Below, in pieces: positions 1 through 64,000 of a stretch of 64,000 nucleotides of DNA. This stretch comes from an uncultured Flavobacteriales bacterium. Its GTDB lineage: Bacteria; Bacteroidota; Bacteroidia; Flavobacteriales_D; Crocinitomicaceae. Each line of letters begins with the position of its first letter. Position 1 is the first letter of the stretch. The stretch spans positions 240-64,239 of the forward strand of contig CAJQJL010000029.1 in the NCBI GenBank assembly GCA_905478665.1. The letters run 5' to 3'. The translations under genes and the position numbers were made by a program. The notes beneath the pieces were generated by a model, which was not told the DNA's origin, searched no databases, and was given only the letters and a program-made list of their open reading frames with translations.

Positions 1-35
1 TCTTTGCAAAAACGATAACTAAATTATCTGACATA

Positions 36-539
36 TTAATAGACGACGTTTCCAGTGGTTACCCATTTCCCCCATTCTTTCGAGAAACCGTGAATGGTGC
101 TTGTTTTTCGTTCCAAAGCATTAACCATAGGGAGGCCAATGTTTGCCCAATGAAAAAGTCCACCATAGAGGTTGTGTACGTTGGTGTATCCCGCTTTTTT
201 GAGACGTTTCCCTATGTCCTGACTCCGCGCTCCAATACTGCAGTAGACAATAATTTCAGCATTTTTGGGAATGGACTTCACCGATTTTAATTTGAAATTG
301 TCGTAATCAACGTGATGCGCATTTTTAATGTGACTGGTATTGAATTCCTTTATGGCTCGGGTATCCAAAAAATAGACAGCATCATTGCCAATTTTTTCCT
401 TCGCCTTCATTGGTGAAATCGTGGGGAACCCGTCATAGTATTCATTCAACAGAGCTTTGTATTCTTTGGATTGCCCATAGGAGAATCCTGAAACGAACAG
501 GAGAAGAAAAAAGAGGTATTTCATGTGAGTATGACGCAT
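36..539 (-). CDS. Rhodanese-like domain protein, probably secreted
   Basis: 167-aa ORF. Signal-like MKYLFFLLLFVSGFSYGQ suggests the true start is the internal Met near coord 524. Rhodanese active-site loop CSIGAR (CxxxxR) is present in VYCSIGARS. Confidence 0.7.
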   Translation of the reverse strand: MRHTHMKYLFFLLLFVSGFSYGQSKEYKALLNEYYDGFPTISPMKAKEKIGNDAVYFLDTRAIKEFNTSHIKNAHHVDYDNFKLKSVKSIPKNAEIIVYCSIGARSQDIGKRLKKAGYTNVHNLYGGLFHWANIGLPMVNALERKTSTIHGFSKEWGKWVTTGNVVY

Positions 540-559
540 TTCAAATTCAGTTCTTACAA

Positions 560-1507
560 TTAAGGTTGACAGGCCAATGTATCAAAAGAAGGAGAGTATC
601 CAGCCCAAACACCCAAGGCTCCTCCTGTTATATTGCTGGGGATGTTTGTGGGTGTCGCAAAGGGGTTTCCTGCCGTTCCGAGTTGCATGTATTTCTTTTC
701 CATAAAATCATATACAGCTGCATCCATTTTTGAGAATTTAATCACTATTGTGTCTCCAATTGGAAATAAACCAGCGTGTTCATTTAGCACGCCTTCATCA
801 TAACCGAACGGATTGTCGTAAAAGAAATCAAAAGTCAGGCCATCGAAGAACTCATCGTCAAAAACAGGGCTAAATGTTTCTGCAAAATTGGCGTCCAGTT
901 CATTTCCAGTGCCATCATCGTTGATGCGTTTCACCTCCCATTTGTAGGCGTCAAACTGACCAGGGGGATCCGTTAGTGTTGCCCATGAGTACCCGTGCGT
1001 GGTTAAGTCGCCATCTGGCTTCCAAAATACGGCATCGAAGGCTGTTGGTTCAACGATTTGGGTTTCTGCGGTATAGGTTTTACCCTCTGCGACTACGGTC
1101 AATGAGTATGTTTTACCAACCTCACCAAAAATTAGAGGGTCCAACGATGTGTATCCGCAGATGTGTACACTCGCTAAGTCAGCCTCAGGAATTCCTAACA
1201 TCTCAGCAACGAAAGGTTCACTTCCAGGTGGCAAATTATCTGTACACATTTCAATTAGTTGAATAGTTGTCGTGCCGTTGGATACTGTTACGGTAGCACC
1301 TGAGACAAAGGCACCTAGGAAGGCTTCTAGATCTGTCGGAGCGTAAATGTCTTTCGATTTTGAAATAAGCACAATTGGTGGCATTCCAGTTTCAATTCTA
1401 CCGTCAATGACAAGTTGTTCCTCGTATCCAGGAATGTCAATCTCTACTTCTTTCGTACATGACGAGAGGAGTCCAATTGCGAGAAAAAAGAGAAGTAAAT
1501 ATTTCAT
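560..1507 (-). CDS. DUF4249-like lipoprotein (partner of the upstream TonB-dependent receptor)
   Basis: Lipoprotein signal MKYLLLFFLAIGLLSSC. The N-terminal pattern EIDIPGYEEQLVIDGRIE is typical of DUF4249. It starts 3 nt after the receptor stop, the usual TBDR-DUF4249 pairing in Bacteroidota. Confidence 0.6.
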   Translation of the reverse strand: MKYLLLFFLAIGLLSSCTKEVEIDIPGYEEQLVIDGRIETGMPPIVLISKSKDIYAPTDLEAFLGAFVSGATVTVSNGTTTIQLIEMCTDNLPPGSEPFVAEMLGIPEADLASVHICGYTSLDPLIFGEVGKTYSLTVVAEGKTYTAETQIVEPTAFDAVFWKPDGDLTTHGYSWATLTDPPGQFDAYKWEVKRINDDGTGNELDANFAETFSPVFDDEFFDGLTFDFFYDNPFGYDEGVLNEHAGLFPIGDTIVIKFSKMDAAVYDFMEKKYMQLGTAGNPFATPTNIPSNITGGALGVWAGYSPSFDTLACQP

Positions 1508-1509
1508 GT

Positions 1510-3909
1510 CTAAAATTCAAAATTCCACGTGACACTCGGAATGATAGGGAATAAGGTAACTTGTTTTACCTTTATTTCAAAATCACCTGCGAGGAAGTCA
1601 CCATCATTATCGATGTATAAAAAGTAAGGATTGGCTCTGTTGTAAACGTTGTAAACAGAAATCGCTACGTTCGTTTTTAATTTTTTCTTTACCTGAATGG
1701 TTTCGCCCGTTGCAGGGTCTTGCTTTTCTTTATACTCTTTTCCATACCACGTTGCCGAAATGTCCAATCGATGATAAGGCGCCATTCGCGTTGAGTTGCG
1801 CTGACCGTAGTTAAACAACAGCTCTTGATTTTGGACGTACCACGATGTTGGAAGGGTGAGTGTATTTCCCGTAGCGTAAATAAAAGCACCACTAAACACC
1901 CATCTTTTACCCAGTTTATAACTTCCTACAACCGATAGATCGTGCCTTCTGTCATATTTGGCTGGGAAGACTTCACCGTTGTTAATCTCTTCAAAAAGAC
2001 GTTCTGTTTTGCTCCACGTATATCCAATCCAACCTGTGAACTTTCCGTATGTTTTCTTAACGAAGAATTCAATTCCGTAACTCCAACCTTTGCCGTAAAC
2101 CAGTAAATTGTCGGTGTTGTCGTTCACGTTATCACTTGGTAGCGCACCTTCTTTGTACTCAATCAGGTTGTTCATTCCCTTATAGTACACTTCCACCGAT
2201 GTCTCGATCATGTTATTTGCGAAATTTCTGAAATAACCCAATGAAGTTTGCCATCCCTTTTGTGGTTGTGCAAGATTTGTTGTTGGATACCAAACATCCG
2301 TTGGAAGCGACACAGCACTAAGGGATGTTAAGTGAACGTATTGATAGTTGTACGAATAACCAGCTTTAATCGAGCTTCGATCTGGAAGCAACCAGCGCAA
2401 TGAGATCCGTGGTTCCAATCCATGGTAGAATTTGATAATATCTCCTTTTGCATATTCAATGGTAGAGTCTGGTTTGCTGATGTCTCCATTGATATAGCGC
2501 GTAAATGGGCCGACGTGTTGGAACATACTGTAGCGAAGTCCTGCATTGATACGCAAGTATTCATTAATATCAAATTCGTCGAGCGCATACAATGCAGATT
2601 CATGACTGTAAAGTTTTTGCGCGATTCCAGTATCGAAGACCGTATCATCATTCTCGGCACTGACACTAAACGGTGTAAACGTGTGATAAGTGTAATCAAC
2701 ACCATACTTGATTTTATGCCGCGTATTTGGGAAATAGGTGAAGTCAATTTTTCCTCCCCAATCGCGAATTCCAGAGTTCAGGGCAAATCTAAATTCGTCC
2801 TGAGAGGAAATAAAGCTGAATCGATAATCCGTCATTGTCGCAGTGACGTTCATGAATAACTTACTTGAAAAAAGGTGATTCCAACGCAGTGCGACAATTC
2901 CATTTCCCCAAGGCATATCTACCTGAAAGTTGTCGTCCAAATTTCCAAAACTGAATTCATCTTTGCCGTAATAGCTGCTCAAGAAGAGTTTATCTTTCTT
3001 CCCTATATTGTAGTTCATTTTTAGGTTCAAATCGTAGAAGTAATAGCTTGAACCAGCAAAGGGAGAGTCTTTTGGAATTGCGGCTTTCATAATGACGTCC
3101 AAATAAGTGCGTCGTGCAGAAACGATAAAAGAACCTTTGTCCTTTTTGAGCGGACCTTGAACTGTTAGTCGCGATGAAATAACGCCCAATCCACCCTTCA
3201 CGCCGAACTTCTTTTTGTTTCCCTCATCCATATTGACTTCCAATACAGAAGACATCCGACCTCCAAAATTTGCAGGCATTCCCCCTTTGATTAAGTTGAC
3301 ACTTTTAACAGCGTCAGCGTTGAAAACGGAGAAGAAACCGAACAAATGGGCTGCGTTGTAGACCGTGGCCTCGTCCAGTAACACTAAATTTTGATCGGGT
3401 CCACCACCGCGCACATAAAACCCTTGACCACCTTCAGCTGCGGAAGAAACACCAGGGAGCAATTGAATGGTCTTTATTATATCTACCTCTCCCATAAATG
3501 CAGGTAGGGTTTTTATTTCATCAATGTCCAATTGCAACTGCCCAATTTTGGTGCTTTTTATATTGTCTTCAGCATTGGCGTTGACCACAACCTCTTGGAT
3601 GTTCTGCATTTTTGTGGCCATCTCCATATCAAAGCGGACGTCTTTATTTAGGTCAATTTCCTTCGTTTCTGTATCAAGACCAGCCATCCGAAATTCGACA
3701 GTGTATACCCCTTTTGGCACTGTTAATGAGAAAAAACCGTAGTTGTTCGTGATGGCTCCTTTTCGAATGGATGGGATGTAAACCTTTGCACCAATCATCG
3801 TTTCACCATCCCTTCCATCGATCACATAACCACTAAGCGTACTTGTTTCTTGTGCAGTACCTATAAAGGCGGTGAAAAATGTTAGAAGTAGCAAAAAGTA
3901 TCTCATCAA
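1510..3909 (-). CDS. TonB-dependent receptor with N-terminal carboxypeptidase-regulatory-like domain
   Basis: 799 aa with a signal peptide. CarboxypepD_reg-like segment SGYVIDGRDGETMIGAKVYI...YTVEF, then plug-like and long beta-barrel sequence. C-terminus ends WNFEF (terminal aromatic). Confidence 0.85.
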   Translation of the reverse strand: MMRYFLLLLTFFTAFIGTAQETSTLSGYVIDGRDGETMIGAKVYIPSIRKGAITNNYGFFSLTVPKGVYTVEFRMAGLDTETKEIDLNKDVRFDMEMATKMQNIQEVVVNANAEDNIKSTKIGQLQLDIDEIKTLPAFMGEVDIIKTIQLLPGVSSAAEGGQGFYVRGGGPDQNLVLLDEATVYNAAHLFGFFSVFNADAVKSVNLIKGGMPANFGGRMSSVLEVNMDEGNKKKFGVKGGLGVISSRLTVQGPLKKDKGSFIVSARRTYLDVIMKAAIPKDSPFAGSSYYFYDLNLKMNYNIGKKDKLFLSSYYGKDEFSFGNLDDNFQVDMPWGNGIVALRWNHLFSSKLFMNVTATMTDYRFSFISSQDEFRFALNSGIRDWGGKIDFTYFPNTRHKIKYGVDYTYHTFTPFSVSAENDDTVFDTGIAQKLYSHESALYALDEFDINEYLRINAGLRYSMFQHVGPFTRYINGDISKPDSTIEYAKGDIIKFYHGLEPRISLRWLLPDRSSIKAGYSYNYQYVHLTSLSAVSLPTDVWYPTTNLAQPQKGWQTSLGYFRNFANNMIETSVEVYYKGMNNLIEYKEGALPSDNVNDNTDNLLVYGKGWSYGIEFFVKKTYGKFTGWIGYTWSKTERLFEEINNGEVFPAKYDRRHDLSVVGSYKLGKRWVFSGAFIYATGNTLTLPTSWYVQNQELLFNYGQRNSTRMAPYHRLDISATWYGKEYKEKQDPATGETIQVKKKLKTNVAISVYNVYNRANPYFLYIDNDGDFLAGDFEIKVKQVTLFPIIPSVTWNFEF

Positions 3910-4042
3910 TAGAGTTTTTTTGTAAAAGTCGTAAAAAACGACCTCGCATTCAAGGAATGGCTGTTAATTTTAAACCTTATAAATTAAAGATTTATCAATG
4001 TTTTATGGGTGATTTCGCTTAATAATTGATTCAGATTTTGGT

Positions 4043-4050
4043 ACCTTTGT
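4043..4050 (+). promoter_or_regulatory. Candidate Bacteroidota -7 promoter box (TACCTTTG = TAnnTTTG)
   Basis: Exact match to the TAnnTTTG consensus, ending 6 nt upstream of the ATG at 4057. This would imply a very short or absent 5' UTR. Confidence 0.3.
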
Positions 4051-4056
4051 CTGTTC

Positions 4057-6144
4057 ATGATAAAGGGCTTATTCGGGATACTAATTTTTTTACTCTACAC
4101 TGGCAATTCGTTCGGGCAAACAGCTGAATTGGACAGCTTGCGAAGCCTTTATGAAAAGACCGAATCCATTCGAGAGAAAACAGGGCTGGCAATTGAAATG
4201 GCCTTGAATTGCAAGAAGAAGGAAGAAGCAATTGCCTATGCTGAGGTTGCAGAAGAACTTTCATTGAACGAAGTGACGAAGAACCGTATTGAAGCCGTAA
4301 TGGGAGTCGCATCGGTATACTACAAGTTTAAAGATTTTGGCGTTGCAGTTGAAAAAGTCCAAAGTGCAGTCAAATTACTGGACGAGTTTGGTAGTCTTGG
4401 TGAGCGGGCAGAAGGGTACAGGATTTTGGGCAAATACCAACGCGGAAATTTGATGTTGGATCAAGCGCTAACTTCCTATTTGCAAGCTGAAGAAATTTAC
4501 AGGATAATTGGTGACACGAAAGGAGTGATCAACTGCTTGAATAAGCGTGGGATCATTCATAAAGATTTACAGAATTATTCACAGGCGTTGCCCATTTATT
4601 ACGAGGCTTTTGATCTCGCAAGGAAACATGGACTTCCAGAACAGTTGGCTTCTACCTGCGTAAACATTGGGGTTGTCCTAAAGAATGAAAAGAATTTTGA
4701 GGAAGCATTAAGTTATTATCAGCGGGCAGAAGAAATTTACGTTATCGACAATAATTATTATGGATTAGCGAACATCTACAACAATATTGGGAACGTATTG
4801 CGGTATCAGAAAAAGTATAAAGAGGCGCTTAGGTACTACGAATTTGCCATTGAGAATAGAAAGAAATCGAAGAAGTTAAGACGGCTTGGATACACGTATA
4901 ACAATATTGGAATTGTATACACGGAGCAGAAAAAGTATAAACTAGCACTGGAATACCTAGAAAAGGCAGAAAAGCAGAAGCTTGAATTTGAAGATTATGA
5001 AACACTTGCCCACACGTACTTAAATTTTTCAGAAGTGTATCTGGTGTTGAATAATGCTGAAAAGTATTATTACTATGCTGATTTGTCCGAAAAACTGAGT
5101 CGTAAGTATTTGCATGATGAGATTATTCGGAATTTATCAGTTAATCATGGGAAATTTGAGGCAAATAACGGAAATTATAAGAAAGCGTATGCCCACCTTT
5201 CCAGTGTTTTCCAGGAGTTAGATACCTTGGATGCCAAATCTCAAAAAATTCTAACTTCCGTTTTACAAGCACATTTTCGTGAAAAGCAAAGCAAGAGTGA
5301 GATAAGCGAGTTGTCGGAAGCAAACGACACGCTTTCAAATCAGAAGGAGGAATTGGAATACAACCAGCGTTTTTCGCGTAAGATGATTTGGGCATTATCA
5401 CTCGTTTTGGTGGTAATGGTCATTCTGGTTATTCTCTTGTTTGTTAAGCAACGTGCTTTAGCAGAAAAGAAGAAGGAACTGGAACTTACAAATGAACGCT
5501 TGAGGGAGACGACGCTTGGAAACGAAGAGAAAGAAACCCTTCTGAAAGAAATTCACCACCGGGTAAAGAACAATCTACAGATTATTAAAAGCTTGATTCG
5601 TTTACAGAATTCGGCAGTGGAAGATGAAAAAATGCACGCGATTTTACTTGAGTTTGAGCAACGGGTGTCGTCTATGGCATTGGTGCACGAATCGCTTTAT
5701 AAAAGTGATGATCTGGCAAAAGTCAATGTTGGAAGCTATTATGAAGATTTGATCAATGACTTAATTGAAGCCTACAACGTTAAGCAGGAAGTTGAAGCAG
5801 AAATCTCAATTGATATAGAAGATTTAGGGTTGGATACATTGGTTCCTTTGGGCTTATTGACAAATGAAATTATATCAAATTCATTAAAGCACGGCTTCGA
5901 CAGGAATACAAATGGAATTATTAAAGTAGTTTTGAAAAACATTGAAGATGGGCGATTTCAACTACTCATTGGAGATAATGGAAAAGGATTTGATTTTGAG
6001 AAACAACGCCTCAATGAAAGTTCACTTGGAACGGAACTTATTTTGGCATTGGTGGAACAATTGGATGGTGAATATGAGTTTAGTAATGATGGCGGATCGT
6101 ACTATCAAATAACCTTTAAACCGCAAGATAAAACAGGTATATAA
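4057..6144 (+). CDS. TPR-repeat sensor histidine kinase (HisKA_2/HWE-like)
   Basis: Signal/TM segment, then many TPR-like repeats (YNNIGNVLRYQKKYKEALRYYE etc.), a TM segment (MIWALSLVLVVMVILVILLF) and a coiled coil. H-box EIHHRVKNNLQII is followed by an HATPase-like region (LLIGDNGKGF). Confidence 0.8.
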   Translation: MIKGLFGILIFLLYTGNSFGQTAELDSLRSLYEKTESIREKTGLAIEMALNCKKKEEAIAYAEVAEELSLNEVTKNRIEAVMGVASVYYKFKDFGVAVEKVQSAVKLLDEFGSLGERAEGYRILGKYQRGNLMLDQALTSYLQAEEIYRIIGDTKGVINCLNKRGIIHKDLQNYSQALPIYYEAFDLARKHGLPEQLASTCVNIGVVLKNEKNFEEALSYYQRAEEIYVIDNNYYGLANIYNNIGNVLRYQKKYKEALRYYEFAIENRKKSKKLRRLGYTYNNIGIVYTEQKKYKLALEYLEKAEKQKLEFEDYETLAHTYLNFSEVYLVLNNAEKYYYYADLSEKLSRKYLHDEIIRNLSVNHGKFEANNGNYKKAYAHLSSVFQELDTLDAKSQKILTSVLQAHFREKQSKSEISELSEANDTLSNQKEELEYNQRFSRKMIWALSLVLVVMVILVILLFVKQRALAEKKKELELTNERLRETTLGNEEKETLLKEIHHRVKNNLQIIKSLIRLQNSAVEDEKMHAILLEFEQRVSSMALVHESLYKSDDLAKVNVGSYYEDLINDLIEAYNVKQEVEAEISIDIEDLGLDTLVPLGLLTNEIISNSLKHGFDRNTNGIIKVVLKNIEDGRFQLLIGDNGKGFDFEKQRLNESSLGTELILALVEQLDGEYEFSNDGGSYYQITFKPQDKTGI

Positions 6145-8576
6145 TGAAAATTTCATACAACTGGCTTAAGGAATACGTGAAGCTAGAAATGACTCCAGAA
6201 CGGGCATCTGAGATATTAACCGATACTGGATTGGAAGTAGAAGGACTTCACAAAATAGAAGCTGTTAAAGGTGGATTGGAAGGAGTGTTCATAGGCGAAG
6301 TATTGACGTGTGAACAACATCCTGACGCGGATCGACTTAAAGTTGTGACCGTGAGTGTTGGGGAGGAGCCCTTGCAAATTGTGTGCGGTGCTCCGAATGT
6401 ATCTGTTGGACAAAAGGTAGTTGTTGCAACAGTCGGATGCACGCTGTATCCTACTCCAGAAGAGCCATTTAAAATTAAGAAATCGAAAATAAGAGGAGTT
6501 GAGTCTTTGGGAATGCTATGCGCAGAAGATGAACTGGGTATGGGACAGGGACACGATGGAATTCTTGTTGTCGATTCAAACGCCAAGGTTGGAACCAAAG
6601 CTTCAACATTTTTTGAATTAGAGGATGATTATTCAATTGATATCGGATTGACACCTAATCGGGCAGATGCCATGGGACATATTGGTGTTGCACGCGATTT
6701 GGTTGCTTACCTTAACGTTCATGAGGATGCTGGACTGGCGTTAACTATCCCATCAGTAGATGCGTTTAAAGTAGTTTCAAACGACTTGCCGATTAGTATT
6801 AATGTCGAGGACAGTGAGTTGTGTCCTCGCTACATGGGAACAAGTATTAAAGGAGTGAAGGTTCAGCCTTCTCCAGCATGGTTGCAAAAAAGACTTCGAG
6901 CGATCGGTCTTTCTCCAATAAATAATGTTGTCGATGTCACCAATTTTGTGATGCACGAATTTGGAACGCCTCTGCATGCATTTGATGCGAGTGGATTGAA
7001 TGGAAAAATCGTTGTGAAAACAGCAAATGATGGAGATACATTCACAACATTGGATGAGGTTGAACGCAAATTAGATTCAACAAACTTGATGATCACCAAC
7101 GGTGAGGATCACTTATGTATCGCAGGCGTTTTTGGAGGAATGGACTCTGGAATTAAGGATGAAACGACCGATGTGTTTTTGGAGTCGGCGTATTTTAACC
7201 CAGTTTCTGTGCGTAAGACAGCAAAGATGCATGGATTGAACACGGATTCTTCATTTCGCTTCGAACGTGGGGTTGATCCACATTTGACGGAGCTTGCGTT
7301 GAAAAGAGCGACATTGCTAATTCAGGAAGTTGCTGGAGGATCTGTCGCTATGGATATTGTGGACACAAACAAGAAGCCGATTGAAAACAAGATCATAGAC
7401 TTTAGTTACGAACGTTGTAATCGACTGATAGGGGATAATTTGACTGTAGAGAAAGTAAATTCAATTCTCACGAACCTAGATATTAAAGTTGTTTCAGAAG
7501 GAGACAATTCAGTGAAGCTTGAAATTCCTGCCTACCGTGTGGACGTTACCCGCGAAGCTGATGTTGTGGAAGAAGTGCTTCGGATTTATGGATACAATAA
7601 CGTTCCAATTCCTGAAAAACTGAATTCTTCAATTTCTCAATTCAACAAACCAGATATTGAAAAAATACAGACTGTCATTTCTGAGATGTTGGTGGGAATG
7701 GGATGCATTGAAACATTGAACAATTCATTGACGAAATCTGAATACTCAGTAAAGCTGGGAGGTGAAGTTATCAAGCCTGAATTCAATGTAGAAATGTTGA
7801 ATCCGCTAAGTCAGGATTTAGATGTTATGCGTCAATCGTTGATTTTTAACGGTCTGGAAATGGTAGCTCACAATCAAAATCGTCAGAACCCTGACTTGAG
7901 ATTGTATGAATTTGGAAAGATTTATCATAAGTATGAGTCTGGCTATAGCGAAAACAAACGTCTATTGATTGTTCTTACTGGGAAGAAGGAACAGGAGAGC
8001 TGGAATTCATCAAAAGATGCTCACTCATTTTATACAATCAAGGGGCTCACCTCAGCAGTATTTGAGCGATTGGGATTGAGTGGAATGCTCAAGGAAAAAG
8101 CAATCAAGAATTCACTTTTGGAAGACGGAAGTCAACTCCGAATATTGAAGAATAAAGTTGGAGAGATTGGGTGGATATCCAATAAGGTGAAGAAGCATTT
8201 TGGAATTAAAAACGATGTCTTTATCGCTGACCTTGATTGGGATGCTGTTTTGGAGAGTCTTACATACTCAAAAGTGAAATTTACCGAATTACCAAAAACG
8301 TTTGCTGTTCGTCGTGACTTCTCTTTGCTCTTGGATGCAAAAGTGAATTTCTCTGAGATTGAGGAAATTGCAAAAGGTTGCGATAAGAAGCTATTGAAAG
8401 AAGTAGGTCTCTTTGATGTGTATGAAGGGAATAAACTTGAAGCAGGCAAGAAATCGTATGCGGTTTCCTTTACATTCCAGGACCCTGAACAAACTTTGAA
8501 GGATAAGCAAGTCGATGCAATAATGGCTAAAATTCGTGAACAACTCGAGTCCAAACTTGCTGCTCAGTTGAGATAG
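6144..8576 (+). CDS. pheT: Phenylalanine--tRNA ligase beta subunit
   Basis: 810 aa with the canonical N-terminus MKISYNWLKEYV and a tRNA-binding domain (QHPDADRLKV). B3/4, B5 and the C-terminal anticodon-binding-like domain are in the typical order. Confidence 0.95.
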   Translation: MKISYNWLKEYVKLEMTPERASEILTDTGLEVEGLHKIEAVKGGLEGVFIGEVLTCEQHPDADRLKVVTVSVGEEPLQIVCGAPNVSVGQKVVVATVGCTLYPTPEEPFKIKKSKIRGVESLGMLCAEDELGMGQGHDGILVVDSNAKVGTKASTFFELEDDYSIDIGLTPNRADAMGHIGVARDLVAYLNVHEDAGLALTIPSVDAFKVVSNDLPISINVEDSELCPRYMGTSIKGVKVQPSPAWLQKRLRAIGLSPINNVVDVTNFVMHEFGTPLHAFDASGLNGKIVVKTANDGDTFTTLDEVERKLDSTNLMITNGEDHLCIAGVFGGMDSGIKDETTDVFLESAYFNPVSVRKTAKMHGLNTDSSFRFERGVDPHLTELALKRATLLIQEVAGGSVAMDIVDTNKKPIENKIIDFSYERCNRLIGDNLTVEKVNSILTNLDIKVVSEGDNSVKLEIPAYRVDVTREADVVEEVLRIYGYNNVPIPEKLNSSISQFNKPDIEKIQTVISEMLVGMGCIETLNNSLTKSEYSVKLGGEVIKPEFNVEMLNPLSQDLDVMRQSLIFNGLEMVAHNQNRQNPDLRLYEFGKIYHKYESGYSENKRLLIVLTGKKEQESWNSSKDAHSFYTIKGLTSAVFERLGLSGMLKEKAIKNSLLEDGSQLRILKNKVGEIGWISNKVKKHFGIKNDVFIADLDWDAVLESLTYSKVKFTELPKTFAVRRDFSLLLDAKVNFSEIEEIAKGCDKKLLKEVGLFDVYEGNKLEAGKKSYAVSFTFQDPEQTLKDKQVDAIMAKIREQLESKLAAQLR

Positions 8577-8629
8577 TTTCATAGAATCAAATAAGGTTTT
8601 CTCATCGAGAAAGCAAAACCCTTATAAGA

Positions 8630-9256
8630 ATGGTAAGTACATCAGACCAAAAGTATGTTATCACAGGAATTGGAACGGACGTAGGGAAAACGGTTGTGAG
8701 TGCGATTATTTCCGAAGCATTGGAAGCGCACTATTGGAAACCGATTCAAGCTGGAGATTTGGACAATTCTGATTCGTTAAAGATTGCAGAATACACCGAA
8801 AAGGTAAAAGTATTAGCAGAGGGGTATCGATTGAGCCAGCCTATGTCGCCTCACGCAGCAGCAGAAATAGATGGTGTTGAGATTCAACGAAGCGATTTAA
8901 AGCTTCCAGAGGTGAGCGGAAACCTCATTGTAGAAGGTGCTGGTGGCTTGATGGTTCCAGTGAACAACGATGGTTTGACTTTCGCTGATTTGATTGAAGA
9001 TTGGAACCTGCCGACAATAGTCGTTTCTCGTCATTATTTGGGAAGTATCAATCACAGTTTGTTAACGGCAGAAGTATTAAAATCAAGAGGCATTGATGTG
9101 CGCGGGTTTGTGTTTGTCGGAGATGAAAATATGGCGACCGAAGAGATTATTTTGAAATCGACAGGACTGAAAATGATTGCACGAATTCCAATAACAAATC
9201 AGCTTGATAAAAATTTCATCAAGGAGCAAGCTGCTCTCATTAAACCCTTCTTATGA
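8630..9256 (+). CDS. bioD: Dethiobiotin synthase
   Basis: 208 aa with P-loop GIGTDVGKTVVS, ...YWKPIQAG..., EGAGGLMVP. Overlaps bioA by 4 nt (ATGA). Confidence 0.9.
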   Translation: MVSTSDQKYVITGIGTDVGKTVVSAIISEALEAHYWKPIQAGDLDNSDSLKIAEYTEKVKVLAEGYRLSQPMSPHAAAEIDGVEIQRSDLKLPEVSGNLIVEGAGGLMVPVNNDGLTFADLIEDWNLPTIVVSRHYLGSINHSLLTAEVLKSRGIDVRGFVFVGDENMATEEIILKSTGLKMIARIPITNQLDKNFIKEQAALIKPFL

Positions 9257-10530
9257 GTAGATTATCAGAGGTCGACAAAAAGCACGTTTGGCACCCGTTT
9301 ACACAACATTTAACGGCAGGCGAACCTTTGGAAATTGTCAAAGCAGAGGGTGTCTATTTGTACGATTCCAATGGCCAAAAATACATAGACGCGAACTCTT
9401 CGTGGTGGGTGAATACACATGGACATGGACATCCACATATCGGCAAAGCGATTTCGGATCAATTCAATGCGATCGATCACATTGTTTTTGCTGGAGTAAC
9501 ACATCCGAAAGCTGCAGAACTTGCAGAGCGGATAACAAAACTCCTTCCAGAAAGCTTGGAAAAAGTGTTTTTTTCGGATAATGGTTCAACTGCCGTTGAG
9601 ATCGCGCTGAAAATGACCTTCCAATATTGGCACAACAAAGGAGAGAAAAAACAGCGTTTTCTTGCCATGCATGGCTCTTATCATGGAGATACGTTTGGGG
9701 CAATGTCGGTTGGACAAAGAGGATATTTTAATGAACCTTTTGAGCCTTTCTTTTTTGACGTTGACTACATAGATTTTCCAACTGCGAGCAATGAAGAGCA
9801 GATATTGAAGCGAGTGAAGGAGCTTTTCCAGACGGGTGAATTTGCAGGAATGATTGTCGAACCACTCGTCCAAGGAGCAGCTGGAATGCAGATGTACTCA
9901 CCAGCGTTTTTAGACCGATTGACGAAGCTTGCACATGCGCAGGATGTAATCGTGATTTTTGATGAGGTGATGACAGGGTTTGGCAGGACGGGAAAGATGT
10001 TTGCAATGGATCACTGTCAGGAAAAACCGGATTTGACAGCACTCTCGAAAGGTTTGACGGCGGGTGTGATGGCACTGGGCTTAACCGTTGCTAGTGATAA
10101 GATCTACGAAGCCTTTTTAGGAGAAGAGACCACGAAGGCACTTTTACATGGACATTCATTTACGGCAAACCCACTTGCTTGTGCGGTTGCTTGTGCAAAC
10201 TTGGATTTATTTGAGCAGGAGCAGACGTGGGAAGGAGTGCGAAACCTAGAGAAATGGAATGCGTTATTTGCTGATCAGCTAGGAAGAATTAAAACAGTCA
10301 AAAATGTACGTCAACAAGGAACCATTTTGGCTTTTGATATTGACACGGGAGGAGATAGCACTTATTTCTCAGATATAAAAACACAAGCTTATGCCTTTTT
10401 TCTGGAGCAGGGAGTTTTGCTTCGCCCGCTTGGGAATACCCTATTTGTGAATGCGCCTTATTGCATTACTGAGACAGAAAATATGCAAGTTCAAAAGGCA
10501 ATTTTGGATTTTTTAGCCAAGTTGGGGTAG
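9253..10530 (+). CDS. bioA: Adenosylmethionine-8-amino-7-oxononanoate aminotransferase
   Basis: 425 aa with HVWHPFTQ near the N-terminus, a class-III aminotransferase core (FDEVMTGFGRTGKMFA) and the PLP-lysine context LSKGLT. Confidence 0.9.
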   Translation: MSRLSEVDKKHVWHPFTQHLTAGEPLEIVKAEGVYLYDSNGQKYIDANSSWWVNTHGHGHPHIGKAISDQFNAIDHIVFAGVTHPKAAELAERITKLLPESLEKVFFSDNGSTAVEIALKMTFQYWHNKGEKKQRFLAMHGSYHGDTFGAMSVGQRGYFNEPFEPFFFDVDYIDFPTASNEEQILKRVKELFQTGEFAGMIVEPLVQGAAGMQMYSPAFLDRLTKLAHAQDVIVIFDEVMTGFGRTGKMFAMDHCQEKPDLTALSKGLTAGVMALGLTVASDKIYEAFLGEETTKALLHGHSFTANPLACAVACANLDLFEQEQTWEGVRNLEKWNALFADQLGRIKTVKNVRQQGTILAFDIDTGGDSTYFSDIKTQAYAFFLEQGVLLRPLGNTLFVNAPYCITETENMQVQKAILDFLAKLG

Positions 10531-10534
10531 AGCT

Positions 10535-10555
10535 TTGACAAGCTAATAGTGTCAA
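10535..10555. terminator. Weak hairpin between convergent bioA and the aminotransferase gene
   Basis: TTGACA (10535-10540) and TGTCAA (10550-10555) form a 6-bp stem with a 9-nt loop. There is no strong U-run. Confidence 0.25.
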
Positions 10556-10564
10556 CATTCTTGC

Positions 10565-11752
10565 TCAACACGTTTCTTCAATCGCTTTACGAATAATCTC
10601 ACCAGCCTTTTTAATTTCTTCCTCGGTTATTGTCAACGGAGGAGAAAGCCTGAAACTGTCAGGGTGAGATAAAAACCAGAAACTTATCAATCCCATTTCC
10701 AGGCATTTTTTGACAACACGCTCGACGCGCTCAAAGGAAGACATGTCAAAAGCGAACATCATTCCAATTCGCCGAATAGCTATGATTTCGTCAACTGGGC
10801 GAAGCATGTCTTCGAGGATTTTACCCAAGCGTTCGACCTCAGCGTAGTCAATCTCGGTTGTCATCACTTCCAGACAGGCATATGCGGCAGCACAAATAAC
10901 AGGGTGCCCCCCAAATGTGGTGATATGTCCCAACATTGGGTTATAAGTGAATTCATGTAGGTTCTCATGGGAAGAAACAACAGCTCCGATTGGCATTCCG
11001 CCGCCAAGTGCTTTTCCAAGCGTGAGAACATCTGGAACAACATTGAAATGCTCGAAAGCGAAGAGTTTCCCCGTGCGACCAATTCCACATTGAATTTCAT
11101 CAAAAATCAATAAGGCTCCAACCTCGTCGCATCGTTTACGGAGTGCCAACATAAAATCCTGAGAAGGAATACGGACACCAGCATCTCCTTGTATTGTTTC
11201 AATAATGACACCAGCAGTTTTATTCGTGATGTTCTTTAGATCGTCAATTGAATTGAATGTGAGAAACCGTACATCAGGTAGAAGTGGTCTGAACGCCTCT
11301 TTCTTCGTTTCGTTTCCTGACACGCTCATCGATCCATGAGTACTGCCGTGATAAGAGCCTCTAAATGAAACCAGTTCTGTTCTGCCTGTAACCCGCTTAA
11401 CGAGTTTGAGTGCAGCTTCATTGGCTTCCGTTCCAGAATTGACCGTATAAACACAGTTGAGTTGCTCGGGAAGTAAAGACGCGAGTTTCTTGGAAAAATT
11501 TAATGGTGAATCTTGAATGTATTCACCGTAAACCATTACGTGCAAATGCTTATCTGCTTGTGCTTTGATGGCATCAATCACTTTTGGATGAGAATGTCCT
11601 ATGTTGTTGACTGCGACACCTGCAATCATATCTAAATACACTTTTCCAGACTTGTCGTAGATGTAAATTCCATTTGCATGGTCGACATCAATTAAATAAG
11701 GAGATGGATTCGTCTGTCCTTGATATTTTAGAAAGCTTTCTTTCGAATTCAT
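10565..11752 (-). CDS. Class-III (ornithine/acetylornithine/GABA-type) PLP aminotransferase
   Basis: 395 aa with SGTEANEAALKL, FDEIQCGIGRTGKLFAFEH and TLGKALGGGMPIGA. The exact substrate cannot be assigned by eye. Confidence 0.8.
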   Translation of the reverse strand: MNSKESFLKYQGQTNPSPYLIDVDHANGIYIYDKSGKVYLDMIAGVAVNNIGHSHPKVIDAIKAQADKHLHVMVYGEYIQDSPLNFSKKLASLLPEQLNCVYTVNSGTEANEAALKLVKRVTGRTELVSFRGSYHGSTHGSMSVSGNETKKEAFRPLLPDVRFLTFNSIDDLKNITNKTAGVIIETIQGDAGVRIPSQDFMLALRKRCDEVGALLIFDEIQCGIGRTGKLFAFEHFNVVPDVLTLGKALGGGMPIGAVVSSHENLHEFTYNPMLGHITTFGGHPVICAAAYACLEVMTTEIDYAEVERLGKILEDMLRPVDEIIAIRRIGMMFAFDMSSFERVERVVKKCLEMGLISFWFLSHPDSFRLSPPLTITEEEIKKAGEIIRKAIEETC

Positions 11753-12288
11753 TAATTTTCGGATCTCGGTCCGCCTGGTCTTCCGTTTCTTCCGCCCTGT
11801 GGCTTACCTTGGTTCATACGATTCAATAATTCACGTTTGAATCGTTGTTCCAAACTTAAAAGTTTTGTGGCTTTCTTGTATCCAATTACCCCAGCAATTT
11901 TTATATGGTAATCCTTTCTCAATTGAGATTCACGAATTCCTCCCTCCATATATTCCAAACTTTTCTTCTGGAATTCTGTCTCAGAATAGCTGTCATTGTT
12001 TTCTTTTAAATCTTTCGTTATTCGACGTTGCTTTTTCTTTTCAACCTTAATCTTGTCTTCCATTTCATTGTAGACAGGCCAAAAGCGTTGAGCCAATTCA
12101 GGAGTCAGATTCAATTCCTTCGATATAAACGCGATTTTCAATTCTGGAATCGTTTGTTTATTCGGTCTTTCATTTCCTCCTGGTTGAGCCATTGCTACAG
12201 GGACAAGGAATAAGCAAAAGAGGATAAAAAGAATGCTTGATTTTTTCATTTTAACAGGTTTAAAGTAGTTCAAATTCATCGAGATCAT
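11752..12288 (-). CDS. Periplasmic Spy/CpxP-like helical protein of the ECF sigma module
   Basis: Signal peptide MKKSSILFILFCLFLVPVAMAQ (probable start at coord 12249), a charged helical body and a Gly/Arg/Pro-rich tail. It is the third gene of a sigma / anti-sigma / periplasmic protein triad. Confidence 0.5.
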   Translation of the reverse strand: MISMNLNYFKPVKMKKSSILFILFCLFLVPVAMAQPGGNERPNKQTIPELKIAFISKELNLTPELAQRFWPVYNEMEDKIKVEKKKQRRITKDLKENNDSYSETEFQKKSLEYMEGGIRESQLRKDYHIKIAGVIGYKKATKLLSLEQRFKRELLNRMNQGKPQGGRNGRPGGPRSEN

Positions 12289-12757
12289 AGATGTCTATTT
12301 CTTCACTATTGATATAGTCCAAAATGTCTTCGGTGTCAATATTGTCGAAATTGATTTTTGTTTCTTCAGTTTTTGGAGTTGTGATTGGGTTGTTTTCAAT
12401 TGGTTCCGATAATTGGATTGCTTCAATATTTTCAGAAGGAACCATTTCGGACAACATTTCAACATCGAAATCTTCAATATGCTTATCCACGTACGCTAAA
12501 ACATCTTCAGTTGGAATATCATTTAATGCTAGAAGCGCATCGGTGCTTTCTTCGGGAGCGCTGTAATTAACAACAACAAGAATAACAATTGCCGCTGCGG
12601 CAGAACTCAACCAAACAATCGGTTTTTTATACAAAGGAATTACTTTTACCTCTTGCGAAGCAATCACATTTTTAGCAAGTTGATCAAAATAGGTCGCATC
12701 AGGCGTGTCTATTTTTCCAAGCTTAAGATGATCGAATAGGTCTTTTTGTTCTTCCAT
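12260..12757 (-). CDS. Putative single-pass anti-sigma factor
   Basis: 165 aa with one TM (IVWLSSAAAAIVILVVV) and an acidic periplasmic tail. It lies directly downstream of the ECF sigma gene. No zinc-binding HxxxCxxC motif is present. Confidence 0.45.
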   Translation of the reverse strand: MEEQKDLFDHLKLGKIDTPDATYFDQLAKNVIASQEVKVIPLYKKPIVWLSSAAAAIVILVVVNYSAPEESTDALLALNDIPTEDVLAYVDKHIEDFDVEMLSEMVPSENIEAIQLSEPIENNPITTPKTEETKINFDNIDTEDILDYINSEEIDIYDLDEFELL

Positions 12758-12782
12758 TGTACGTGTTAGATAGCTGAGATAC

Positions 12783-13364
12783 TTAATGGTTTAATTGATC
12801 CAGAATAAATACCTCAATTTTTTGCTTTGCGTGATGAAAACTTGCTTTTAAGGCTCCCTCGCTGGTGTTTAGTTTTTTTGAAATCTCACTGTATTTTAGT
12901 TCTTCAAAATATTTAAGCTGAAACACCGCTGCTTGTTTTTCTGGGAGGGTATTTACTGCTCGTGTTAGAAGGTCAGAAATCTTTTCTGATGTCATTGAAT
13001 CAAGCGAGCTATGTCCCAGCATTATTTCAAGGATAGGCTCGTCAATGTCGATTCCCGTTCTACGCTTTTCCTTATCTAGAAAATTGAGTGTTTCATTTCG
13101 TGCTATTCGATACATCCATGTGTACAGTGCGGAGTCCCCTTTGAATTTCGCTAGGTTTTGGTAGACTTTTACAAGGACATTTTGCAAAACGTCATTAGTA
13201 AATTCATGATTTTTTGTGATCGCCCGAATCTGACGATAAAGAATATCACCGTATTTAGCTACGATTTGGTTAAATGCAGTATTCGTATGATTACCACCCT
13301 TCTTGAACAAATGAACAATATCGTCGTCTTCAGGATGTTTAGTCATAGTTCTATTTACGTTCAA
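12783..13364 (-). CDS. ECF-type RNA polymerase sigma-70 family factor
   Basis: 193 aa. Region 2-like [16 protein letters not shown] and region 4-like [34 protein letters not shown]. The start may be the Met at coord 13346. Confidence 0.85.
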
Positions 13365-14313
13365 TAACCTTTAATGCAGCTTGCACAACATTACGGGTAT
13401 CGATTCCGTACTTGGTCATTAACTCCGCAGGTGTTCCACTTTCTCCGAAAGTATCATTCACACCAACATATTCTTGTGGTAATGGGTTGTTGCGAGTTAG
13501 CACTTGTGCTATTGAATCTCCCAGTCCACCATTAATCATATGTTCTTCGGCAGTTACGACACATTTTGTCTTTGCTACAGAACGTAAGACAGCTTCTGTA
13601 TCCAAAGGTTTAATCGTATGCATATTAATAACCTCAGCTGAGATTCCTTTTTCAGCTAATTCTCTTGCTGCCTCAATTGATTTCCATACCAAATGGCCAC
13701 ATGCAATGATTGTTACATCTGTCCCTTCCATAATTACATCAGCCTTTCCAATTTGAAAATCAGCATCTGGTTTCACAAAAATTGGAACAGATGGTCTTCC
13801 AAAGCGCAGGTATACTGGACCAGTAAGGTCTGCAATTGCGATCGTTGCTTGCTTTGTTTGATTGAAGTCTGCAGGAACGATAACAGTCATGTTCGGCAAC
13901 ATTTTCATCATCCCGATATCTTCAAGAATTTGATGAGTTGCACCATCTTCTCCAAGTGTTAGTCCAGCATGTGAAGCGCAGATCTTAACGTTTTTATTCG
14001 AGTAGGCAATTGACTGACGAATTTGATCATAGACTCTTCCTGTTGAGAAGTTTGCGAAAGTTCCCGTGTAAGGAATTTTCCCGCCTATTGTCATTCCAGC
14101 AGCCATACTCATCATGTTTGCCTCTGCAATTCCAACCTGAAAAAAACGTTCTGGAAATTCATTTTCAAAGGCATTCATCTTAAGTGAACCAGTAAGGTCG
14201 GCGCACAATGCAACAACGTCTTTATTTTTCTTTCCAATTTCCAAGAGCCCTTCTCCAAATCCAGAGCGAGTGTCTTTTTTTCCCAATACTTCGATCTCAG
14301 TCGTCTCAATCAT
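13351..14313 (-). CDS. Transketolase, C-terminal (pyrimidine-binding) subunit
   Basis: 320 aa with [31 protein letters not shown] and the C-terminal transketolase domain. Confidence 0.9.
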
Positions 14314-15665
14314 AACCTTAGTGATGTCGTTTTATTTGAATTAATTCTGAATTCCCTTTCCAGTGTATAAGCCGATGATTTAAGATGTTTCGGTCTATAC
14401 ACAATTTTATAAAGTCCTGGTTGAAGTTGCCATTCACCTGTTTGTGAACCATCATTTAAATTGCAAACCCAATCCCAGGTGCCATTGCTATTTTCTGTAA
14501 ATATTTGTCCGACGATTGCGTGCCCAGCTGAGTATTTAACGAAACCAGGAGCACGGATGTCTATATAAGCCGTGTTGCTTTGCTCAACATCAGCTGTAAT
14601 GTAAATACGTGGCAGTGTAAGTATTTCAATATCATATTTTCCAATGATATACTTGTCAGTCACACCAACCTTCTGCGTATTCAGTGTTTTGTGCTTCTCA
14701 GCCTGTGTAATCCGAGTCTCAATCTGATAAGGTTTAGAAGCATTTATGAAGCGAACTTTAATGTAGCCTTGTGGTGCATCAACGACAATCGTATTGTGTG
14801 TATTTTTCTGAATGGAAATGTTGTTTTTTTCCAATCTAGGAATTGTATTAACAACTAGATCGTACTTGATTTTTGGATCCAAGATTAATGTGTCAGGATT
14901 TCCAAACTTGTTGATTGTATGCGTGAAGGTGTATTTCAAGTCCGTCGTTCCTGCTTCATAAAGGAACATGGTGACATCTGTCTCGCTTGGTTTGCCATTC
15001 ACATCATTCAAATCTATTTGAACTGTGGTATTGAGTAAAGCTTTGGCTACGATGTTTTCTAGCACCTTCGTGAATGATTCAGGGGTTTCGGCATCTGCAT
15101 AGGTACCAATACAATTGAACTTCTCTAAGTACGATAAATCCATTCCTAGACCAATTACAAATGGAGTAACTTTCACTCCCTTGTCTTTTAATTTCTGGGC
15201 AATCACACAGGGATCATTATCACATGCTTCCAGTCCGTCAGTAATTAGGATGATAATGTTGCGTGAGGTATTATCAGGAAAATCCCCTGCTGCAGCTTCA
15301 AGAGATCGGGCAATAGGGGTTGTCCCTTTTGCGTAGATAGACTTAATGCGTGATTTGACAGCTGAAAAATTGTTTGGAGCAAAAGGAACTTCAAGCTTCG
15401 TATCATTACAATCTTGAAATGTCGCAGTGATTGGAGATTGGTGCCCATATACTCTTAAACCAATTTCGAGATTTGGGACGTCGCCTAGATCATCAACTGT
15501 TTTGACTAAAAGTTCTTTGGCTGTTTCAATTCTCGTTTTTCCTCCCCAGCGGGCATTCATACTATTGGAAGCATCCAGAATGAATAATATCCTTGTAAGT
15601 GGTTCTTCCTGTCCAAATGATATTGAACTGAATAAAAGGATCGCTATGGTGAGAAATTTCTTCAA
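14310..15665 (-). CDS. Secreted von Willebrand factor A (VWA) domain protein
   Basis: 451 aa starting at TTG immediately after the upstream TAA. Signal peptide [23 protein letters not shown] motif ILDASNSM (DxSxS), ...GTTPIA...ITDGLE, then a long beta-rich C-terminal region. Confidence 0.8.
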
Positions 15666-16508
15666 TTAATAATCTCCTAAAGTTTCTTCAAGTTGTGTGA
15701 GTGCATCGGCCAATTGTTCTTCATTTGGAGCACTTCCATGCCATTTATGTGTCCCCATCATGTAATCGACTCCTTGTCCCATTTCTGTCTTCATAACGAT
15801 CACTATAGGCTTTCCGTTACCACACATACTTTTTGCTTTGTCAATTGTTGCTTTAATTTCATCAATGTTGTGACCGTCCATTTCAAGTACTTCCCATCCA
15901 AAAGCTTGCCACTTTTGAGAAAGATTCCCTAATGACATCACATCGTCAAGGTCTCCGTCAATTTGTCTTCCGTTGTAATCTATTGTCGCGATTACGTTGT
16001 CAACCTTCTTCGCAGCCCCGTATATAGCGGCTTCCCAGATTTGTCCTTCTTGCAATTCTCCATCTCCGTGAAGGCTGTACACTATACTATCGTCTCCGTT
16101 CAATTTTTTTGTTTCTGCCGCACCAAGCGCATAGGATAAACCTTGGCCTAATGATCCCGAAGCCATCCGGATTCCAGGTAGGTGATGGTCCGTTGATGGA
16201 TGTCCTTGAAGTCTGGAAGATAATTTTCGAAATGTAGCCAACTCACTAACTGGAAAATAGCCAGAGCGTGCTAAAACACTGTACCAAACAGGTGAAATAT
16301 GTCCGTTTGACAGGAAAAATACATCTTCGTTCAATGCATCCATTTTAAAGTTTGCAGGATCGTGTTTTAATTTATCGAAATAGAGGACGGTCAAAAAATC
16401 CGCACAACCTAAGGATCCCCCAGGGTGTCCAGAGCTTACAGCTGATACCATACGAACAATGTCTCTTCGAACTTGTGAAGCGATTTTTTCTAATTCTTGC
16501 GTTTCCAT
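15666..16508 (-). CDS. Transketolase, N-terminal (ThDP-binding) subunit
   Basis: 280 aa with SGHPGGSLGCADFL, GHISPVWY and GDGELQEGQIWEA (ThDP/metal motif). Confidence 0.9.
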   Translation of the reverse strand: METQELEKIASQVRRDIVRMVSAVSSGHPGGSLGCADFLTVLYFDKLKHDPANFKMDALNEDVFFLSNGHISPVWYSVLARSGYFPVSELATFRKLSSRLQGHPSTDHHLPGIRMASGSLGQGLSYALGAAETKKLNGDDSIVYSLHGDGELQEGQIWEAAIYGAAKKVDNVIATIDYNGRQIDGDLDDVMSLGNLSQKWQAFGWEVLEMDGHNIDEIKATIDKAKSMCGNGKPIVIVMKTEMGQGVDYMMGTHKWHGSAPNEEQLADALTQLEETLGDY

Positions 16509-16542
16509 TTTACAGGCTTTTTTTGTCTATGATGAGTCCGCA

Positions 16543-16550
16543 CAAAACTA
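16543..16550 (-). promoter_or_regulatory. Candidate -7 box TAGTTTTG for the tkt-VWA-tkt-sigma operon
   Basis: Plus-strand CAAAACTA is minus-strand TAGTTTTG (TAnnTTTG), about 35 nt upstream of the ATG at 16508. Confidence 0.3.
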
Positions 16551-16892
16551 ATTGTTATTATTAAATTTTTTTGACGAAAAAAGGGAAGGTTATCAGCAAA
16601 ATGCAACTATTTATAAACAATTTACTCCGAGCACATTTTGTCAAAATATAAATGCAATTTCGAACCTTTTTGCTCCTGATTTTAGTAAAAAAATCCTGTT
16701 CTTGCAGATAGAATCCTATTTCTATGCGATTTTTTGATTTGATCGTTAGTATCTGACAAGCGATTTTGTTATTTTTAACACTTTTAAAAGTCAGCCGTGT
16801 TGTTTTATAAACAGGTAACGATTTTTGAAAATGAAAAAACAGGCATGGATGCAACTATTTATGGACTATTGCGGTCTTTCTATTAAATCTAA

Positions 16893-17267
16893 ATGCGAAT
16901 TATGAAACTATTAACTACGTTGAGCTTTACCATCCTCTTTTGGAGTGTTGGGATTTCACAGCAAATTGATTCAAGATTATTACAACGTTATTCAGAAACT
17001 CAGTTGGAAAATATACGACTGGAGCAACCTGAAGAATATGCTTTATTAAATTATGCTTTAGATAACGCCGTCTATTTTTCAGAGATTCCTGATGAGAAAA
17101 AAGTGGATTTACCTGAGGTTAGTTTACCGAACACTGAACCAACATTCATCGATTTGGGATTAGAAATTAAGGATGAAAATCAATATTTCGTGGTGAGCGG
17201 ACAGAATAAGATGTTGATTGTAAAATCAAGATGGGTGTTAAATCACGAAATGAATTTGAAGAAGTAA
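16893..17267 (+). CDS. Small secreted hypothetical protein
   Basis: 124 aa with signal-like MKLLTTLSFTILFWSVGISQ. It ends 4 nt before the T9SS cargo gene. I recognise no domain. Confidence 0.4.
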   Translation: MRIMKLLTTLSFTILFWSVGISQQIDSRLLQRYSETQLENIRLEQPEEYALLNYALDNAVYFSEIPDEKKVDLPEVSLPNTEPTFIDLGLEIKDENQYFVVSGQNKMLIVKSRWVLNHEMNLKK

Positions 17268-17271
17268 GGCT

Positions 17272-19725
17272 ATGAAAAAGACGATAAATAAACTAGTAGC
17301 GATCCTCGGCGTAATAGGTTTGGGATCTGCAGCCTTCGGGCAGAATGTTACAATGGGGGATGTTGGTTATTTAGAAAACAACCCAGCAGATTGTAGCACA
17401 TTTGGAGTAGCTGGAAATAACTTCTTTGACGATGGTGGAGCAGGTAATTACTCTGCAAACTTCAATGATACGACGGTGTTTTGTCCAGATTTGACGCAAG
17501 GAACAAAGATGACTTTGACTTTTGCAATCAATGCGGGATTCACATTTGATGTGGATGGTTCAGATTCCATTTATGTGTATGACGGACCAAATACCAGTTC
17601 ACCACTTTTAGGTGTGCATAATTCAGTAACTGATCCAAATGGATTTGCATATACAGCATCATGGAACAACCCAAGTGGATGTTTGACTGTAGTGTTCATT
17701 TCTGATGGTGCCAATGAAGGAACAGGTTGGGAAGCAAATGCTCAATGCGGTAATCAGGCACAGCCATTTGAGCCGCATATAGAAGCCTTTGTTAATGGCG
17801 CTGGTCCGAATGCATTGAATCCAATAGACACAGGATTTGTTGATATTTGCTTTGGTGACAGTATCTTATTTGTAGCTAAGCCACTTTTCCCATACTCATT
17901 TGAGAGTACAGGATATGGCTACTCTCAGAATGTAGGAAATGTTACTTATGATTGGTACATAACAGATGGAGGTACTTATCCAGATAATGATTCTATTTGG
18001 TTTTTCCCGCAAACGCGTAATGGATTTTTGGTTGATTTAAAAATTGAGGATCAGTTCCCACAAATTCAACGAATGCTTTGTAAGGTGCGTGTTTCTCAAT
18101 TACCTGACTTTACAGGAACGGGACCATTAGAAGATACTGTTTGCCTTGGACAAAACACAACATTGATAGGAGGTGTTACGCCGACGGATACAGTTGGTGT
18201 TGATATTCCTGCTGGTACTTTCCAGTTAGGAGGTTCATTTGCTGGATTGACGTATTTGCCAGATGGATCGGGAGCACAATATGCTGCACCAATTGATATC
18301 GGTGGTTTCCCATCAGGTAGTACAATTCAGAATTCACAAGATTTAAATCAGGTGTGTATTACAATGGAGCACTCATATTTGGGGGATCTTGAAATCGCAC
18401 TTCAATGTCCGAATGGGACACAAGTAACCTTGATAAACTCTTATTCTCCTGGATTTATCCCTGGAGGTATTAGTGGTGGTGGAACTTATATGGGAGATCC
18501 TATTGATGATAGTGGGGGAGGTGGCCCAGGTGAAGGATGGGAGTACTGCTTTAGCTCTGTCTTCAATACGTGGGGAGATTACCCAACAGAAATTGGATTA
18601 GGAAATACAGTTCCTGCGCCAAACTTTGGTAACAACGGCCCATCGTTAAATCCAAACGGAATTTACCTTCCAGAAGATGATTTTGCAACCTTTGCTGGAT
18701 GTCCAGTAAATGGACAGTGGACAATTATTGTACAGGATAATTTAGGAATTGATGACGGTTATATCTTCGAATGGGGATTGTTCTTCGATCAATCTTTCTT
18801 CCCTGGAATGAGTGGATACCAAAACACAATTGTATCAGAGGATTGGTTGCCAGATCCAACAATTGTTTCAGGACAGAATGATACCGTATTGGTTGTTCAG
18901 CCAGACACTCCTGGTGATTACTCATATACGTACCAAATTATTGATGATTTCGGTTGTGTTTACGATACATCGGTTTCACTTTATGTTCTTCCGCAACCAA
19001 CAATATTCCCAGATACATTTGCATGTGACTTCTGGCATATAGTAAACGGAACTACATCTTATGCTGGTGGAGTTTGGTCTGCTACAGATACTACAATTCA
19101 CTTCAGCCCAAGTGTGAATGTTGAGAATCCAGATATTTGGACGTATGGTGGCTCAGGAATCTATACCGTCACCTATACAGATAATGCATGTAACACAGAG
19201 GTTAGCGCCGAGATTGACTTTCTGGATTATCCAGGAACTTGGTTGTCAGATACAACCTTGTGTATGGGAGAAACGCCTACGGTCGTCGCTCCTGACAACA
19301 ATAATTATCCGACCATTTTTGAATGGAGTGATGGAACGCTGGGACCAAATTTGGTCGTCTCAGAACCAGGAGGAACGTACATCGTTACTATGACGAATGC
19401 ATGTCACACAAATTACGATACGGTTACCATAGACTTCAAGCTTTGTGATATTGAAGCTCCAAACGTGCTTTCATTGGCTCAAGGTTCGCAGAATGCTTTG
19501 TGGTATGTGAACGCTGATGGTTTGGCTTCATTTAACCTTACAATTACGAACCGTTGGGGGAATGTTGTGTACGAGTGCTTTGATTCGCAAGCAAAGTGTT
19601 ATTGGGACGGAAGAAACAAAAATGACACTTTCGTAGTTCCAGGAACATATTTCTATACAATTGATGCTACCAGCGAATCAGGAGAACCCATTGTCAAACA
19701 TGGCTTCTTGCAAGTAGTGGATTAA
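17272..19725 (+). CDS. T9SS-secreted multidomain protein (CUB-like domain, proprotein-convertase P-domain, type-B C-terminal sorting domain)
   Basis: 817 aa with a signal peptide. CUB-like segment (YSANFNDTTVFCP...SIYVYDGPNTSSPLLG), P-domain signature CITMEHSYLGDLEIALQCPNGTQVTL, and a gliding-motility-type CTD (NLTITNRWGNVVYEC...WDGRNKNDTFVVPGTYFYTIDA). Confidence 0.75.
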   Translation: MKKTINKLVAILGVIGLGSAAFGQNVTMGDVGYLENNPADCSTFGVAGNNFFDDGGAGNYSANFNDTTVFCPDLTQGTKMTLTFAINAGFTFDVDGSDSIYVYDGPNTSSPLLGVHNSVTDPNGFAYTASWNNPSGCLTVVFISDGANEGTGWEANAQCGNQAQPFEPHIEAFVNGAGPNALNPIDTGFVDICFGDSILFVAKPLFPYSFESTGYGYSQNVGNVTYDWYITDGGTYPDNDSIWFFPQTRNGFLVDLKIEDQFPQIQRMLCKVRVSQLPDFTGTGPLEDTVCLGQNTTLIGGVTPTDTVGVDIPAGTFQLGGSFAGLTYLPDGSGAQYAAPIDIGGFPSGSTIQNSQDLNQVCITMEHSYLGDLEIALQCPNGTQVTLINSYSPGFIPGGISGGGTYMGDPIDDSGGGGPGEGWEYCFSSVFNTWGDYPTEIGLGNTVPAPNFGNNGPSLNPNGIYLPEDDFATFAGCPVNGQWTIIVQDNLGIDDGYIFEWGLFFDQSFFPGMSGYQNTIVSEDWLPDPTIVSGQNDTVLVVQPDTPGDYSYTYQIIDDFGCVYDTSVSLYVLPQPTIFPDTFACDFWHIVNGTTSYAGGVWSATDTTIHFSPSVNVENPDIWTYGGSGIYTVTYTDNACNTEVSAEIDFLDYPGTWLSDTTLCMGETPTVVAPDNNNYPTIFEWSDGTLGPNLVVSEPGGTYIVTMTNACHTNYDTVTIDFKLCDIEAPNVLSLAQGSQNALWYVNADGLASFNLTITNRWGNVVYECFDSQAKCYWDGRNKNDTFVVPGTYFYTIDATSESGEPIVKHGFLQVVD

Positions 19726-19745
19726 TTAGCACATATATTATTGGA

Positions 19746-19778
19746 AAAGGGTGGTCAAATTGATCACCCTTTTTGTTT
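19746..19778 (+). terminator. Rho-independent terminator after the T9SS cargo gene
   Basis: AAAAGGGTG (19746-19754) pairs with CACCCTTTT (19765-19774), followed by a T-run (TTTTTGTTTG). Confidence 0.6.
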
Positions 19779-19803
19779 GCTATCTAGTCGAGATAGTTAA
19801 CTT

Positions 19804-19811
19804 TAGATTTG
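19804..19811 (+). promoter_or_regulatory. Candidate -7 box TAGATTTG upstream of gap
   Basis: Exact TAnnTTTG match, 17 nt upstream of the ATG at 19828. Confidence 0.35.
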
Positions 19812-19827
19812 AATCAGATTGTACAAT

Positions 19828-20817
19828 ATGAAGATAATAGGAGTTAATGGATTTGGGCGTATTGGAAGATATTTCACCCGAATGGTATTGGAAAACCCGA
19901 ATATGGAAATAGCAGTGGTCAATGACCTAGCTGATATTGAAACCTTGGGACATTTGTTAAAGTATGACAGTGTCCATCGGCGTTTGAAACATGCGTTTAA
20001 AATTGAGGGGAACGAGCTCATTTTTGAGAATGGGCAGAAGATTGTGTTCGTGTCGGAACGCGATCCTGAAAAAATTCCTTGGTCGGATTATGGAGTTGAG
20101 ATAGTGCTAGAGTCGACAGGGATATTTAGAACGCATGAATTGGCATCAAAACATTTGAGAGGAAGTGTAAAGAAAGTTGTCATGTCGGCCCCGTCAAAAG
20201 ATGATCAGGTACGAACGGTTGTACTTGGGGTAAACGATAATTTGCTTGAGGATACTGATCTGATTGTTTCCAATGCCTCATGCACAACAAATTCTGCTGC
20301 ACCAATGGTGAAAGTGATGATGGAATTATGTGAAATAGAAAGCGCGTTTATTACAACGATTCATAGTTACACCTCAGATCAACGGTTGCACGATGCACCG
20401 CATAAAGATTTAAGAAGAGCAAGAGCCGCGGCAGAGTCAATTGTCCCTACCACAACGGGAGCGGCCAAGGCATTGGCGAAAATTTTTCCAGAGTTGGAAG
20501 GTCACATTGGTGGTTGCGGAGTTCGTGTACCAGTACCCGACGGTTCAATGACGGATTTAACGCTCGTCGTGAAAAGCCCACCAACAGAAGAGGAGATCAA
20601 TTCTGCCATGAAGAAATTTGCAGAAAATCAACTAAAAGGCATTCTCGATTATACGGAAGACCCAATTGTTTCCGTTGATATAATAGGCAACCCTCATAGC
20701 TGCATCTTTGATGCACGTCTCACGAGTGTAATTGGAAACATGATAAAAATTGTCGGTTGGTACGACAACGAAGCAGGTTACTCAAATAGACTCGTTGATT
20801 TAATTGAAAAATTGTAG
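19828..20817 (+). CDS. gap: Type I glyceraldehyde-3-phosphate dehydrogenase
   Basis: MKIIGVNGFGRIGR at the ATG 19828 (the ORF-track start at 19819 is a TTG three codons upstream). The catalytic motif SNASCTTN and WYDNEAGYSNR are present. Confidence 0.92.
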   Translation: MKIIGVNGFGRIGRYFTRMVLENPNMEIAVVNDLADIETLGHLLKYDSVHRRLKHAFKIEGNELIFENGQKIVFVSERDPEKIPWSDYGVEIVLESTGIFRTHELASKHLRGSVKKVVMSAPSKDDQVRTVVLGVNDNLLEDTDLIVSNASCTTNSAAPMVKVMMELCEIESAFITTIHSYTSDQRLHDAPHKDLRRARAAAESIVPTTTGAAKALAKIFPELEGHIGGCGVRVPVPDGSMTDLTLVVKSPPTEEEINSAMKKFAENQLKGILDYTEDPIVSVDIIGNPHSCIFDARLTSVIGNMIKIVGWYDNEAGYSNRLVDLIEKL

Positions 20818-20820
20818 TTA

Positions 20821-22287
20821 GTGAATTTACTCAAAGCTCTGACCATAGTGTTTTTGTGTACATGCAACTCTGCTGTTGGTCAAAATGCTTTTGGAGCTCT
20901 CCATAGTAATTACACGCCAACCAATAGTTTGTATGTAAACCCATCAAGTATTCTTGATGCAAAAGTTTGGTTGGACATAAATATCATTGGAGCTGGAGTA
21001 TACCTGAATAACGACTTCGTACACTTAAATAATCACAGTTTAGCTTCCGTGGCAAGCGAAGGAACCAAAGGAACCTCGTCAATTGTTGAAACGGACGTTG
21101 ACTTCAATCAAAGCAGAAAGAAATACCACGCTTACAATCGAAATTTCGTGGCAGCTCCCAGTGTTGTTTGGAGTCAAGGTGACCATGCGGCAGCATTGTC
21201 TATTGGTGGAAGAAGCTATACTGGACTTAGGAATTTACCAGATTTTGCAGCTCGATTTATTGAATATGGAGTGCCCGATTATCCAACCCAACATGATATT
21301 AATTATACAGCGAGCAATGTTCGTCTTGCATCACTTAGTTTCGTGGAGATAAAGTTGACCTATGCGTATACGTTCTTAAAGAAACGACGCAATATGTTTA
21401 TGGCAGGGGCGACCTTTTCCAAGTTTTTTTCAGTAGCAGGTGGTGCAGCCAATATCTACAATTTTAATATATTGGTAGACAATGACAGCATTATTGATGT
21501 TTTCAATTTGGAAGCGGATGCCGTATATGCATGGAATAAGAACATCAATGCAAAAGGTGGTTGGGGCATGGATTTCGGTTTCACATTCCAGAAAATGTTG
21601 AGGGATGCGACTAGTTATTATCCGAATTCACCGAAGATGGGCTGTACGAATATTCCATATAAATACAAAATTGGTTTATCAATTATTGATGTTGGGAATG
21701 TGAAGTTTGATCCTATTTTGTATCAAGGATATAATTTTGATCAATACACCTGGTTGAACTATGCTGACCAAGAGATCAATGATGATAACCCAGCGGATTT
21801 GTTTGCTCCTCAGGAACCCGATATTGGAAATGGTAGAGTGAAAAATCCAAACAAAATCCGCTTACCAACATTTGTTTCTGCTCAATTTGATTACAATCTT
21901 TGGGCATCTCGGGTATACATAAACGGAACAATTATTCAGGGGTTTGGTGTTGCTAAGAACAAATTTGGGTTGCGTCATGCGAATAGTTTGAGTGTCACAC
22001 CACGGTTTGAATCGTATTGGTTTGACTTCGCACTTCCATTTAGTTTGTACGAATACAGGCATCCCCAATTGGGAGCAAGTATGCGACTAGGACCGCTAAC
22101 ATTAGGTACGGATAAGTTGATTAACTGGTTGTTCAAATCAAAGATCTATGGAGCGGATATTTACCTTTATCTAAAGGTTCCAATTCGTTATCATCCATCC
22201 TGTAAAGACAGGCAAAAAGGTCAGCGCGGAGGTAGAGGAGGACGAGGTAGAGGTCGTGACAATTCACCTACAAAATGTACGATATAG
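20821..22287 (+). CDS. Putative outer-membrane beta-barrel protein (PorP/SprF-like N-terminus?) with an Arg/Gly-rich C-terminal tail
   Basis: 488 aa from a GTG start 3 nt after the gap stop, with a signal peptide. The sequence is rich in alternating aromatic/small residues. N-terminal HSNYTPTNSLYVNPSSI is reminiscent of the PorP/SprF start. The tail is QKGQRGGRGGRGRGRDNSPTKCTI. Confidence 0.4.
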   Translation: MNLLKALTIVFLCTCNSAVGQNAFGALHSNYTPTNSLYVNPSSILDAKVWLDINIIGAGVYLNNDFVHLNNHSLASVASEGTKGTSSIVETDVDFNQSRKKYHAYNRNFVAAPSVVWSQGDHAAALSIGGRSYTGLRNLPDFAARFIEYGVPDYPTQHDINYTASNVRLASLSFVEIKLTYAYTFLKKRRNMFMAGATFSKFFSVAGGAANIYNFNILVDNDSIIDVFNLEADAVYAWNKNINAKGGWGMDFGFTFQKMLRDATSYYPNSPKMGCTNIPYKYKIGLSIIDVGNVKFDPILYQGYNFDQYTWLNYADQEINDDNPADLFAPQEPDIGNGRVKNPNKIRLPTFVSAQFDYNLWASRVYINGTIIQGFGVAKNKFGLRHANSLSVTPRFESYWFDFALPFSLYEYRHPQLGASMRLGPLTLGTDKLINWLFKSKIYGADIYLYLKVPIRYHPSCKDRQKGQRGGRGGRGRGRDNSPTKCTI

Positions 22288-22473
22288 TTGCTTTATGGAG
22301 CTGAGGATAAGCCTAGTAATAGTGCGATGTAATTGACAAGGCTTAACTTAGGAGTCGTCTCGATGAGAGTACTAAGTGGGAAGGGGAATAACTGTACTTC
22401 AATTCAAAATCAGGTATTTGTTGCAGCTTCATGAGTGATAATTTTGGGTAACTTTCCGTGAACGAAAGACCAA

Positions 22474-23460
22474 ATGACCATGAAATCAGAATCACAGAAG
22501 AATCGACCAGTACTTATTTTGCAGGATGGTGCCGTAGACGAATTAATGTCTGTTGCTCTCGTAGGGACAATGACAAATATTGACATGCTCGGTATCGGTG
22601 TTGTTAATGCAGATTGTCTAGCCGCTCCGACAGTGGAAGTCACGAACAAAGTATTGCATCTTATGGGAATCTCCAATGTGCCAGTTACAACGAGCATTGC
22701 ACGAGGAGTAAATGCCTTTCCTTGGGTGTATAGGCAGTATTCCATGATGGCAAATCTTCTCCCGATGCTGAATGGAGATGCTTATGTACCTCGTGTACTC
22801 GATAAGAGTGCTGAACAAATGATCGTTGATGCGATTGGGAAGAACATGAAGGCTGGAAATCCCAAAGTAAAGGTCTTGGTATTGTCGCCGCTGACTCCCT
22901 TAGTTACAGCCTGGGAAATGGATCCAAGTATAAAAGATGGGATCGACGAAATTTTATGGATGGGAGGAGCTTTGAAACCAGAAGGAGGAAACTGCAATAT
23001 GCCATATGGAAACGTAGATCCAGGACTTGCTCCAGGGGCTAATGCGAACGCCGAGTGGAATGCTTATTGGGATCCGTTCGCGGTGCAAAATGTTCTGTCT
23101 TCTGGAGTTCCACTGACGATGTTTCCTTTGAACGCTACTAACGAGGTTATGCTTTCTTCTGAAATTGTGTTAAAGTTCGCTCCTGAAAGCGCCAAATACC
23201 CTTTGTATGCTTTGGCGGGACAAATGTATTCGACTGTAGCGTTTGAGGCTGGTTATGCATTCTGGGATACAGTAACTACAGCATATCTTGATCGACCTGA
23301 CTTGTACACCATCGAACAAAAGAAACTTCTCAATGTGACAAGCGGTTTAGATGAGGGGAACATCATTGAAAACACAGACGGATATCTGGTAAACGTTGTA
23401 ACGAATATTGATGTGGATGGGTTTTACGCTTATATTTTTAAGCAATGGAAAAAGTTGTAA
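22474..23460 (+). CDS. Nucleoside hydrolase (IUNH)-like protein with a degenerate Asp motif
   Basis: 328 aa. The N-terminal VLILQDGAVDELMSVAL aligns to the IUNH DxDxxxDD loop but keeps only part of it. Overall length and pattern fit the IUNH fold. Confidence 0.5.
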   Translation: MTMKSESQKNRPVLILQDGAVDELMSVALVGTMTNIDMLGIGVVNADCLAAPTVEVTNKVLHLMGISNVPVTTSIARGVNAFPWVYRQYSMMANLLPMLNGDAYVPRVLDKSAEQMIVDAIGKNMKAGNPKVKVLVLSPLTPLVTAWEMDPSIKDGIDEILWMGGALKPEGGNCNMPYGNVDPGLAPGANANAEWNAYWDPFAVQNVLSSGVPLTMFPLNATNEVMLSSEIVLKFAPESAKYPLYALAGQMYSTVAFEAGYAFWDTVTTAYLDRPDLYTIEQKKLLNVTSGLDEGNIIENTDGYLVNVVTNIDVDGFYAYIFKQWKKL

Positions 23461-23473
23461 AACGAAATCAATC

Positions 23474-23998
23474 CTACCTTCTCTTTCTCTTGTTTTCGGC
23501 TAGTTTTTCAGCAACTTTATTTTGGACTGGAATGTTCAACGCCTCATGAATTTCTTTAAGTGCCTGCGTAGCTTTTTTGTACTCCAGAAAAGAATAGATT
23601 AGATGCTTTTTCTTGAAGCCATCTGTAATCTGGATGTCATAGGTTAGTGTTTTCGTATCCAAGGTTGATACTCTTCCCATCATTGGGGCAGTGCCTCTGA
23701 ATGCATTTTCAGCGTGAAGCATAAGTACCGCGCTTACTGGCTCAGTAATGGGGTGCCATTGTCCAAATATCTGATTCCCAATTTTCCCATAACGGCGGTA
23801 TTTTTCGTTTGCAATATCCAGTTGTAGTCCATTTGTGGCAGCGAAAAGAAGTATGGCAAAGATGAATAAGACAGCAGCTGGAATATACAATAGTTGAGAG
23901 GTGACAGAAGTTAGACCCGCAAGAATAAATGACGTTACGATCACAACGATTCCGTGAATTAGGTAATTGTTTGTCTTTCCTTCGTTAATGTCTATCAT
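23474..23998 (-). CDS. Hypothetical membrane protein
   Basis: 174 aa with two N-terminal TM segments (IVVIVTSFILAGL..., YIPAAVLFIFAILLFAA). I recognise no domain. Confidence 0.4.
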   Translation of the reverse strand: MIDINEGKTNNYLIHGIVVIVTSFILAGLTSVTSQLLYIPAAVLFIFAILLFAATNGLQLDIANEKYRRYGKIGNQIFGQWHPITEPVSAVLMLHAENAFRGTAPMMGRVSTLDTKTLTYDIQITDGFKKKHLIYSFLEYKKATQALKEIHEALNIPVQNKVAEKLAENKRKRR

Positions 23999-24041
23999 GG
24001 TTGTAAACCTTTAGCTTATGACCAAAATTCACTTAAAATAG

Positions 24042-25346
24042 TTACCTCCGTTCAAGTACCCAAGCTTTAGGAGCCACTGAGCTAACTTCTGATCTTCCTG
24101 CTTGTGCATCAGCGGCAGTTGCATAAGACTTGATACTTACCATATGCATTCCGCCACCTGGTAATACTTTGGCTGGGAACCCCTCTGTCTTTAATTTTTC
24201 TACAAGACGTGTGGCATTTGCCTCAGATGAGAAAGATCCAGCAATGAGGTGGAAAGGTAGATCGTTTGAACCGTAATTATTCTGTGTTTCTACAGGTGTT
24301 TCAACGGCTTGTTCTTCAACAGGATCTTCAGTTATTTCTTCGGTAATTTCTTCTTCGTCACTCACAACTTCTTCCTCTTGCACTTCCTCTTCCTCTGCGT
24401 TTGAATCTTCTTCATCGTCCAAGCCTAGCGTCTCCGCCATTTCTTCAATTGCATTGTTGTCTTTTTCTTCTTCCACATCTGCAAGGAATGGAATGTGCTG
24501 TTTCACGTCATCGTAATAAATCCCACCAACTGTTATGCTAGCAACAATAAGTACGAGCAAGATCATGAGCATCCAGAAGCCAGCACTGCGTTTCTTCTTT
24601 GGTTTTTTCTTGGCTTTTTCCTCTTTTAACTTATTTAGCTTTGCGGCAGTTGCAGCGCGCTCTTCTTTTTCTAGGATATTGAGTTCTTTTGTCTCAACGG
24701 GCTGCTTCTCACTAGGCTCTTTTATGATTGGAATAATTGGAGTCGCTTCTTTCTTAGAAGCATCTTCTTTGGGCTTATCAGCCTTTGTCTCTTTTGGACT
24801 TTCAACTTTCGGAGTAACAGGAGCTACTGGTTTTGACTCAGCTTCTTTTTCTTTAGGTGCGCTTTTCTTTTCTGAAACCTCCTTGGCGGGCGTTTCTTTA
24901 GGAGTCTCCTTTTTCTCAGTCTTCGGTTTCTCTTCTTCCTTTTCTGGTTCTTCTTTTGTGACTACTTCTTCTAGGATAGGCGTTTTCTTCGGTTTTTCCA
25001 CCTCAGTTTTTGCTTCTGGTTTTGAATCATCTCCTTCCGCCCAATTCTTGAAATCTATATCATCGCCGTCTTTAATAAAACTTCCGAACTTGAACATATC
25101 GTATGATTCTCCCTTGTCCAACGTTGCAGTTATTTCCCGAACATATTTAGCTATCAAATTTTTGGCTTCGTTTTCTTCGAGTCCGTCTTTTTGAGCGATA
25201 TGGGCAGAAAGCTTACCGTCGTCATGCTTCAGATATGACATGAACATGATTTCACCTGTACCCTTATTCGTAATGGTGAGTGCACCTAAACCAGGGATGA
25301 TAATTGTGTTGACTTCTTTTAGAATTTCCAGTAAATACTTGTCCAT
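24042..25346 (-). CDS. HU-like N-terminal domain / SPOR domain protein with a K/E/P-rich linker
   Basis: 434 aa. N-terminus LLEILKEVNTIIIPGLGALT (HU-CCDC81-like), a KPE-rich low-complexity region, one TM (FWMLMILLVLIVASITVGGIYY) and an acidic stretch. C-terminal SPOR-like FHLIAGSF...NATRLVEKLKTEGFPAKVL. Confidence 0.75.
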   Translation of the reverse strand: MDKYLLEILKEVNTIIIPGLGALTITNKGTGEIMFMSYLKHDDGKLSAHIAQKDGLEENEAKNLIAKYVREITATLDKGESYDMFKFGSFIKDGDDIDFKNWAEGDDSKPEAKTEVEKPKKTPILEEVVTKEEPEKEEEKPKTEKKETPKETPAKEVSEKKSAPKEKEAESKPVAPVTPKVESPKETKADKPKEDASKKEATPIIPIIKEPSEKQPVETKELNILEKEERAATAAKLNKLKEEKAKKKPKKKRSAGFWMLMILLVLIVASITVGGIYYDDVKQHIPFLADVEEEKDNNAIEEMAETLGLDDEEDSNAEEEEVQEEEVVSDEEEITEEITEDPVEEQAVETPVETQNNYGSNDLPFHLIAGSFSSEANATRLVEKLKTEGFPAKVLPGGGMHMVSIKSYATAADAQAGRSEVSSVAPKAWVLERR

Positions 25347-25382
25347 AGTAGCAAATTAAGAGGAGTATAAAATACAAAATAA

Positions 25383-26237
25383 TCAGAACAACTCAGAAAA
25401 TTGGAATGTATCCTTGAGACGAACCCCTTTCTCAGTGTTCTGTAGGGTACAGCATTGATTAATTGAGTCGTGCTCTAAGAAAAGAACAAAATCATTTTGT
25501 GCGGCAGTGTTTAAGAACTTCTCTTTTTCAGATAGTGTTATCAGCGGACGGGTGTCATATCCCATCACATAAGGAAGTGGAATGTGTCCCACACTAGGCA
25601 ATAAATCAGCCATGAAAACGAGTGTTTTTCCTTTATACTTAATATGTGGAATCATCATGCTTTCGGTATGTCCGTCAACAAAAAGAACGTCGAAATTGTT
25701 AAATACATTCTGTGTAAAATCGCCATCGCGGTCAATGAATTTTAACTGACCACTCTGTTCGATAGGGAATATATTTTCTTTTAAAAAGGAAGCCTTTTCT
25801 CGTGGATTTGGTTCTGTAGCCCATTTCCAGTGATTTTCAGTGCTCCAATAAATGGCATTTTTAAAAACAGGTTCGAATCCCTGCCCATCCTTAGTTCGTT
25901 TAATAGCTCCACCGCAATGATCGAAATGTAAGTGCGTAAGAAAAACATCGGTGATATCATCCAAACCAAATCCCAGTTTTTTCAAGTTGGGCTCAAGGCT
26001 ATTTTCATCAGAAAGGTAGTAATGCGAGAAGAATTTTTCAGATTGTTTATCTCCAATACCTGTATCAATAAGAATCAGTCGATCACCATCTTCAATTAGC
26101 ATACTCCGCATAGACCAATCACACATATTGTTCGCATCAGCAGGGTTTGTTCGTTGCCACAGCGTTTTTGGCACAACACCGAACATTGCACCTCCGTCAA
26201 GTTTGAAGTTTCCTGTATTAAGTGGATGAATTATCAT
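25383..26237 (-). CDS. MBL-fold metallo-hydrolase
   Basis: 284 aa with the HxHxDH motif THLHFDHCGG. Confidence 0.85.
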   Translation of the reverse strand: MIIHPLNTGNFKLDGGAMFGVVPKTLWQRTNPADANNMCDWSMRSMLIEDGDRLILIDTGIGDKQSEKFFSHYYLSDENSLEPNLKKLGFGLDDITDVFLTHLHFDHCGGAIKRTKDGQGFEPVFKNAIYWSTENHWKWATEPNPREKASFLKENIFPIEQSGQLKFIDRDGDFTQNVFNNFDVLFVDGHTESMMIPHIKYKGKTLVFMADLLPSVGHIPLPYVMGYDTRPLITLSEKEKFLNTAAQNDFVLFLEHDSINQCCTLQNTEKGVRLKDTFQFSELF

Positions 26238-26252
26238 AGGGATTACTGTTTT

Positions 26253-27122
26253 TTATCTGTTCGCAATATACAAAGTTGCAATGGCTAAAATAGCCGCAAC
26301 GAGTCCAATTTTTTTCTTAATGCTTGAATCTTCTTTGAACGCGATGAATCCAATTATCGCAGAGGCGAGCACTACGGAAACATTGGTGATCGCTAGCACA
26401 GTAGAGTCTTGCCAACCAGTTGATTTATAAGATAGGAGCAAAAGGTATATGGAAAAATAATTAGGCACTCCAAGAAGTACGCCTCCGATTACATTTTTCA
26501 ATTTTAGTTTTTCCTTGCCTTGTGCGAGTCTAACAGAAAGAATAAGAAGACCTAGGATTCCCGCCGATCCTAAACCGATGGCTGAAAACAAAGAAGAGGT
26601 AAGTACGCCAAGTTCATTCTTCTGGACATAATTTAGCGTAAAATCAAGAATTCCACTTCCGAGGAAAAGAACAAGTAACATCCATGCAGCTCCTTTGACT
26701 CCACTTTTTTTAGCAGACGGAGAAGAAACTAAAAACACACCCACAAATGCCAGAAGAATTCCAGTGATTTTTAAGATGGATAATTCTTCCGAATAGGCGT
26801 AGACCATGAACAACAGCGATACTGCCATGCTCATTTTTACAGCTACTGAAGTTGATGCAACACCATTTAGTTGTGAGCTTTTTGCCATAATGAAGAACAA
26901 TCCAATGAATAGGAAAGCAGCTAAGAACGCAAATGGAACCCATCGAACATCGTTTAATGCGTCTGCGTGCCATTCATGACCATAGAGTGTGAAGCCTAGA
27001 ATTGCAGCCGTGAAATAATTGATGACGATCGCTTGAAAAGTATCTACCTTGAATTTGGCGAACAGCTTAAAAATCACAAAAATGATCGTTGAACTTGCAA
27101 TGGAGAGGATCAATGGAATCAT
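26253..27122 (-). CDS. EamA/DMT-family transporter
   Basis: 289 aa with about 10 hydrophobic segments in two similar halves. Overlaps the ribD stop by 4 nt. Confidence 0.65.
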   Translation of the reverse strand: MIPLILSIASSTIIFVIFKLFAKFKVDTFQAIVINYFTAAILGFTLYGHEWHADALNDVRWVPFAFLAAFLFIGLFFIMAKSSQLNGVASTSVAVKMSMAVSLLFMVYAYSEELSILKITGILLAFVGVFLVSSPSAKKSGVKGAAWMLLVLFLGSGILDFTLNYVQKNELGVLTSSLFSAIGLGSAGILGLLILSVRLAQGKEKLKLKNVIGGVLLGVPNYFSIYLLLLSYKSTGWQDSTVLAITNVSVVLASAIIGFIAFKEDSSIKKKIGLVAAILAIATLYIANR

Positions 27123-28147
27123 TCGTTCAGGTATGTTTTGATAGTGTCTCCAAAGAAATTTTTCATAGAATTAGTCTCTATTAAGAGTAGGGGAGCAGGT
27201 GTTCCTGTTTCGAAATTATGTTGTCCAACAATAACTTTTGCTTCGTCCCAAAGTCCAGAATCAATGAATGATTGAAGCGTTTTTGCCCCTCCTTCTACCA
27301 GAATGGAATGGATGTCTTCGCTGTACAGTTTTTGCAAGATTTCAGCGATGTCCATTTTCTCAAGCTTTAAGAAGTGAATATTTTCATCCTCTTTTTCCAT
27401 GTGCTTGTTTATGACAATGGTCTTGGCTTGCTTATCGAAAACGGCAAATTGTCGTTGAAGACGATTTTCAGGATCAAGCACAATTCGAGTTGGGTTTCTA
27501 CCTTTCACGGCACGAACACTCAATGATGGATTATCCGATTCTACGGTGTTTCTTCCAACAAGAATAGCCTGATTTTCTGAGCGCCATGTATGGACAAGCA
27601 CTTGTGTTTCGGGAGCGGAAATCCAAGAGACTTTACCGTTCTTGACACCTTGATCGATTACTCCATTCGGTGTTTGTGCCCACTTGAGCACCACAAAAGG
27701 TCTTTGTTTTTCATGTGCAGTGAAAAAACGTTTGTTCATTTCTCGACATTCTTTTTCAAGAATACCAACTGTAACATCTATGCCTGCATTTCGCAATCGT
27801 TGAATTCCCTTCCCATCGACTTCTGAATTGGCATCTCTCGATCCGATGACCGCACGTTTGAAGTTTTTCTCCACGAGTAAATCAGCGCAGGGAGGCGTTT
27901 TTCCATGGTGCGAACAAGGTTCTAGCGAAACAAAAATTGTTGAATTTGAAAGAAGCGTTTGATCCTTTACACAGTTAATCGCATTTACTTCAGCGTGGGG
28001 GCCTCCGTACATTTCGTGAAAACCTTCACCTATGATGGAACCCTGATGCACGATTACAGCTCCAACCATTGGGTTTGGTGCTACCTTTCCCATTCCTTGT
28101 TGGGCTAGTTGAATGCAGCGCGCCATGTAGTGTTCATCCTGAAGCAT
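27119..28147 (-). CDS. ribD: Bifunctional riboflavin biosynthesis deaminase/reductase
   Basis: 342 aa with the CMP/dCMP deaminase zinc motifs HAEVNAI and LEPCSHHGKTPPC, followed by the RibD C-terminal reductase domain. Confidence 0.92.
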   Translation of the reverse strand: MLQDEHYMARCIQLAQQGMGKVAPNPMVGAVIVHQGSIIGEGFHEMYGGPHAEVNAINCVKDQTLLSNSTIFVSLEPCSHHGKTPPCADLLVEKNFKRAVIGSRDANSEVDGKGIQRLRNAGIDVTVGILEKECREMNKRFFTAHEKQRPFVVLKWAQTPNGVIDQGVKNGKVSWISAPETQVLVHTWRSENQAILVGRNTVESDNPSLSVRAVKGRNPTRIVLDPENRLQRQFAVFDKQAKTIVINKHMEKEDENIHFLKLEKMDIAEILQKLYSEDIHSILVEGGAKTLQSFIDSGLWDEAKVIVGQHNFETGTPAPLLLIETNSMKNFFGDTIKTYLNE

Positions 28148-28214
28148 GTCACGAATTTACGAATTAAGTGCATTGAAATTTATTTCTATTTTCGTACATA
28201 CGACAAAGTAGCCT

Positions 28215-29603
28215 ATGCGTTTATTTTCAAGGATCGGAAAAATATTCAAATCACTCTTGCCAGCGCCGTTCACAATAGCGGTGGTTTTGACGATCGCAAC
28301 TTTTCTATTGGCCTTGTTCTTAACGACTTCTGAAGTCACTGGTTTCAATCGTGTGATCGAGATAATGGGGTTTTGGGAAGAAGGGTTGTGGAACCCACCA
28401 CTGTTGGTCTTTGCCGTTCAAATGATGCTAATGCTTGTCTTGGGGCATGTATTGGCGCTGACAAAACCCGTTGATACTTTTATTGGATACGTCACACGAT
28501 TCTGCACGACAACCGCGAATGCAGCAGCGATTGTAACGGTTCTTACCATTTGCGTTGCGCTCTTCAATTGGGGGCTAGGCTTAGTGTTTGGCGCTATATT
28601 GGCCCGAAAAGTAGGTGAACACGCTGCGCGTAACAATCTACAATTGAATTATCCACTTATTGGGGCAGCGGGTTACAGTGGCTTGATGGTTTGGCACGGT
28701 GGGTTATCTGGGTCCGCACCGCTGAAGGTGGCAGAAGAAGGTCATATTTCTTCCTTGATGGGAGATATTTTGACCCCTCAACAATTGGCGCAAATATCAG
28801 ATCCGGTAACGCCTTCAGAAACGATATTTGGTTCCATGAATTTGGTGGCTATTCTATTGATCATTATCATACTTCCGATGTTCATGTATTTAATGGGGAA
28901 ACGATCAAAAGTGGTGAGTGTCTTACCCGAAATAAGTGATGATAAAGAAGAGGTGCCAGAAGATGTAAGGGGCTTAGAGAGACTAGACGGATCACGGATC
29001 TTTGCATTGAGTATTGGATTGATAATTACCTCCTATGCGGCCTATACGGCAGTAATTGCATACCAAACAAAAGGGTTGGGATTTATAAATCCAAACTTTA
29101 TAAACCTGTTGCTCTTTGGTTTGTGCCTCAGTATGCACAGGAGTATTTTCAATTTCTTAAAGGCAATTGATAAGGCGATTGGTGGAGCTTCAGGAATTCT
29201 CATTCAGTTCCCTTTGTATTTTGGAATTATGGGGATCATGAGTAGCTCTGGACTTGTTGAGGTCTTTTCTGATTTCTTTGTGAGTATTTCCAATGAAACA
29301 ACTTTTCCAATTTTCACATTTATGAGTGCTGGAATTGTTAATGTCTTCGTCCCCAGTGGAGGAGGGCAGTGGTTAGTTCAAGGCCCGATTATTCTTCAGG
29401 CTGCAGTTGAATTGGGGGTGAGTGCTCCGAAGGCTATCATGGCACTTGCTTATGGTGATCAGTTAACAAACATGCTTCAACCATTCTGGGCGCTACCGCT
29501 TCTTGGTATTACTGGTTTGAAAGCGAAAGCCATTTTGCCGTATACTGTAGCGTTGATGGGAGTAGGGATTCTGTTATTTGTATCTATTCTTCTTCTATTT
29601 TAA
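28215..29603 (+). CDS. Short-chain fatty acid transporter (AtoE/TIGR00366-like)
   Basis: 462 aa polytopic protein. The N-terminal region (...LPAPFTIAVVLTIATFLLALFL...GFWEEGLWNPPLLVFAVQMMLMLVLGHVLA) closely follows the AtoE pattern as I remember it. Confidence 0.75.
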   Translation: MRLFSRIGKIFKSLLPAPFTIAVVLTIATFLLALFLTTSEVTGFNRVIEIMGFWEEGLWNPPLLVFAVQMMLMLVLGHVLALTKPVDTFIGYVTRFCTTTANAAAIVTVLTICVALFNWGLGLVFGAILARKVGEHAARNNLQLNYPLIGAAGYSGLMVWHGGLSGSAPLKVAEEGHISSLMGDILTPQQLAQISDPVTPSETIFGSMNLVAILLIIIILPMFMYLMGKRSKVVSVLPEISDDKEEVPEDVRGLERLDGSRIFALSIGLIITSYAAYTAVIAYQTKGLGFINPNFINLLLFGLCLSMHRSIFNFLKAIDKAIGGASGILIQFPLYFGIMGIMSSSGLVEVFSDFFVSISNETTFPIFTFMSAGIVNVFVPSGGGQWLVQGPIILQAAVELGVSAPKAIMALAYGDQLTNMLQPFWALPLLGITGLKAKAILPYTVALMGVGILLFVSILLLF

Positions 29604-29608
29604 GCCTT

Positions 29609-30895
29609 ATGGATAAGCAGCGGATCTCCAATTTACTTAAAACGCTTGGACCAGGAATATTGTTTGCGAGCACTGCAATTGGCGTCTCTCATTTGGTTCA
29701 AAGCACTCAAGCTGGAGCTATTTATGGCTTTGCACTAATCCCTCTTATTCTGGCGACCAATTTGTTTAAATATCCGTTTTTTGAATACGGGAGTCGCTAT
29801 GCAAATGCAACGGGAGAGAGCTTGATCGATGGATATAAGCGAGTTGGGAATTGGATGCTTTGGTTGTATTTTTTGATCACGTTAGGAAGCATGTTTTTTG
29901 TTTCTGCTGCGGTTGGGGCTGTGACTTCTGGTTTTCTGCAAAATTTGTTTGGCATTTCTGGTTTGGGAATCTGGCCAACAGTTGGTCTATTTGGTATTTG
30001 CGGAGGAATTCTCATGGCAGGAAAGTATGGTCTGCTCGATTCAATGATTAAAATAATTGGAGCGGTTTTGCTCGTTTCGACGGTACTTGCCTTCGTTTTG
30101 GCTTTATTCAAAGGACCAGATCCTCAAAGTATAGATGCCGTAGTGCCTGATTTGTGGAGTAGTTCAAGCGTTATATTTATAATTGCCTTAATGGGCTGGA
30201 TGCCAACAGCTGTAGATTTGAGTGCGTGGAATAGCCTTTGGACAATTGCTAGAATTAAGCAAACGGGATATAAGCCAACGCTAAAAGAAACCCTCATCGA
30301 TTTCAATTTTGGGTACATCATTTCTGCACTGTTAGCAATTTGTTTTGTGACGCTTGGTGCTTATGCTTTGTTTGGTTCAGGAGAGAAGCTTCCTGAAAAA
30401 CCAGGTGATTTTGCACATTGGGTTGTTGGATTGTTTACTGGATTTCTTGGGAGTTGGAGTTACATCATCATTGCAGCGGCTGCCTTTTCGATCATGTTTG
30501 GAACATGTATCGCAGTTTTTGATGGATATTCACGTGCTTTGGAACGTACTGTTCAATTGCTCTTTCTTGACAATCGAAAAGAAACCTTGATTCAATCAGA
30601 AGAGAAGGGGAAAGTGACGTCAACGATTTACATTACTTCATTGTTGGTCGTAGTCATGGGATCTTTTGGAATCGTCTTCTTTTTCGGGAGTAAGCTAAAG
30701 AGCTTGGTTGAGTTGGCCATGACCATCAGTTTTCTCATCGCTCCAGTCATTGCGATTGTTAATTTTCGTCTGGTAACAGGAAAGTACATTCGGGTAGAGG
30801 CAAAACCGCCTTTATGGCTGCGAGTACTCAGCTGGGCAGGCATCATTTTTCTTACGGGATTTGCTCTTTATTACGCCTGGGTGAAATTGCGTTGA
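29609..30895 (+). CDS. NRAMP-family divalent metal cation transporter
   Basis: 428 aa polytopic protein with GPGILFASTAIGVSHLVQSTQAGA (DPGN-like region). Confidence 0.75.
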   Translation: MDKQRISNLLKTLGPGILFASTAIGVSHLVQSTQAGAIYGFALIPLILATNLFKYPFFEYGSRYANATGESLIDGYKRVGNWMLWLYFLITLGSMFFVSAAVGAVTSGFLQNLFGISGLGIWPTVGLFGICGGILMAGKYGLLDSMIKIIGAVLLVSTVLAFVLALFKGPDPQSIDAVVPDLWSSSSVIFIIALMGWMPTAVDLSAWNSLWTIARIKQTGYKPTLKETLIDFNFGYIISALLAICFVTLGAYALFGSGEKLPEKPGDFAHWVVGLFTGFLGSWSYIIIAAAAFSIMFGTCIAVFDGYSRALERTVQLLFLDNRKETLIQSEEKGKVTSTIYITSLLVVVMGSFGIVFFFGSKLKSLVELAMTISFLIAPVIAIVNFRLVTGKYIRVEAKPPLWLRVLSWAGIIFLTGFALYYAWVKLR

Positions 30896-31074
30896 TAGCA
30901 TTCTTTCGATGAATGTCAATATTGCAAAATTCAATCTCTTGTTCTTTTACACAGGTCTATCGGTAAATCCTGAAAGTTAGCTTTCATAGAATGCACATAT
31001 GTCTGTAGGGCATCAAAGCAATAATTGACTACTATTGATCGTAGTACCTTTATTAGCAACTAAAACTCTCTAGA

Positions 31075-31635
31075 ATGAAAGCACTTGCCTTCCTATTCCT
31101 TGCAGCTCTGTTTCTCTTATTTTCATGTGATAAAGTAAAATTAAAAGAAGCGAAATGGGAAATTTCTAACTGCTTTGTTGAAGGAGCAGTAGTCGACACA
31201 AATGTCTTATATCATCCCGTTTTAATGAATCATGGATTCGTTCAAATTGGCTCTTTAGCGGAATTGGATGCCTTCGCTGAATATGCATCGGAAGTCAAAG
31301 TTGGAGATGTGAAGTTAAATTCCGAACCCTCTGTACTCGCAGGAATAGATTTCAAAAGTTATTCGGTTTTTGTTTTTAAGACGGATTATGAAGGACATAA
31401 TTGTGGGAAAATGAAGTCTGATAAGATTAGTGTGGTAAAGTCATCGAAGGAAATTCTGTTTGACTTCAAAATGGCGATTAAAGTTGGTGGTGCTGGTATG
31501 TCCAAATGGTCAAATTTAATCTTCCTGATTGTCCCCAATGAATATGCGACATATGAATTATCGGGTGATTTTACGTACGATGAAAAGAACTTATTTGGTA
31601 CGGGTACCAATGATAATACGTGGTACTATGAATAA
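31075..31635 (+). CDS. Hypothetical lipoprotein
   Basis: 186 aa with lipobox LFLLFSC. I recognise no domain. Confidence 0.4.
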   Translation: MKALAFLFLAALFLLFSCDKVKLKEAKWEISNCFVEGAVVDTNVLYHPVLMNHGFVQIGSLAELDAFAEYASEVKVGDVKLNSEPSVLAGIDFKSYSVFVFKTDYEGHNCGKMKSDKISVVKSSKEILFDFKMAIKVGGAGMSKWSNLIFLIVPNEYATYELSGDFTYDEKNLFGTGTNDNTWYYE

Positions 31636-31661
31636 CCAGGCCTTTAAGTAGCGCCAACAAA

Positions 31662-31691
31662 AAAGCCGCTCCTCTTTCGAAGAGCGGCTTT
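31662..31691. terminator. Bidirectional rho-independent terminator between convergent genes
   Basis: AAAGCCGCTC (31662-31671) pairs with GAGCGGCTTT (31682-31691). It is flanked by an A-run on the left and a T-rich run on the right, so it serves both the lipoprotein gene and ahpC. Confidence 0.7.
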
Positions 31692-31705
31692 CATTTGATT
31701 ATTTT

Positions 31706-32338
31706 TTAGTGCTTTGTCAAGTAGTCAGCTACTCCATCAAAAGAGGCTGTCATACCTTCGTCACCTTTGTGCCAGTTTGCTGGACAAACCTCACCATTTT
31801 CTTCGAAAAACTGAAGAGCATCTACCATACGCAATGCCTCATCAACGTTTCTTCCCAATGGTAAGTTGTTCACCAATTGGTGCATTACAGTTCCTTCCTT
31901 GTCGATTAAGAACAATCCTCTGTATGCTATCATTGGTCCTGTTGCCATCATATTTCCATCAACATCGTAATCGTACTCACCTGCCATAACACCGTATGCC
32001 TCTGTGATTGTTTTCGTCGTGTCCGCTACGATTGGGTATTTAACTCCTTGAATACCACCTTTTTCTTTAGGTACTTGCAACCATCCCCAGTGTGACTCTT
32101 CTGTGTCTGTTGAACAAGCAACAACTTTAACTCCTCTTTCTTCAAATTCAGCAAGCTTCGATTGGAATGCGTGCAATTCTGAAGGACATACGAATGTAAA
32201 ATCCTTTGGGTAAAAGAAGAACAATACATGGTTTTTTCCAATGTACTGATCCAATGAAAAATCTTCTACTATTTCGCCACCGTTTACAACAGCTGCTGCG
32301 CTGAATGAAGGTGCTTTTCTTCCTACTAATACTGACAT
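31706..32338 (-). CDS. ahpC: Typical 2-Cys peroxiredoxin (AhpC/Prx1 family)
   Basis: 210 aa with peroxidatic Cys in FTFVCPSEL and resolving Cys in EVCPANW. Confidence 0.88.
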   Translation of the reverse strand: MSVLVGRKAPSFSAAAVVNGGEIVEDFSLDQYIGKNHVLFFFYPKDFTFVCPSELHAFQSKLAEFEERGVKVVACSTDTEESHWGWLQVPKEKGGIQGVKYPIVADTTKTITEAYGVMAGEYDYDVDGNMMATGPMIAYRGLFLIDKEGTVMHQLVNNLPLGRNVDEALRMVDALQFFEENGEVCPANWHKGDEGMTASFDGVADYLTKH

Positions 32339-32390
32339 ATTATTTTGTTTTTGTGTTGTTATTTTGAATCTGTAAAATTAATAAATATTG

Positions 32391-32834
32391 TTAGTGCTCA
32401 AGCCATGATTTGAACATCCAATTTGTTTTTTCTTTCTCGCGAATCAGATCACTCATCAATGCATTTGTTCCTTCGTCATTCTCAGTGCCTGAAACTTCCA
32501 AAAGTTGTTTTTCCTGTTGCAATAAGTCTTCTTGCGCTTTTAGGATGTACTCTACGCCTGGTGCTCCCTTGTGAATAATAGGATTTTCAGCAATTGAACT
32601 AGTGCTCAGATACTCTTTGAACTGTGATAAAGGTGTTGCTCCTATGGAAAGAATGCGCTCTGCAAGCTCGTCGATGACAACTTGTGCTCTGGTGTAGAGT
32701 TCTTCATATTTAACGTGCAGTTCGAAAAATCCCTGACCTTTAACATTCCAATGAAGGGATCGTAGGTTCTGATAATGCACTTGATAGCTTGCTAAAAGAC
32801 CATTCAGCGCATGTATATATTCTTTGTTTTCCAT
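32391..32834 (-). CDS. dps: Dps-family DNA-protection/ferritin-like protein
   Basis: 147 aa with LHWNVKG, FFELHVKYEELY and ELAERI ferroxidase-site patterns. Confidence 0.85.
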   Translation of the reverse strand: MENKEYIHALNGLLASYQVHYQNLRSLHWNVKGQGFFELHVKYEELYTRAQVVIDELAERILSIGATPLSQFKEYLSTSSIAENPIIHKGAPGVEYILKAQEDLLQQEKQLLEVSGTENDEGTNALMSDLIREKEKTNWMFKSWLEH

Positions 32835-32854
32835 ATCTAGTTGTTTTGTTAGAT

Positions 32855-32862
32855 CAAAGTTA
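32855..32862 (-). promoter_or_regulatory. Candidate -7 box TAACTTTG for dps
   Basis: Plus-strand CAAAGTTA is minus-strand TAACTTTG (TAnnTTTG), about 21 nt upstream of the dps ATG (32834). Confidence 0.35.
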
Positions 32863-32875
32863 GTCCGTATTAGCT

Positions 32876-32920
32876 ATAGGAATAATTGATTAAATTTATA
32901 TCGTAATCAAAACAATCTAT
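32876..32920. promoter_or_regulatory. 45-bp palindromic LysR/OxyR-type operator in the dps-oxyR divergent region
   Basis: The sequence reads ATAG-N6-TTGATTA-N11-TAATCAA-N6-CTAT. The inner 7-bp arms (32886-32892 and 32904-32910) are perfect complements with an 11-nt spacer (T-N11-A logic). The outer ATAG/CTAT arms match the OxyR tetranucleotide motif. Confidence 0.5.
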
Positions 32921-33838
32921 ATGATTTCAGTTCAACAAATGCATTATATCCTCGTTTTGAGCGAAGAACTTCATTTTCAAAGAGCAAGCGAGCGGTGTTT
33001 TGTGACGCAACCCACACTTTCCATGCAAATCAAGAAAGCGGAAGAAACGTTGGAAGCACAGATTTTTGATCGTTCTCGGAATCCATTGGAATTGACAGGG
33101 TTCGGTAAAGATTTACTGTTAATCATTCGAGATACGCTCAATGAGTACGGGAAAATTTCAGAGTTGTCCAATAAGACGAAAGGAACGTATAAGGAGGAAA
33201 TCAGAATGGGGATTATTCCAACAGTTGCAGGATACATGCTGCCCGATTTGTATACTTCATGGAACGAGGAGTTGAGTGATGTACAATTGACGATTGAAGA
33301 GTTAAAAACGGAGGAAATTCTTAAAGCTTTTGACCAGAATAAACTAGATATTGGAATTCTTGCCGGGCCTGTTCAAGATCCCAGATTGCGCACTGTACCA
33401 CTTTATCAGGAGGAGATTAAAGTTTTTTACCCTGAAGGAAAAGGTAAATCAATCTCTGTTGAAGAGTTAAAGAGCGTGCATCCTTGGTTGCTAACATCGG
33501 GCAATTGTTTACGGACACAAATGATGAATTTTTGTGAGTTGAGAGACAATGTTAGGGATGAATGGGATTATGAAGGAGGAAACATCGAATTGCTGCAAAG
33601 AATGGTGCAATTACATGGTGGCTACACCTTAGTTCCAGAGAATTATATTGGTGAAAAATCGGATGACTACAAGCAGGTGAAATCAGTTATTGGTGGAGCG
33701 CCTGCAAGAGAAATAATTGCACTTACATCCAATAGAACAACAAAGTGGAGTACGCTTGAACGACTCATACGAAATGTACAGTTGAAGTATTCGCAAAGCG
33801 CTGATTCGATGAATTATCAGTTGCTCAACTGGCAGTAA
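32921..33838 (+). CDS. oxyR: LysR-family peroxide-sensing regulator OxyR
   Basis: 305 aa with N-terminal HTH (FQRASERCFVTQPTLSMQIKKAEETL). It is divergent from dps-ahpC. A Cys in the TSGNCLRTQ context resembles the OxyR sensing Cys. Confidence 0.75.
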   Translation: MISVQQMHYILVLSEELHFQRASERCFVTQPTLSMQIKKAEETLEAQIFDRSRNPLELTGFGKDLLLIIRDTLNEYGKISELSNKTKGTYKEEIRMGIIPTVAGYMLPDLYTSWNEELSDVQLTIEELKTEEILKAFDQNKLDIGILAGPVQDPRLRTVPLYQEEIKVFYPEGKGKSISVEELKSVHPWLLTSGNCLRTQMMNFCELRDNVRDEWDYEGGNIELLQRMVQLHGGYTLVPENYIGEKSDDYKQVKSVIGGAPAREIIALTSNRTTKWSTLERLIRNVQLKYSQSADSMNYQLLNWQ

Positions 33839-35036
33839 GATGCTTCCAGATTTTATCAGCAGCACCCTTGTTCTTCTCTACAAAACTGGTTGTCGTTGAA
33901 GAGATTTCTGCATGTCTTTCTTGAATTTTTTGATAGGCAAAATCAAACTCTTCTGTTGTTGAAACTGAAAAACCAATTCCCAGTTCAATGAACTGTTGAG
34001 CTTCTGGAAAACGCGAATGTTTTGGACCAAATATAACGGGGAGACCGAAAACAGCGGGCTCTAATATGTTGTGCAGACTCCCAGAAAATCCACCGCCGAT
34101 ATAAGCAAGGTCGCCGTATGAATATGCATTGGAAAGTTGCCCGATTGTATCCAAAATGAGCACTTTATTTTCAGAAAGATCCCTCCCGTCTGCCTCTGTG
34201 TATCGGATAGCATCTGGAATGTTCGAAAGAATACCTTTTACATGTGTTTCATCAACATTATGTGGCGCGATGAGGACTTTTCCACCTTGCTTATTAATCC
34301 AAGGAACAAGAATTTTTTCGTCTTCTGGCCATGAACTACCAACAATGAGCAATGGTTCTGAATTTTTAAAACTAGCGATGAGAGAATTTTCCTGCACATG
34401 TGCTTTATTTTCCAGAACTCGATCGAAACGACTGTCACCAGAAATAGACACGCGATCAATATGCACGGAATTCAACAGTTTTTTTGACTGTTCATTTTGA
34501 ACAAAGAACCAATCGAATTGTTCCAATGTCTTTCTAAAGAAGCCGCCATACCATTTAAAAAAACGATGATCTTCTCTGAATAACCCACTGATGTTATAAA
34601 TTTTAGAGCCACTTTTTTTCGCAGCGAAAATTAGATTCGACCAAAATTCATATTTAACGAAAATGATTTTTGACGGTTGAAAATGGTTTATAAAGTGCTT
34701 CGCGTTTTTGGGTGTGTCGAGTGGAATATACATTACATGATCTGCCTTATGATCACGTTTGTGTTGAAAGTTCATTCCTGATGGAGAGAAGAAGGTAACG
34801 AGCAAATAAGTTGATGGAGATTCCGCTTTTATTTTCGCCATGAGCGGAAGTCCCTGGTCAAATTCGCCCAATGACGCGCAATGGAACCAGATCACTTCTT
34901 TTCCTGTTACGTCAGGTAGATTACTAAATAAATTTTTTCTGCCTACTATCCAATCTTTGGCTTTGGTATTAAACAACGAAGTAATTCGAATAGCAATGCC
35001 ATAGAAGAAGATGCCTATGTTGTACAGAAAGTGCAT
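33825..35036 (-). CDS. kdtA: 3-deoxy-D-manno-octulosonic acid (Kdo) transferase
   Basis: 403 aa with the WFHCASLGEFDQGLPL motif and a GT30 fold pattern. Its 3' end overlaps the convergent oxyR by 14 nt. Confidence 0.85.
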   Translation of the reverse strand: MHFLYNIGIFFYGIAIRITSLFNTKAKDWIVGRKNLFSNLPDVTGKEVIWFHCASLGEFDQGLPLMAKIKAESPSTYLLVTFFSPSGMNFQHKRDHKADHVMYIPLDTPKNAKHFINHFQPSKIIFVKYEFWSNLIFAAKKSGSKIYNISGLFREDHRFFKWYGGFFRKTLEQFDWFFVQNEQSKKLLNSVHIDRVSISGDSRFDRVLENKAHVQENSLIASFKNSEPLLIVGSSWPEDEKILVPWINKQGGKVLIAPHNVDETHVKGILSNIPDAIRYTEADGRDLSENKVLILDTIGQLSNAYSYGDLAYIGGGFSGSLHNILEPAVFGLPVIFGPKHSRFPEAQQFIELGIGFSVSTTEEFDFAYQKIQERHAEISSTTTSFVEKNKGAADKIWKHLTAS

Positions 35037-35833
35037 TAATTGTAGTAAAATTCCTTAGGCATACGCTTGTAGATAGGAATCAGCCACGCTACTCGGAAAC
35101 CGTATTGAAAGTCCAAACGCATATCAGTAGATACTGGTGTGTCTGGCTGATCGAAGAATACAGTTCTACGGTTGTACGTAAATCCTTGCTGCGCATAAAA
35201 CCCACCGTAAAAATTGAAAACCCCATGATTGGCCATGAAGGAGTATCCCACAAATTCCTGAATGTTGAGTCCTGAAGTCAAGCGGTCGTAGCCTTTTCTG
35301 TAATCCAATTCGATTTGTGGTACTACGTGGTCTTGTGTTTCGATTCTCAACTTATGAGCGACATAACCAGCTCCAAGACTCAAATAGATTCCTGAATTCT
35401 TGTTTGGGCTTAGCACGGGAATAATTTTTCCAACATTTCCATTGACGTGAAATCCTCTCGCTGCAACACGTACTGAGGCTATATCACCATTGATATCCGT
35501 AATATTTCCTTTTGAATCTAACAAGTGATCAAACAACCCTTCTACTTTCACATCATTCCCGAAAATGAAACTTCCATCGACACCAAAAACCCAGTTCTTA
35601 TTTGTTTTGTAGCCTGCGAACATTCCCAAATGGTTCAGTAAACCGAAACGATCTGCCAAATCCCCACCCGTCCAGTTGAGTCCATAATGAACACTAATCC
35701 ACGGAGTTCCAATTACGGAGTCGCTAACGTTTCGTTGTGCGTTACCATTGAAAGAGAGGAGTATTACAAAAAGTACTAGACCAGATAAAGAGCGTATATT
35801 CATTAGTTTTCGAGTGTTCATGCAGTTCTCCAC
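35036..35833 (-). CDS. Hypothetical outer-membrane beta-barrel protein
   Basis: 265 aa with a signal peptide (...LVLFVILLSFNGNAQ), alternating-pattern beta strands and a C-terminal aromatic-rich end (EFYYN). Confidence 0.4.
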   Translation of the reverse strand: MENCMNTRKLMNIRSLSGLVLFVILLSFNGNAQRNVSDSVIGTPWISVHYGLNWTGGDLADRFGLLNHLGMFAGYKTNKNWVFGVDGSFIFGNDVKVEGLFDHLLDSKGNITDINGDIASVRVAARGFHVNGNVGKIIPVLSPNKNSGIYLSLGAGYVAHKLRIETQDHVVPQIELDYRKGYDRLTSGLNIQEFVGYSFMANHGVFNFYGGFYAQQGFTYNRRTVFFDQPDTPVSTDMRLDFQYGFRVAWLIPIYKRMPKEFYYN

Positions 35834-35930
35834 TTAAGATTGGGGCTAATTTACGGTTTTTATGCCTTTTCAATGGGTGTAAACCCTTCAACACTCTTCT
35901 TTATTGTCTCAAATAACAATTATTATGATT

Positions 35931-37091
35931 TTACGGTGCTTTCCGCTTCAATTTCCCAAATAACCAAATAAACCTGGAGAACACATGATTGAGGAAAAAT
36001 AGGCTATCCGGAAAGGCGAATATTTGCCAGTTTTTTGGCCGAACGTTTCGGGAAAATATACTGCCAATTAGCCCTCGAATACCACTGATAGAATAATGAA
36101 CCTTGTGGTTATACAGCGTAGTTCTCCATCGACTTTTTTTGCGATCCATTGATGTGTTTGCAGCGATTTCCCGAAGTGAAATCTGGACAATTCTTTTTGA
36201 AAAACGATCCGCATCTTTCGTAATCTTTTCTGGAACATCAAAACCATAGAGTTCAGACAGTAGGAGCAGGGATGCATTCAAGCAAACACGTGCTTCTGAG
36301 ATTTCGGTAGCTGCATAGAGGGCGTCAATTTCATCGAGTGATATCTGTCCAAAAAGACGGTGTAAATCGGTCAACCACTGAAGGCGAAAAAAGCTATGCA
36401 AAGCACCGTGCATGCACAGATACTGTAGTTGATGTTCCTTCGATAATGTACGAATCGCACCACCAGCGAAGGGGATAACTGTTGATTTAGACCAAAGCTC
36501 TTCCGCGGAGATTGAGTTTCCTTTCGAGGAACTGAGCTTCCAATGGAGTTCAAGCAATACGTTCTCATCAGAATGATAGAGCTCCATATGGTGATAATGT
36601 TTGACAATCGCCTGTTTCTGCTTTGGTGTTGAAAATTTTGTCAAGAGTTCATACCCAAGTTCCTTTAAAATGGCCAGTGACGGATCAAGTTGATCTACCC
36701 GAATAAAGATGTCCAGATCGCGTGAAGTTCGCTCACTTGGATCGTTGTAAATCTCTTGACTCAATACAGGTCCCTTGAGCGCTAGATGGTCAATATTTTG
36801 GCTCGAAAACGCCTTATTGATTTTGATCAATTCGGCAGCAAACTTTAATTGGGTAAACTTGTTCGCACTGTAAATTCCATTGAGTTTCTCTTGTAAACCT
36901 CCTTCAGAAAAAGTGGACAACGGGCCTCTTACTTGCGAAATGATCCGATGCGTTTGAATTAATTCGATGAGCTTTGTTTCGCTGATACCTGCTAGTTGCG
37001 TAGAATCTGTGGGGCCCTTGTTGGAAAGACAATTTAAAAGAAGCTGGAGCTCTTTAGAAAATGAAACGCTGCTATTTGGATGTGAAGCCAT
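35931..37091 (-). CDS. NTP_transf_5-like nucleotidyltransferase (lasso-peptide tailoring candidate)
   Basis: The ORF-track version extends to 37172 and overlaps PqqD. The Met at 37091 (MASHPNSS...) lies 12 nt after the PqqD stop. LALKGPVL...SRDLDIFI and ELHWKL match the pattern of the uncharacterised nucleotidyltransferase family seen in RiPP clusters. Confidence 0.65.
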   Translation of the reverse strand: MASHPNSSVSFSKELQLLLNCLSNKGPTDSTQLAGISETKLIELIQTHRIISQVRGPLSTFSEGGLQEKLNGIYSANKFTQLKFAAELIKINKAFSSQNIDHLALKGPVLSQEIYNDPSERTSRDLDIFIRVDQLDPSLAILKELGYELLTKFSTPKQKQAIVKHYHHMELYHSDENVLLELHWKLSSSKGNSISAEELWSKSTVIPFAGGAIRTLSKEHQLQYLCMHGALHSFFRLQWLTDLHRLFGQISLDEIDALYAATEISEARVCLNASLLLLSELYGFDVPEKITKDADRFSKRIVQISLREIAANTSMDRKKSRWRTTLYNHKVHYSISGIRGLIGSIFSRNVRPKNWQIFAFPDSLFFLNHVFSRFIWLFGKLKRKAP

Positions 37092-37102
37092 AGGTGAGGT
37101 GG

Positions 37103-37402
37103 CTAAGTTACTTCGTTCACAAGTTTCATCTGAATCAACTCTTCCAAAAACAGAGTGACTTCCTGCGTGCAAGTAGCACGGTCAACGGCATATTCGTTAA
37201 GTAGTTCATCGCAAATTTCCTCTTTCGTTTTTGGTGTGTCGATGTATTCCCAAATACTCGAAGCGATTGAATTCATTGAGAAATATTTACCAAGATCGAT
37301 GTCTATCATTACCAACTCATCGTCTAATTTGCTGGCTACAGTATTCGGATTTTTGGCATATTTCTTCATTCTACTCTTCATCGTTAACCAGTAACTCATC
37401 AA
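37103..37402 (-). CDS. PqqD-family RiPP recognition element (lasso B1 protein)
   Basis: KNPNTVASKLDDELVMIDIDLGKYFSMNSIASSIWEYIDTPKTKEEICDELLNEYAVD...FLEELIQMKLV is a textbook PqqD/B1 pattern. The true start is probably Met at 37381 or 37369. Confidence 0.85.
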   Translation of the reverse strand: MMSYWLTMKSRMKKYAKNPNTVASKLDDELVMIDIDLGKYFSMNSIASSIWEYIDTPKTKEEICDELLNEYAVDRATCTQEVTLFLEELIQMKLVNEVT

Positions 37403-37901
37403 AGGACTCCTTCGATTTAAAGTACCGAACGAGTAATATACTAAGTAAATTTGTTTTCGCTCGAAGTACCTTGAACTCTTTTGAAGTGTGTTCTTTATTG
37501 GTGTTCACAAACTCAAGTACTTCTCGATAGCTTTTCGTTGTTTTACCCAATAGCTCTTCATACAACTCAAAAATTTCCTGCCGCTGACTCTTCGCTTCTT
37601 TTATGATGGAAAGGGCATTTGACTTTTCAATTTCGCCGCTGCTGAAGTTCTTGAGGAGTTTGCACTTGAAACTTGAACAAATCTTTGGCTTTTGTTTATC
37701 ATAAATGGTACATTTCTCATTAAAATGTGGGCAGGGCAGTTTGAAATAATCGCTTCCATCTATGTCGAATCTACTTTCTTCAAAATGGCCTGAAACCTTC
37801 TCGCCTGTACTTAAAGAAGCATACTCAAAAAGGGTATGATCACAGCAAAAACCACATGAGACGCAAATGGTTTGTTCATCTTGAGGAGGGTAGTTCGTCA
37901 T
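37371..37901 (-). CDS. YkgJ-family cysteine-cluster (CxxCxxCC) protein
   Basis: 176 aa with CVSCGFCC, then CPHFNEKCTIYDKQKPKICSSFKC (eight Cys in the UPF0153 arrangement), followed by a helical C-terminal half. Confidence 0.7.
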   Translation of the reverse strand: MTNYPPQDEQTICVSCGFCCDHTLFEYASLSTGEKVSGHFEESRFDIDGSDYFKLPCPHFNEKCTIYDKQKPKICSSFKCKLLKNFSSGEIEKSNALSIIKEAKSQRQEIFELYEELLGKTTKSYREVLEFVNTNKEHTSKEFKVLRAKTNLLSILLVRYFKSKESFDELLVNDEE

Positions 37902-37918
37902 GTGATTGAAATTAGCAA

Positions 37919-39727
37919 CTATTTTTTAGAGTGAAAAGAAATTGTGAATTCATGAACCATCTTCACATAGGGAATGACCAAGAGAAGCTCCCTCGACAGT
38001 TTTTCTTCACTTTCGAGCGACTGTGTTATGTCCTCTTCCAAGGAATCAAAATCAAAGAAATTCAGGTACTCATTTTCTCGAAAGACATCCAATTCTTTAG
38101 AATATTCCCAATTGGCCTCCTGAAGAATATCATTAAACACTTTTCCGAACGCTGGATCGCCCTTTGACGGGAGGTAATTGACGTCATCAACGAGCCACTC
38201 TTTTCCAATTTCACGAATGAGATTCCTGTCTAATTTATCTTTAACAAAAAAGGTCGTCGGAAGTGTCAATACAAATTCAATAATTCGTTTGTCTAGCAAC
38301 GGGTAGCGATATTCCACGCCATTTCTCTGCCCTTTGGTATACCAATCTTCGCAGCGTTGAGCCAAGTGTTTATATTCGAGAAGGCCAATATGAATTCCTC
38401 TTCTTTTGGTATACGTGGAGCGTTTAATAGGATTCAACTTATTTGAGGGCATCCCTTTTTTTATGTATTTATGTAAGAATGGAGCAGTTTTGAAAATGAG
38501 GTAAGGAATTGTTCTGCTTGGAAAAAAAACATTCCCTACAAGTGAACGCACAAAGGCTTTCTTTTTAGGTAGCGGATGAATTTGAAGATACTTTCCCCAA
38601 TTTCCTCTCCAAAAAAGGTCATATTCCAGATAAGGTTTCCCCATGCTAATAAATTCATCTCCTCCCCAACCACTGAATAGAAGGTTCACGTTCTTTTCGT
38701 TGGCAGCCTTCAGTATGTTTTGCTCAAAAGTTGATTCGCTAGGAGCTCGCCAATCTTTCAAATGTGCGTGGTAGTCATCAATGGTGAAATTTGAGTAAAC
38801 GATTTTAATGTCACTCTTTTCGGCTTGTTGTTGAATGAGCTTGCGTTCATCAAAATTCAACTGATCCGCATCTATTTTGGTATCAGGACTCCAGGTGAAA
38901 CCGAAAAACAGCGCCTGATCTTTATACGCCATTCGGGAAATGGCTGAAACTAGACAAGAATCCAAGCCCCCGCTGATATGCGTTCCTGCTGTATAACGCT
39001 TATCACTTCTGTTGTGAACACTGGAGAGAACGATTTTGCGAAGTTCTTTTATAGCCTCGTCGTAGTTCCATTTTTTTTGTTTGATGCGTTCAGGAAACCA
39101 ATATTTTTTTTGCGTATGACCGTTTACATCAATCTCGGCATAGCTACCTGGTACAATTTTGACAACGTTCTTATTCGGTGTAAAGGCGAAATTCTCTTCA
39201 AAATGATAAAATGAGGAAATGATGTACTCGTGATCGATTTTTTCGTTACCAAAAAGGGCTTTTGTCATTCCCATCGTGTCCGAACTAAAGAAGAGTGCAT
39301 CGTCTTTTGTCGTAAATGAAAGTGGCATAATCCCCACATGGTCTTTTACCAAATAGAATTTGTCACACGAAAAATCGAAAATACAAATGGAAAATGCACC
39401 ATTGAACCCTTCTATAAAAGATAACTTATCGGTTGCAAATTTTGCAGCGATGATCTCTGGTAAGTTTGTTTGATTAGCACCAATACGTTCAGGGTTGTAA
39501 ATTTGTCCTTGAACGATGACAACACGTTCATTTTGTTCGTCAATATACCATGGTTGATATTCAGGGTGCGGAATGCGTGTGTCGCGAAGAAAGAACGTTC
39601 TGAGTCCTTTATAACTAAAGCTGGTTAATTCGGCCTCATCCCAATTGACGCCTGAAAGTAGTTTGTTTAGGGAATCATCCTGATTTTTGGAAAACTCACC
39701 AGTATATGAAACTGCTCCAAGAATCAT
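37919..39727 (-). CDS. Asparagine-synthetase-like lasso peptide cyclase (C protein)
   Basis: 602 aa with PP-loop GTHISGGLDSCLVSAI. The N-terminal Ntn-like domain lacks the catalytic Cys2 (MILGAV...). Its start codon abuts the precursor stop (TAAATG). Confidence 0.85.
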   Translation of the reverse strand: MILGAVSYTGEFSKNQDDSLNKLLSGVNWDEAELTSFSYKGLRTFFLRDTRIPHPEYQPWYIDEQNERVVIVQGQIYNPERIGANQTNLPEIIAAKFATDKLSFIEGFNGAFSICIFDFSCDKFYLVKDHVGIMPLSFTTKDDALFFSSDTMGMTKALFGNEKIDHEYIISSFYHFEENFAFTPNKNVVKIVPGSYAEIDVNGHTQKKYWFPERIKQKKWNYDEAIKELRKIVLSSVHNRSDKRYTAGTHISGGLDSCLVSAISRMAYKDQALFFGFTWSPDTKIDADQLNFDERKLIQQQAEKSDIKIVYSNFTIDDYHAHLKDWRAPSESTFEQNILKAANEKNVNLLFSGWGGDEFISMGKPYLEYDLFWRGNWGKYLQIHPLPKKKAFVRSLVGNVFFPSRTIPYLIFKTAPFLHKYIKKGMPSNKLNPIKRSTYTKRRGIHIGLLEYKHLAQRCEDWYTKGQRNGVEYRYPLLDKRIIEFVLTLPTTFFVKDKLDRNLIREIGKEWLVDDVNYLPSKGDPAFGKVFNDILQEANWEYSKELDVFRENEYLNFFDFDSLEEDITQSLESEEKLSRELLLVIPYVKMVHEFTISFHSKK

Positions 39728-39868
39728 TTAGCTTCCTGGTCCCTTTCCTATTTCTTTTTTGAAAATCCATACCAACCACGAGGTATCCTCCTTTATGTTA
39801 AGGACTTTAACTTCAGGCGTTTTCCACTCTTTTTTTTCAGAGTTTGGTATATTCTTATCTGTATGCAT
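39728..39868 (-). CDS. Candidate lasso peptide precursor (46 aa), not in the ORF track
   Basis: Manual reverse-complement translation gives MHTDKNIPNSEKKEWKTPEVKVLNIKEDTSWLVWIFKKEIGKGPGS*. The leader carries a W-x-x-P-x-V...T-x pattern like the YxxPxL...Tx motif bound by B1 proteins. There is a single acidic residue (E39) in the putative core and a C-terminal Ser. It sits between B2 and C. Confidence 0.6.
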   Translation of the reverse strand: MHTDKNIPNSEKKEWKTPEVKVLNIKEDTSWLVWIFKKEIGKGPGS

Positions 39869-39956
39869 ATGTCTACATCTAATTACGCTAAGTTACGACT
39901 TTTTTTGAGAAGTTGGCGATGACGGTATTCACCTCGTTACTACGGTGTTTTGAATA

Positions 39957-40367
39957 CTAAAACTGGTGTAACTCCACGAAGTCCTGTTCTTTAGGGATGA
40001 TTTCGTGTTCTCCAGCCTTTAGCCAGGCATGCGCAATGAGCTGTTGTTTATCGTTCTTTTTTACCCCTAGAAAAGCCGTTGAACTAATTTTTCGCTTGTT
40101 AAGTATCCATCGACTGGTTAGTGTATTTACAAGGCATGTGTGCTTCCACCAAACCAGTTTGTTTGCTCTGAAAATGGCTTTCTTTATTTCCAAAACTTCT
40201 TGCTCGCTAATTTCCGCTTCATTCCCTTTGTTTTTAAAAAAAGAGGCTACTTTTTTAAAACTAAAAATGAGAAGTAAAAACTTCGAACAATACATTTTGA
40301 AGAGGGTTTCACGAAAAAGGGCGCGTTCCTTCCGCTCAAGCTGATAATATTTTCGAAGATTACCCAT
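39957..40367 (-). CDS. Transglutaminase-like lasso leader peptidase (B2 protein)
   Basis: From Met at 40367 (MGNLRKYY...; ATGGGTAA overlap with the kinase stop) the protein is 136 aa. The Cys in WKHTCLVNTLTSRWIL and His in LIAHAWLKAGEHEI fit the B2 catalytic Cys/His pattern. Confidence 0.8.
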   Translation of the reverse strand: MGNLRKYYQLERKERALFRETLFKMYCSKFLLLIFSFKKVASFFKNKGNEAEISEQEVLEIKKAIFRANKLVWWKHTCLVNTLTSRWILNKRKISSTAFLGVKKNDKQQLIAHAWLKAGEHEIIPKEQDFVELHQF

Positions 40368-41202
40368 TTGTTTGAGGTTTGACGATAAGCGATTCAATCT
40401 TGTCAAGAAAAGCTGGATAGTCCAGTCTCTCTGGCCTTGTAACGGCAAAAATCGGAGTGGATTCGCACAGTTTGACCAGAAGAGCAAAATAACGTTCTTG
40501 CGTGGAAGGCATGCCTTGAAGATATTCTTTCCGATAGATCTGATTCAACATCGTATGGAATTTTTCTGCACCTTTTAGTTCTTCCACAGTGAGTTCTTTA
40601 CTGTTGTCATAGCTCAAAAGAATGATCGAGCCTAGCGAATGTAGGCTTTTGTCGCGATCCATCTTTATGAAATATTTGTCCATTTGATTCTGAACGGGGG
40701 AGACAACAGCGTCGTCTAATTCGAGTTTTTTCACACTATCTCCCCACAACTTAATACTGTCAGAAATCGGAGAAATCAAAAGCTCATTTTCGCTTTCAAT
40801 AATTGGAGTAATGTCATCCGTTAAAAAATGGGCACCTTTCTTACAGAATGATGCGGTCAATGTCGATTTTCCCGCTCCTGAAGCACCACATACAAGAACA
40901 CCCGTGTCATTATATAGAAAACTACTCCCATGGATGGCCAGTCGCGCTTTTTGGTGGAATAGGGCGCCCAATACTGATCCGTTGAGGTAGAGTTCAATCG
41001 ACTTCGGATCAGGGTTTCCAATTGGAGCAACCAGAACCTGTTCACCCTCACGCGCATAAAAGCGCGCAACATCTTCAATTGTAAGTAAAAATTCCCGTTC
41101 GTTTAATTGGGCATATGCGTCTTGAAAAAGTACTTCGCTTATTTCTGGTACTTTTTTTACCAGATCGATCTCAATAGCATCAAGTAAGAATCGAAGGTTC
41201 AT
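40360..41202 (-). CDS. HPr-kinase-like serine kinase (lasso precursor kinase candidate)
   Basis: 280 aa with LAIHGSSF...GVLVCGASGAGKSTLT...FLTDDITPI, which is the HprK C-terminal-domain P-loop pattern. It starts 5 nt after the wzc stop. Confidence 0.75.
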   Translation of the reverse strand: MNLRFLLDAIEIDLVKKVPEISEVLFQDAYAQLNEREFLLTIEDVARFYAREGEQVLVAPIGNPDPKSIELYLNGSVLGALFHQKARLAIHGSSFLYNDTGVLVCGASGAGKSTLTASFCKKGAHFLTDDITPIIESENELLISPISDSIKLWGDSVKKLELDDAVVSPVQNQMDKYFIKMDRDKSLHSLGSIILLSYDNSKELTVEELKGAEKFHTMLNQIYRKEYLQGMPSTQERYFALLVKLCESTPIFAVTRPERLDYPAFLDKIESLIVKPQTNG

Positions 41203-41207
41203 ATCTT

Positions 41208-43589
41208 TTAGGAACGGCGCTTGAATAATTTAGAGTGCCATTTGGTCTTTTCTTGCACACCATATCCATATCCATAGCCGTAACCGTATCCATATCTGCC
41301 AGAGGAACTTGTTTCAACCGCATTAATAACAACTCCAATATTTTTGACCTTGCCCTCGTCTCTCAATTGTTCGGGTATAGCGAGCAACTTCTTCTCGATG
41401 TAATTTGCACGTGCAACATAGATAAACGCATCGGCAAGGTTACTAACAAGTAGGGTGTCTGTTACCAAGCCCACGGGCGCCGTATCCACGATAATAATGT
41501 CAAAATTTTCTTTCAGATATGCGAAGAGTTGTTGGATTTCATCGCGCATCAAAATTTCTGCAGGGTTGGGTGGTGTAACTCCAGATGATAGGAAGTATAA
41601 ACCTTCTGTTACAGGCGAGGGCACAAATAAGGAATCAATGGGTAGTGAATCATCAAGCACGTAGTCTGTGACACCTTTGCTTTTTGGAAGACCAGCATAC
41701 TCAAACAATTTTGGGGCACGTAAGTCAAGTTCAACACAGACTGTTTTTTTACCAGTTAGCGCATAAGATGTACCGAGGTTCAGAGCAACAAATGATTTAC
41801 CTTCTTTTGCAATGGTAGATGTTGTAAGAATGATCTTCCCTGCTCCAGTATCTGAACCAAGAACAAAGCTTGTATTTGTTCTAAGAATACGAAATGCCTC
41901 CGCAGCTGAAGTTGTATTCCCCTTTGAAATCACAAGTTTTTGACTGCCATCTACTTTTGGGATATTTGCCAAATGAGGGAGATTATGTTTTTCCAAATCT
42001 TCTCGGCCTTTGACCTTATTGTCTAGTAGGTCACGAAGATAAATGGAAGAGAACGGAATAAACAGCCCGAAGAATATTGCCAATGCGTAGTGTATTTTTT
42101 TGTTGGGAGATGTTGCTTTTCCATTGCTGAATGCTGATTCAATGATTTTTGAATTCCCCTCCGTTACGGCTGATGCGATTTCGTTCTCTTCACGTTTTTG
42201 CAACAAGTAAACGTAGAGCGATTCCTTTACAAGCTGCTGTCGTTCAATTGAACGTAATACACGCTTGTGCTTTGGCAGATTTGCGATGTCTTGACCAAGA
42301 CCAGTGTCCATGGCACGTAAAACATCAACCTCCATTTTTAGTGAAGATTTGAGATTTATTAAACTCGCATTTAGACTTGATTTGATGCTCTGAAGGTCAC
42401 TTTCCACTTTTATTACTGCTGGGTTCCGCCCACTGGACTGACTCAGCAAGCGCTTTTTTTCAAGAGCCAATTTATTGTATTCATGCGCCGCATCGTTAAT
42501 TGAAATATCCTCAAAACCTAAATTGGTCGGCAATAGGTTGTCATTTCCATGCTGTTCTATGAGGTATTCATGCAGAAAGTTGACTAGCTCTAGTTGGATT
42601 TGAGCATCAATTAATTTCTTTTCATTCACGAGTGTACGATCGTAAAGTGATTTCTCATTCATTAGAATATCAGAGAAATCATATTGGGTCATGTATTTTT
42701 CTCCGTCAATTTCAACGTCTGAAAGTTCATCCGCAATAGCTCCTATTCGTTCATTAATAAATGTGGTAGTATTTTTGTATACTGCTTTTTGATCTCGAAT
42801 CGTCCGTTCGGTGTGCTCGATTATTAAGGTGTCGAGAAAATCGTTGTTCTTTTCAATTACAGGTCCGCTGATGCTCAATTGGAGAATATCAACGTTCTCA
42901 TTCATCGGTTCAATTTTTAATTTCGATTGAAAAATACTAACGGTAGTTTCTATCGGAACCATGGTAACCGCAATTTGAATTGATCCATGTTTTGCCTTAT
43001 AGAAATCAGTTTTGTGGATGTAGAATTTTCCTATTGAAGCTTGCAAAGTGTCACCAAAAGAGTAGGTTTTATTTCCAAAGGTTTTGGAATCAATGAACTT
43101 GAATGATTTTGCATTGAGAACCTCGATATTGAAAGTGGTGGTTGTCTTTAATTCAAGCGAATCATTTAGACGAATAATTTCTATAGGCGAATTTTTATAA
43201 AATTCCTTACGTTCAATACCCGTCTTCGAACCGATGAGGTAATATTGGGTATTCAGGTCGAGCTTTTCAATAACGCTACGGAGTAAAGGTCTGGAGCTTA
43301 AAACTTCCCGTTCGTTATAAAGGTTGTTGTACCTGCCAATACCATCAAACATACCAAGATCTTGAAACGCTGACAGCTCTGAGTAAGCACCCGTCTTTTC
43401 AAATTGAATCAACAATTTTGTTTTTGATTCATAGATTTTGGGTGTATATCGCAAAACAAAGAATGCAACTGTCAGGGTGGTAAGCAACGAAAGTGCAAAC
43501 CATTTCCAGCGAGAGGTATATTTTAGTAGTAGCTCCCTTAAATTAAGCTCGTCATCGAACTCGTGATTTTTTTCTCGTTTACTCCCCAA
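41208..43589 (-). CDS. wzc: Polysaccharide co-polymerase / tyrosine autokinase (Wzc/PCP-2a)
   Basis: 793 aa with the two-TM Wzz-like domain and coiled coils. Cytoplasmic P-loop TSTIAKEGKSFVALNLG with IIIVDTAP, and a C-terminal Tyr cluster RYGYGYGYGYGYG. Confidence 0.88.
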   Translation of the reverse strand: MGSKREKNHEFDDELNLRELLLKYTSRWKWFALSLLTTLTVAFFVLRYTPKIYESKTKLLIQFEKTGAYSELSAFQDLGMFDGIGRYNNLYNEREVLSSRPLLRSVIEKLDLNTQYYLIGSKTGIERKEFYKNSPIEIIRLNDSLELKTTTTFNIEVLNAKSFKFIDSKTFGNKTYSFGDTLQASIGKFYIHKTDFYKAKHGSIQIAVTMVPIETTVSIFQSKLKIEPMNENVDILQLSISGPVIEKNNDFLDTLIIEHTERTIRDQKAVYKNTTTFINERIGAIADELSDVEIDGEKYMTQYDFSDILMNEKSLYDRTLVNEKKLIDAQIQLELVNFLHEYLIEQHGNDNLLPTNLGFEDISINDAAHEYNKLALEKKRLLSQSSGRNPAVIKVESDLQSIKSSLNASLINLKSSLKMEVDVLRAMDTGLGQDIANLPKHKRVLRSIERQQLVKESLYVYLLQKREENEIASAVTEGNSKIIESAFSNGKATSPNKKIHYALAIFFGLFIPFSSIYLRDLLDNKVKGREDLEKHNLPHLANIPKVDGSQKLVISKGNTTSAAEAFRILRTNTSFVLGSDTGAGKIILTTSTIAKEGKSFVALNLGTSYALTGKKTVCVELDLRAPKLFEYAGLPKSKGVTDYVLDDSLPIDSLFVPSPVTEGLYFLSSGVTPPNPAEILMRDEIQQLFAYLKENFDIIIVDTAPVGLVTDTLLVSNLADAFIYVARANYIEKKLLAIPEQLRDEGKVKNIGVVINAVETSSSGRYGYGYGYGYGYGVQEKTKWHSKLFKRRS

Positions 43590-43592
43590 AAT

Positions 43593-44387
43593 TTATTTAA
43601 CAATTAGCACCAGCGTCGATACGATCAACGAGGTCGCAGAAATGACTATTCCCCCTGCTGAACGCAGAATGGACGCATCATATCGCGCTTTTCTATTCGG
43701 TTCTACGTAAACTACGTCATTCTGTTTCAAATAGTACACGGGAGATTGGAAAATTGCCGTAGTTGTAAGGTCGATTCGATATTCTTTTCTTTCACCGTTT
43801 TCATGTCGAATGACCAGCACATTCTTGCGTTCTCCTGTTATTTTTAAATCTTTTGCAATTCCAATAGCTTCAAGAATTGAGAGTCGTTCATTGGGAACAG
43901 AAAACGTCCCAGGGTTTTTTACTTCACCAAGCACTGTGATTTTAAAGTTGAGTATTCGTAGCGAGACACTAGGGGAATCGAGATATTCTCCAACAACTCT
44001 TTCAACTTCTTTTACCGCTGCATTACGATTTAAGCCCGCAAGTTTCACCTTCCCTACAATGGGAAGTGAAACCGTACTGTCTGGAGCAACCAAATAACCA
44101 TAAGTCGCGGGAATTCCATTTTCGTACGAACCTATTTGATTTCCTTGTCTCACAAGTTCTGCTTGGTTGAAAGGAGCCGCGATTTCATGATCAGCACCCG
44201 TTATTTCAATGGAAAGAACGTCTCCAATTTCTAAATGTGGTGTAAGGTATTGATCAATGTTTTCAATGCTACCATCTCCCGCCTGAAAATAAACAAGCTT
44301 TTTACGATTAACACAAGATCCAAAGATTAGAGGCGCGATCAGTAGTAGAGTGATCATCATTCTCGTACTTGACATAGTTATCAACAT
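43593..44387 (-). CDS. wza: Polysaccharide export outer-membrane lipoprotein (Wza/OPX)
   Basis: Poly_export pattern (GDVLSIEI...) followed by an SLBB-like domain (ITVLGEVKNPG), with lipobox LIFGSC. The ORF-track start (44444) would leave 8 bp to the divergent wbaP, so an internal Met (44387/44375/44360) is more plausible. Confidence 0.82.
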   Translation of the reverse strand: MLITMSSTRMMITLLLIAPLIFGSCVNRKKLVYFQAGDGSIENIDQYLTPHLEIGDVLSIEITGADHEIAAPFNQAELVRQGNQIGSYENGIPATYGYLVAPDSTVSLPIVGKVKLAGLNRNAAVKEVERVVGEYLDSPSVSLRILNFKITVLGEVKNPGTFSVPNERLSILEAIGIAKDLKITGERKNVLVIRHENGERKEYRIDLTTTAIFQSPVYYLKQNDVVYVEPNRKARYDASILRSAGGIVISATSLIVSTLVLIVK

Positions 44388-44400
44388 TTTAATGTAAAAC

Positions 44401-44408
44401 CAAAAATA
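44401..44408 (-). promoter_or_regulatory. Candidate -7 box TATTTTTG for wza-wzc (and possibly the lasso operon)
   Basis: Plus-strand CAAAAATA is minus-strand TATTTTTG (TAnnTTTG), 14 nt upstream of the internal Met at 44387. Confidence 0.3.
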
Positions 44409-44452
44409 GTAGAATAATCCACGGTAAGGTAAATCTTCATACATTTATCACG

Positions 44453-45859
44453 ATGGTCAATCGTAAGATACGGAATTTCGTCGCACGAATGGTGCGTCAC
44501 ACCAAAATCTTGCTGCTACTGATGGACATCGTTGTTTTGAACGTGTCTTTCTTTGCGGCAATATTGATCCGTTTTGGAAAATTGGATGTGGCGTATTTCA
44601 ACGAGTACATGCGGTTATTACTTCTAGGAAATGTACTTTGGATTCTTCTGATAGGTGTTTTTGACGCCTACAAAATAATGCGTTTTGAGCCAGTAGAAGC
44701 GACATTGAAACGTACCTTCAAGATGGTACTCACGCATCTCCCGCTATTTATATTGATGACGTATATCCTTGATTTTAGAGATTCTTCAAGGTTCGTTTTC
44801 TTCATTTTCTTTTTACTCTTCATCGTGGGTATAGTTATGTATAGAATTGTTCTCTTTGAAGTGCTTAAATATTTGAGAAGGCGTGGTGTCAACCACAAGT
44901 TTGTGGCTATTGTAGGTTATAATAACAATGCAAAGGACATCTATGAGGTGCTAACATCTGATATTGCTTACGGATACCGTGTAATGGGATTTTTTACTGA
45001 TGCAGAGGTGAATCCGAATGAGATTCGGTATATCGGGAATATTGACTCTATCGAACAAGAGCTTCAGAAAGGGAGAATTGAGGAGTTGTACATTGCACTG
45101 GCAACAACTAACGCGAGGCGAGTAAAAGGAATTTTCAAATTGTGCGACCGATACGGCGTACGTGTAAAGATAATTCCTGACTTCCAGAAGTATACCTCTG
45201 CCCATCGCGTTCAGATTCGATACTACAGTCATGTGCCCGTTCTTAGAATGCGCCGTGAACCACTGGCCTATTTTTCAAATCAGGTGATTAAAAGGGCCTT
45301 CGACATTATTTTTTCACTGATTATAATCTTGGGAGTACTGACATGGCTATTTCCAATTGTAGCGATCGCTGTTAAATTGACATCAAAAGGCCCTGTACTT
45401 TTTAAGCAAAAGCGTTCAGGGGTAGATGGTGAAATCTTCACGTGCTATAAGATTCGAACAATGGTTGTTGACGGTGATTTTAATGAAAAAGGTACAATGA
45501 AAAACGATCCAAGGGTTACGCGTTTAGGGCGTTTTTTACGAAAATCAAAAATTGACGAGCTTCCTCAGTTTGTGAATGTATTGGTTGGAACAATGTCTGT
45601 TGTCGGGCCGCGTCCACACATGTTAATTCATACTGAGAAGTATTCGGAAATGATTAATGAGTTTAATGTTCGGCATTACGTGAAGCCAGGCATTACAGGT
45701 TGGGCACAGACTGTTGGTTTTATCGATTCTTCTCAGAAGCTCAAAGAGATGAAAAACAAAGTAAACAATGACATCTGGTACATTGAAAATTGGTCCTTCC
45801 TTCTTGATCTTAAGATTATTTTGAATACGACATTCGCCATTTTTAAAAAAGAAGATTAA
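44453..45859 (+). CDS. Undecaprenyl-phosphate hexose-1-phosphate transferase (WbaP-type initiating sugar transferase)
   Basis: 468 aa with N-terminal TM bundle. C-terminal bacterial sugar transferase domain: KRAFDIIFSL...GPVLFKQKRSG...DELPQFVNVLVGTMSVVGPRP. Confidence 0.88.
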   Translation: MVNRKIRNFVARMVRHTKILLLLMDIVVLNVSFFAAILIRFGKLDVAYFNEYMRLLLLGNVLWILLIGVFDAYKIMRFEPVEATLKRTFKMVLTHLPLFILMTYILDFRDSSRFVFFIFFLLFIVGIVMYRIVLFEVLKYLRRRGVNHKFVAIVGYNNNAKDIYEVLTSDIAYGYRVMGFFTDAEVNPNEIRYIGNIDSIEQELQKGRIEELYIALATTNARRVKGIFKLCDRYGVRVKIIPDFQKYTSAHRVQIRYYSHVPVLRMRREPLAYFSNQVIKRAFDIIFSLIIILGVLTWLFPIVAIAVKLTSKGPVLFKQKRSGVDGEIFTCYKIRTMVVDGDFNEKGTMKNDPRVTRLGRFLRKSKIDELPQFVNVLVGTMSVVGPRPHMLIHTEKYSEMINEFNVRHYVKPGITGWAQTVGFIDSSQKLKEMKNKVNNDIWYIENWSFLLDLKIILNTTFAIFKKED

Positions 45860-46929
45860 AGTAGATCTTCGTACTTTTCGCAGATTGCATTCCAGGTGTA
45901 TTTTTCCAGAGCTATTTTTTTCATCGCGACTGCATTGTTCACAGGGTTGTTCGTGACTAAACAGGTTAACTCTTCAACATCGGCGAAATAAGCAGCTTGT
46001 TCATCAGTTGTTGCTCTGTTGTATCCAACATCAAATGCGGCAACATTTAGTCCAAGCATCATTGCTTCTACGAGTGAAGGATTTGTACCTCCCGCGGAGT
46101 GCCCGTGAATATAAATTGAACAATTGGAGCGAATTTCGTTGAGTAAGTGCTGATCATAAATAGGTGAGAGCAAGTGTATATTTTTAGCGTCCTTGTATTG
46201 CGCGTATAGCCTTTTTCCATAGTCACTGTATAGCCAGTTGCCGACAAAGACCAAGGTCTCAGGGATTCCATGGAAGCACTCTAAAATACTGTGAATGTTG
46301 TTTTCTGGTTCTATACGACAAACACTAAAGGCGTACGACTCTCGCAAAAATGGATAAGTCTTCTTGTTGTCCTCGGATAGTTCTAATTTCTCAACATGAT
46401 CTGCTCCGTATGGAATCATAACGGACTCAATGCCGTAGGACTCGTCAATGTATTCTTTGATTACAGGATTGTCTGCAATAATGAAATCTGCACGCTTTGC
46501 TGCTAATCGTTCGGAAGTTTTTAAATACCATTTGGCTAATTTGCCCCATTTATCACGTTTCCATTCGGTGCCATCAACATGAACAATGAATTTTCGTTTG
46601 AAAAATAGCTTGAAAAATGGAATTGCAAAACAGCCAGCTACTCCAAGAATGAGTAAAGTGTCATGCTTTCGAATAGCTTTAGCAATTGACCAAAGATCAT
46701 AAGGAATACTTTGGAATCCATTTGCTTTTAAGGGGACGTATTTTAGTTTTGCGCCGTTGTGTTCTGCCAATCGCTCAGGATAAGATTTACTGCTGCAATA
46801 CACCGTAATGTTGTACTTGCCCTCAAGTGTTTGGGTGAGGTATTCAACAAGCGTTTCAAAACCACCGTATTTGGCAGGAATTCCTACTGACCCTATGATG
46901 GCAACTTTTTTCAATCCAGTTTCTGACAA
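45856..46929 (-). CDS. Glycosyltransferase family 4 with DUF1972-type N-terminus
   Basis: 357 aa with VAIIGSVGIPAKYGGFETLVEYL (DUF1972 pattern) and a GT-B C-terminal half (HGHSAGGTNPSLVEAM). Confidence 0.8.
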   Translation of the reverse strand: MSETGLKKVAIIGSVGIPAKYGGFETLVEYLTQTLEGKYNITVYCSSKSYPERLAEHNGAKLKYVPLKANGFQSIPYDLWSIAKAIRKHDTLLILGVAGCFAIPFFKLFFKRKFIVHVDGTEWKRDKWGKLAKWYLKTSERLAAKRADFIIADNPVIKEYIDESYGIESVMIPYGADHVEKLELSEDNKKTYPFLRESYAFSVCRIEPENNIHSILECFHGIPETLVFVGNWLYSDYGKRLYAQYKDAKNIHLLSPIYDQHLLNEIRSNCSIYIHGHSAGGTNPSLVEAMMLGLNVAAFDVGYNRATTDEQAAYFADVEELTCLVTNNPVNNAVAMKKIALEKYTWNAICEKYEDLL

Positions 46930-46950
46930 ATGCGTTTCTTGAATACCAAG

Positions 46951-48081
46951 TTAATTATTTTGATTCAGCAAGTGGGAGTACAGTGCTTTTGTTCGCTCAC
47001 CTATAATCTTCCAATCGAATTTATCCTTGAGGAGTTCAGAGGCTTTGCTGCTGACCTCTTTTAATTTGTTTTTATCACGTTCAATCTCCAATAGAACTCT
47101 GGATAAATCTTGCGCGGATTCAGATTGAAAGAGAAAACCATTTTTTCCATGCTCAATGATTTCAGAAAAAGGTTCTAGGTCTGATGTCAAACACGACTTT
47201 TCGTAACTCATAGACAAAAGTAAAACCCCACTTTGGTAGATCCGTTTGTAGGGGAGAACAACTAAATCACACTTAGCAAAGTAATCTGCGACATCTTCGT
47301 TCGGAATGTATTCAAACACTGTCTTTACATGTTGTTCCAGACCATGAAATTTGATCAGTTCCGTGTATTTCTCACTTTCAGTATGCCAAGGCCTGCCTGC
47401 AATTGTTAAGTGAATTGTCGGTTTTGTTTGGATGGCAATTGCGAGCGCTTCCAGAAGTACATCTAGTCCTTTCATTTCTTTGATTTGACCAAAGAATAAC
47501 AGAGACAGTTTTTCTGAATGTGATTCCGATTTGTCAATGCGTTCAATGAAAGGGAGGTAGTTTCCATGAGGGATCACGGTGATTTTTCCAGACGAGACAT
47601 CCTTTTTTGAGAGCTCTTTTCTGCTGAATTCATTGTGGACGATCACATGATCAACAAGTTTGTATGTTAATCGATGAAGTCGAGAAGATGCTTTGTTAAC
47701 CAAAGGATCAACGTCATGTAAGGTCAATACTTTTTTAAATGAATACCTTTTCGCCATGCGCAATACGATCAGGTTTAGCCAGCTAATTTGGAAGAAGTGA
47801 AAGTGAGCTACAGCTGCATTATTCTTCTTTGAATCTTGAAAAGAGCGCATATATCCACCAAGAAATGCCCTGAGTTTTGCCAACTTGTTCTTCTTCCATA
47901 CATCTCCAAAAGTCTTTGATGTAATTACGTTGGGGTATTCGCGCGTTTGCGTTTCATTGCAAGTGTAAAGTGTAACTTCCAATCCATTTGTGGCAATTCC
48001 GTTCGCAAGACCATAATCATAGAAGTCCATGCCGCCATGTCCTCCAACGGGTTCGATGATACTTATTCTTCCGACTGACAC
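46951..48081 (-). CDS. Glycosyltransferase family 4 (GT-B)
   Basis: 376 aa with the EPVGGHGGMDFYD N-terminus and an EX7E-like region in the C-terminal half (...SYEKSCLTSDLEPFSEIIEHGKNGFL). Confidence 0.8.
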   Translation of the reverse strand: MSVGRISIIEPVGGHGGMDFYDYGLANGIATNGLEVTLYTCNETQTREYPNVITSKTFGDVWKKNKLAKLRAFLGGYMRSFQDSKKNNAAVAHFHFFQISWLNLIVLRMAKRYSFKKVLTLHDVDPLVNKASSRLHRLTYKLVDHVIVHNEFSRKELSKKDVSSGKITVIPHGNYLPFIERIDKSESHSEKLSLLFFGQIKEMKGLDVLLEALAIAIQTKPTIHLTIAGRPWHTESEKYTELIKFHGLEQHVKTVFEYIPNEDVADYFAKCDLVVLPYKRIYQSGVLLLSMSYEKSCLTSDLEPFSEIIEHGKNGFLFQSESAQDLSRVLLEIERDKNKLKEVSSKASELLKDKFDWKIIGERTKALYSHLLNQNN

Positions 48082-48572
48082 GTTGCTTCGTTGAATCGTT
48101 TCATAATTTTCGCAGGCGAACCAGTCATCACTGAGCCTGGAGGAACATCTCTGGTAATAACTGAATTGGCGCCAATGATGGATCCTTTGCCGATGGTAAC
48201 TGGCTTGGCAATTACAACGTTGAAACCGATAAAGACATCTTCCTCAATCACTACCTTTCCTTGATAAAATCGGAAATAGTAATCGTCGTCCTCGGAGAGT
48301 TTATCGGTATCTAAAAAGTGCGTAAGTATTTTGACCCCTGAAGTAATAATACAGCGTTTACCAATCCGTACATTCTTTGGATAGATCCCATCGATGATGA
48401 TGTTATCGCCAAAGAAAACCGACCCAACGTCATCAAATTGAACACCACGCATTTTATGGAGGCGTGCTCTGAAATTGCCAGGAAAAATTTCTTTTCGCGC
48501 AAGAATCTGCAATAACTTGTTTATCACTCTGCGGAAACTAGTGACCTTTCGTGCTTCAACTTCCTTGCTCAT
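48063..48572 (-). CDS. Hexapeptide-repeat (LbH) O-acetyltransferase
   Basis: 169 aa with left-handed beta-helix repeats (IGKRCIITSGVKI, IGFNVVIAKPVTIGKGSIIGANSVI) and a PPGSVMTGSPAK tail. Confidence 0.8.
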   Translation of the reverse strand: MSKEVEARKVTSFRRVINKLLQILARKEIFPGNFRARLHKMRGVQFDDVGSVFFGDNIIIDGIYPKNVRIGKRCIITSGVKILTHFLDTDKLSEDDDYYFRFYQGKVVIEEDVFIGFNVVIAKPVTIGKGSIIGANSVITRDVPPGSVMTGSPAKIMKRFNEATCQSEE

Positions 48573-49440
48573 GATGGATGTTTTTTAAGTCCCATAGCTG
48601 AAATAAATCAACATTAATTAAATCGGATAGTGATTGAATGTCATTTCTAAAACAATTGTACAAAAAAATCGCCGATTCCTTGTCTATTGTTGTTTTGGGA
48701 GCTGGCTTGTATAGGACGTTTTTGAAACCGTTTATTAGTTTTTTTGGAACCACAAATTTCAAGGCGGAGACTAATTTTCTGTTCTTCTGTAAATAACGTG
48801 CTACCGAGTTTCTAGGCGCTTTATTCGCATTAACAACCGTATCCGTTGTTACTGAGGAGTCGATGCGTTCAATTCCTAAAAATTGATATAGACCATCAAG
48901 CTCAGCTTCAATTTTTTCTAAAAGAAGAATGTGTATGTTTTCACGCTTGAAGTATTTCAAATAATTGGAAATATTTTCGAAATAGAGGCTATTTTGGACG
49001 TATTGAAGGTAGTGCGGGTCGTTCTTATGTCCAGCGATGTAACTCATGAACGATTCTTCAGCATGCCCCATACGCTTGTCCATTTGGTAATGAGAGAAGG
49101 CCCGCTTGATTGGATTTCTCAGGGCAATGATAATCTTAGAATCAGGGTTGAACTGATACAGTTTTTCTGCCACGGAGGGAAAGGCAAAATAGGAAACACT
49201 TGCATCCACAATGTACTTCTGATTTTCAGCGGAAGAATATAAGCTGAGGTATTTTTTTCGTTCCTTTATTTTGTAGTCTTTGTAATAAGAGTTGACTGAG
49301 AGTTCATCAAAGGAAAAATGGTTCAATTCCTTGATTTTCGGAAAATGCAATTCAGGGTGATCCTTCAATGCTGCGAACAAAAATGTAGTCCCCGCTTTCG
49401 GAGCACCAACAATGAATAAGTTTGGTTGCCTGATCTTCAT
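48556..49440 (-). CDS. PAPS-dependent sulfotransferase 1
   Basis: 294 aa with 5'-PSB loop FIVGAPKAGTTFL and 3'-PB motif ALRNPIKRAFSHY. Confidence 0.85.
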   Translation of the reverse strand: MKIRQPNLFIVGAPKAGTTFLFAALKDHPELHFPKIKELNHFSFDELSVNSYYKDYKIKERKKYLSLYSSAENQKYIVDASVSYFAFPSVAEKLYQFNPDSKIIIALRNPIKRAFSHYQMDKRMGHAEESFMSYIAGHKNDPHYLQYVQNSLYFENISNYLKYFKRENIHILLLEKIEAELDGLYQFLGIERIDSSVTTDTVVNANKAPRNSVARYLQKNRKLVSALKFVVPKKLINGFKNVLYKPAPKTTIDKESAIFLYNCFRNDIQSLSDLINVDLFQLWDLKNIHHEQGS

Positions 49441-49441
49441 T

Positions 49442-50332
49442 TTACCAGTTCGGTTTTTTTCGATTGTATTTGTTCATCAACTGATTGAATTCAAGGTTGT
49501 AATCTTTGTAAAATTCGTTGAGTTCTTCAGAAACACCTTCAGTAGGCTGGTCGTATTTCGAGTGATTTAGTCTACCATAAATTTTCTTTAGAAAGTTCTT
49601 CAGACGCACATTTTTTCTAAAAAACCGTTCGTTTTTCAGAAAGATTTTGGATGCAAGAACACCGACTTTTTGGTTCGTTGGTTTGAAGGACTGGTTCTCG
49701 ACACTGAAATTGTAATTCTTATATGAATCAGGAATTTCCAGCCAATCGCAAATAGTGTTCATTGTTTCGTGTGGCGAAGTAATCAAGTCCTCAAAATAGA
49801 CAATTTTCAAATCGTCGCCAAACGCATTCAGCCACGGTTCGACGTACATGACATAACAACTTTCACGAAGGGATCGATTATAAAAATTATCAAGGTGAAC
49901 ACCATCTTCTTGAAACTGTTTAAAGGCTGCTTGTGACTTCTTATAGAACTCTAAAAGTGTTTCCTTTCCTGAAATCCGTCCAGCTTTTATCGCTTGTTTG
50001 TAGAAAGAAACAAAACGCTTGGACGGGTTTCGAAGAATAAGAAGAACCTTTACTTTTTTGAGTTTTTTAAGTTGATTGATTACAGCGTCTCCTCCGTACA
50101 AATACGATGGACTTACATCTAAGAGAATATCATCTGATTTTGCATCTTTGAAATTTTCGTAGTACGTCTCAATCGAATCGATCTTCTCATTATATACGAG
50201 CGGCGTAAAAAAGTGAAGTTCTTTTTTGAGAGGAGCATAACAGCGATCATGATCGCCCAAATATTTGTAGAGTGATGTTGTTCCTCCCTTATGCACGCCA
50301 GGGATAATTAGGTATGAATTCTCGCTACTCAT
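49442..50332 (-). CDS. PAPS-dependent sulfotransferase 2
   Basis: 296 aa with 5'-PSB loop IIPGVHKGGTTSL and 3'-PB motif ILRNPSKRFVSFY. Confidence 0.8.
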   Translation of the reverse strand: MSSENSYLIIPGVHKGGTTSLYKYLGDHDRCYAPLKKELHFFTPLVYNEKIDSIETYYENFKDAKSDDILLDVSPSYLYGGDAVINQLKKLKKVKVLLILRNPSKRFVSFYKQAIKAGRISGKETLLEFYKKSQAAFKQFQEDGVHLDNFYNRSLRESCYVMYVEPWLNAFGDDLKIVYFEDLITSPHETMNTICDWLEIPDSYKNYNFSVENQSFKPTNQKVGVLASKIFLKNERFFRKNVRLKNFLKKIYGRLNHSKYDQPTEGVSEELNEFYKDYNLEFNQLMNKYNRKKPNW

Positions 50333-51258
50333 GCCTCTTTATAGGATAATGATCTCATTACTTTAAATGCCGCTCGAAGAACTTTAAATCGTTGAGGCGA
50401 TCGAAGGAGTATCCGGAATAGGGTTTTGAAAAAGCTGAACCAATAATTCCTTCTAAACTTTCTGAATGCTTTGCCCTGGAGATGCTTACGAAATGTAACC
50501 CATTGATTCCGCTTCTTGTGGTAGAAGTGAAAATCTAACGCAAGGTTTTTTGAATGCATCCCTTTGTACTTGTTTTTATCACCAAAACTACCTTGTACTT
50601 TATGATAGATAATTGCGTCTGCCGTGTACCAGATTTTAATGTTTTTTTTCGCTGCCCTGATTGAGAGTTCAAGGTCTTCAGCATACATGAAAAAAATCTC
50701 ATCAAAGCCTTCCAATTCTTCGATTGCTTTCCTTGAAAAAAGGATTACACAACCAGAAACAAAAGTAACATAGCGCGATTTGTTGGCCCCTTCAGGACTA
50801 GCCTGTTGATTAAATTCGACGATTTTCGGCCAGCCTTTTTGGTAGTCTATTTCGCCTCCGCCGTACCAGACAAGTGTTGGGTCGTCAGCGAACATTGTTT
50901 TACATGTTACGATACCAGCATTTTGTTCTTTGAGACATGCTTGCATGGTTTGTAAACTTCCAGCGGTAATAAGGGTGTCGTTGTTCAACAATAACAGAGA
51001 ATCAAAATGGATATGTTCTCGCGCCCAATTAATTCCAATATTGTTTGCTTTGCCAAAGCCAAGATTCTCTCCCGTCTGGATTAGATGCATACTGTCGTCT
51101 AGGATCTCAACAAGGCTTGTGTCACTTGGTTCTGAATTGTCGACGATAATAATAAAAGAATGCTTTTCTGAGCGTAGACGGATACTTTCTACACAGGCTT
51201 TTGTGTCTTTAAAGCCGTGGTAGTTTACTAATACAATGACCAGTTTCTTATGTATCAT
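50329..51258 (-). CDS. Glycosyltransferase family 2
   Basis: 309 aa with IVLVNYHGFKDTKACVESI, DNSEP (DxD-like) and GFGKANN, typical of a rhamnosyltransferase-like GT2. Confidence 0.85.
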   Translation of the reverse strand: MIHKKLVIVLVNYHGFKDTKACVESIRLRSEKHSFIIIVDNSEPSDTSLVEILDDSMHLIQTGENLGFGKANNIGINWAREHIHFDSLLLLNNDTLITAGSLQTMQACLKEQNAGIVTCKTMFADDPTLVWYGGGEIDYQKGWPKIVEFNQQASPEGANKSRYVTFVSGCVILFSRKAIEELEGFDEIFFMYAEDLELSIRAAKKNIKIWYTADAIIYHKVQGSFGDKNKYKGMHSKNLALDFHFYHKKRNQWVTFRKHLQGKAFRKFRRNYWFSFFKTLFRILLRSPQRFKVLRAAFKVMRSLSYKEA

Positions 51259-52465
51259 CGTCCTCAGTTTGAGTTTTGAGTTCCCTTCTTCCTACCTCAA
51301 CAAAAACAAGTATACACATGAATTCAGCTGGAGAATTAAGAGATCTTCCTGTTAAGATAGTATGAATAATCAGAAAGAGTAAAAAGAGCTTGAATTCGGC
51401 ACTAAGTACTTCTCTAATTAAAGCACCCTTGGCAAGGCTTTTCCAAACGTAATGCGATTGTTTAAAGAAGATAAGTAAACCGAAAATGCCATATGAGTAT
51501 AAGATACCGATAAGTCCAATGTCGGAGACGTGAAAATAGCTTGTTTTAGAAACTTTGTCTTTCTCGCTACTTCGAATTCGTCCTACTCCAGTGAGCGGAT
51601 ATTTTTTTATGCTTTCAAGGGCAAATAATGATTGCGTTACTCGAATTGCCATTGATGAATCGGAGAAATCGTCACTGTTTTCTTCAAAAATTTCAAATGT
51701 TGCACTCATCTTTTTAGCGAATTCTTGACCAATTGGGGTGACTGACAATACCGTTACTAGAATTGGGACAACGAAAATGGTAATTGCTATTATTTTTAGC
51801 CCTACGGTTCTTTTTCGGTAATTGAAAAGCAATACTCCCAGACACATGGCGAACACGAATAACAGATAACGTTGAAAATCTGCCCAGTGATTAACCGAGA
51901 AAAGTATTAACGCAAAAGCAAGGTATTTGAAATGGTTTTTTTTGAAGAATTGAACGAGATAGATGATGGCTCCAAGGTTGACAATTCCTTTTCTCAGTGA
52001 TTGAAAACCGAAGACGGTATCGCTGGATGTGCTTGAAGGGAACTGCACTTGAAGCAAGAAGAGCAATGCAAAGAATGCAAGGAAAACCCATGCCGTCGAC
52101 AGTAGGCTTTTTCTTACAAGTTCCATGCTAATGGAATAGCGGATAAGGAGATAGTAGATGAGAAAAGAAGTTCCAACGATGAATATGGAAGAGCTGGCAA
52201 TAAATCCAGAAAAGTACGATTGATGATGAATCGATTTTGCCGATATTATCGAGATCGCAAGTAGAGCAATAAATAAAAGTCCAAATTGACGCAAAGGCTT
52301 GGGAAACTTTCTGAAATAGATTCCAAATACGCCAAACCCTACAGCACTGATGGCCATTGATGCGTATTTTGCATACTTAGCCACTGTGGTAAGAGCAAAT
52401 GCATCAAGGGTTAAGACGAGTGCCGTAATGATGATTAGGAGTGCTATGTACTTCCTTTTTATCAA
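51248..52465 (-). CDS. O-antigen/EPS polymerase (Wzy-like) membrane protein
   Basis: 405 aa with 10 or more TM segments and a larger loop late in the sequence. It lies inside the Wzx/Wzy locus. The family is poorly conserved, so the call is mainly positional. Confidence 0.55.
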   Translation of the reverse strand: MIKRKYIALLIIITALVLTLDAFALTTVAKYAKYASMAISAVGFGVFGIYFRKFPKPLRQFGLLFIALLAISIISAKSIHHQSYFSGFIASSSIFIVGTSFLIYYLLIRYSISMELVRKSLLSTAWVFLAFFALLFLLQVQFPSSTSSDTVFGFQSLRKGIVNLGAIIYLVQFFKKNHFKYLAFALILFSVNHWADFQRYLLFVFAMCLGVLLFNYRKRTVGLKIIAITIFVVPILVTVLSVTPIGQEFAKKMSATFEIFEENSDDFSDSSMAIRVTQSLFALESIKKYPLTGVGRIRSSEKDKVSKTSYFHVSDIGLIGILYSYGIFGLLIFFKQSHYVWKSLAKGALIREVLSAEFKLFLLFLIIHTILTGRSLNSPAEFMCILVFVEVGRRELKTQTEDDDT

Positions 52466-53430
52466 GTTGTTTGTTTACCTCCCTTCCAAAAGGAGAAATC
52501 TATATTCGTTAGTTCTGTTAATGTTTCAATTTCGTTCGCGTAATAGTGCTCGAAGAGTTCATCTCGTTTTACAGCGTCTAACCTAGCTTGCAGTCCAATT
52601 TCCTGACTATTGATTTGTCCTACTTTTTGCTTCATAGCCCGACGTGTTTTTTGTGGAATGAGGGGCTTGATCATGCGCTTAAGTAAATTATTTTTATTCA
52701 CTAGCTGTTGTACCTTTTTTGACTTCGTTTCCGATGCAACATTGCTCTTAATCGATGTGTTTAATTTAACGTATTTCACTCCAAGAAAAGACTGAATAAT
52801 TTTTAATGTGTCGTCCAGCCCTTGTTTAATGTTCTGTTCAAAAGAAAGAATAAGGATGTTCTCTGCTGGAAATAAATTAAGGTATCGCTTTACTTGTGAT
52901 ACGTATCTTCCCCGATCCAGATAGCTAAAATGATTTCGCTCAAAATCTCCTTGTAAAATACGTTTTGGTTCTGCTTCAATTGCTTCTTCAAAACTTAGTT
53001 CTTCAAATCCGCGTCGCTTTGACATCAGATAGTGAGAATAGGCACGGTCCACAGGATGGCGTAGTACGATGATGAGTTTAAGATCTTCAGTGAGATGTTC
53101 GGCAATGCGTGATGGGACTTCAGGATAATACAAGTATTCGGGTGTCATTGCGCCAATAATGGGCTCATCGTTATAGGTGCTAAAAAATTCGTTCATCCAC
53201 CAGTCAAGTCCTTTTTTGTATCGGTCTTCGTTATCAAAAAAATGTGCCTCCTTTCTTTCTGGCAAATAAACTTGTGGATGTTGTTTTAAAATATCGTGCA
53301 GACTTGTTGTCCCAGCCTTTTGGGCTCCTACACAAAGGAAATTTGGAGTCTTGGATTTATTCACGATAGCGAATGAGTTTAGCAGGAACCCCACCGAAGA
53401 TGGCGTTTTCGGGGACATCCTTTGTGACAA
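52462..53430 (-). CDS. PAPS-dependent sulfotransferase 3
   Basis: 5'-PSB loop LCVGAQKAGTTSL and 3'-PB motif VLRHPVDRAYSHY. The ORF-track start overlaps the upstream gene by 74 nt. A GTG at 53364 (VNKSKTPNF...) gives an 8-nt overlap and an N-terminus the same length as the two paralogs. Confidence 0.85.
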   Translation of the reverse strand: MSQRMSPKTPSSVGFLLNSFAIVNKSKTPNFLCVGAQKAGTTSLHDILKQHPQVYLPERKEAHFFDNEDRYKKGLDWWMNEFFSTYNDEPIIGAMTPEYLYYPEVPSRIAEHLTEDLKLIIVLRHPVDRAYSHYLMSKRRGFEELSFEEAIEAEPKRILQGDFERNHFSYLDRGRYVSQVKRYLNLFPAENILILSFEQNIKQGLDDTLKIIQSFLGVKYVKLNTSIKSNVASETKSKKVQQLVNKNNLLKRMIKPLIPQKTRRAMKQKVGQINSQEIGLQARLDAVKRDELFEHYYANEIETLTELTNIDFSFWKGGKQTT

Positions 53431-53914
53431 CTGCGTTTGCTCCGATGATTGCGCCTGAACCGATTGTAATCCCTTTTGTAATTACAGCGCCATGTCCTAT
53501 CCAGACGTTGTCGTTGATAATAATTGGAGCCGTTGTAATGCCTTGTTCAATCATTGGTATATTGATGTTAGAAAATCCGTGATCGGTATCTCGAATTGAC
53601 ACGCTTTGGGCAATCATTACGTTCTTACCAATGTCGATTTTCTCATTGCAGCCTATCGTTGAAAATGAACCAATAAACGAACGTTCTCCAAGGCGGATTT
53701 CACCAGATCCTTGAATCAGAACATCGCTGTAGATATTCGCGCGATTTTCAAGTGTTAATTTCAAGCGCGAATTTTGTTTCGAGAAAGGACGAATTGTCAC
53801 GCGTTTTCGAACAGTATTATTGCCCTTTAACTGAATGTATGGAGAATATCGCATTCGGAAGGCAAGAGTACTCATGCGGTCTTTTAATCGATATATGAAA
53901 GTATGGATACTCAT
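53357..53914 (-). CDS. Hexapeptide-repeat (LbH) O-acetyltransferase
   Basis: 185 aa with IGKNVMIAQSVSI, IGHGAVITKGITIGSGAIIGANAVV and ENAIFGGVPAKLI. Confidence 0.8.
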   Translation of the reverse strand: MSIHTFIYRLKDRMSTLAFRMRYSPYIQLKGNNTVRKRVTIRPFSKQNSRLKLTLENRANIYSDVLIQGSGEIRLGERSFIGSFSTIGCNEKIDIGKNVMIAQSVSIRDTDHGFSNINIPMIEQGITTAPIIINDNVWIGHGAVITKGITIGSGAIIGANAVVTKDVPENAIFGGVPAKLIRYRE

Positions 53915-53915
53915 C

Positions 53916-55241
53916 TTAGTTTACTAGGGGGAAATAATATGTTTTCAGCTTCAGTCTTTTACTTACGTATAAAATGCACATTAGGTTCCAAAGAGAGCCC
54001 GCAACGGTTGATGCGATTGCTGCGCCCAGAATACCCATAAGAGGAATGAGGATCACCGCTATGATGCATTGGAGGGCCAAAGATATGAGTGCTGTATTCC
54101 GCAAAACTTTTTGATTACCACTCATATTTAAAAAAAGGCCGACTGATCCTGTTGCCGCATTTATGAGCTGTCCAATAACCAAAACTATCAGCGTAAGTTG
54201 ACCGCTAGCAAAATCATCTCCGAAGATTCCAAGCACCCATTTTGAAGCGATAATCACTGCTATCGAAAGGAATAATGCGGCCCAAAACATCATCTTCGCA
54301 CTTTGACGAATGACCTTTTGAAGTTCTTCTGTTTTCTTCGCCCAAAACAACTCCGAGAATTTAGGAGCGGCAATGGTATTCACAACAACCAAAACAATAG
54401 CGATCAGCTGCGAAATCCGGAACGCTACTCCATAAATTCCAACTTTGTCGGTCGTTGTAAAATATTCGATCATGAACAGTGATACTGCCGCCATAAGCGT
54501 CGAAGAGATAGCCGTAACCATCATTGGTGTGGACACAGTAAGTAGTTCTATTCTGGAAAGAAGTCTTTTTTTAGGTGATTCTATTTTTAACAGATACATC
54601 CAAATAGCGCCATTTGAAAAGAAGCTGTTGATGACAACTCCCAGTACAAAGAAGTAAATGATATAAACGTTGGGAATCTTTGCTGACCAATAGATGATTA
54701 AGCAAATGGCCACGATCAATGGGCGCAATACGCTGCGAATAAACTCTGATATTTTTAATTTTTTCAGTCCACGAATAAACTCGACTCCAATACGATTCAG
54801 TGCAAAGAAGGGAAGCGCGATTCCTGTAATTTCAATAGCTTGGGTGTAATTAATATTCTTGAAAACGTAAAGGGCAATTTGTTCTGAAGAGAGAAAAACC
54901 AGAAGTCCAAGCACAATGCTGACAGGAATAACCATGGAGAGAATCCGTGCGTACAAATTGCGCATTTGAGGGGCGTCAGTTGCGTTGTTGTATTGTCCCA
55001 CGTAACGCAGAACAGACACGTTCATTCCAAGCGTGGCGATAACTCCAAGAAGAAGCAGTAATTGATTGATCAGACTGTAGTAGCCAACGCCTTCCGCACC
55101 GTTCTTTCTGGAAATCAAATAGATAACGACATAGCCAAGGGTCATCCCCGTTATTTTCAATACAAAAGTGATTGCACTGCCCGTAAGTAGCTCTTTTAGA
55201 TTGGCATCTTTAGACAGCTTTGATTTTAACCGATTGATCAT
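53916..55241 (-). CDS. wzx: Wzx-type oligosaccharide flippase (MOP superfamily)
   Basis: 441 aa with about 12 TM segments and the polysaccharide-biosynthesis-protein N-terminal pattern (LKELLTGSAITFVLKITGMTLGYV). Confidence 0.8.
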   Translation of the reverse strand: MINRLKSKLSKDANLKELLTGSAITFVLKITGMTLGYVVIYLISRKNGAEGVGYYSLINQLLLLLGVIATLGMNVSVLRYVGQYNNATDAPQMRNLYARILSMVIPVSIVLGLLVFLSSEQIALYVFKNINYTQAIEITGIALPFFALNRIGVEFIRGLKKLKISEFIRSVLRPLIVAICLIIYWSAKIPNVYIIYFFVLGVVINSFFSNGAIWMYLLKIESPKKRLLSRIELLTVSTPMMVTAISSTLMAAVSLFMIEYFTTTDKVGIYGVAFRISQLIAIVLVVVNTIAAPKFSELFWAKKTEELQKVIRQSAKMMFWAALFLSIAVIIASKWVLGIFGDDFASGQLTLIVLVIGQLINAATGSVGLFLNMSGNQKVLRNTALISLALQCIIAVILIPLMGILGAAIASTVAGSLWNLMCILYVSKRLKLKTYYFPLVN

Positions 55242-55289
55242 TGCATTCTAAAGATACGCTCTTTCAGCTATGAATTCGGCGATTGGAAG

Positions 55290-56090
55290 CTATTTTACCA
55301 AAAACCAATTGTTGAGAAGGTTCTCACGATTGTAAAGCATGGTTTTTTGTGTTTTCCAATCGATAACATCAAATCCAGCGTGCATGCAAATAGCCTGTCC
55401 AGCAGCAGTGTCCCATTCCATCGTAGGAGCAAAACGTGGATAACAGTCTGCAGCGCCTTCGGCAACCATACAAAGTTTAAGCGAACTGCCCTTTGAAATA
55501 AGATCAACGCTTCCGTGTTTTTCTTTAAGGTCGTCTATGTAGTCTTGTGTTTCTTCTGATAAATGCGAACGGCTTGCAACAATCGTATAGGTTGATCTAT
55601 TTTTATCGAGTGGGAGTTTTACTCCATGCTTAAGAACATTAATTGTCATTTGAAATTGATCAATATTTTCTGACTTATAAGCTCCATTTTCTTTCGTGGA
55701 GAAATACAATTCATCTAGGGCAGGGACGCAGATGATTCCTAGTATGGGAATTTGATTTTCAACCAGCGCGATATTTACAGTGAACTCACCATTTTTTTTG
55801 ATGAATTCTTTCGTTCCGTCAATTGGATCAACAATCCATAGTGTATTCCAGTCTTTTCTGTCCGAGTAGGGCATGTGTTTACCTTCCTCCGATAGGACGG
55901 GGATTCCAGTTTTATTTAGGTGTTCAACGATAATTTCATGTGCGGCAACATCTGCGCGAGTAAGTGGTGAATTATCAGATTTGAAATCAACGTCAAAGTC
56001 ATCGGTTTCATAGATTTCCATAATTCGCTTTCCTGCTTCAATGGCTGCCATAGCTGCTAGGTGCAGGTATGAATTAAGGTCATCTTTCAT
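55290..56090 (-). CDS. cysQ: 3'(2'),5'-bisphosphate nucleotidase (PAP phosphatase)
   Basis: 266 aa with inositol-monophosphatase-family motifs LSEE..., WIVDPIDGTKEF and WDTAAG. Confidence 0.88.
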   Translation of the reverse strand: MKDDLNSYLHLAAMAAIEAGKRIMEIYETDDFDVDFKSDNSPLTRADVAAHEIIVEHLNKTGIPVLSEEGKHMPYSDRKDWNTLWIVDPIDGTKEFIKKNGEFTVNIALVENQIPILGIICVPALDELYFSTKENGAYKSENIDQFQMTINVLKHGVKLPLDKNRSTYTIVASRSHLSEETQDYIDDLKEKHGSVDLISKGSSLKLCMVAEGAADCYPRFAPTMEWDTAAGQAICMHAGFDVIDWKTQKTMLYNRENLLNNWFLVK

Positions 56091-56096
56091 AGTGTC

Positions 56097-57359
56097 TTAT
56101 TGCGTAATAATCATGCCTGCTGCAACCGTTTCGTTGGTTGAGTCATCGATAAGAATAATACTTCCTGTAATTCGATTGTCTCTGTAGGAATCGATCATCA
56201 AAGGTTTTGTCGTCCGTATTTTTGCGCGACAGATATCATTCATGTTGAGTTCTTTGTCTGCTGTATCGCGGTCAAAAGTGTTGACGTCTACTTTGTAAAT
56301 GACTTCTTTAATAATCGCCTTTTGTTCGTTTGAAGTATGCATGATTGAATACTTTGCACGAGGTTTGGCTGGGGAATCATTGAGCCAACAAAGCATGACT
56401 TCAATGTCTTGTGAGCATTCAGGTCGGTTCTTCGCACGTACAATCATGTCTCCACGGCTAACGTCAATGTCATCCTCAAGTGTTATGGATACTGACATGG
56501 GAGCAAATGCTTCATCCAGTGAACCATCTTCTGTGTCAATAGACTTTATGCGAGATGCAAATCCAGAAGGAAGTACAAGGACCTCATCGTTTGGACGAAA
56601 AATACCACTTGCAACACGACCTGCATAACCTCTGTAGTCGATAAAGCCTTCGCGTTGTGGGCGCAGAACTGTTTGTACTGGGAAGCGAGCGTCTACTTTA
56701 TTGATGTCACTGCTGATGTGCATTGTTTCTAATGTGTGGAGAAGAGGTGCTCCTGCGTACCAATCCATGTTTTTTGAACGGTTCACTACGTTGTCGCCAT
56801 CAAGTGCGCTTATTGGGATATAATGAACATCCTTGATCAACATTTTTGAAGAGATATTTTCGTATTCTGCAACAATTTCATTGAAAACATCCTCTTTGTA
56901 TTCCACAAGGTCCATTTTATTGACACAAACAACTATGTGGGAGATTTGAAGAAGTGAGGCAATAAATGAATGACGCTTAGTTTGTTCAATTACACCGTTT
57001 CGCGCATCAATTAATATGATTGCTGCATTCGCTGTTGAGGCTCCAGTAACCATGTTTCGGGTGTACTGAATATGTCCAGGTGTATCGGCAATGATAAACT
57101 TTCTCTTTGGTGTTGTGAAATAACGATAAGCCACATCAATAGTGATCCCTTGTTCCCTTTCATCTCTCAATCCATCGGTAAAAAGTGCTAAGTCAACTCC
57201 TGCATGACCTTTACGAATGCTTGTTTTTTCTACGGCGTCTAATTGATCTTCAAAAATGGACTTTGAATCGTATAGAAGTCGGCCAATGAGCGTACTTTTT
57301 CCGTCATCGACACTTCCTGCTGTTGTAAATCTTAATAGTTGACTATTTTCTAAATTCAT
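56097..57359 (-). CDS. cysN: Sulfate adenylyltransferase subunit 1 (GTPase)
   Basis: 420 aa with G1 GSVDDGKSTLIGRLL, DTPGH and NKMD. There is no fused APS-kinase domain. Confidence 0.92.
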   Translation of the reverse strand: MNLENSQLLRFTTAGSVDDGKSTLIGRLLYDSKSIFEDQLDAVEKTSIRKGHAGVDLALFTDGLRDEREQGITIDVAYRYFTTPKRKFIIADTPGHIQYTRNMVTGASTANAAIILIDARNGVIEQTKRHSFIASLLQISHIVVCVNKMDLVEYKEDVFNEIVAEYENISSKMLIKDVHYIPISALDGDNVVNRSKNMDWYAGAPLLHTLETMHISSDINKVDARFPVQTVLRPQREGFIDYRGYAGRVASGIFRPNDEVLVLPSGFASRIKSIDTEDGSLDEAFAPMSVSITLEDDIDVSRGDMIVRAKNRPECSQDIEVMLCWLNDSPAKPRAKYSIMHTSNEQKAIIKEVIYKVDVNTFDRDTADKELNMNDICRAKIRTTKPLMIDSYRDNRITGSIILIDDSTNETVAAGMIITQ

Positions 57360-57368
57360 GTCTTTAGC

Positions 57369-58274
57369 TTAAAAGTACCCTTCACGTTTTCTGTCTTCCA
57401 TTGCGCTCTCCGATCGTTTGTCGTCTGCTCGGTTACCTCGTTCCGTTTGACGCATCGCCGCAACTTCGATTGCTATTTTTTCAATCGTATCTGCCTCAGA
57501 TTCTATTCCTCCAGTTATGGTAATGTCTCCGAGGGTTCTAAAGCGAATTTTCTTCGTCTCAATTTTGTCTTTTTCATCCAGTTTGAGGAATTCAGAATTC
57601 GGAATCCAAGATCCATTTCTCCAAACAACTTCACGTTCATGTGCGAAATAAAGTGAGGGAAGTTCAATCTTTTCACGTTGAAGGTAGTTCCAAACATCCA
57701 TTTCCGTCCAGTTGCTGATTGGGAATACTCTGAAATGTTCTCCTTCATAGTGTTTGCCATTAAACATGTTCCACAATTCGGGTCGCTGATTTTTTGGATC
57801 CCATTGACCAAATTCATCCCGATGTGAGAAAAAACGTTCTTTGGCACGTGCCTTTTCTTCATCTCTACGAGCACCTCCAATTGCACAGTCAATGCGCTCT
57901 GACTCTATGGTGTCCAGCAAGGTTGTGATCTGAAGTGCGTTTCGTGTTGCATTTTTTCCTTTTTCCTCAGCTACACGCCCAGTATCAATTGATTCTTGGA
58001 CGGACCCTACAATTAACTGAACGCCCAATTTTTCTACTAGCTGATCTCTAAATTCGATTGCTTCGGGGAAATTATGACCTGTATCCACATGCATCAAGGC
58101 AAAAGGAATTTTGGATGGGTAGAATGCCTTTTTTGCCAAATGGGTGACAAGAATTGAGTCTTTTCCTCCAGAAAATAGAATTACAGGGTTTTGGAATTTA
58201 GCAAAGACTTCACGTAAGATAAATATTGCTTCAGATTCAAGTTCATCCAAATAATTCAAGTAGTATTTACTCAT
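57369..58274 (-). CDS. cysD: Sulfate adenylyltransferase subunit 2
   Basis: 301 aa with PP-loop LFSGGKDS and the conserved C-terminal ...RFRTLGD...ERGNRADDK... Confidence 0.95.
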   Translation of the reverse strand: MSKYYLNYLDELESEAIFILREVFAKFQNPVILFSGGKDSILVTHLAKKAFYPSKIPFALMHVDTGHNFPEAIEFRDQLVEKLGVQLIVGSVQESIDTGRVAEEKGKNATRNALQITTLLDTIESERIDCAIGGARRDEEKARAKERFFSHRDEFGQWDPKNQRPELWNMFNGKHYEGEHFRVFPISNWTEMDVWNYLQREKIELPSLYFAHEREVVWRNGSWIPNSEFLKLDEKDKIETKKIRFRTLGDITITGGIESEADTIEKIAIEVAAMRQTERGNRADDKRSESAMEDRKREGYF

Positions 58275-58867
58275 GCGCGTTCCAGTTTAGTTCGAATTTT
58301 TTCTAATATCATTTCTACCGCTTCATCAACACTTGTTTTTTCTGTGTCGATTTCTAAATCTGCAGAAACAGGCGGCTCATATGGCGATGAAACACCTGTA
58401 AAGTCACTAATCTCTCCTTTTCTAGCTTTTTTATAAAGCCCTTTAACATCTCTTCGTTCACATTCTTCTATGGAAGTTGTCATATACACTTCCACGTAAT
58501 TTTCTGTACCAACAATTGTACGGATGTTTTCTCTTTCTTTTTCAAATGGAGCGATAAAGGCCGCAAGTACAACGGTGCCAGCATCGACCAGTAGATTTGA
58601 AACTTCAGCAATACGACGGATATTTTCCTTTCGCCCTTCTTGAGTGAAACTAAGGTCTTTGTTTAACCCTTGACGGATATTGTCTCCGTCTAGAAGGTAA
58701 GTGCTGACACCTTTTTTAAAGAGTGCTTGCTCTACAGCATTCGCTACAGTTGATTTTCCAGAACCAGAAAGTCCTGTAAACCAAAGAAGAAAAGAGTTGT
58801 GTTTGTGCTGCTTTCTTCTATCCTCTCGGGTGACTCCGAAGTGCTGCTTTACCGTATTGTTGGTCAT
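58271..58867 (-). CDS. cysC: Adenylyl-sulfate (APS) kinase
   Basis: 198 aa with WFTGLSGSGKST, LDGDNIRQGLNKDL and FISP-like AAFIAPF. Confidence 0.93.
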   Translation of the reverse strand: MTNNTVKQHFGVTREDRRKQHKHNSFLLWFTGLSGSGKSTVANAVEQALFKKGVSTYLLDGDNIRQGLNKDLSFTQEGRKENIRRIAEVSNLLVDAGTVVLAAFIAPFEKERENIRTIVGTENYVEVYMTTSIEECERRDVKGLYKKARKGEISDFTGVSSPYEPPVSADLEIDTEKTSVDEAVEMILEKIRTKLERA

Positions 58868-59091
58868 TTGCTTTTACGTTTGCTTTTTTCCAGACCAAAG
58901 TCTGCTTTGTACCACATGCGTTCATGAAAATAGTAAAGAATCATCTTTATAAAAAATTCCCAACCACCAATAGTTAGTCCTATGAGCGGATCACCAGAGA
59001 TGATCCAAGCAAGTATAATAGTTGTAAGCGATGCAAGAATTCGCCATGTAATAGTCTTGGCAATGTGCCTTTTTCTCGATTGATCTTTCAC
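58864..59091 (-). CDS. DUF2061-family small membrane protein
   Basis: 75 aa with RHIAKTITWRILASLTT... and two TM helices. Overlaps cysC by 4 nt. Confidence 0.65.
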   Translation of the reverse strand: MKDQSRKRHIAKTITWRILASLTTIILAWIISGDPLIGLTIGGWEFFIKMILYYFHERMWYKADFGLEKSKRKSK

Positions 59092-59108
59092 TTGAAGTGT
59101 TTGTAAGA

Positions 59109-59116
59109 CAAATATA
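59109..59116 (-). promoter_or_regulatory. Candidate -7 box TATATTTG for the DUF2061-cysCDNQ-wzx... transcription unit
   Basis: Plus-strand CAAATATA is minus-strand TATATTTG (TAnnTTTG), 18 nt upstream of the ATG at 59091. Confidence 0.35.
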
Positions 59117-59235
59117 AAGGATTGAAAAGAATGAATATAGTGAGTATAGATTGGTATTCAACAATTGACCATTGAAAGATTGATATATCGATTTAGGGAA
59201 AATTTCCTACCTTGTTGCTTAGAAACTACTTGTGC

Positions 59236-60561
59236 ATGAGATTAATTTTTGTAATTGTTGCATTTAGTTTGGTCAACCTTTGCTACGGTCAATCCTATAA
59301 AAAGTGGTCTTTAGACGCTGGTATAGGCTTAAATAATTCAATTGGTCCGTTTGCAGAAGGTTACAGTTCCAATTACCTAACCTTTTTACACGCTAACTTA
59401 GGCGGGAGATATATGCTTTCGAATAGGTTTGGTATGAAGTTGGATGTTGGATTTGACCGAATTAAAAACGATGAATGGGGAAACATTAAGGGGCCTCAGC
59501 CGAACGTTATATCTGAGGATTTTCAGACCCATTATTTTCGTTTAACCTTGCAAGCTGTTTTTGATATTGGAAGAATGGCGCGATTTGAGAGGTTGGATGA
59601 GAACTTTGGTATGTTGTTACATTTTGGCTTTGGTTTTTCAAGTTTGAAAGATCAAAAGCGATCGGTTTGGTTTAAGGATTGGCATACGCAAGGATCGGAT
59701 GAAATGATGAATTATATGTTCGGATTGACACCTCAATATAGAATAAGTGATCACTGGTCCTTATTTTTTGATGCAAGTCTAGTTGCGAATGCTTGGCAAT
59801 CTAAAACATTTGATTTTACCGAAAACAACTTTAAAAAGGGGTTGCACGGAAGAATTATCGAGTTTTCATTGGGTGCTTCATACTATCTAGGGTCAGGAAA
59901 AAAACATATGGACTGGGTGCTTGATATTGAGAGACCAGTGGAGGTGGTGAAAGTTGTAGAGAAAAATACAATGAGAGATGAAGTAGAGAATAAGCCTGAA
60001 ACGGAAGAACCTGAAGGTCTTCCAGATGCAGATAATGATGGAATTCCAGATAGTGAGGATAATTGCCCATCGGTTTATGGTAAGGGCCCTGAAGGCTGTC
60101 CTAGTTTTGATACGGATAAGGATGGTGTTCCTGATTCCAAGGATGAATGTCCAGAAACGCCTGGTGTTATAGAAAATGACGGTTGTCCAGAGCTTGATTT
60201 ATACGTGAAAAAGGTATTTAATGAAGCGATGAATTATGTCGACTTTGAAGTGAACAGCGATAAGATGCTTGAAGAATCCTATCCTATTCTTGATAAAGTA
60301 GTGAAAGTGATGAATGAGTATCCAGAATTTCAAAAGCTCGAAATTAGGGCGCATACTGACGACTCAAAAGAGTCTGAACCGAATAGAGTTTTGTCCGAAG
60401 CTAGAGCAAAAGCTGTGAAAGATTATCTCCTTTCAAAAGGTGTGGAAGAAGGACGATTGGAGTCCAATGGTTACGGTGAGAAAAAACCGATCGCTTCCAA
60501 TGATAATCCAGCAGGAAGAGCGCAAAATGAGCGGATAGATTTCATGGTACATTACAAGTAG
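59236..60561 (+). CDS. OmpA-family outer-membrane protein with thrombospondin type-3 (Ca-binding) repeats
   Basis: The ATG at 59236 gives signal peptide MRLIFVIVAFSLVNLCYGQ (the ORF-track start 59212 is a TTG). Beta-barrel N-domain, TSP3 repeats (DADNDGIPDSEDNCP, DTDKDGVPDSKDECP) and a C-terminal OmpA domain (...RAHTDD...LSEARAKAV...NRRI-like NERIDF). Confidence 0.85.
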   Translation: MRLIFVIVAFSLVNLCYGQSYKKWSLDAGIGLNNSIGPFAEGYSSNYLTFLHANLGGRYMLSNRFGMKLDVGFDRIKNDEWGNIKGPQPNVISEDFQTHYFRLTLQAVFDIGRMARFERLDENFGMLLHFGFGFSSLKDQKRSVWFKDWHTQGSDEMMNYMFGLTPQYRISDHWSLFFDASLVANAWQSKTFDFTENNFKKGLHGRIIEFSLGASYYLGSGKKHMDWVLDIERPVEVVKVVEKNTMRDEVENKPETEEPEGLPDADNDGIPDSEDNCPSVYGKGPEGCPSFDTDKDGVPDSKDECPETPGVIENDGCPELDLYVKKVFNEAMNYVDFEVNSDKMLEESYPILDKVVKVMNEYPEFQKLEIRAHTDDSKESEPNRVLSEARAKAVKDYLLSKGVEEGRLESNGYGEKKPIASNDNPAGRAQNERIDFMVHYK

Positions 60562-60712
60562 AGAACCGAAATTGTCCATGACTTAATCGGTATAGATATT
60601 CGGAATTCCCAAATTCTTTAAAATTGTACGATAAAGTTCGTTTTCCAGCAATTGAATTGGCTTCAATTTTTTATCTTTAACCCCTTGTTTAAATCGTAAA
60701 GAACATCTCTAG

Positions 60713-61846
60713 ATGAAAAAAATTCAAATGGTCGATTTGATCACGCAGTATCAGAAGATTAAACCTGCGGTAGATTCGGCAATAACAGGCGTCCTTGAGA
60801 CGGCACAGTTCATAAATGGACCAGAGGTTAAAGCCTTTCAAAGTGAGTTAGAAGAATACTTGGGAGTTAATCACGTAATTCCTTGCGCTAATGGAACGGA
60901 TGCCTTGCAGATTGCACTGATGGCACTAGGGTTAAAGCCAGGTGATGAAGTGATTACACCTTCGTTTACGTTTATTGCTACAACTGAAGTGATCGCTTTG
61001 CTTGGGTTGAAGCCAATCTTTGTAGATGTTGATAAAGACACTTTTTGTATTAATGCCGCTGAAATTGAAGCGGCAATTACTCCGAATACAAAAGCAATTG
61101 TTCCAGTTCATCTATATGGGCAGTCTGCCAATATGGAGGAGATCATGAAGATTGCTGAAAAGCATAATCTTTTCGTAATTGAGGATAATGCTCAGGCGAT
61201 TGGTGGTGACTATCATCTTCCAAGTGGAGATGTTAAAACAGGCGGAATCGGTCATGTTGGGTGTACTTCGTTCTTCCCTTCCAAGAATCTTGGGTGCTAT
61301 GGAGATGGAGGTGCCATTTTTACAAATGATGACGCTTTAGCAGAAGAAATGCGCATGGTTGTAAATCATGGGCAGAGTAAGCGATACTACCATGATAGAG
61401 TGGGAGTTAATTCGCGCTTGGATAGTATTCAAGCTGCGGTACTGAGAATCAAATTACGTGAATTAGATAATTACATCAATGCTAGAAGAAAGGTTGCCGA
61501 TCATTATGATCGCTTCTTTGCACAATTCTCAGGAATAAAAACACCAGTTCGTGGCCCAGAGTCGCGACATGTATTTCATCAATATACACTTACTTTGGAA
61601 GGAATTGATAGAGATGCGCTAAATGCATACCTAGCAGAAAAAGATATCCCTTCGATGATCTATTACCCAGTTCCAGCACACAGACAGGAAATGTTTGCTT
61701 CTTTTGGAAGTGCAGAAACGGAATTGCCTGTAACTGATTGGTTGACACAGAGAGTGTTGTCTTTGCCAATCCATACGGAGATGGAAGATGATCAGTTGGA
61801 GTATATATGCTCAAATATTGCAGAGTTTATTAACGTTCACGCTTAA
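60713..61846 (+). CDS. DegT/DnrJ/EryC1/StrS-family sugar aminotransferase
   Basis: 377 aa with ...NGTDALQIAL..., FFPSKNLGCYGDGGA (PLP Lys) and the VNSRLDSIQAA pattern. Confidence 0.88.
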   Translation: MKKIQMVDLITQYQKIKPAVDSAITGVLETAQFINGPEVKAFQSELEEYLGVNHVIPCANGTDALQIALMALGLKPGDEVITPSFTFIATTEVIALLGLKPIFVDVDKDTFCINAAEIEAAITPNTKAIVPVHLYGQSANMEEIMKIAEKHNLFVIEDNAQAIGGDYHLPSGDVKTGGIGHVGCTSFFPSKNLGCYGDGGAIFTNDDALAEEMRMVVNHGQSKRYYHDRVGVNSRLDSIQAAVLRIKLRELDNYINARRKVADHYDRFFAQFSGIKTPVRGPESRHVFHQYTLTLEGIDRDALNAYLAEKDIPSMIYYPVPAHRQEMFASFGSAETELPVTDWLTQRVLSLPIHTEMEDDQLEYICSNIAEFINVHA

Positions 61847-61855
61847 AATATTCGA

Positions 61856-63187
61856 ATGAAAAAAATAGCAGTAGTCGGAACAGGATACGTTGGATTGGTA
61901 ACTGGAACATGTTTCGCTGAGACAGGTAATCAGGTTATTTGCGTTGATATCGATGAGAAGAAAGTGGAGCGTATGCGAAACGGAGAAGTTCCGATTTACG
62001 AGCCACATTTGGATGTTGTATTCGATAGAAATATTAATGCAAATCGTATTTCATTTACAACCAATCTTAAAGAGGCGATTGACTTTGCGGAAATCATATT
62101 TTTAGCACTTCCAACACCTCCAGGTGAGGATGGCTCTGCTGATTTGAGTTATGTGCTGAGTGCAGCAAAAGACATTGGTGCACTAATGACTGAATACAAG
62201 GTGATCGTCGATAAATCAACTGTGCCCGTAGGAACAGCAGAGAAGGTGGAAGCAGCGATAAGAGAGAATACAGATCTTGATTTTGCAGTGGTTTCTAATC
62301 CTGAATTTTTACGTGAAGGATTCGCCGTTGATGATTTTTTAAATCCTGACAGAGTGGTTGTTGGAACAAGTGATGAGAGAGCAGTGAGAATCATGACTGA
62401 ATTGTACAAGCCATTTATTCGTGACGGTCATCCGCTAATTATCATGGATGAGAAGTCGGCTGAGTTGACTAAGTACGCAGCCAATTCATTCCTTGCGACG
62501 AAGATTACGTTCATGAATGAAATTGCAAATTTCTGTGAGCGCGTTGGGGCAGATGTTGATAAAGTGCGCGAAGGAATAGGTTCTGATTCACGAATTGGAC
62601 ATAAGTTCTTGTATCCAGGAATTGGTTTTGGAGGAAGTTGTTTCCCGAAGGATGTGAGTGCATTGGTGAAAAGTGGAGGCGAATTTGGGTACGATTTTGA
62701 AATTATTCAAAGCGTATTGGATGTCAATGAACGTCAGAAAGTAGTGCTAATTGATAAGGTAGTAAATTACTTTGGAGATGTTTCTGGAATGCAATTCGCT
62801 CTATGGGGATTGGCGTTTAAACCAGACACTGATGATATTCGAGAGGCATCAGCCTTGTATATGATTGAAGCACTAATTAATGCTGGGGCAACGGTTGTTG
62901 CATTCGATCCTGAAGCAATGGACAATGTGAAAGATGTTGTTGGAGATGATATTGAGTTTGTGGATGATCAGTATGATGCATTGAAAGGCAGTGATGCTTT
63001 ATTGATTGCTACAGAATGGTCAGCATTTAGAAATCCAGACTTCGAGAAGATCAAGACGCTATTAAATCAACCAGTTATTTTTGATGGTCGTAACATCTAC
63101 GATTTAGAAGAAATGAAAAACAAAGGATTCCATTATAGTTCTATCGGAAGAAGAACAGTAAGTCCTTTGGTAAAGACAGAAAATTAA
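61856..63187 (+). CDS. ugd: UDP-glucose 6-dehydrogenase
   Basis: 443 aa with Rossmann motif [12 protein letters not shown] and catalytic region [10 protein letters not shown]. Confidence 0.92.
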
Positions 63188-64000
63188 TGTCAGATAGAAA
63201 GAGAATTTTAATTACTGGAGCTGCAGGGTTTCTTGGATCTCACTTATGTGATTTTTTCATTGCTAAAGATTATCATGTAATCGCGATGGATAATTTAATC
63301 ACAGGAAGGCTGGAGAATATAGAGCACCTGTTTCCTTTGGAAAATTTTGAGTTTTGCAATCACGATGTGAGTAAATTTATTCATGTACCTGGCAAACTCG
63401 ATTACATCTTACATTTTGCCTCTCCAGCTAGCCCTATCGACTATTTGAAAATTCCTATCCAAACCTTAAAAGTTGGTTCATTGGGAATTCACAATTGTTT
63501 AGGTCTTGCATTGGCAAAAAATGCACGTGTTTTGATCGCCTCGACATCTGAAGTATATGGAGATCCGGAAGTTCATCCGCAGACCGAAGACTATTGGGGA
63601 CATGTGAATCCAGTTGGTCCCAGAGGTGTTTACGATGAAGCAAAACGGTTTCAGGAAGCAATGACAATGGCGTACCACACTTTTCACGGTGTAGAAACGC
63701 GAATCGTGCGGATATTCAATACTTATGGGCCACGAATGCGACTGAATGATGGTCGTGTTTTGCCTGCATTCATAGGCCAAGCATTGCGTGGGGAAGACCT
63801 AACGATTTTTGGTGACGGTTCACAAACGCGATCTTTTTGCTATGTGGATGATTTAGTTGAGGGGATTTATCGCTTATTGTTAAGTGATCATGCGCAACCC
63901 GTGAATATTGGGAACCCTTCAGAGATTTCTATCGGAGATTTTGCAGAAGAAATTATAAAATTGACAGGTACGAATCAGAAGGTGATTTATAAGGATTTAC
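63187..64000 (+). CDS. UDP-glucuronate decarboxylase (UDP-xylose synthase), 3'-truncated by the window end
   Basis: Not in the ORF track because there is no stop before the window end. Manual translation from the ATG at 63187 (TAATG overlap with ugd) gives [22 protein letters not shown]...[36 protein letters not shown], the UXS/SDR-extended signature. Confidence 0.85.

Follow-up and report, generated by a model that had tools for sequence, protein, structure and literature searches.

The stretch of DNA analyzed here, 64 kb in length and referred to as the window, very probably carries a functional lasso-type RiPP cluster of the kinase and nucleotidyltransferase kind known from paeninodin and pseudomycoidin, which runs on from a wza-wzc gene pair. 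The host is an uncultured member of the Bacteroidota, probably one of the Flavobacteriales close to Crocinitomicaceae. The gene content was read from the DNA, while the chemistry is modeled on characterized homologues; by analogy with these, the product would be threaded, phosphorylated and glycosylated. The type of chemistry is known, and what sets this cluster apart is its wzc-linked position, the absence of an exporter, the tiny cores and a conserved CxxCxxCC protein. Standard genome-mining rules would probably flag it. The placement of the proteins by HMMs and the conservation of the precursor both support the proposal, made in a first-pass annotation, of a lasso-peptide operon with split B1 and B2.

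Cluster organization and genomic context

The genes of the cluster and the two genes directly upstream of it are as follows.

43593..44444, minus strand: wza-like polysaccharide export protein (Pfam Poly_export and SLBB_2)
41208..43589, minus strand: wzc-like chain-length determinant/tyrosine autokinase (Pfam Wzz, GNVR and CbiA)
40360..41202, minus strand: K, HPr-kinase-like P-loop kinase, 280 aa; predicted precursor kinase
39957..40367, minus strand: B2, transglutaminase-fold leader peptidase, 136 aa (NF033537, PF13471)
39728..39868, minus strand: A, precursor, 46 aa (leader 39779-39868, core 39731-39778, stop 39728-39730)
37919..39727, minus strand: C, Asn-synthetase-like macrolactam (lasso) cyclase, 602 aa (PF00733, GATase_7)
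37371..37901, minus strand: CxxCxxCC protein, 176 aa (PF03692), with a Cys-rich N-terminal and a helical C-terminal domain
37103..37369, minus strand: B1, PqqD-family leader-binding protein (RRE), 88 aa (PF05402); longest ORF from TTG 37402
35931..37091, minus strand: N, NTP_transf_5 nucleotidyltransferase-fold enzyme, 386 aa (PF14907)

The seven ORFs from K to N were found at the positions and with the junctions that the first-pass annotation had reported, and the motifs it listed (GASGAGKST, HTCLVNTL, IAHAWLK and SGGLDS) are all present in the translations. The kinase stop overlaps the B2 start (ATGGGTAA), TAAATG joins the precursor stop to the cyclase start, and the TAG stop of the CxxCxxCC gene is followed, after 1 nt, by the ATG at 37369 that opens the 88-aa PqqD ORF. 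The idea of a free-standing seven-gene operon had to be abandoned, as the kinase ATG lies 5 nt past the wzc stop and wza-wzc sit directly upstream on the same strand. The wza gene, 3 nt upstream of wzc, is the first gene of the co-directional run leading into the cluster; it probably shares a transcript with the cluster, the lasso genes being transcribed as a continuation of wza-wzc. The wzc product scored 119.4 bits against NCBIfam TIGR01007 (eps_fam; cutoff 108). The place of the cluster 5 nt after wzc is retained across a Crocinitomicaceae-like clade, the wzc-kdtA placement is kept among relatives whose Wzc is approximately 61% identical, and wza precedes wzc in loci L001, L002, L004, L049, L080 and L092 as well.

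The operon had also been called complete, which is correct for A, B1, B2 and C but not for export, since no homologue of the D-type ABC exporters of related loci was found in any frame of the whole 64-kb window. A dedicated exporter is a frequent rather than a defining element of lasso clusters; among the 48 related loci with adequate flanks, 30 have an ABC exporter. No immunity gene was found in the 64-kb window either. The first-pass annotation did not mention the wza-wzc coupling, the missing exporter, the very large Bacteroidota family or the short core.

Precursor peptide and distribution of the family

Judged by its sequence, the 46-aa ORF matches the textbook description of a lasso precursor. 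The 30-aa leader contains the motif W(-16)KTP(-13)EV(-11), an instance of the aromatic-xx-P-x-aliphatic pattern, together with Thr at -2, and the core, WLVWIFKKEIGKGPGS, carries an acidic residue within positions 7-9 (Glu9) and ends in Ser, its sole hydroxyl residue (there is no other Ser, Thr or Tyr). This precursor grammar has a single six-frame match in the entire 64 kb. A survey upstream of homologous cyclases recovered 76 precursors, almost entirely in Bacteroidota. Thr is found exactly 14 residues past the Trp of WxxPx[VIL] in 73/76 of these precursors, Asp or Glu at core position 7-9 in 75/76, and a C-terminal Ser in 46/76 and in all 16 of the window's short-core clade (cores of 12-16 aa). 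The first-pass annotation had made its reading depend on a small precursor ORF being conserved at homologous loci, and such an ORF, with lasso grammar, is indeed present there.

The cores of the short-core clade are conserved above the level of the enzymes. Compared with its relatives, the window core shows 4-9 synonymous codon changes versus one, conservative, non-synonymous change, with cyclases that are 58-67% identical; this synonymous excess indicates ongoing purifying selection. It also bears on the idea of a remnant cluster, silent or in decay, that yields no product in nature, which we consider very unlikely. The missing exporter and immunity gene would fit such a remnant, as would the frameshifted second precursor copy in one relative (L002) and the fact that a scan, which used no model for Bacteroidota promoters, revealed no conspicuous promoter-like or terminator-like sequence. 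Against this, the seven ORFs are intact, both here and in identical copies on several independent metagenome contigs, the catalytic residues are kept, the core is under selection and the wzc-kdtA position has been maintained in relatives.

Our survey of relatives fetched 79 loci of 285 found in species-representative genomes, and the gene module recurs across these 79 loci, in dozens of genomes. This recurrence and the single grammar match in 64 kb indicate that the cluster is not due to chance; it belongs to a very large family of Bacteroidota clusters. The lasso structures solved so far are from three other phyla (PMC12214591), and the Bacteroidetes have been termed an underexplored source of lasso peptides (PMC7533575), in line with the earlier remark that lasso peptides of this phylum are mainly predictions.

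Leader processing and cyclization

The 136-aa protein, assigned to the B2 family in the first-pass annotation, passes the curated lasso model NF033537 (lasso_biosyn_B2) with 57.6 bits (cutoff 33) and matches PF13471 with 51.1 bits. As expected for a transglutaminase-fold leader peptidase, it has a Cys and a His (Cys78 and His113), both invariant in 36 homologues, and all 36 aligned homologues match NF033537; Glu120 provides an acidic residue where the family consensus is Asp. The B1 protein is a PqqD-like RRE (PF05402, 66.7 bits, cutoff 23.4), and its best NCBIfam match, lasso_PqqD_Bac (NF033536), is slightly below cutoff at 75.8 bits versus 80. While this bears out both the gene and the family proposed before, the 99-aa version starting at TTG 37402 is the less probable one; based on the sequence and on the choice made by gene callers on identical contigs, translation more probably starts at ATG 37369 (88 aa).

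The 602-aa cyclase, which had been predicted to take the lasso C role, combines an Asn-synthetase fold and an ATP-binding PP-loop with the lack of a glutaminase nucleophile. It matches PF00733 (72.3 bits) and GATase_7, and its predicted model (pLDDT 91.8) has TsnB9, AsnB and beta-lactam synthetase as best folds. In the PP-loop (S252-G-G-L-D-S257), D256 and S257 are invariant, and S252, G253 and L255 are found in 90% or more of the 25 homologues compared. Glutamine-dependent asparagine synthetases have a catalytic Cys at position 2, whereas the cyclase begins with MILG, with Ile2 in this place, and the homologue consensus is MIxG with no conserved Cys. The lasso-specific model NF033535 gave 116.8 bits, so far under its cutoff of 525 that the protein does not count as an equivalog of the modeled lasso cyclases.

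The cyclase also weakly matches models of EPS-associated amidotransferases (e.g., TIGR03108, 3.5e-16). Taken together with the position in line with wza-wzc and with EPS genes beside homologous clusters in 27 of the 48 loci with adequate flanks, this could suggest that the genes belong to a polysaccharide pathway and make no RiPP, with an EPS amidotransferase, a kinase and a nucleotidyltransferase that act on sugars, and a small ORF that is fortuitous. However, the curated lasso-specific model is passed by B2, the cluster has a PqqD RRE, the precursor grammar is conserved at 73-75 of 76 loci, the core is under purifying selection, the cyclase has Ile2 instead of the catalytic Cys, and 21/48 loci have none of five EPS hallmark genes. 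These observations largely refute a role limited to polysaccharides, which we regard as extremely improbable.

Kinase, nucleotidyltransferase and CxxCxxCC protein

The kinase is homologous to HPr kinases, but remotely so. Its P-loop (GASGAGKST) is clear, and G106, G111, K112, D129 and D130 are invariant among its homologues. The profile of a 39-sequence family has HPr kinases as top PDB matches (7.9e-6), and 26 of the 39 homologues match PF07475; the single sequence, by contrast, is just below the Pfam cutoff (2.9e-7, 30.6 bits, cutoff 33.3). With 2.4e-10 for TIGR04352 (HprK_rel_A), it is far under the NCBIfam cutoffs, and no NCBIfam HprK model recognizes it as an equivalog. The label HPrK-like given to it before holds as a remote assignment, below the Pfam cutoff for the single sequence.

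Next to the kinase, N is a nucleotidyltransferase-fold enzyme, as had been proposed, with 153.9 bits for PF14907. Residues K106, G107, R121, D125, D127, E181, H183, H228, G229 and D242 do not vary across 35 homologues, the catalytic pattern G107...D125-x-D127...E181 is intact, and the family profile weakly matches a lincosamide nucleotidyltransferase in the PDB (0.033). Transfer of a sugar by N is suggested by the function of PsmN (PMC8498205).

The CxxCxxCC protein passes PF03692 narrowly (24.6 bits, cutoff 23) and shows the eight-cysteine pattern of that family, with C13, C16, C19, C20, C57, C64, C75 and C80 invariant in 39-62 homologues, which upholds its earlier description as a YkgJ-type Cys-cluster protein. 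The pattern CxxCxxCC...C...C...C...C is common to the YkgJ/CxxCxxCC family, whereas it is the window's subfamily in particular that has an added helical C-terminal domain and is consistently associated with lasso genes. The protein is a member of a large uncharacterized family. Most of its homologues score under the Pfam threshold and are unannotated, and a PDB fold search with its predicted model (pLDDT 85.8) gave no match. In most loci the gene adjoins C, in L008 the trio of A, C and CxxCxxCC genes stands alone, and elsewhere, in metagenome gene calls, the domain is fused to N, K or a B2-like domain, although some of these fusions could be assembly or frameshift artefacts. Taking these associations into consideration, we think it most likely that the protein serves as a metal-binding scaffold or as a partner subunit of the cyclase and tailoring enzymes, rather than as an independent enzyme.

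Proposed pathway and topology of the product

In the pathway that we propose, the 46-aa precursor would be synthesized and its W(-16)xxP(-13)xV(-11) leader motif bound by B1. The HPrK-like kinase would then phosphorylate Ser46, the last residue, which is the predicted target because it is the only hydroxyl residue of the core and because it is the C-terminal Ser of the linear precursor that paeninodin-type kinases modify. The NTP_transf_5 enzyme could subsequently put a sugar or similar group on the phosphate, as PsmN does, and B2 would cleave, through Cys78 and His113, after Ser30, two residues beyond the conserved Thr. Finally, the cyclase PP-loop would adenylate the Glu9 side chain and the enzyme would join it to the Trp1 amine, giving a macrolactam ring of nine residues followed by a tail of seven; the CxxCxxCC protein may assist as a metal-binding scaffold or partner subunit. 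The expected monoisotopic masses are 1826.024 Da for the lactam, 1905.991 Da with phosphate and 2068.043 Da with an added hexose. Points against this explanation are that the product is predicted, that the kinase homology is remote and that the window has no exporter or immunity gene.

Solved lasso peptides range from 14 to 33 aa (PMC12214591), and sister cores in the short-core clade have 12-14 aa. Two clade members, NKKGSGKKDNWS (L091) and TFPKPQPFEKKS (L049), have just three residues past the ring acid and seem too short for threading. In the window core the tail, IGKGPGS, has seven residues, of which Lys12 is the only bulky one, with no aromatic or Arg plug; a stable thread through the 9-residue ring is therefore doubtful, unless the modified Ser serves as the plug. 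The lasso-type machinery might thus make an unthreaded branched-cyclic (lariat) macrolactam with a Trp1-Glu9 ring and a free glycine-rich tail bearing phosphate or sugar, an alternative that we entertain tentatively. Nevertheless, cyclases of the lasso family normally pre-fold their substrate, and a 16-aa peptide divided into a ring of nine and a tail of seven residues is numerically inside the known lasso range. Moreover, phosphorylation precedes ring closure in paeninodin (PMC8498205); if the same order applies here, the modified Ser16 could be a lower plug that is installed prior to cyclization.

Comparison with known lasso systems

The modified lasso-type peptide predicted here has its closest counterparts in two Bacillota-type pathways and one from a Gram-negative host. 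The paeninodin core is longer and acidic, and a CxxCxxCC gene is not known from its cluster. The paeninodin and window clusters both have split B1/B2, an Asn-synthetase-like cyclase, an HPr-kinase homologue and a precursor that ends in Ser. In Paenibacillus dendritiformis C454, the paeninodin kinase phosphorylates the C-terminal Ser on the linear precursor (PMC8498205). Unlike the window, this system is from Bacillota and its cluster contains transport genes (PMC8498205), and the window kinase is only remotely HPrK-like. In pseudomycoidin from Bacillus pseudomycoides DSM 12442, PsmN decorates the phosphate of the C-terminal Ser with one or two hexoses (PMC8498205). The combination of a kinase with a nucleotidyltransferase-fold enzyme is shared, N of the window being a strong PF14907 protein with intact carboxylates that is likened to PsmN by the described function of the latter; the window differs in its phylum, in having a CxxCxxCC protein and no exporter, and in its position beside polysaccharide export genes.

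The bsf cluster of Bradymonas sediminis FA350 has, like the window, the set of A, B1, B2, C, K and N in a Gram-negative host (PMC10368454). BsfK, however, phosphorylates Ser3 (PMC10368454), which is in the ring, and that system includes an ABC transporter and a leader with Ile at -2, whereas the window precursor has Thr at -2 and a ring with no Ser or Thr. Many other Bacteroidota relatives have cores that begin with [SG]G[ST] and have no C-terminal Ser, which places them nearer to the Bsf type than the window. With regard to the ring, the predicted window product resembles fusilassin/fuscanodin of the actinobacterium Thermobifida fusca, which also starts with Trp1 and has a 9-residue ring closed at Glu9. 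Fusilassin/fuscanodin differs in its 18-aa core with bulky tail plugs and, to our knowledge, has no kinase or nucleotidyltransferase.

Gene order and core lasso enzymes

Judged from sequence, the cluster shows all the defining features of a lasso biosynthetic gene cluster that can be tested in this way, and likewise those of the subtype that also encodes a kinase and a nucleotidyltransferase. All seven minus-strand ORFs reported in the first-pass annotation are present in the window, and the family assignments of their predicted products, the precursor aside, are given below in gene order.

35931-41202 (-): lasso cluster; kinase, B2 leader peptidase, 46-aa precursor, Asn-synthetase-like cyclase, CxxCxxCC protein, B1 (PqqD-family leader-binding protein), nucleotidyltransferase

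Table. Profile matches of the cluster proteins
Kinase: PF07475, E-value 2.9e-7, score 30.6 bits (below the cutoff of 33.3); TIGR04352 (HprK_rel_A), 2.4e-10; the weakest of the family assignments
B2: NF033537 (curated, lasso-specific), 57.6 bits (cutoff 33), passed; PF13471, passed
Cyclase: PF00733 and GATase_7; lasso cyclase model NF033535, 116.8 bits, far below the equivalog cutoff
CxxCxxCC protein: PF03692, 24.6 bits against 23, a narrow pass
B1: PF05402, 66.7 bits, passed; top NCBIfam match is a lasso PqqD model, 75.8 bits against 80
Nucleotidyltransferase: PF14907, 153.9 bits, a strong member

The motifs GASGAGKST, HTCLVNTL, IAHAWLK and SGGLDS, which had been described for these proteins, were all found in the translations. 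The claimed overlap of the kinase stop with the B2 start was borne out and reads ATGGGTAA, and the TAAATG junction between precursor stop and cyclase start was read directly in the sequence. The B1 gene is likewise present, with its start moved: the TTG at 37402 originally proposed is probably not the real start, because gene callers picked the ATG at 37369 on identical metagenome contigs. The stop of the CxxCxxCC gene is followed by 1 base and then by this ATG, giving an 88-aa PqqD protein. Upstream, a wzc-like gene that was absent from the first-pass annotation stops 5 nt before the kinase ATG and is spaced 3 nt from the wza-like gene preceding it. A scan for sigma-70-type promoters and intrinsic terminators, with a model not built for Bacteroidota promoters, gave hits no commoner than in shuffles and is uninformative on operon limits; neither an Rfam family nor a tRNA was detected anywhere in the window.

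Among the core enzymes, B2 has a Cys78 and a His113 that are invariant in an alignment of homologues, and the lasso B2 model was matched by all 36 of the 36 aligned B2 homologues. The cyclase begins with MILG and hence has Ile at position 2, where glutamine-dependent asparagine synthetases carry their catalytic Cys. In its PP-loop, D256 and S257 are invariant across 25 homologues and S252, G253 and L255 are conserved in 90% or more of them. The AlphaFold model of the cyclase (pLDDT 91.8) matches TsnB9, AsnB, beta-lactam synthetase and carbapenam synthetase, and no entry among the structure matches listed was described as a lasso cyclase.

For the kinase, a family profile made from a 39-sequence alignment of homologues from related loci found HPr kinases as its top PDB matches (7.9e-6), and 26 of the 39 homologues matched PF07475 singly, two results on which the putative HPrK-like assignment holds as remote homology. 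In homologues of the nucleotidyltransferase, G107, D125, D127 and E181 are invariant, a pattern of the kind expected of a polymerase-beta-type nucleotidyltransferase; the single sequence matched nothing in the PDB and the profile gave a weak match to LinB.

Precursor and predicted product

The 46-aa ORF consists of the leader MHTDKNIPNSEKKEWKTPEVKVLNIKEDTS followed by the core WLVWIFKKEIGKGPGS. It was compared with candidate precursors (76 peptides) sited upstream of cyclase homologues, both in loci from a scan of one genome per species and on metagenome contigs. The distance from the Trp of a W-x-x-P-x-[VIL] motif to a conserved Thr is exactly 14 residues in 73/76 of these. With the start of the core defined as two residues after this Thr, 75/76 have Asp or Glu at core position 7, 8 or 9, and 46/76 end in Ser. 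This grammar has a single occurrence in the six frames of the whole 64-kb window, in which a second precursor copy was searched for and none was found. The window product is predicted to have a ring between Trp1 and Glu9 and the tail IGKGPGS. Across the 16 core codons, comparison with three relatives showed 4-9 synonymous changes and one Ile/Leu replacement, while the cyclases of the same relatives are 58-67% identical, which argues that the core is constrained more strongly than the enzymes that make it. A 16-residue core that is better conserved than its enzymes suggests a specific molecular target.

The chemistry of the cluster was inferred from characterised systems. In paeninodin biosynthesis, a homologue of HPr kinase phosphorylates the still linear precursor at its C-terminal Ser, the folded peptide not being a substrate, and in that of pseudomycoidin a nucleotidyltransferase puts one or two hexoses on this phosphate (PMC8498205); a Bradymonas kinase targets Ser3 instead (PMC10368454). 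The window core contains exactly one hydroxyl residue, the terminal Ser16, which by elimination would be the phosphate acceptor. Most Bacteroidota relatives without a terminal Ser begin with [SG]G[ST], and this suggests that both acceptor types, C-terminal Ser and N-proximal, are present in the phylum. In the proposed route, the leader would be bound by B1, Ser46 of the precursor phosphorylated by the kinase and the phosphate decorated by the nucleotidyltransferase, after which B2 would cut after Ser30 and the cyclase would adenylate Glu9 and close the ring on Trp1. The calculated masses are 1826.024 for the lactam, 1905.991 for its phosphorylated form and 2068.043 when a hexose is added as well.

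Lys12 is the only bulky residue of the tail. Peptides of the short-core clade (cores of 12-16 residues) could either use the modified Ser as a plug or be simple lariats made by lasso machinery, which raises the question of the minimum size of a lasso and of whether a post-translational group can serve as the plug in such cores. Two cores of this clade, NKKGSGKKDNWS (L091, 2412-2525) and TFPKPQPFEKKS (L049, 9683-9793), have three residues only after the ring-forming acid, tails that seem too short to be threaded. Gene copy number varies among the fetched relative loci. Two cyclase genes each are found in L010 (6617-12347), L091, L024 and L048, with a separate CxxCxxCC gene for each cyclase in L010 and L091. 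There are two precursors each in L010 and L048 and three tandem copies in L004, and L002 has a frameshifted second copy whose counterpart in L003 is intact.

Relatives and history of the locus

A search of one-genome-per-species contigs with a cyclase profile found 285 relatives, the best 79 of which are almost all from Bacteroidota (Prolixibacteraceae, Bacteroidales, Rikenellaceae, Crocinitomicaceae, Flavobacteriaceae, Runella, Spirosoma, Cyclobacteriaceae and others). An ORF search of the 79 loci with the window proteins showed that the module of kinase, B2, precursor, cyclase, CxxCxxCC protein, B1 and nucleotidyltransferase recurs repeatedly, with the nucleotidyltransferase and B1 partly shuffled. 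This recurrence indicates that the window cluster belongs to a very large family of Bacteroidota clusters that is apparently uncharacterised.

The closest relatives (cyclases 37-67% identical) have a neighbourhood identical to that of the window, in the order glycosyltransferases, divergent priming transferase, wza, wzc, cluster, 265-aa protein, kdtA, OxyR-like regulator and peroxiredoxin. One contig with this neighbourhood is labelled Crocinitomicaceae UBA4466, and two species representatives are Crocinitomicaceae MAGs. In comparison with L004, the flanking proteins are conserved beyond the lasso genes, with Wzc 61%, KdtA 56% and the 265-aa protein 62% identical, whereas the cyclase and the kinase are 37% and 36% identical. 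The shared neighbourhood and the conserved flanks argue that the cluster is an old resident of this position and not a recent insertion. Between L084 and L085, two loci of the same species, the genes upstream of wza differ and the stretch from wzc to kdtA is unchanged.

Three further features lie on the kdtA side of the cluster.

35036-35833 (-): 265-aa protein with an N-terminal signal-like sequence, overlapping the start of kdtA by one base
31706-33838: oxidative-stress group beside kdtA (OxyR-like LysR regulator, Dps/ferritin-like protein, peroxiredoxin)
31075-31635 (+): 186-aa ORF, conserved on same-species contigs

The 265-aa protein, for which Pfam, NCBIfam and PHROGs gave no match, is 62-81% identical in relatives, above the conservation of the lasso genes, and may belong to the LPS genes rather than to the cluster. 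The oxidative-stress group is syntenic in all close relatives, with Nramp and SCFA transporters farther out. For the 186-aa ORF there was no match in Pfam-derived gene calls, NCBIfam or PHROGs.

The CxxCxxCC protein

Eight Cys are invariant among homologues of the CxxCxxCC protein, and the C-terminal half of these proteins is helical. The protein matches 502 clusters (90% identity) at E <1e-5, of which the best 120 listed are all named "hypothetical protein" except one fusion named after its other domain; an exhaustive profile search retrieved 1,629 clusters (50% identity) at E <1e-10. Its predicted model (pLDDT 85.8, pTM 0.81) had no fold match in a Foldseek search of the PDB (best E-value 0.64). 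Sequence searches of the PDB, single and profile, gave nothing usable; the one marginal match, to 3vu0 (0.0039), spans the helical part only. PHROGs gave no match.

The gene adjoins the cyclase in most loci. In a Crocinitomicaceae MAG (L008, 9878-12343), precursor, cyclase and CxxCxxCC gene are the only cluster genes, and no kinase, B2, B1 or nucleotidyltransferase was found within 10 kb to the left or right. Around this trio lie unrelated genes, for an MscS-like channel, a thioesterase and a TatA-like protein. Three proteins from the exhaustive search (P0266, P0362 and P0293), all metagenome gene calls of which some may be artefacts, join the CxxCxxCC domain to NTP_transf_5, to a kinase of the HPrK-like type and to a B2-like domain that no longer has its catalytic Cys and His, other residues standing in their place. 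The HPrK-like fusion is from a high-GC organism and the family therefore extends beyond Bacteroidota. Taking into consideration its conservation, its adjacency to the cyclase, the L008 trio and the fusions, we infer with low confidence that the protein is a metal-binding scaffold or partner protein for the cyclase and the tailoring enzymes.

Among the fetched loci, no correlation between presence of this gene and core sequence was seen by eye. Lysine methylation was considered by analogy with FliB, which carries the CxxCxxCC Cys domain, and nothing in the analysis supports it. A full-text search for lasso together with PF03692 or CxxCxxCC, whose reach did not include the paeninodin primary paper and the RODEO paper, found no paper linking the two. 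The role of a conserved eight-cysteine partner with a confident predicted fold and no PDB match is a question raised by this family.

Association with polysaccharide genes

44453-56090: polysaccharide locus with GT4-type glycosyltransferases, a hexapeptide acyltransferase and two sulfotransferases (48556-50332)

The two sulfotransferases suggest a sulfated polysaccharide. The divergent priming transferase upstream of wza is of the WcaJ type, matching the NCBIfam model for undecaprenyl-phosphate glucose phosphotransferase (TIGR03023, 439.7 bits; cutoff 410.75). In Prolixibacteraceae, the module is placed between a CapD-like dehydratase gene and wza-wzc, and in L005 and L013 the dehydratase gene ends 1 nt before that of the kinase. 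Among the 193 nearest ORFs flanking 62 loci, ABC exporters are the commonest family (25 hits), followed by Glycos_transf_4 (11), Polysacc_synt_2 (8), Poly_export (8) and Bac_transf (5). Where the flank reached 6 kb or more (48 loci), at least one polysaccharide hallmark gene is present in 27 loci and an ABC exporter in 30, both being raw counts without a matched genomic background; polysaccharide hallmark genes account for only a few percent of the genes in a genome. Glycosyltransferases, kinases and nucleotidyltransferases have also been reported around Firmicutes lasso clusters (PMC7533575). No exporter was found in the fetched flanks of the window's own clade (L006, L049, L080), and no homologue of the D exporters of other loci was found in the whole window.

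Very large ORFs (1,300-1,900 aa) lie directly downstream of the cluster in the Bacteroidales loci L023, L027, L031, L034, L039, L042 and L078. The commoner flank families include DUF2341 (10/193 ORFs) and PKD-type domains, as family-level and not per-ORF counts.

It is conceivable, if rather unlikely, that the product is a phospho(glyco)sylated mini-lariat or lasso, its production wired into capsule/EPS assembly, rather than a free-standing antibiotic, and that lasso synthetases of a large class have the CxxCxxCC protein as a core subunit. The peptide genes would then be co-transcribed with wza-wzc, the sugars for decoration would come from the neighbouring polysaccharide genes, and the export machinery would be the target or the partner of the peptide, which might for instance regulate Wzc or form a peptide end-group. 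As a subunit, the CxxCxxCC protein would bind metal, would have escaped recognition so far and could work with the cyclase alone, as in the L008 trio. The lack of a peptide exporter gene in the examined sequence of this clade fits such a capsule-linked role. Why kinase/nucleotidyltransferase lasso clusters so often lie in polysaccharide loci, here in direct continuation of wza-wzc and without an exporter, is a further question raised by these data.

Comparison with characterised lasso systems

Genome-mining rules that combine Asn synthase with PF13471 would presumably flag the window cluster. Lasso clusters of Bacteroidota are already known from bioinformatic surveys (PMC7533575, PMC12214591), and none of the solved lasso structures is from this phylum (PMC12214591). 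Our literature search found no report of an isolated Bacteroidota lasso peptide, and the window cluster offers a good starting point for characterising a first lasso-type peptide of the phylum by experiment. Since the family counts 285 or more relatives among species-representative genomes, work on a single member would give access to a large group that is still unexplored. Two real questions come with the cluster, the role of its Cys-rich partner and its link to the capsule. In comparison with characterised members, the cluster differs in its phylum, in its position in line after wza-wzc without an exporter, in its conserved Cys-rich partner, and in a predicted core that is very short, hydrophobic and Trp-first.

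Follow-up and report, generated by a model that had tools for sequence, protein, structure and literature searches.

The locus described here raises the question of whether a short gap between two predicted lasso-peptide biosynthesis genes, those of the leader peptidase (B2) and of the cyclase (C), encodes the precursor peptide of the pathway and, if so, what product would be made from it. The gap (positions 39728–39956, 229 bp) is located in a 64,000-nucleotide stretch of DNA of an uncultured Flavobacteriales bacterium (family Crocinitomicaceae), which was analysed as a whole and is referred to below as the window, and it is mostly filled by an ORF of 46 codons. Tietz 2017 (cited in PMC7533575) drew attention to Bacteroidota as a source of lasso peptides that has been underexplored. 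No characterised lasso peptide from this phylum was found in the literature searched, an absence that is not in itself proof.

A small gene within a lasso gene cluster

The ORF is part of a complete and tightly packed set of genes located on the same strand, in the order kinase, B2, precursor (A), C, CxxCxxCC protein, B1 and NTP_transf_5 nucleotidyltransferase (Table 1). This order matches the public gene calls, from which the gene starts, including that of B2, were taken. For the putative kinase, cyclase and B1 proteins, the scores do not reach the curated cut-offs that NCBIfam sets for the characterised subfamilies. The B2 protein contains a candidate catalytic triad composed of residues C78, H113 and D129. 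In a sequence search the kinase matched solved HPr kinase structures weakly, and no informative match to a solved structure was obtained for the nucleotidyltransferase or the CxxCxxCC protein.

Table 1. Positions in the window of the predicted lasso-peptide genes and of the parts of the precursor, with the evidence for each.
Feature	Position	Strand	Evidence or details
HPr-kinase-like kinase, 280 aa	40360..41202	(-)	Pfam and NCBIfam HprK matches, below cut-offs; H91, Walker A G106–S113 (K111), D129–D130
B2 leader peptidase, 136 aa	39957..40367	(-)	Pfam Transglut_core3; NCBIfam lasso_biosyn_B2, 56.8 bits (cut-off 33)
Predicted lasso precursor gene (A)	39728..39868	(-)	46 codons + TAA, ATG start; family HMM match; synonymous excess in orthologues
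Predicted leader, residues 1–30	39779..39868	(-)	W15xxP18xV20 and T29 at −2; Thr spacing P+11
Predicted core, residues 31–46, WLVWIFKKEIGKGPGS	39731..39778	(-)	Predicted ring Trp1–Glu9, tail IGKGPGS; Ser16 likely phosphorylation site
Lasso cyclase C, 602 aa, asparagine-synthetase homologue	37919..39727	(-)	Pfam Asn_synthase, GATase_7; NCBIfam lass_lactam_cya E=1e-33, below cut-off
CxxCxxCC (PF03692) protein	37371..37901	(-)	Pfam 24.6 bits (cut-off 23); between cyclase and B1
B1, PqqD-type RiPP recognition element, 88 aa	37103..37369	(-)	Pfam PqqD E=2e-18; NCBIfam lasso_PqqD_Bac, 75.8 bits (cut-off 80)
NTP_transf_5 nucleotidyltransferase, 386 aa, PsmN-type, RDLD motif	35931..37091	(-)	Pfam PF14907 E=9e-45

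The lasso set is located directly behind wza and wzc (window 41203-44444 (-)) in a head-to-tail arrangement, with 5 nt separating wzc from the kinase gene. It is followed (33825-35821 (-)) by a gene for a protein of 261 aa, whose N-terminus resembles a signal peptide, and by a Kdo transferase gene. Among the flanking genes scanned, none was recognised as an exporter gene. The placement between wza/wzc and the Kdo transferase gene is kept in two related loci (L085 and L086), and the glycosyltransferase genes located further upstream differ between two contigs (L001 and L002) which bear the identical peptide.

The distribution of homologues of the CxxCxxCC protein, which were detected by tblastn in 54 of 85 related loci, marks it as a predicted conserved lasso accessory of this family. 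A similar Cys motif has been described for FliB, a [4Fe-4S] flagellin lysine methyltransferase (PMC8598068). Given the conserved Lys residues of the core peptide, a FliB-like role of the CxxCxxCC protein might be considered, by way of speculation. Its single-sequence AlphaFold2 model was poor (pLDDT 49.6).

Translation of the 46-codon ORF (39728..39868, (-)) gives MHTDKNIPNSEKKEWKTPEVKVLNIKEDTSWLVWIFKKEIGKGPGS*, and its TAA codon (39730–39728) directly abuts the ATG of the cyclase gene (39727–39725). The length of the ORF, the size of the gap and the adjoining stop and start codons are all present in the sequence exactly as stated in the initial annotation, which had described the ORF as unannotated. 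That description is correct as regards function but not as regards gene calling: genes for the identical 46-aa protein had already been called on 12 public contigs (NCBI, JGI, as 'hypothetical protein', ENA and Logan).

An ATG-initiated ORF of at least 46 aa was obtained in 8.6% of shuffles of the 229-bp gap, so the ORF by itself is not beyond chance, and its significance comes from homology and conservation. Promoter and terminator scans of the region 35.8–43.7 kb gave no more signals than shuffled sequences did and nothing of note close to the precursor gene, and neither a Shine-Dalgarno sequence nor a promoter signal was found for the ORF. Rfam and tRNA scans of the window gave no matches; the gap between the B2 and cyclase genes therefore corresponds to no known RNA element. 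Antisense to the precursor gene (window 39759-39908 (+)) there is a TTG-initiated ORF of 49 aa, which has no profile match and is presumably spurious.

Relatives of the precursor

Relatives of the window cyclase were scanned in one genome per GTDB species, and 80 loci, mostly from Bacteroidota (cyclase identity 27–39%), were kept. Just upstream of the cyclase gene, 71 of these loci contain a small ORF that shares the leader of the window peptide, and 76 unique precursors were obtained in total. A family HMM was built from these 76 cyclase-adjacent precursors, none of which comes from the lineage of the window. When it was run against the 1866 six-frame stop-to-stop segments of the window, the sole match was the precursor ORF (E=2.1e-8, 31 bits), with the runner-up segment at E=0.34. 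The other small ORFs of the window, none of which matches this profile, were ruled out as precursors. It had been considered in advance that the ORF might prove unconserved, or that a different small ORF might be the conserved one; it is kept in the homologous clusters and is the only profile match in the window. By this match the precursor is assigned to a large, uncharacterised family of predicted Bacteroidota lasso peptides.

The consensus of the 76 precursors is KKxWxKPxVxxLxIKKDT-x, followed by the core. The residue between the Thr and the core is variable (Phe, Tyr, Leu, Ser, Ala, Gly and others). The core starts with Ser in 35 precursors, Gly in 21 and Thr in 7, and with Trp in none of them. 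Its first acidic residue is found at position 8 in 43 precursors (42 Glu, 1 Asp), at position 9 in 23 (all Glu) and at position 7 in 8. A C-terminal Ser is present in 41 of the 76, and most family loci contain the kinase, nucleotidyltransferase and CxxCxxCC accessory genes.

The precursors of the Fibrella/Runella/Spirosoma type (e.g. …DTY/SNLLRSKKETGKGGG…PS; here and below the slash separates leader from core) have in common with the window peptide (i) the leader KKxWxKPxVxxLxIKxDT-x and the spacing between its Pro and Thr, (ii) Glu9 followed by x-G-K-G and (iii) a C-terminal Ser. Their loci, like the window cluster, encode a kinase, B1, B2, a CxxCxxCC protein and an NTP_transf_5 protein. In contrast, their cores start with Ser, Gly or Thr and are polar and Gly/Ser/Pro-rich, with longer tails, and none has Trp1 or an all-hydrophobic ring.

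Two other loci encode precursors with different cores. The Bacteroidota MAG BWSM_53 (L006 3420-3912 (+)) contains three precursors in tandem, whose hydrophobic cores follow the pattern E-V-I-I-H-K-K-E-V-S-P-N-W-S; such cores imply a ring of 8 residues that starts with Glu at position 1. The precursor of the Crocinitomicaceae UBA4466 (L089 2328-2525 (+)), whose cyclase is 47% identical to that of the window, has the sequence …KIKIDTA/NKKGSGKKDNWS and ends in Trp-Ser; its ring is predicted to be Asn1–Asp9. The contig apparently carries two lasso clusters in tandem.

Orthologues of the window peptide were identified in four closer lineages, with cyclases 58–67% identical to that of the window and with the same synteny (from wza/wzc to KdtA, LysR and ferritin genes). 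Their core is WLVW[I/L]FKKEIGKGPGS. Compared with the window, the core codons show 4–9 synonymous changes and one conservative replacement (I5L), and codons 15–46 show 11–16 synonymous and 3–5 non-synonymous changes; the precursor is thus under frame-specific purifying selection. One of the orthologues has no ATG start, and consequently no gene has been called there.

These comparisons bear on the explanation that the ORF arose by chance in the intergenic spacer and is not translated. Its length, reached in a fraction of the gap shuffles, the lack of a detected Shine-Dalgarno or promoter signal and the overlap with the antisense ORF are what such a frame might be expected to display. It is opposed by the match to the family HMM (E=2e-8), by the frame-specific excess of synonymous over non-synonymous changes in codons 15–46, by the presence of the same small gene 5′ of the cyclase gene in 71 of 80 distant loci and by the fact that the gap matches no Rfam family. 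A chance frame is highly improbable, and this explanation has effectively been refuted already. Homology and conservation together identify 39728..39868 as a genuine lasso-peptide precursor gene.

In two of the loci with orthologues (L086 and L087, from a related species) a second, diverged precursor, …KIKKDTS/WIKIAGGKEIGKGHTS, abuts the cyclase gene. This paralogue keeps W1, K8, E9, I10-G-K-G13 and S16 of the core, and positions 2–7 and 14–15 are changed. The two precursor genes of each locus (L086 5594-5734 and 5854-6000; L087 1362-1502 and 1626-1769) encode the cores WLVWLFKKEIGKGPGS and WIKIAGGKEIGKGHTS, the second of which has no ATG start and is not called as a gene.

When 1.84 billion representatives were searched exhaustively with HMMER, the only additions were the peptide P0129 and a chance match in a 2965-aa adhesin-like protein, and a metagenome scan for the peptide gave 2 loci, one of them already known. 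The Trp-first peptides obtained from all searches are that of the window itself (12 contigs), four orthologous ones, one paralogue and P0129, and this lineage appears to be rare. P0129 (L090 410-538 (+); MKATTNKKNWSTPAIQVLKINNDTAWWYWLQKGKGGKGGKGS; leader and core MKATTNKKNWSTPAIQVLKINNDTA/WWYWLQKGKGGKGGKGS, with the junction …DTA) is a distant homologue that shares the family leader. Its core has an aromatic head starting with Trp, a tail of Lys and Gly and a Ser at the C-terminus, and it contains neither Asp nor Glu, which makes a macrolactam impossible. The contig is 783 bp long and contains no cyclase gene in the 245 bp downstream of the peptide. Owing to this acceptor-less core, a small probability stays on non-lasso processing for the Trp-first sub-lineage.

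Leader, predicted cleavage site and ring

The initial annotation had likened the leader, with its WxxPxV…T-x residues and Thr at −2, to the motif recognised by B1 proteins. The residues W15-x-x-P18-x-V20 and T29 are indeed present in the translation, and T29 is located at P+11, the same spacing as that of the Thr in 71 of the 76 family precursors. A leader motif Y/W-x-x-P-x-L/V combined with a Thr at the penultimate leader position is a rule for lasso precursors, and Thr at −2 is an established recognition element for leader cleavage (PMC10368454). Residues 12–27 of the leader weakly match the NCBIfam model lasso_PadeA_fam (NF033524; 15 bits, E=0.015). This score is below the cut-off of 27, and by the curated model the peptide is therefore not a member of the paeninodin family.

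The location of T29 at the exact family spacing implies a cut after Ser30, with Trp31 as core position 1. The same cut, and the resulting core WLVWIFKKEIGKGPGS, had been put forward in the initial annotation, and they constitute the best-supported reading, based on the P+11 spacing, the register of E-x-G-K-G and the conservation in the paralogue. The motif E-[TVI]-G-[KQS]-G is located at P+21 both in the window peptide and in six Cytophagales precursors with Ser, Thr or Ala at core position 1.

B2 might instead cut one residue later, after Trp31, to release the core LVWIFKKEIGKGPGS with an 8-residue Leu1–Glu8 ring. Trp would then be an aromatic −1 residue, at a position where most relatives have Phe, Tyr or Leu, and the ring would close on Glu8, the commonest closer in the family (42 of 76). 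In addition, BsfA-type leaders place the Pro of YxxPxL at −14 (PMC10368454), a spacing which, if applied here, leads to W31. Against this, the later cut would move the Thr to −3, whereas in 71 of the 76 precursors it is found at P+11 and is followed by a single variable residue, which may be Ser. Moreover, E-x-G-K-G aligns at P+21 with that of canonical S/T/A1–E9 cores, and the Trp is kept in both the diverged paralogue and P0129, in which the preceding residue is Ser or Ala. We consider the cut after Trp31 to be quite improbable, and the core released after Ser30 is the one used below.

E39 (core position 9) is the sole acidic residue after T29, as the initial annotation had observed. The ring is probably the Trp1–Glu9 macrolactam that was proposed there: this prediction is supported by the Thr spacing, by the Glu register and by the invariance of Glu9 in the orthologues and the paralogue. 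The choice that had been attached to it, between a new ring chemistry and a wrong cleavage site, was a false dichotomy. Trp1–Glu9 macrolactams have been established experimentally in fusilassin (fuscanodin) and cellulassin (cellulonodin-1) (bioRxiv 10.1101/2020.11.25.399105; PMC12214591), and this linkage is not new chemistry. The ring of halolassin is Tyr1–Glu8 (bioRxiv 10.1101/2020.11.25.399105), and unusual first residues are still appearing, e.g. Asn1 of metanodin, reported in 2025. A further expectation, that 9-membered rings usually close on Asp, does not hold for this family, in which 23 of 23 predicted nine-residue rings close on Glu; Glu at position 9 is therefore normal here, and the argument that nine-residue rings should use Asp was rejected.

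Fusilassin and cellulassin, whose biosynthesis also involves a split recognition element, peptidase and cyclase, have the same ring start and ring closer as those predicted for the window peptide. They originate from a different phylum (Thermobifida/Actinobacteria) and have 18-aa cores with a hydrophobic tail, in which a large steric-lock residue (the upper plug, at position 16) is located near Pro-Arg (PMC12214591). Unlike the window peptide, they have no C-terminal Ser, and beyond W1 and E9 their cores show no similarity to the window core. Judged from these sequences, the fusilassin-type likeness is a resemblance in working, not membership. Fusilassin and cellulassin are not known to involve a tailoring kinase or nucleotidyltransferase.

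The window peptide is an outlier within its own family by virtue of Trp1, hydrophobic positions 1–6 and a short tail. Trp at core position 1 is found in 0 of the 76 relatives, and all six of the first six core positions are hydrophobic, compared with a maximum of three of six among these relatives. The 7-residue tail, IGKGPGS, contains no aromatic residue, Arg or Cys, and thus no classical steric-lock or plug residue and no disulfide. The empirical minima for lasso peptides are a loop of 3 and a tail of 2 residues (PMC12214591), which the loop-plus-tail of 7 satisfies. The core has no Ser or Thr other than Ser46 (Ser16 of the core), which every orthologue and the paralogue keep.

Proposed tailoring and topology of the predicted product

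The kinase, the nucleotidyltransferase and the C-terminal Ser, which were absent from the initial annotation, offer an explanation for the tail that it described as plug-poor. H91, K111, D129 and D130 of the kinase are the H-K-D-D residues, which are essential in lasso kinases; in the case of paeninodin, ThcoK and SyanK, the C-terminal Ser is phosphorylated on the linear precursor (PMC9266682). The paeninodin family (PadeA/PadeK; ThcoK, SyanK) has this kinase motif in common with the window, whereas its core is unrelated and its cluster order and accessory genes differ. Kinase homologues with an identity of at least 34% to that of the window were found in 29 of the 32 related loci with a C-terminal-Ser precursor, compared with 1 of the 22 without (Fisher p=8e-11). 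PsmN is required for the addition of a hexose to the phosphoserine of pseudomycoidin (PMC6993621), and the NTP_transf_5 protein is its counterpart in the window. Given an HPr-kinase-like enzyme, a PsmN-type nucleotidyltransferase and a C-terminal Ser, a paeninodin/pseudomycoidin-style modification is likely.

In the pathway proposed here, B1 (PqqD-type) would bind the leader via W15-x-x-P18-x-V20, in the manner of the PadeB1/PadeB2 system, in which the leader is bound by PadeB1 and handed to PadeB2 (PMC5067487). The substrate of the HPr-kinase-like enzyme would be the linear precursor, with the C-terminal Ser46 as the phosphorylated residue. A hexose may then be attached to the Ser46 phosphate by the PsmN-type nucleotidyltransferase. 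The B2 cysteine protease would recognise Thr29 at −2 and cut after Ser30, and the ATP-dependent cyclase would form the isopeptide bond (bioRxiv 10.1101/2020.11.25.399105), here between the α-amine of Trp31 and the Glu39 side chain. The expected product consists of a macrolactam of nine residues, W-L-V-W-I-F-K-K-E, followed by a tail of seven, I-G-K-G-P-G-S(P). The monoisotopic neutral masses calculated for W31–S46 are 1844.035 Da for the linear peptide, 1826.024 Da once cyclised, 1905.991 Da with HPO3 in addition and 2068.043 Da with HPO3 and hexose; a linear core starting at L32 would have 1657.96 Da. We infer these chemical steps and the topology solely by analogy with known systems. Taken as a whole, the gene is probably that of a class II-type lasso precursor with this pathway and product.

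In the absence of bulky tail residues, a threaded topology would most plausibly be locked by the C-terminal phospho(glycosyl) group. Such a modification might lock the tail, and the peptide may be a branched cycle when this group is missing. The closest parallel in this respect is pseudomycoidin (Bacillus pseudomycoides, psm cluster), which shares with the window an HprK-type kinase, an uncharacterised NTP transferase (PsmN) and a precursor ending in Ser. Its ring closes on residue 9, as predicted for the window peptide, and its tail is too slim to hold the thread, for which a C-terminal phospho-hexose lock was proposed by the authors (PMC6993621). We hypothesise that such a lock fits the window peptide even better. 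Unlike the window peptide, pseudomycoidin has Ala1 and a longer tail (at least 23 residues), and its cluster, from Bacillota, includes an ABC exporter (PsmD) and no CxxCxxCC gene. By analogy, the window peptide may work like a tailored lasso of the pseudomycoidin/paeninodin type with a fusilassin-type ring.

Alternatively, the peptide could be cleaved and cyclised, or only cleaved, without forming a stable threaded lasso, which would yield a branched-cyclic or linear, amphipathic, Lys-rich phosphopeptide. Several features of the lineage agree with this: the tail lacks any bulky residue, so that a large 9-residue Glu ring would have no classical plug; the hydrophobic head exceeds that of any of the 76 relatives, none of which starts with Trp; P0129, which has the same architecture, contains no ring acceptor; and unmodified pseudomycoidin was a branched cycle after purification (PMC6993621). 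They are opposed by the invariance of Glu9 in the orthologues and the paralogue, by the maintenance of the full B1/B2/C set and by a loop-plus-tail that meets the published minima, and the C-terminal modification could supply the lock. A non-threaded product seems unlikely, and a threaded lasso remains the preferred reading. A more specific version of the latter is put forward only tentatively and is rather doubtful in its entirety: the peptide could be the first characterised Bacteroidota lasso, with a Trp1–Glu9 ring that is hydrophobic or Lys only and a plug-free tail held solely by a phospho(glycosyl)serine, maybe with a further modification by the CxxCxxCC (Fe–S-type) protein.

The definition of the family by 76 precursors provides a working profile for the annotation of lasso precursors in Bacteroidota, and the window peptide is an entry point to this uncharacterised group. 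As the compositional extreme of the family (Trp1, all-hydrophobic positions 1–6 and a 7-residue plug-free tail), it would make a compact substrate for testing C-terminal phospho-glycosylation as a steric lock. In pseudomycoidin the phospho-hexose lock is a proposal, and the window peptide offers a test case.

Lasso kinases do not always act at the C-terminus, as BsfK phosphorylates Ser3 (PMC10368454). In approximately 22 loci of the family (L017–L082), kinase homologues with 27–33% identity (36% in one case) are located beside precursors that do not end in Ser. The cores encoded beside these lower-identity kinases are Gly/Pro-rich, e.g. SGSGTGPEGAGKGGPP…, and this arrangement points to a second subtype of kinase, whose acceptor site would differ.

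What the first reader, a model, noticed from the sequence alone, without database searches (positions are those of the whole stretch)
40360..41202. Kinase, nucleotidyltransferase and a C-terminal Ser predict a phosphorylated (possibly phospho-glycosylated) lasso peptide
The operon opens with an HPr-kinase-like protein and closes with an NTP_transf_5-like nucleotidyltransferase (35931..37091). The candidate precursor ends in ...GPGS with a C-terminal Ser.

From what I recall, in paeninodin-type clusters an HPrK homolog phosphorylates the C-terminal Ser of the precursor. In the pseudomycoidin system a nucleotidyltransferase-fold protein further decorates the phosphorylated peptide with hexose.

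All three elements occur together here, in a phylum different from those characterised systems. This is independent support for the precursor call. It also predicts a specific, testable modification.
Basis: partly seen in the sequence, partly recalled or inferred. Interest (0 to 1): 0.65.

Follow-up and report, generated by a model that had tools for sequence, protein, structure and literature searches.

The report
Kinase-tailored lasso peptide cluster, Bacteroidota
This is an intact gene cluster for a small knotted ("lasso") peptide whose last serine is very probably phosphorylated, and perhaps further decorated, by two accessory enzymes; the same chemistry is already known from Bacillus-type bacteria, and this is an uncharacterised marine Bacteroidota version.

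Summary
A seven-gene set lies on the minus strand at 35931-41202:
- K, an HprK-like kinase
- B2, the leader protease
- A, the 46-aa precursor
- C, the lactam cyclase
- X, a CxxCxxCC protein
- B1, a PqqD-type leader-binding protein (RRE)
- N, an NTP_transf_5 nucleotidyltransferase

The precursor splits as leader ...EWKTPEVKVLNIKEDTS and core WLVWIFKKEIGKGPGS. This gives Thr at -2, a Trp1-Glu9 ring, and Ser16 (precursor Ser46) as the only hydroxyl residue in the core.

K carries the catalytic H-G-G-G-K-S-D-D motif of proven lasso kinases, with identical spacing. The profile of its family matches a pseudomycoidin-type Bacillus kinase over its full length (165 bits). It matches true HPr kinases only over a 56-residue P-loop stretch (26 bits).

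N is 29% identical to the PsmN-like protein and keeps its two essential aspartates.

In related loci, a leader-only HMM found 69 precursor-like ORFs, of which 64 end in Ser. Of 63 scored, 60 have Asp/Glu at core position 7-9.

Phosphorylation of Ser46 is likely. Hexosylation by N is plausible but unproven, even in the model system.

Novelty is a new member of a known kind, in a phylum where I found no characterised example. Interest is moderate.

The parts
40360..41202 (-). K: HprK-like lasso-precursor kinase, 280 aa. Catalytic motif: H91 (40930-40932), P-loop G106-S113 (40864-40887), D129-D130 (40813-40818).
   Evidence: Pfam and NCBIfam hits. These residues are invariant in 38 homologues. 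Their spacing equals that of BsfK H148-G163-G166-G168-K169-S170-D186-D187 (PMC10368454). The AF2 model has pLDDT 94 and a PEPCK/HprK fold. It is 28% identical to the PsmK-like kinase over 228 aa. The family profile scores 165 bits against the PsmK-like kinase.
39957..40367 (-). B2: leader peptidase (transglutaminase-like Cys protease), 136 aa from the ATG at 40367. It overlaps the end of K by 8 nt.
   Evidence: lasso_biosyn_B2 at 2.9e-15 and Transglut_core3 at 2.5e-13. The start was chosen by homology with the called 136-aa genes in L001 and L003. It is 27% identical to the PsmB2-like protein.
39728..39868 (-). A: 46-aa precursor. Leader residues 1-30 map to 39779-39868. Core WLVWIFKKEIGKGPGS maps to 39731-39778. 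The C-terminal Ser46 codon is 39731-39733 and the stop codon is 39728-39730.
   Evidence: Translation. Leader HMM hit at 4.6e-7, the only significant hit in the window. The Thr(-2) and Glu9 pattern is shared with 60 of 63 family precursors. The core shows 9 synonymous against 1 nonsynonymous codon change versus L003.
37919..39727 (-). C: lasso macrolactam synthetase (Asn-synthetase-like), 602 aa. Its ATG directly follows the stop codon of A.
   Evidence: Asn_synthase at 7.5e-20, GATase_7, and the NCBIfam lasso cyclase model at 1.1e-33. The SGGLDS motif is visible in the translation.
37371..37901 (-). X: CxxCxxCC (PF03692) protein of unknown role, 176 aa, with eight invariant cysteines.
   Evidence: Pfam 4.1e-5, above the gathering score. 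Invariant C13, C16, C19, C20, C57, C64, C75 and C80. Present next to C in 12 of 41 full-flank loci. No structural match.
37103..37402 (-). B1: PqqD-like leader-recognition protein (RRE), 99 aa.
   Evidence: PqqD at 2.2e-18 and lasso_PqqD_Bac at 2.2e-21. It is 31% identical to the PsmB1-like protein.
35931..37091 (-). N: NTP_transf_5 nucleotidyltransferase-fold protein, 386 aa from the ATG at 37091. The D125-x-D127 motif maps to 36711-36719.
   Evidence: PF14907 at 8.6e-45. It is 29% identical to the PsmN-like protein over 252 aa, with D125/D127 aligned to PsmN D134/D136. K106, G107, R121, D125, D127, E181, H183, H228 and D242 are invariant in 42 homologues.

Best explanation
This is a paeninodin/pseudomycoidin-type lasso peptide biosynthetic cluster in a marine Bacteroidota genome, probably a relative of Crocinitomicaceae.

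Proposed pathway:
1. The 46-aa precursor is bound through its W-x-x-P leader motif by B1.
2. [quoted passage not shown]
3. B2 cuts after Thr(-2)-Ser(-1).
4. C joins the new Trp1 amine to the Glu9 side chain. The product is a 16-residue peptide with a 9-residue ring and a 7-residue tail.
5. N then adds a further group to the phosphate. By analogy with PsmN this would be one or two hexoses.

Shown here: gene content, motifs, homology to the characterised system, and family-wide conservation of the C-terminal Ser.

Inferred: every chemical step, the order of the steps, the identity of the group added by N, and the role of X.
For: - Gene set. All core lasso genes plus K and N are intact and contiguous.
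- K catalytic motif. K has the residues shown by mutagenesis to matter in lasso kinases, at identical spacing, and they are invariant in 38 relatives (PMC10368454).
- K homology. The family profile aligns to a PsmK-like kinase end to end at 165 bits, E 1.6e-43. Against HprK/P structures it reaches 26 bits over 56 residues.
- K model scores. The PsmK-like kinase gives the same sub-threshold pattern against HprK models as K does.
- N homology. The PsmN-like protein in the Bacillus locus is also PF14907. It aligns with N at 29% identity, including the two Asp whose mutation abolished hexosylation (PMC6993621).
- Leader. The leader resembles PsmA and paeninodin leaders: EW.[ST]P..., then Thr at -2.
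- Family survey. A leader-only HMM found 69 ORFs in 57 loci and 64 end in Ser. The five exceptions are truncated or lack a start codon. Of 63 scored, 60 have Asp/Glu at core position 7-9.
- Single target. Ser16 is the only Ser, Thr or Tyr in the core.
- Selection. The core is under purifying selection: 9 synonymous to 1 nonsynonymous codon change, against 8 to 14 in the leader.
- Expression. Metatranscriptome contigs at 99% identity or more touch K, B2, C and X.
Against: - No chemistry is shown here.
- BsfK, a related lasso kinase, phosphorylates core Ser3 rather than the C-terminus (PMC10368454).
- PsmN's activity is known only from expression in E. coli. It has never been reconstituted, and it might only supply a substrate for a host glycosyltransferase (PMC6993621, PMC11912497).
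- N is absent from 14 of 41 full-flank kinase loci, so it is not obligatory for the family.
- The cluster has no dedicated ABC exporter, unlike the Aequorivita (L006) and Bacillus (L086) versions.
- The tree node joining the Bacteroidota and Firmicutes kinases has only 66% bootstrap. It also rests partly on machine-read partial sequences.
- The transcript evidence comes from assembled contigs of metatranscriptomes, which can contain DNA.
Confidence: 0.6

Rival explanations
1. K phosphorylates Ser46 as above, but N does not glycosylate. Instead it acts as a true nucleotidyltransferase, capping the phosphoserine with a nucleotide monophosphate. Alternatively it makes an activated intermediate that another enzyme uses.
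For: N belongs to a nucleotidyltransferase-fold family with a conserved DxD plus a third carboxylate, E181. PsmN lacks any glycosyltransferase motif and was never active in vitro. Its authors allow that it may only supply a substrate for a host enzyme (PMC6993621, PMC11912497).
Against: The only experimental product data for this family are +162 and +324 Da adducts that match hexoses to within 0.5 ppm (PMC6993621).
Confidence: 0.22
2. K modifies a residue other than the C-terminal Ser, for example a Ser or Thr in the leader. This would parallel BsfK, which targets core Ser3.
For: BsfK shows that site choice can differ among lasso kinases (PMC10368454). The leader contains Thr3, Ser10, Thr17, Thr29 and Ser30.
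Against: The core has no other hydroxyl residue. The C-terminal Ser is kept in all 64 complete family precursors, although their cores are otherwise unrelated. K groups with the C-terminal-Ser kinases rather than with the BsfK group, which forms a separate clade with 91% bootstrap.
Confidence: 0.07
3. The kinase is an ordinary carbon-catabolite HPr kinase/phosphorylase, or the cluster is a decaying remnant that makes nothing.
For: Remnants do exist. A Crocinitomicaceae MAG keeps K-B2-B1-N but has lost A, C and X. A Bacillus psm-like locus has a stop codon in the kinase P-loop.
Against: K scores 28.7 bits against TIGR00679, whose cutoff is 240. It covers only positions 7-66 of 171 in PF07475, and no hit to an HprK N-terminal-domain model was returned by the Pfam scan. 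All seven ORFs in the window are intact. The core peptide is identical in a relative whose kinase is only 71% identical.
Confidence: 0.03

Closest known systems
Pseudomycoidin cluster psmCAKB1B2ND of Bacillus pseudomycoides (Zyubko et al. 2019, PMC6993621)
   Same: Both have K, N, B1, B2, C and A. K is 28% identical and N 29% identical to the proteins of a psm-like Bacillus locus (L086). The kinase H/K/D/D residues and the PsmN D134/D136 residues are conserved. The leader motif EW.[ST]P...T-x, the 9-residue ring and the C-terminal Ser also match.
   Different: The phylum is Bacteroidota rather than Firmicutes. The gene order is K-B2-A-C-X-B1-N. There is an extra CxxCxxCC gene and no ABC exporter. 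The ring starts with Trp1 rather than Ala1, and the core is 16 aa rather than 24 aa, hydrophobic and cationic instead of acidic.
Paeninodin (PadeK), ThcoK and SyanK phosphorylated or polyphosphorylated lasso peptides (Zhu et al. 2016, summarised in PMC9266682 and PMC8498205)
   Same: An HprK-like kinase sits within a split-B lasso cluster and the precursor has a conserved C-terminal Ser. The region before the catalytic His, LY.LG..GA.L.QRKILPLHGS, is shared with PadeK, ThcoK and PsmK.
   Different: Identity is only 26-36% over the 96-residue comparable stretch. The paeninodin cluster lacks N. The characterised examples are from Firmicutes and Proteobacteria.
Bradymonas sediminis bsf cluster (BsfK and BsfN; PMC10368454)
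   Same: It is a Gram-negative lasso cluster with both K and N, and the kinase catalytic motif and spacing are identical.
   Different: BsfK phosphorylates core Ser3, and its precursor ends in Asp with Ile at -2. The BsfK group forms a separate clade in the tree.
HPr kinase/phosphorylase (HprK/P; PDB 1jb1, 1kkl, 1ko7, 3tqf)
   Same: The P-loop, the DD motif and the PEPCK-like fold are shared.
   Different: Sequence similarity is confined to about 56 residues. K scores far below the family cutoffs. It has a different N-terminal half and sits in a RiPP context.

Membership tests
Lasso peptide biosynthetic gene cluster (split-B type) | Asn-synthetase-like cyclase C with an ATP pyrophosphatase motif | tested here: met
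   Asn_synthase at 7.5e-20 and the lasso cyclase model NF033535 at 1.1e-33. The latter is below that model's narrow cutoff. SGGLDS is present.
Lasso peptide biosynthetic gene cluster (split-B type) | B2 transglutaminase-like leader protease and B1 PqqD-like RRE | tested here: met
   NF033537 lasso_biosyn_B2 scores 56.8 bits, above its cutoff of 33. PqqD is at 2.2e-18. lasso_PqqD_Bac scores 75.8 bits against a cutoff of 80.
Lasso peptide biosynthetic gene cluster (split-B type) | Short precursor with a leader (Y/W)xxP motif, Thr at -2, and Asp/Glu at core position 7-9 | tested here: met
   The precursor has WKTP, Thr29-Ser30 before the cut, and a Trp1...Glu9 ring. The same layout holds in 60 of 63 family precursors.
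Lasso peptide biosynthetic gene cluster (split-B type) | The product is a threaded macrolactam | not testable with these tools
   This needs MS, NMR or protease and heat stability tests on the expressed product.
Lasso-precursor kinases of the PadeK/ThcoK/PsmK type | Conserved His-Lys-Asp-Asp catalytic residues, with the P-loop Gly and Ser | tested here: met
   H91, G106, G109, G111, K112, S113, D129 and D130 are invariant in 38 homologues. Their spacing is identical to the BsfK motif.
Lasso-precursor kinases of the PadeK/ThcoK/PsmK type | Full-length homology to a characterised member rather than to HprK/P | tested here: met
   The family profile scores 165.5 bits against the PsmK-like kinase over profile positions 9-277. 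It scores 25.9 bits over positions 89-144 against HprK/P. The NJ grouping with the Firmicutes kinases has 66/100 bootstrap.
Lasso-precursor kinases of the PadeK/ThcoK/PsmK type | Encoded beside lasso genes, with a precursor ending in Ser | tested here: met
   The window cluster shows this. So do 36 of 41 full-flank loci with lasso genes and 64 of 69 leader hits ending in Ser.
Lasso-precursor kinases of the PadeK/ThcoK/PsmK type | Phosphorylates the C-terminal Ser side chain of the linear precursor | not testable with these tools
   This needs an in vitro or co-expression assay with an S46A control.
PsmN-type tailoring nucleotidyltransferase (PF14907) | Membership of Pfam NTP_transf_5, with the catalytic Asp pair equivalent to PsmN D134/D136 | tested here: met
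   PF14907 scores 153.7 bits against a cutoff of 31.2. D125 and D127 align to D134 and D136 and are invariant in 42 sequences.
PsmN-type tailoring nucleotidyltransferase (PF14907) | Needed for hexose addition to the phosphoserine | not testable with these tools
   This is known only from E. coli expression of psm (PMC6993621).
Bona fide HPr kinase/phosphorylase | Scores above the curated cutoffs of TIGR00679 and PF07475 with full domain coverage | tested here: not met
   TIGR00679 scores 28.7 bits against a cutoff of 240. PF07475 scores 30.6 bits against 33.3 and covers only positions 7-66 of 171.

The most novel reading that the evidence does not exclude
The C-terminal phospho(-glycosyl)serine is not a mere decoration. 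It would be the steric lock that keeps this very short peptide threaded, because the 7-residue tail IGKGPGS has no bulky plug residue for a 9-membered ring. The conserved CxxCxxCC protein X would be a new, metal-dependent accessory factor of lasso maturation specific to this Bacteroidota lineage. If so, modification-dependent threading would be a general design rule of a family found in about 150 species.
Probability: 0.2. Interest if true: 0.7.

Novelty: new member of a known kind. Interest (0 to 1): 0.42.

Why it matters
Kinase- and nucleotidyltransferase-tailored lasso peptides have been characterised only in Firmicutes and Proteobacteria. This cluster belongs to a large, coherent and untested Bacteroidota lineage.
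- The kinase scan found relatives in 148 species-level genomes.
- The kinase profile reaches 2,237 clusters at 50% identity with E below 1e-30. That count includes the Firmicutes-type relatives.

The window's peptide is a convenient test case.
- It is small, at 16 residues.
- It has a single possible phosphorylation site in the core.
- The expected masses are simple to calculate.

The cluster also offers another homologue on which to try to establish what the PsmN-type enzyme really does, which remains open. It adds an unassigned conserved cysteine-rich gene as well.

It does not change how lasso biosynthesis is understood.

Tried and rejected
- **Single-protein genome scan.** A scan of species genomes with the kinase alone found nothing. 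An alignment-based scan was needed.
- **Key papers not held.** The two primary papers (Zhu 2016 JBC; Tietz 2017) are not in the library. What they report is taken from reviews and later papers. I cannot exclude that their supplementary tables already list such Bacteroidetes clusters.
- **Fragment query.** A protein search with a 97-aa PsmK fragment returned only short fragments. I recovered a near-full PsmK-like gene from the DNA of one hit, reading through its single in-frame stop.
- **Loose precursor regex.** My first pattern gave many false positives. I replaced it with a leader-only HMM.
- **Promoter and terminator scan.** It found no more sites than shuffled sequence. It is not designed for Bacteroidota promoters.
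- **Protein X.** The structure model was mediocre (pLDDT 72.5) and had no fold match.
- **Taxonomy.** Cluster look-ups gave no organism names for the window's proteins. Taxonomy is inferred from relatives and synteny.
- **Polysaccharide linkage.** Adjacency to Wza/Wzc genes occurs only in a minority of loci: 8 carry a Wzc-like gene and 10 a Wza-like gene. These are mainly the window's near relatives, including all that share its chromosomal site. I therefore rejected a general functional link.
Full report
**What is there**

Seven contiguous ORFs lie on the minus strand between 41202 and 35931.

| Gene | Coordinates | Size | Evidence |
|---|---|---|---|
| K | 41202-40360 | 280 aa | Hpr_kinase_C at 2.9e-7, 30.6 bits (gathering score 33.3), profile positions 7-66 of 171 only. 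Best NCBIfam hit is HprK_rel_A TIGR04352 at 2.4e-10. True HprK model TIGR00679 gives 28.7 bits against a cutoff of 240. |
| B2 | 40367-39957 | 136 aa | lasso_biosyn_B2 at 56.8 bits, above its cutoff |
| A | 39868-39728 | 46 aa | no family hit |
| C | 39727-37919 | 602 aa | Asn_synthase; SGGLDS motif |
| X | 37901-37371 | 176 aa | PF03692 CxxCxxCC |
| B1 | 37402-37103 | 99 aa | PqqD; lasso_PqqD_Bac at 2.2e-21 |
| N | 37091-35931 | 386 aa | PF14907 NTP_transf_5 at 8.6e-45 |

The genes abut or overlap. The stop codon of A is directly followed by the ATG of C. Upstream lie Wzc- and Wza-like polysaccharide export genes. Downstream lie a 265-aa signal-peptide protein, KdtA and a LysR regulator. Only one such cluster and one precursor occur in the 64-kb window.

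**The precursor**

The sequence is MHTDKNIPNSEKKEWKTPEVKVLNIKEDTS|WLVWIFKKEIGKGPGS. The leader carries the W-x-x-P motif and Thr at -2. The core then has Trp1 and Glu9, giving a 9-residue ring, followed by a 7-residue tail that ends in Ser16. Ser16 is the only Ser, Thr or Tyr in the core.

Two metagenomic relatives have kinases only 71% and 58% identical. Their leaders are diverged, but their cores are identical or differ by one Ile to Leu change. Against the 58% relative, codon changes are as follows.

| Region | Codons | Synonymous | Nonsynonymous |
|---|---|---|---|
| Core | 16 | 9 | 1 |
| Leader | 30 | 8 | 14 |

This is the signature of a functional peptide.

**The kinase**

An alignment of 38 homologues has H91, G106, G109, G111, K112, S113, D129 and D130 invariant. 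These residues, at exactly this spacing, form the motif reported for lasso kinases: BsfK H148-G163-G166-G168-K169-S170-D186-D187. Mutagenesis in that study showed that all but G166 and G168 matter for activity (PMC10368454).

The AlphaFold model (pLDDT 94) matches PEP carboxykinases and HprK/P, the expected fold class.

I recovered a pseudomycoidin-like Bacillus locus, L086, with the order C-A-K-B1-B2-N-D.
- Its kinase is 98% identical to the published PsmK fragment. In this strain it carries a stop at the P-loop Ser codon.
- Window K aligns to it at 28% identity over 228 residues.
- The Bacteroidota family profile scores it at 165.5 bits (E 1.6e-43 at library size) over profile positions 9-277.
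- The same profile reaches crystallised HprK/P at only 25.9 bits over 56 residues.
- The PsmK-like kinase gives the same sub-threshold pattern against HprK models as K does.

I also built an NJ tree on about 96 columns. It includes partial PadeK, ThcoK, BaceK, PapoK, SyanK, PsmK and BsfK-group sequences, machine-read from a supplementary figure. Bootstrap support was as follows.

| Grouping | Support /100 |
|---|---|
| Bacteroidota clade | 100 |
| Firmicutes clade | 100 |
| Bacteroidota + Firmicutes | 66 |
| BsfK group, separate | 91 |
| All lasso kinases apart from HprK | 63 |

The tree alone is only moderately supported; the profile scores are the stronger evidence.

**The nucleotidyltransferase**

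The PsmN-like protein of L086 is also PF14907, at 9.6e-59. N aligns to it at 29% identity over 252 residues. N's D125 and D127 fall on PsmN D134 and D136, the pair whose mutation abolished hexose addition (PMC6993621). In 42 N homologues K106, G107, R121, D125, D127, E181, H183, H228 and D242 are invariant.

**Family-wide test**

An alignment-based scan of one genome per species found 148 genomes with a kinase relative. I kept 79 loci. Nearly all are labelled Bacteroidota, including Balneolaceae, and the best is only 42-45% identical to K.

Among the 41 loci with full flanks:

| Content next to the kinase homologue | Loci |
|---|---|
| At least one lasso gene | 36 |
| C + B1 + B2 | 30 |
| N | 27 |
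| C + B1 + B2 + N | 25 |
| X | 12 |

I built an HMM from leader segments only, so it carries no information about the core.
- It found 69 ORFs in 57 loci, and 64 of them end in Ser.
- The five exceptions are four truncated leader-only ORFs in Balneolaceae and one ORF without a start codon.
- Cutting after Thr(-2)-x, 60 of 63 precursors have Asp/Glu at core position 7-9.
- The first core residue is mostly Ser or Gly. Trp1 occurs only in the window's own clade.

The C-terminal Ser is thus the one core feature conserved across otherwise unrelated cores. The reviews report the same for the Firmicutes and Proteobacteria systems (PMC9266682, PMC8498205).

**Origin and expression**

The sequence occurs in marine metagenomes. 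The flanking genes are 59-71% identical to, and syntenic with, a Crocinitomicaceae MAG.

Contigs from two metatranscriptomes, at 99% identity or more, cover four pieces:
- the Wzc/K junction
- part of B2
- part of C
- the C/X junction

This is weak evidence of transcription, and such libraries can contain DNA.

**Mechanism and its limits**

The best-supported reading has four steps:
1. B1 binds the leader.
2. K phosphorylates Ser46 of the linear precursor.
3. B2 and C mature the peptide into a Trp1-Glu9 macrolactam.
4. N modifies the phosphate.

The order of steps 2 and 3 is taken from ThcoK, PadeK and SyanK, which act on linear precursors and not on folded lassos (PMC9266682, PMC8498205).

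What N adds is uncertain. The +162 and +324 Da adducts were seen only in E. coli, PsmN was never active in vitro, and its substrate is unknown (PMC6993621, PMC11912497).

BsfK shows that some relatives target core Ser3 (PMC10368454). Here no other hydroxyl exists in the core.

The tail IGKGPGS has no aromatic, Arg or His residue. Of 59 family tails, 22 lack F, W, Y, H and R altogether. This fits the suggestion by the pseudomycoidin authors that the bulky C-terminal group may lock the thread. That is inference only.

**Comparison and novelty**

In function and parts this is the paeninodin/pseudomycoidin kind. It differs in four respects:
- phylum
- gene order
- the extra gene X and the absence of an exporter
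- a short, hydrophobic and cationic core that starts with Trp

Searches of the open literature found no characterised Bacteroidota kinase-lasso peptide. Reviews describe the phosphorylated lasso clusters as Firmicutes and Proteobacteria systems. One paper cites the 2017 RODEO survey as naming Bacteroidetes an underexplored source of lasso peptides. The primary genome-mining papers could not be read, so prior listing of such clusters cannot be excluded.

**Verdict**

This is a new member of a known kind, of moderate interest.

Noticed in passing
window 37371-37901 (-): A conserved CxxCxxCC (PF03692) protein sits between C and B1. It has eight invariant cysteines. The same gene lies next to the cyclase in 12 of 41 full-flank kinase loci. 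I found no paper linking this domain to lasso peptides, and there is no structural match.
   Followed up: partly
L005 8001-10786 and L009 7001-9786 (Crocinitomicaceae MAG): At the same chromosomal site (Wza-Wzc ... 265-aa protein-KdtA-LysR), this relative keeps K, B2, B1 and N. It has lost the precursor, the cyclase and X. This looks like a decaying cluster.
   Followed up: partly
L046, L052, L057, L063, L068 (Balneolaceae MAGs), e.g. L057 6983-8291: These loci hold a kinase homologue and B1. In four of them (L046, L057, L063, L068) the two flank a tiny leader-only ORF (...KKEWQKPVIISLD*), some copies lacking an ATG. No B2, C or N lies nearby, and the same unrelated genes follow in several genomes. 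It could be a conserved remnant or a different use of the kinase plus RRE pair.
   Followed up: partly
L003 9580-9726: A second precursor-like ORF without an ATG lies between A and C in a 58%-identity relative. Its core is WIKIAGGKEIGKGHTS, with the same Trp1, Glu9, EIGKG and C-terminal Ser.
   Followed up: no
L086 8001-8930 (Bacillus psm-like locus); L087 8001-8501 (Paenibacillus roseipurpureus): The PsmK-like kinase has an in-frame stop at the P-loop Ser codon in one Bacillus assembly. In the Paenibacillus genome the kinase is truncated and B1, B2 and N are missing. Both loci, like the window, lie beside Wzz/tyrosine-kinase polysaccharide genes.
   Followed up: partly
window 41202-41208 and 40974-41261: K's start codon is 5 nt after the stop of the Wzc-like gene, and one metatranscriptome contig spans the junction. 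The lasso genes may be read through from the polysaccharide export operon.
   Followed up: partly
window 33825-44444 compared with L001, L003, L009: The lasso enzymes diverge much faster than their flanks. In L001, K is 71% identical against 92% for Wzc. In L003, K is 58% identical against 77% for Wzc. The core peptide stays the same or changes by one residue.
   Followed up: yes
window 35036-35833 (-): A 265-aa protein with a signal peptide and no Pfam hit lies between N and KdtA. It is 71-81% identical in relatives, including the one that has lost the precursor and cyclase, so it probably belongs to the KdtA neighbourhood rather than to the lasso cluster.
   Followed up: partly
window 35931-41202; L006 13563-15257: The window's cluster has no ABC exporter. 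The Aequorivita sinensis version ends with one, as does the Bacillus psm-like locus.
   Followed up: no
L051 and L054: A MAG labelled Deltaproteobacteria and one labelled Bacteroidales carry the same precursor and gene layout. The non-Bacteroidota labels among the hits (also Desulfobacterales and Porticoccaceae) may partly reflect binning errors.
   Followed up: no
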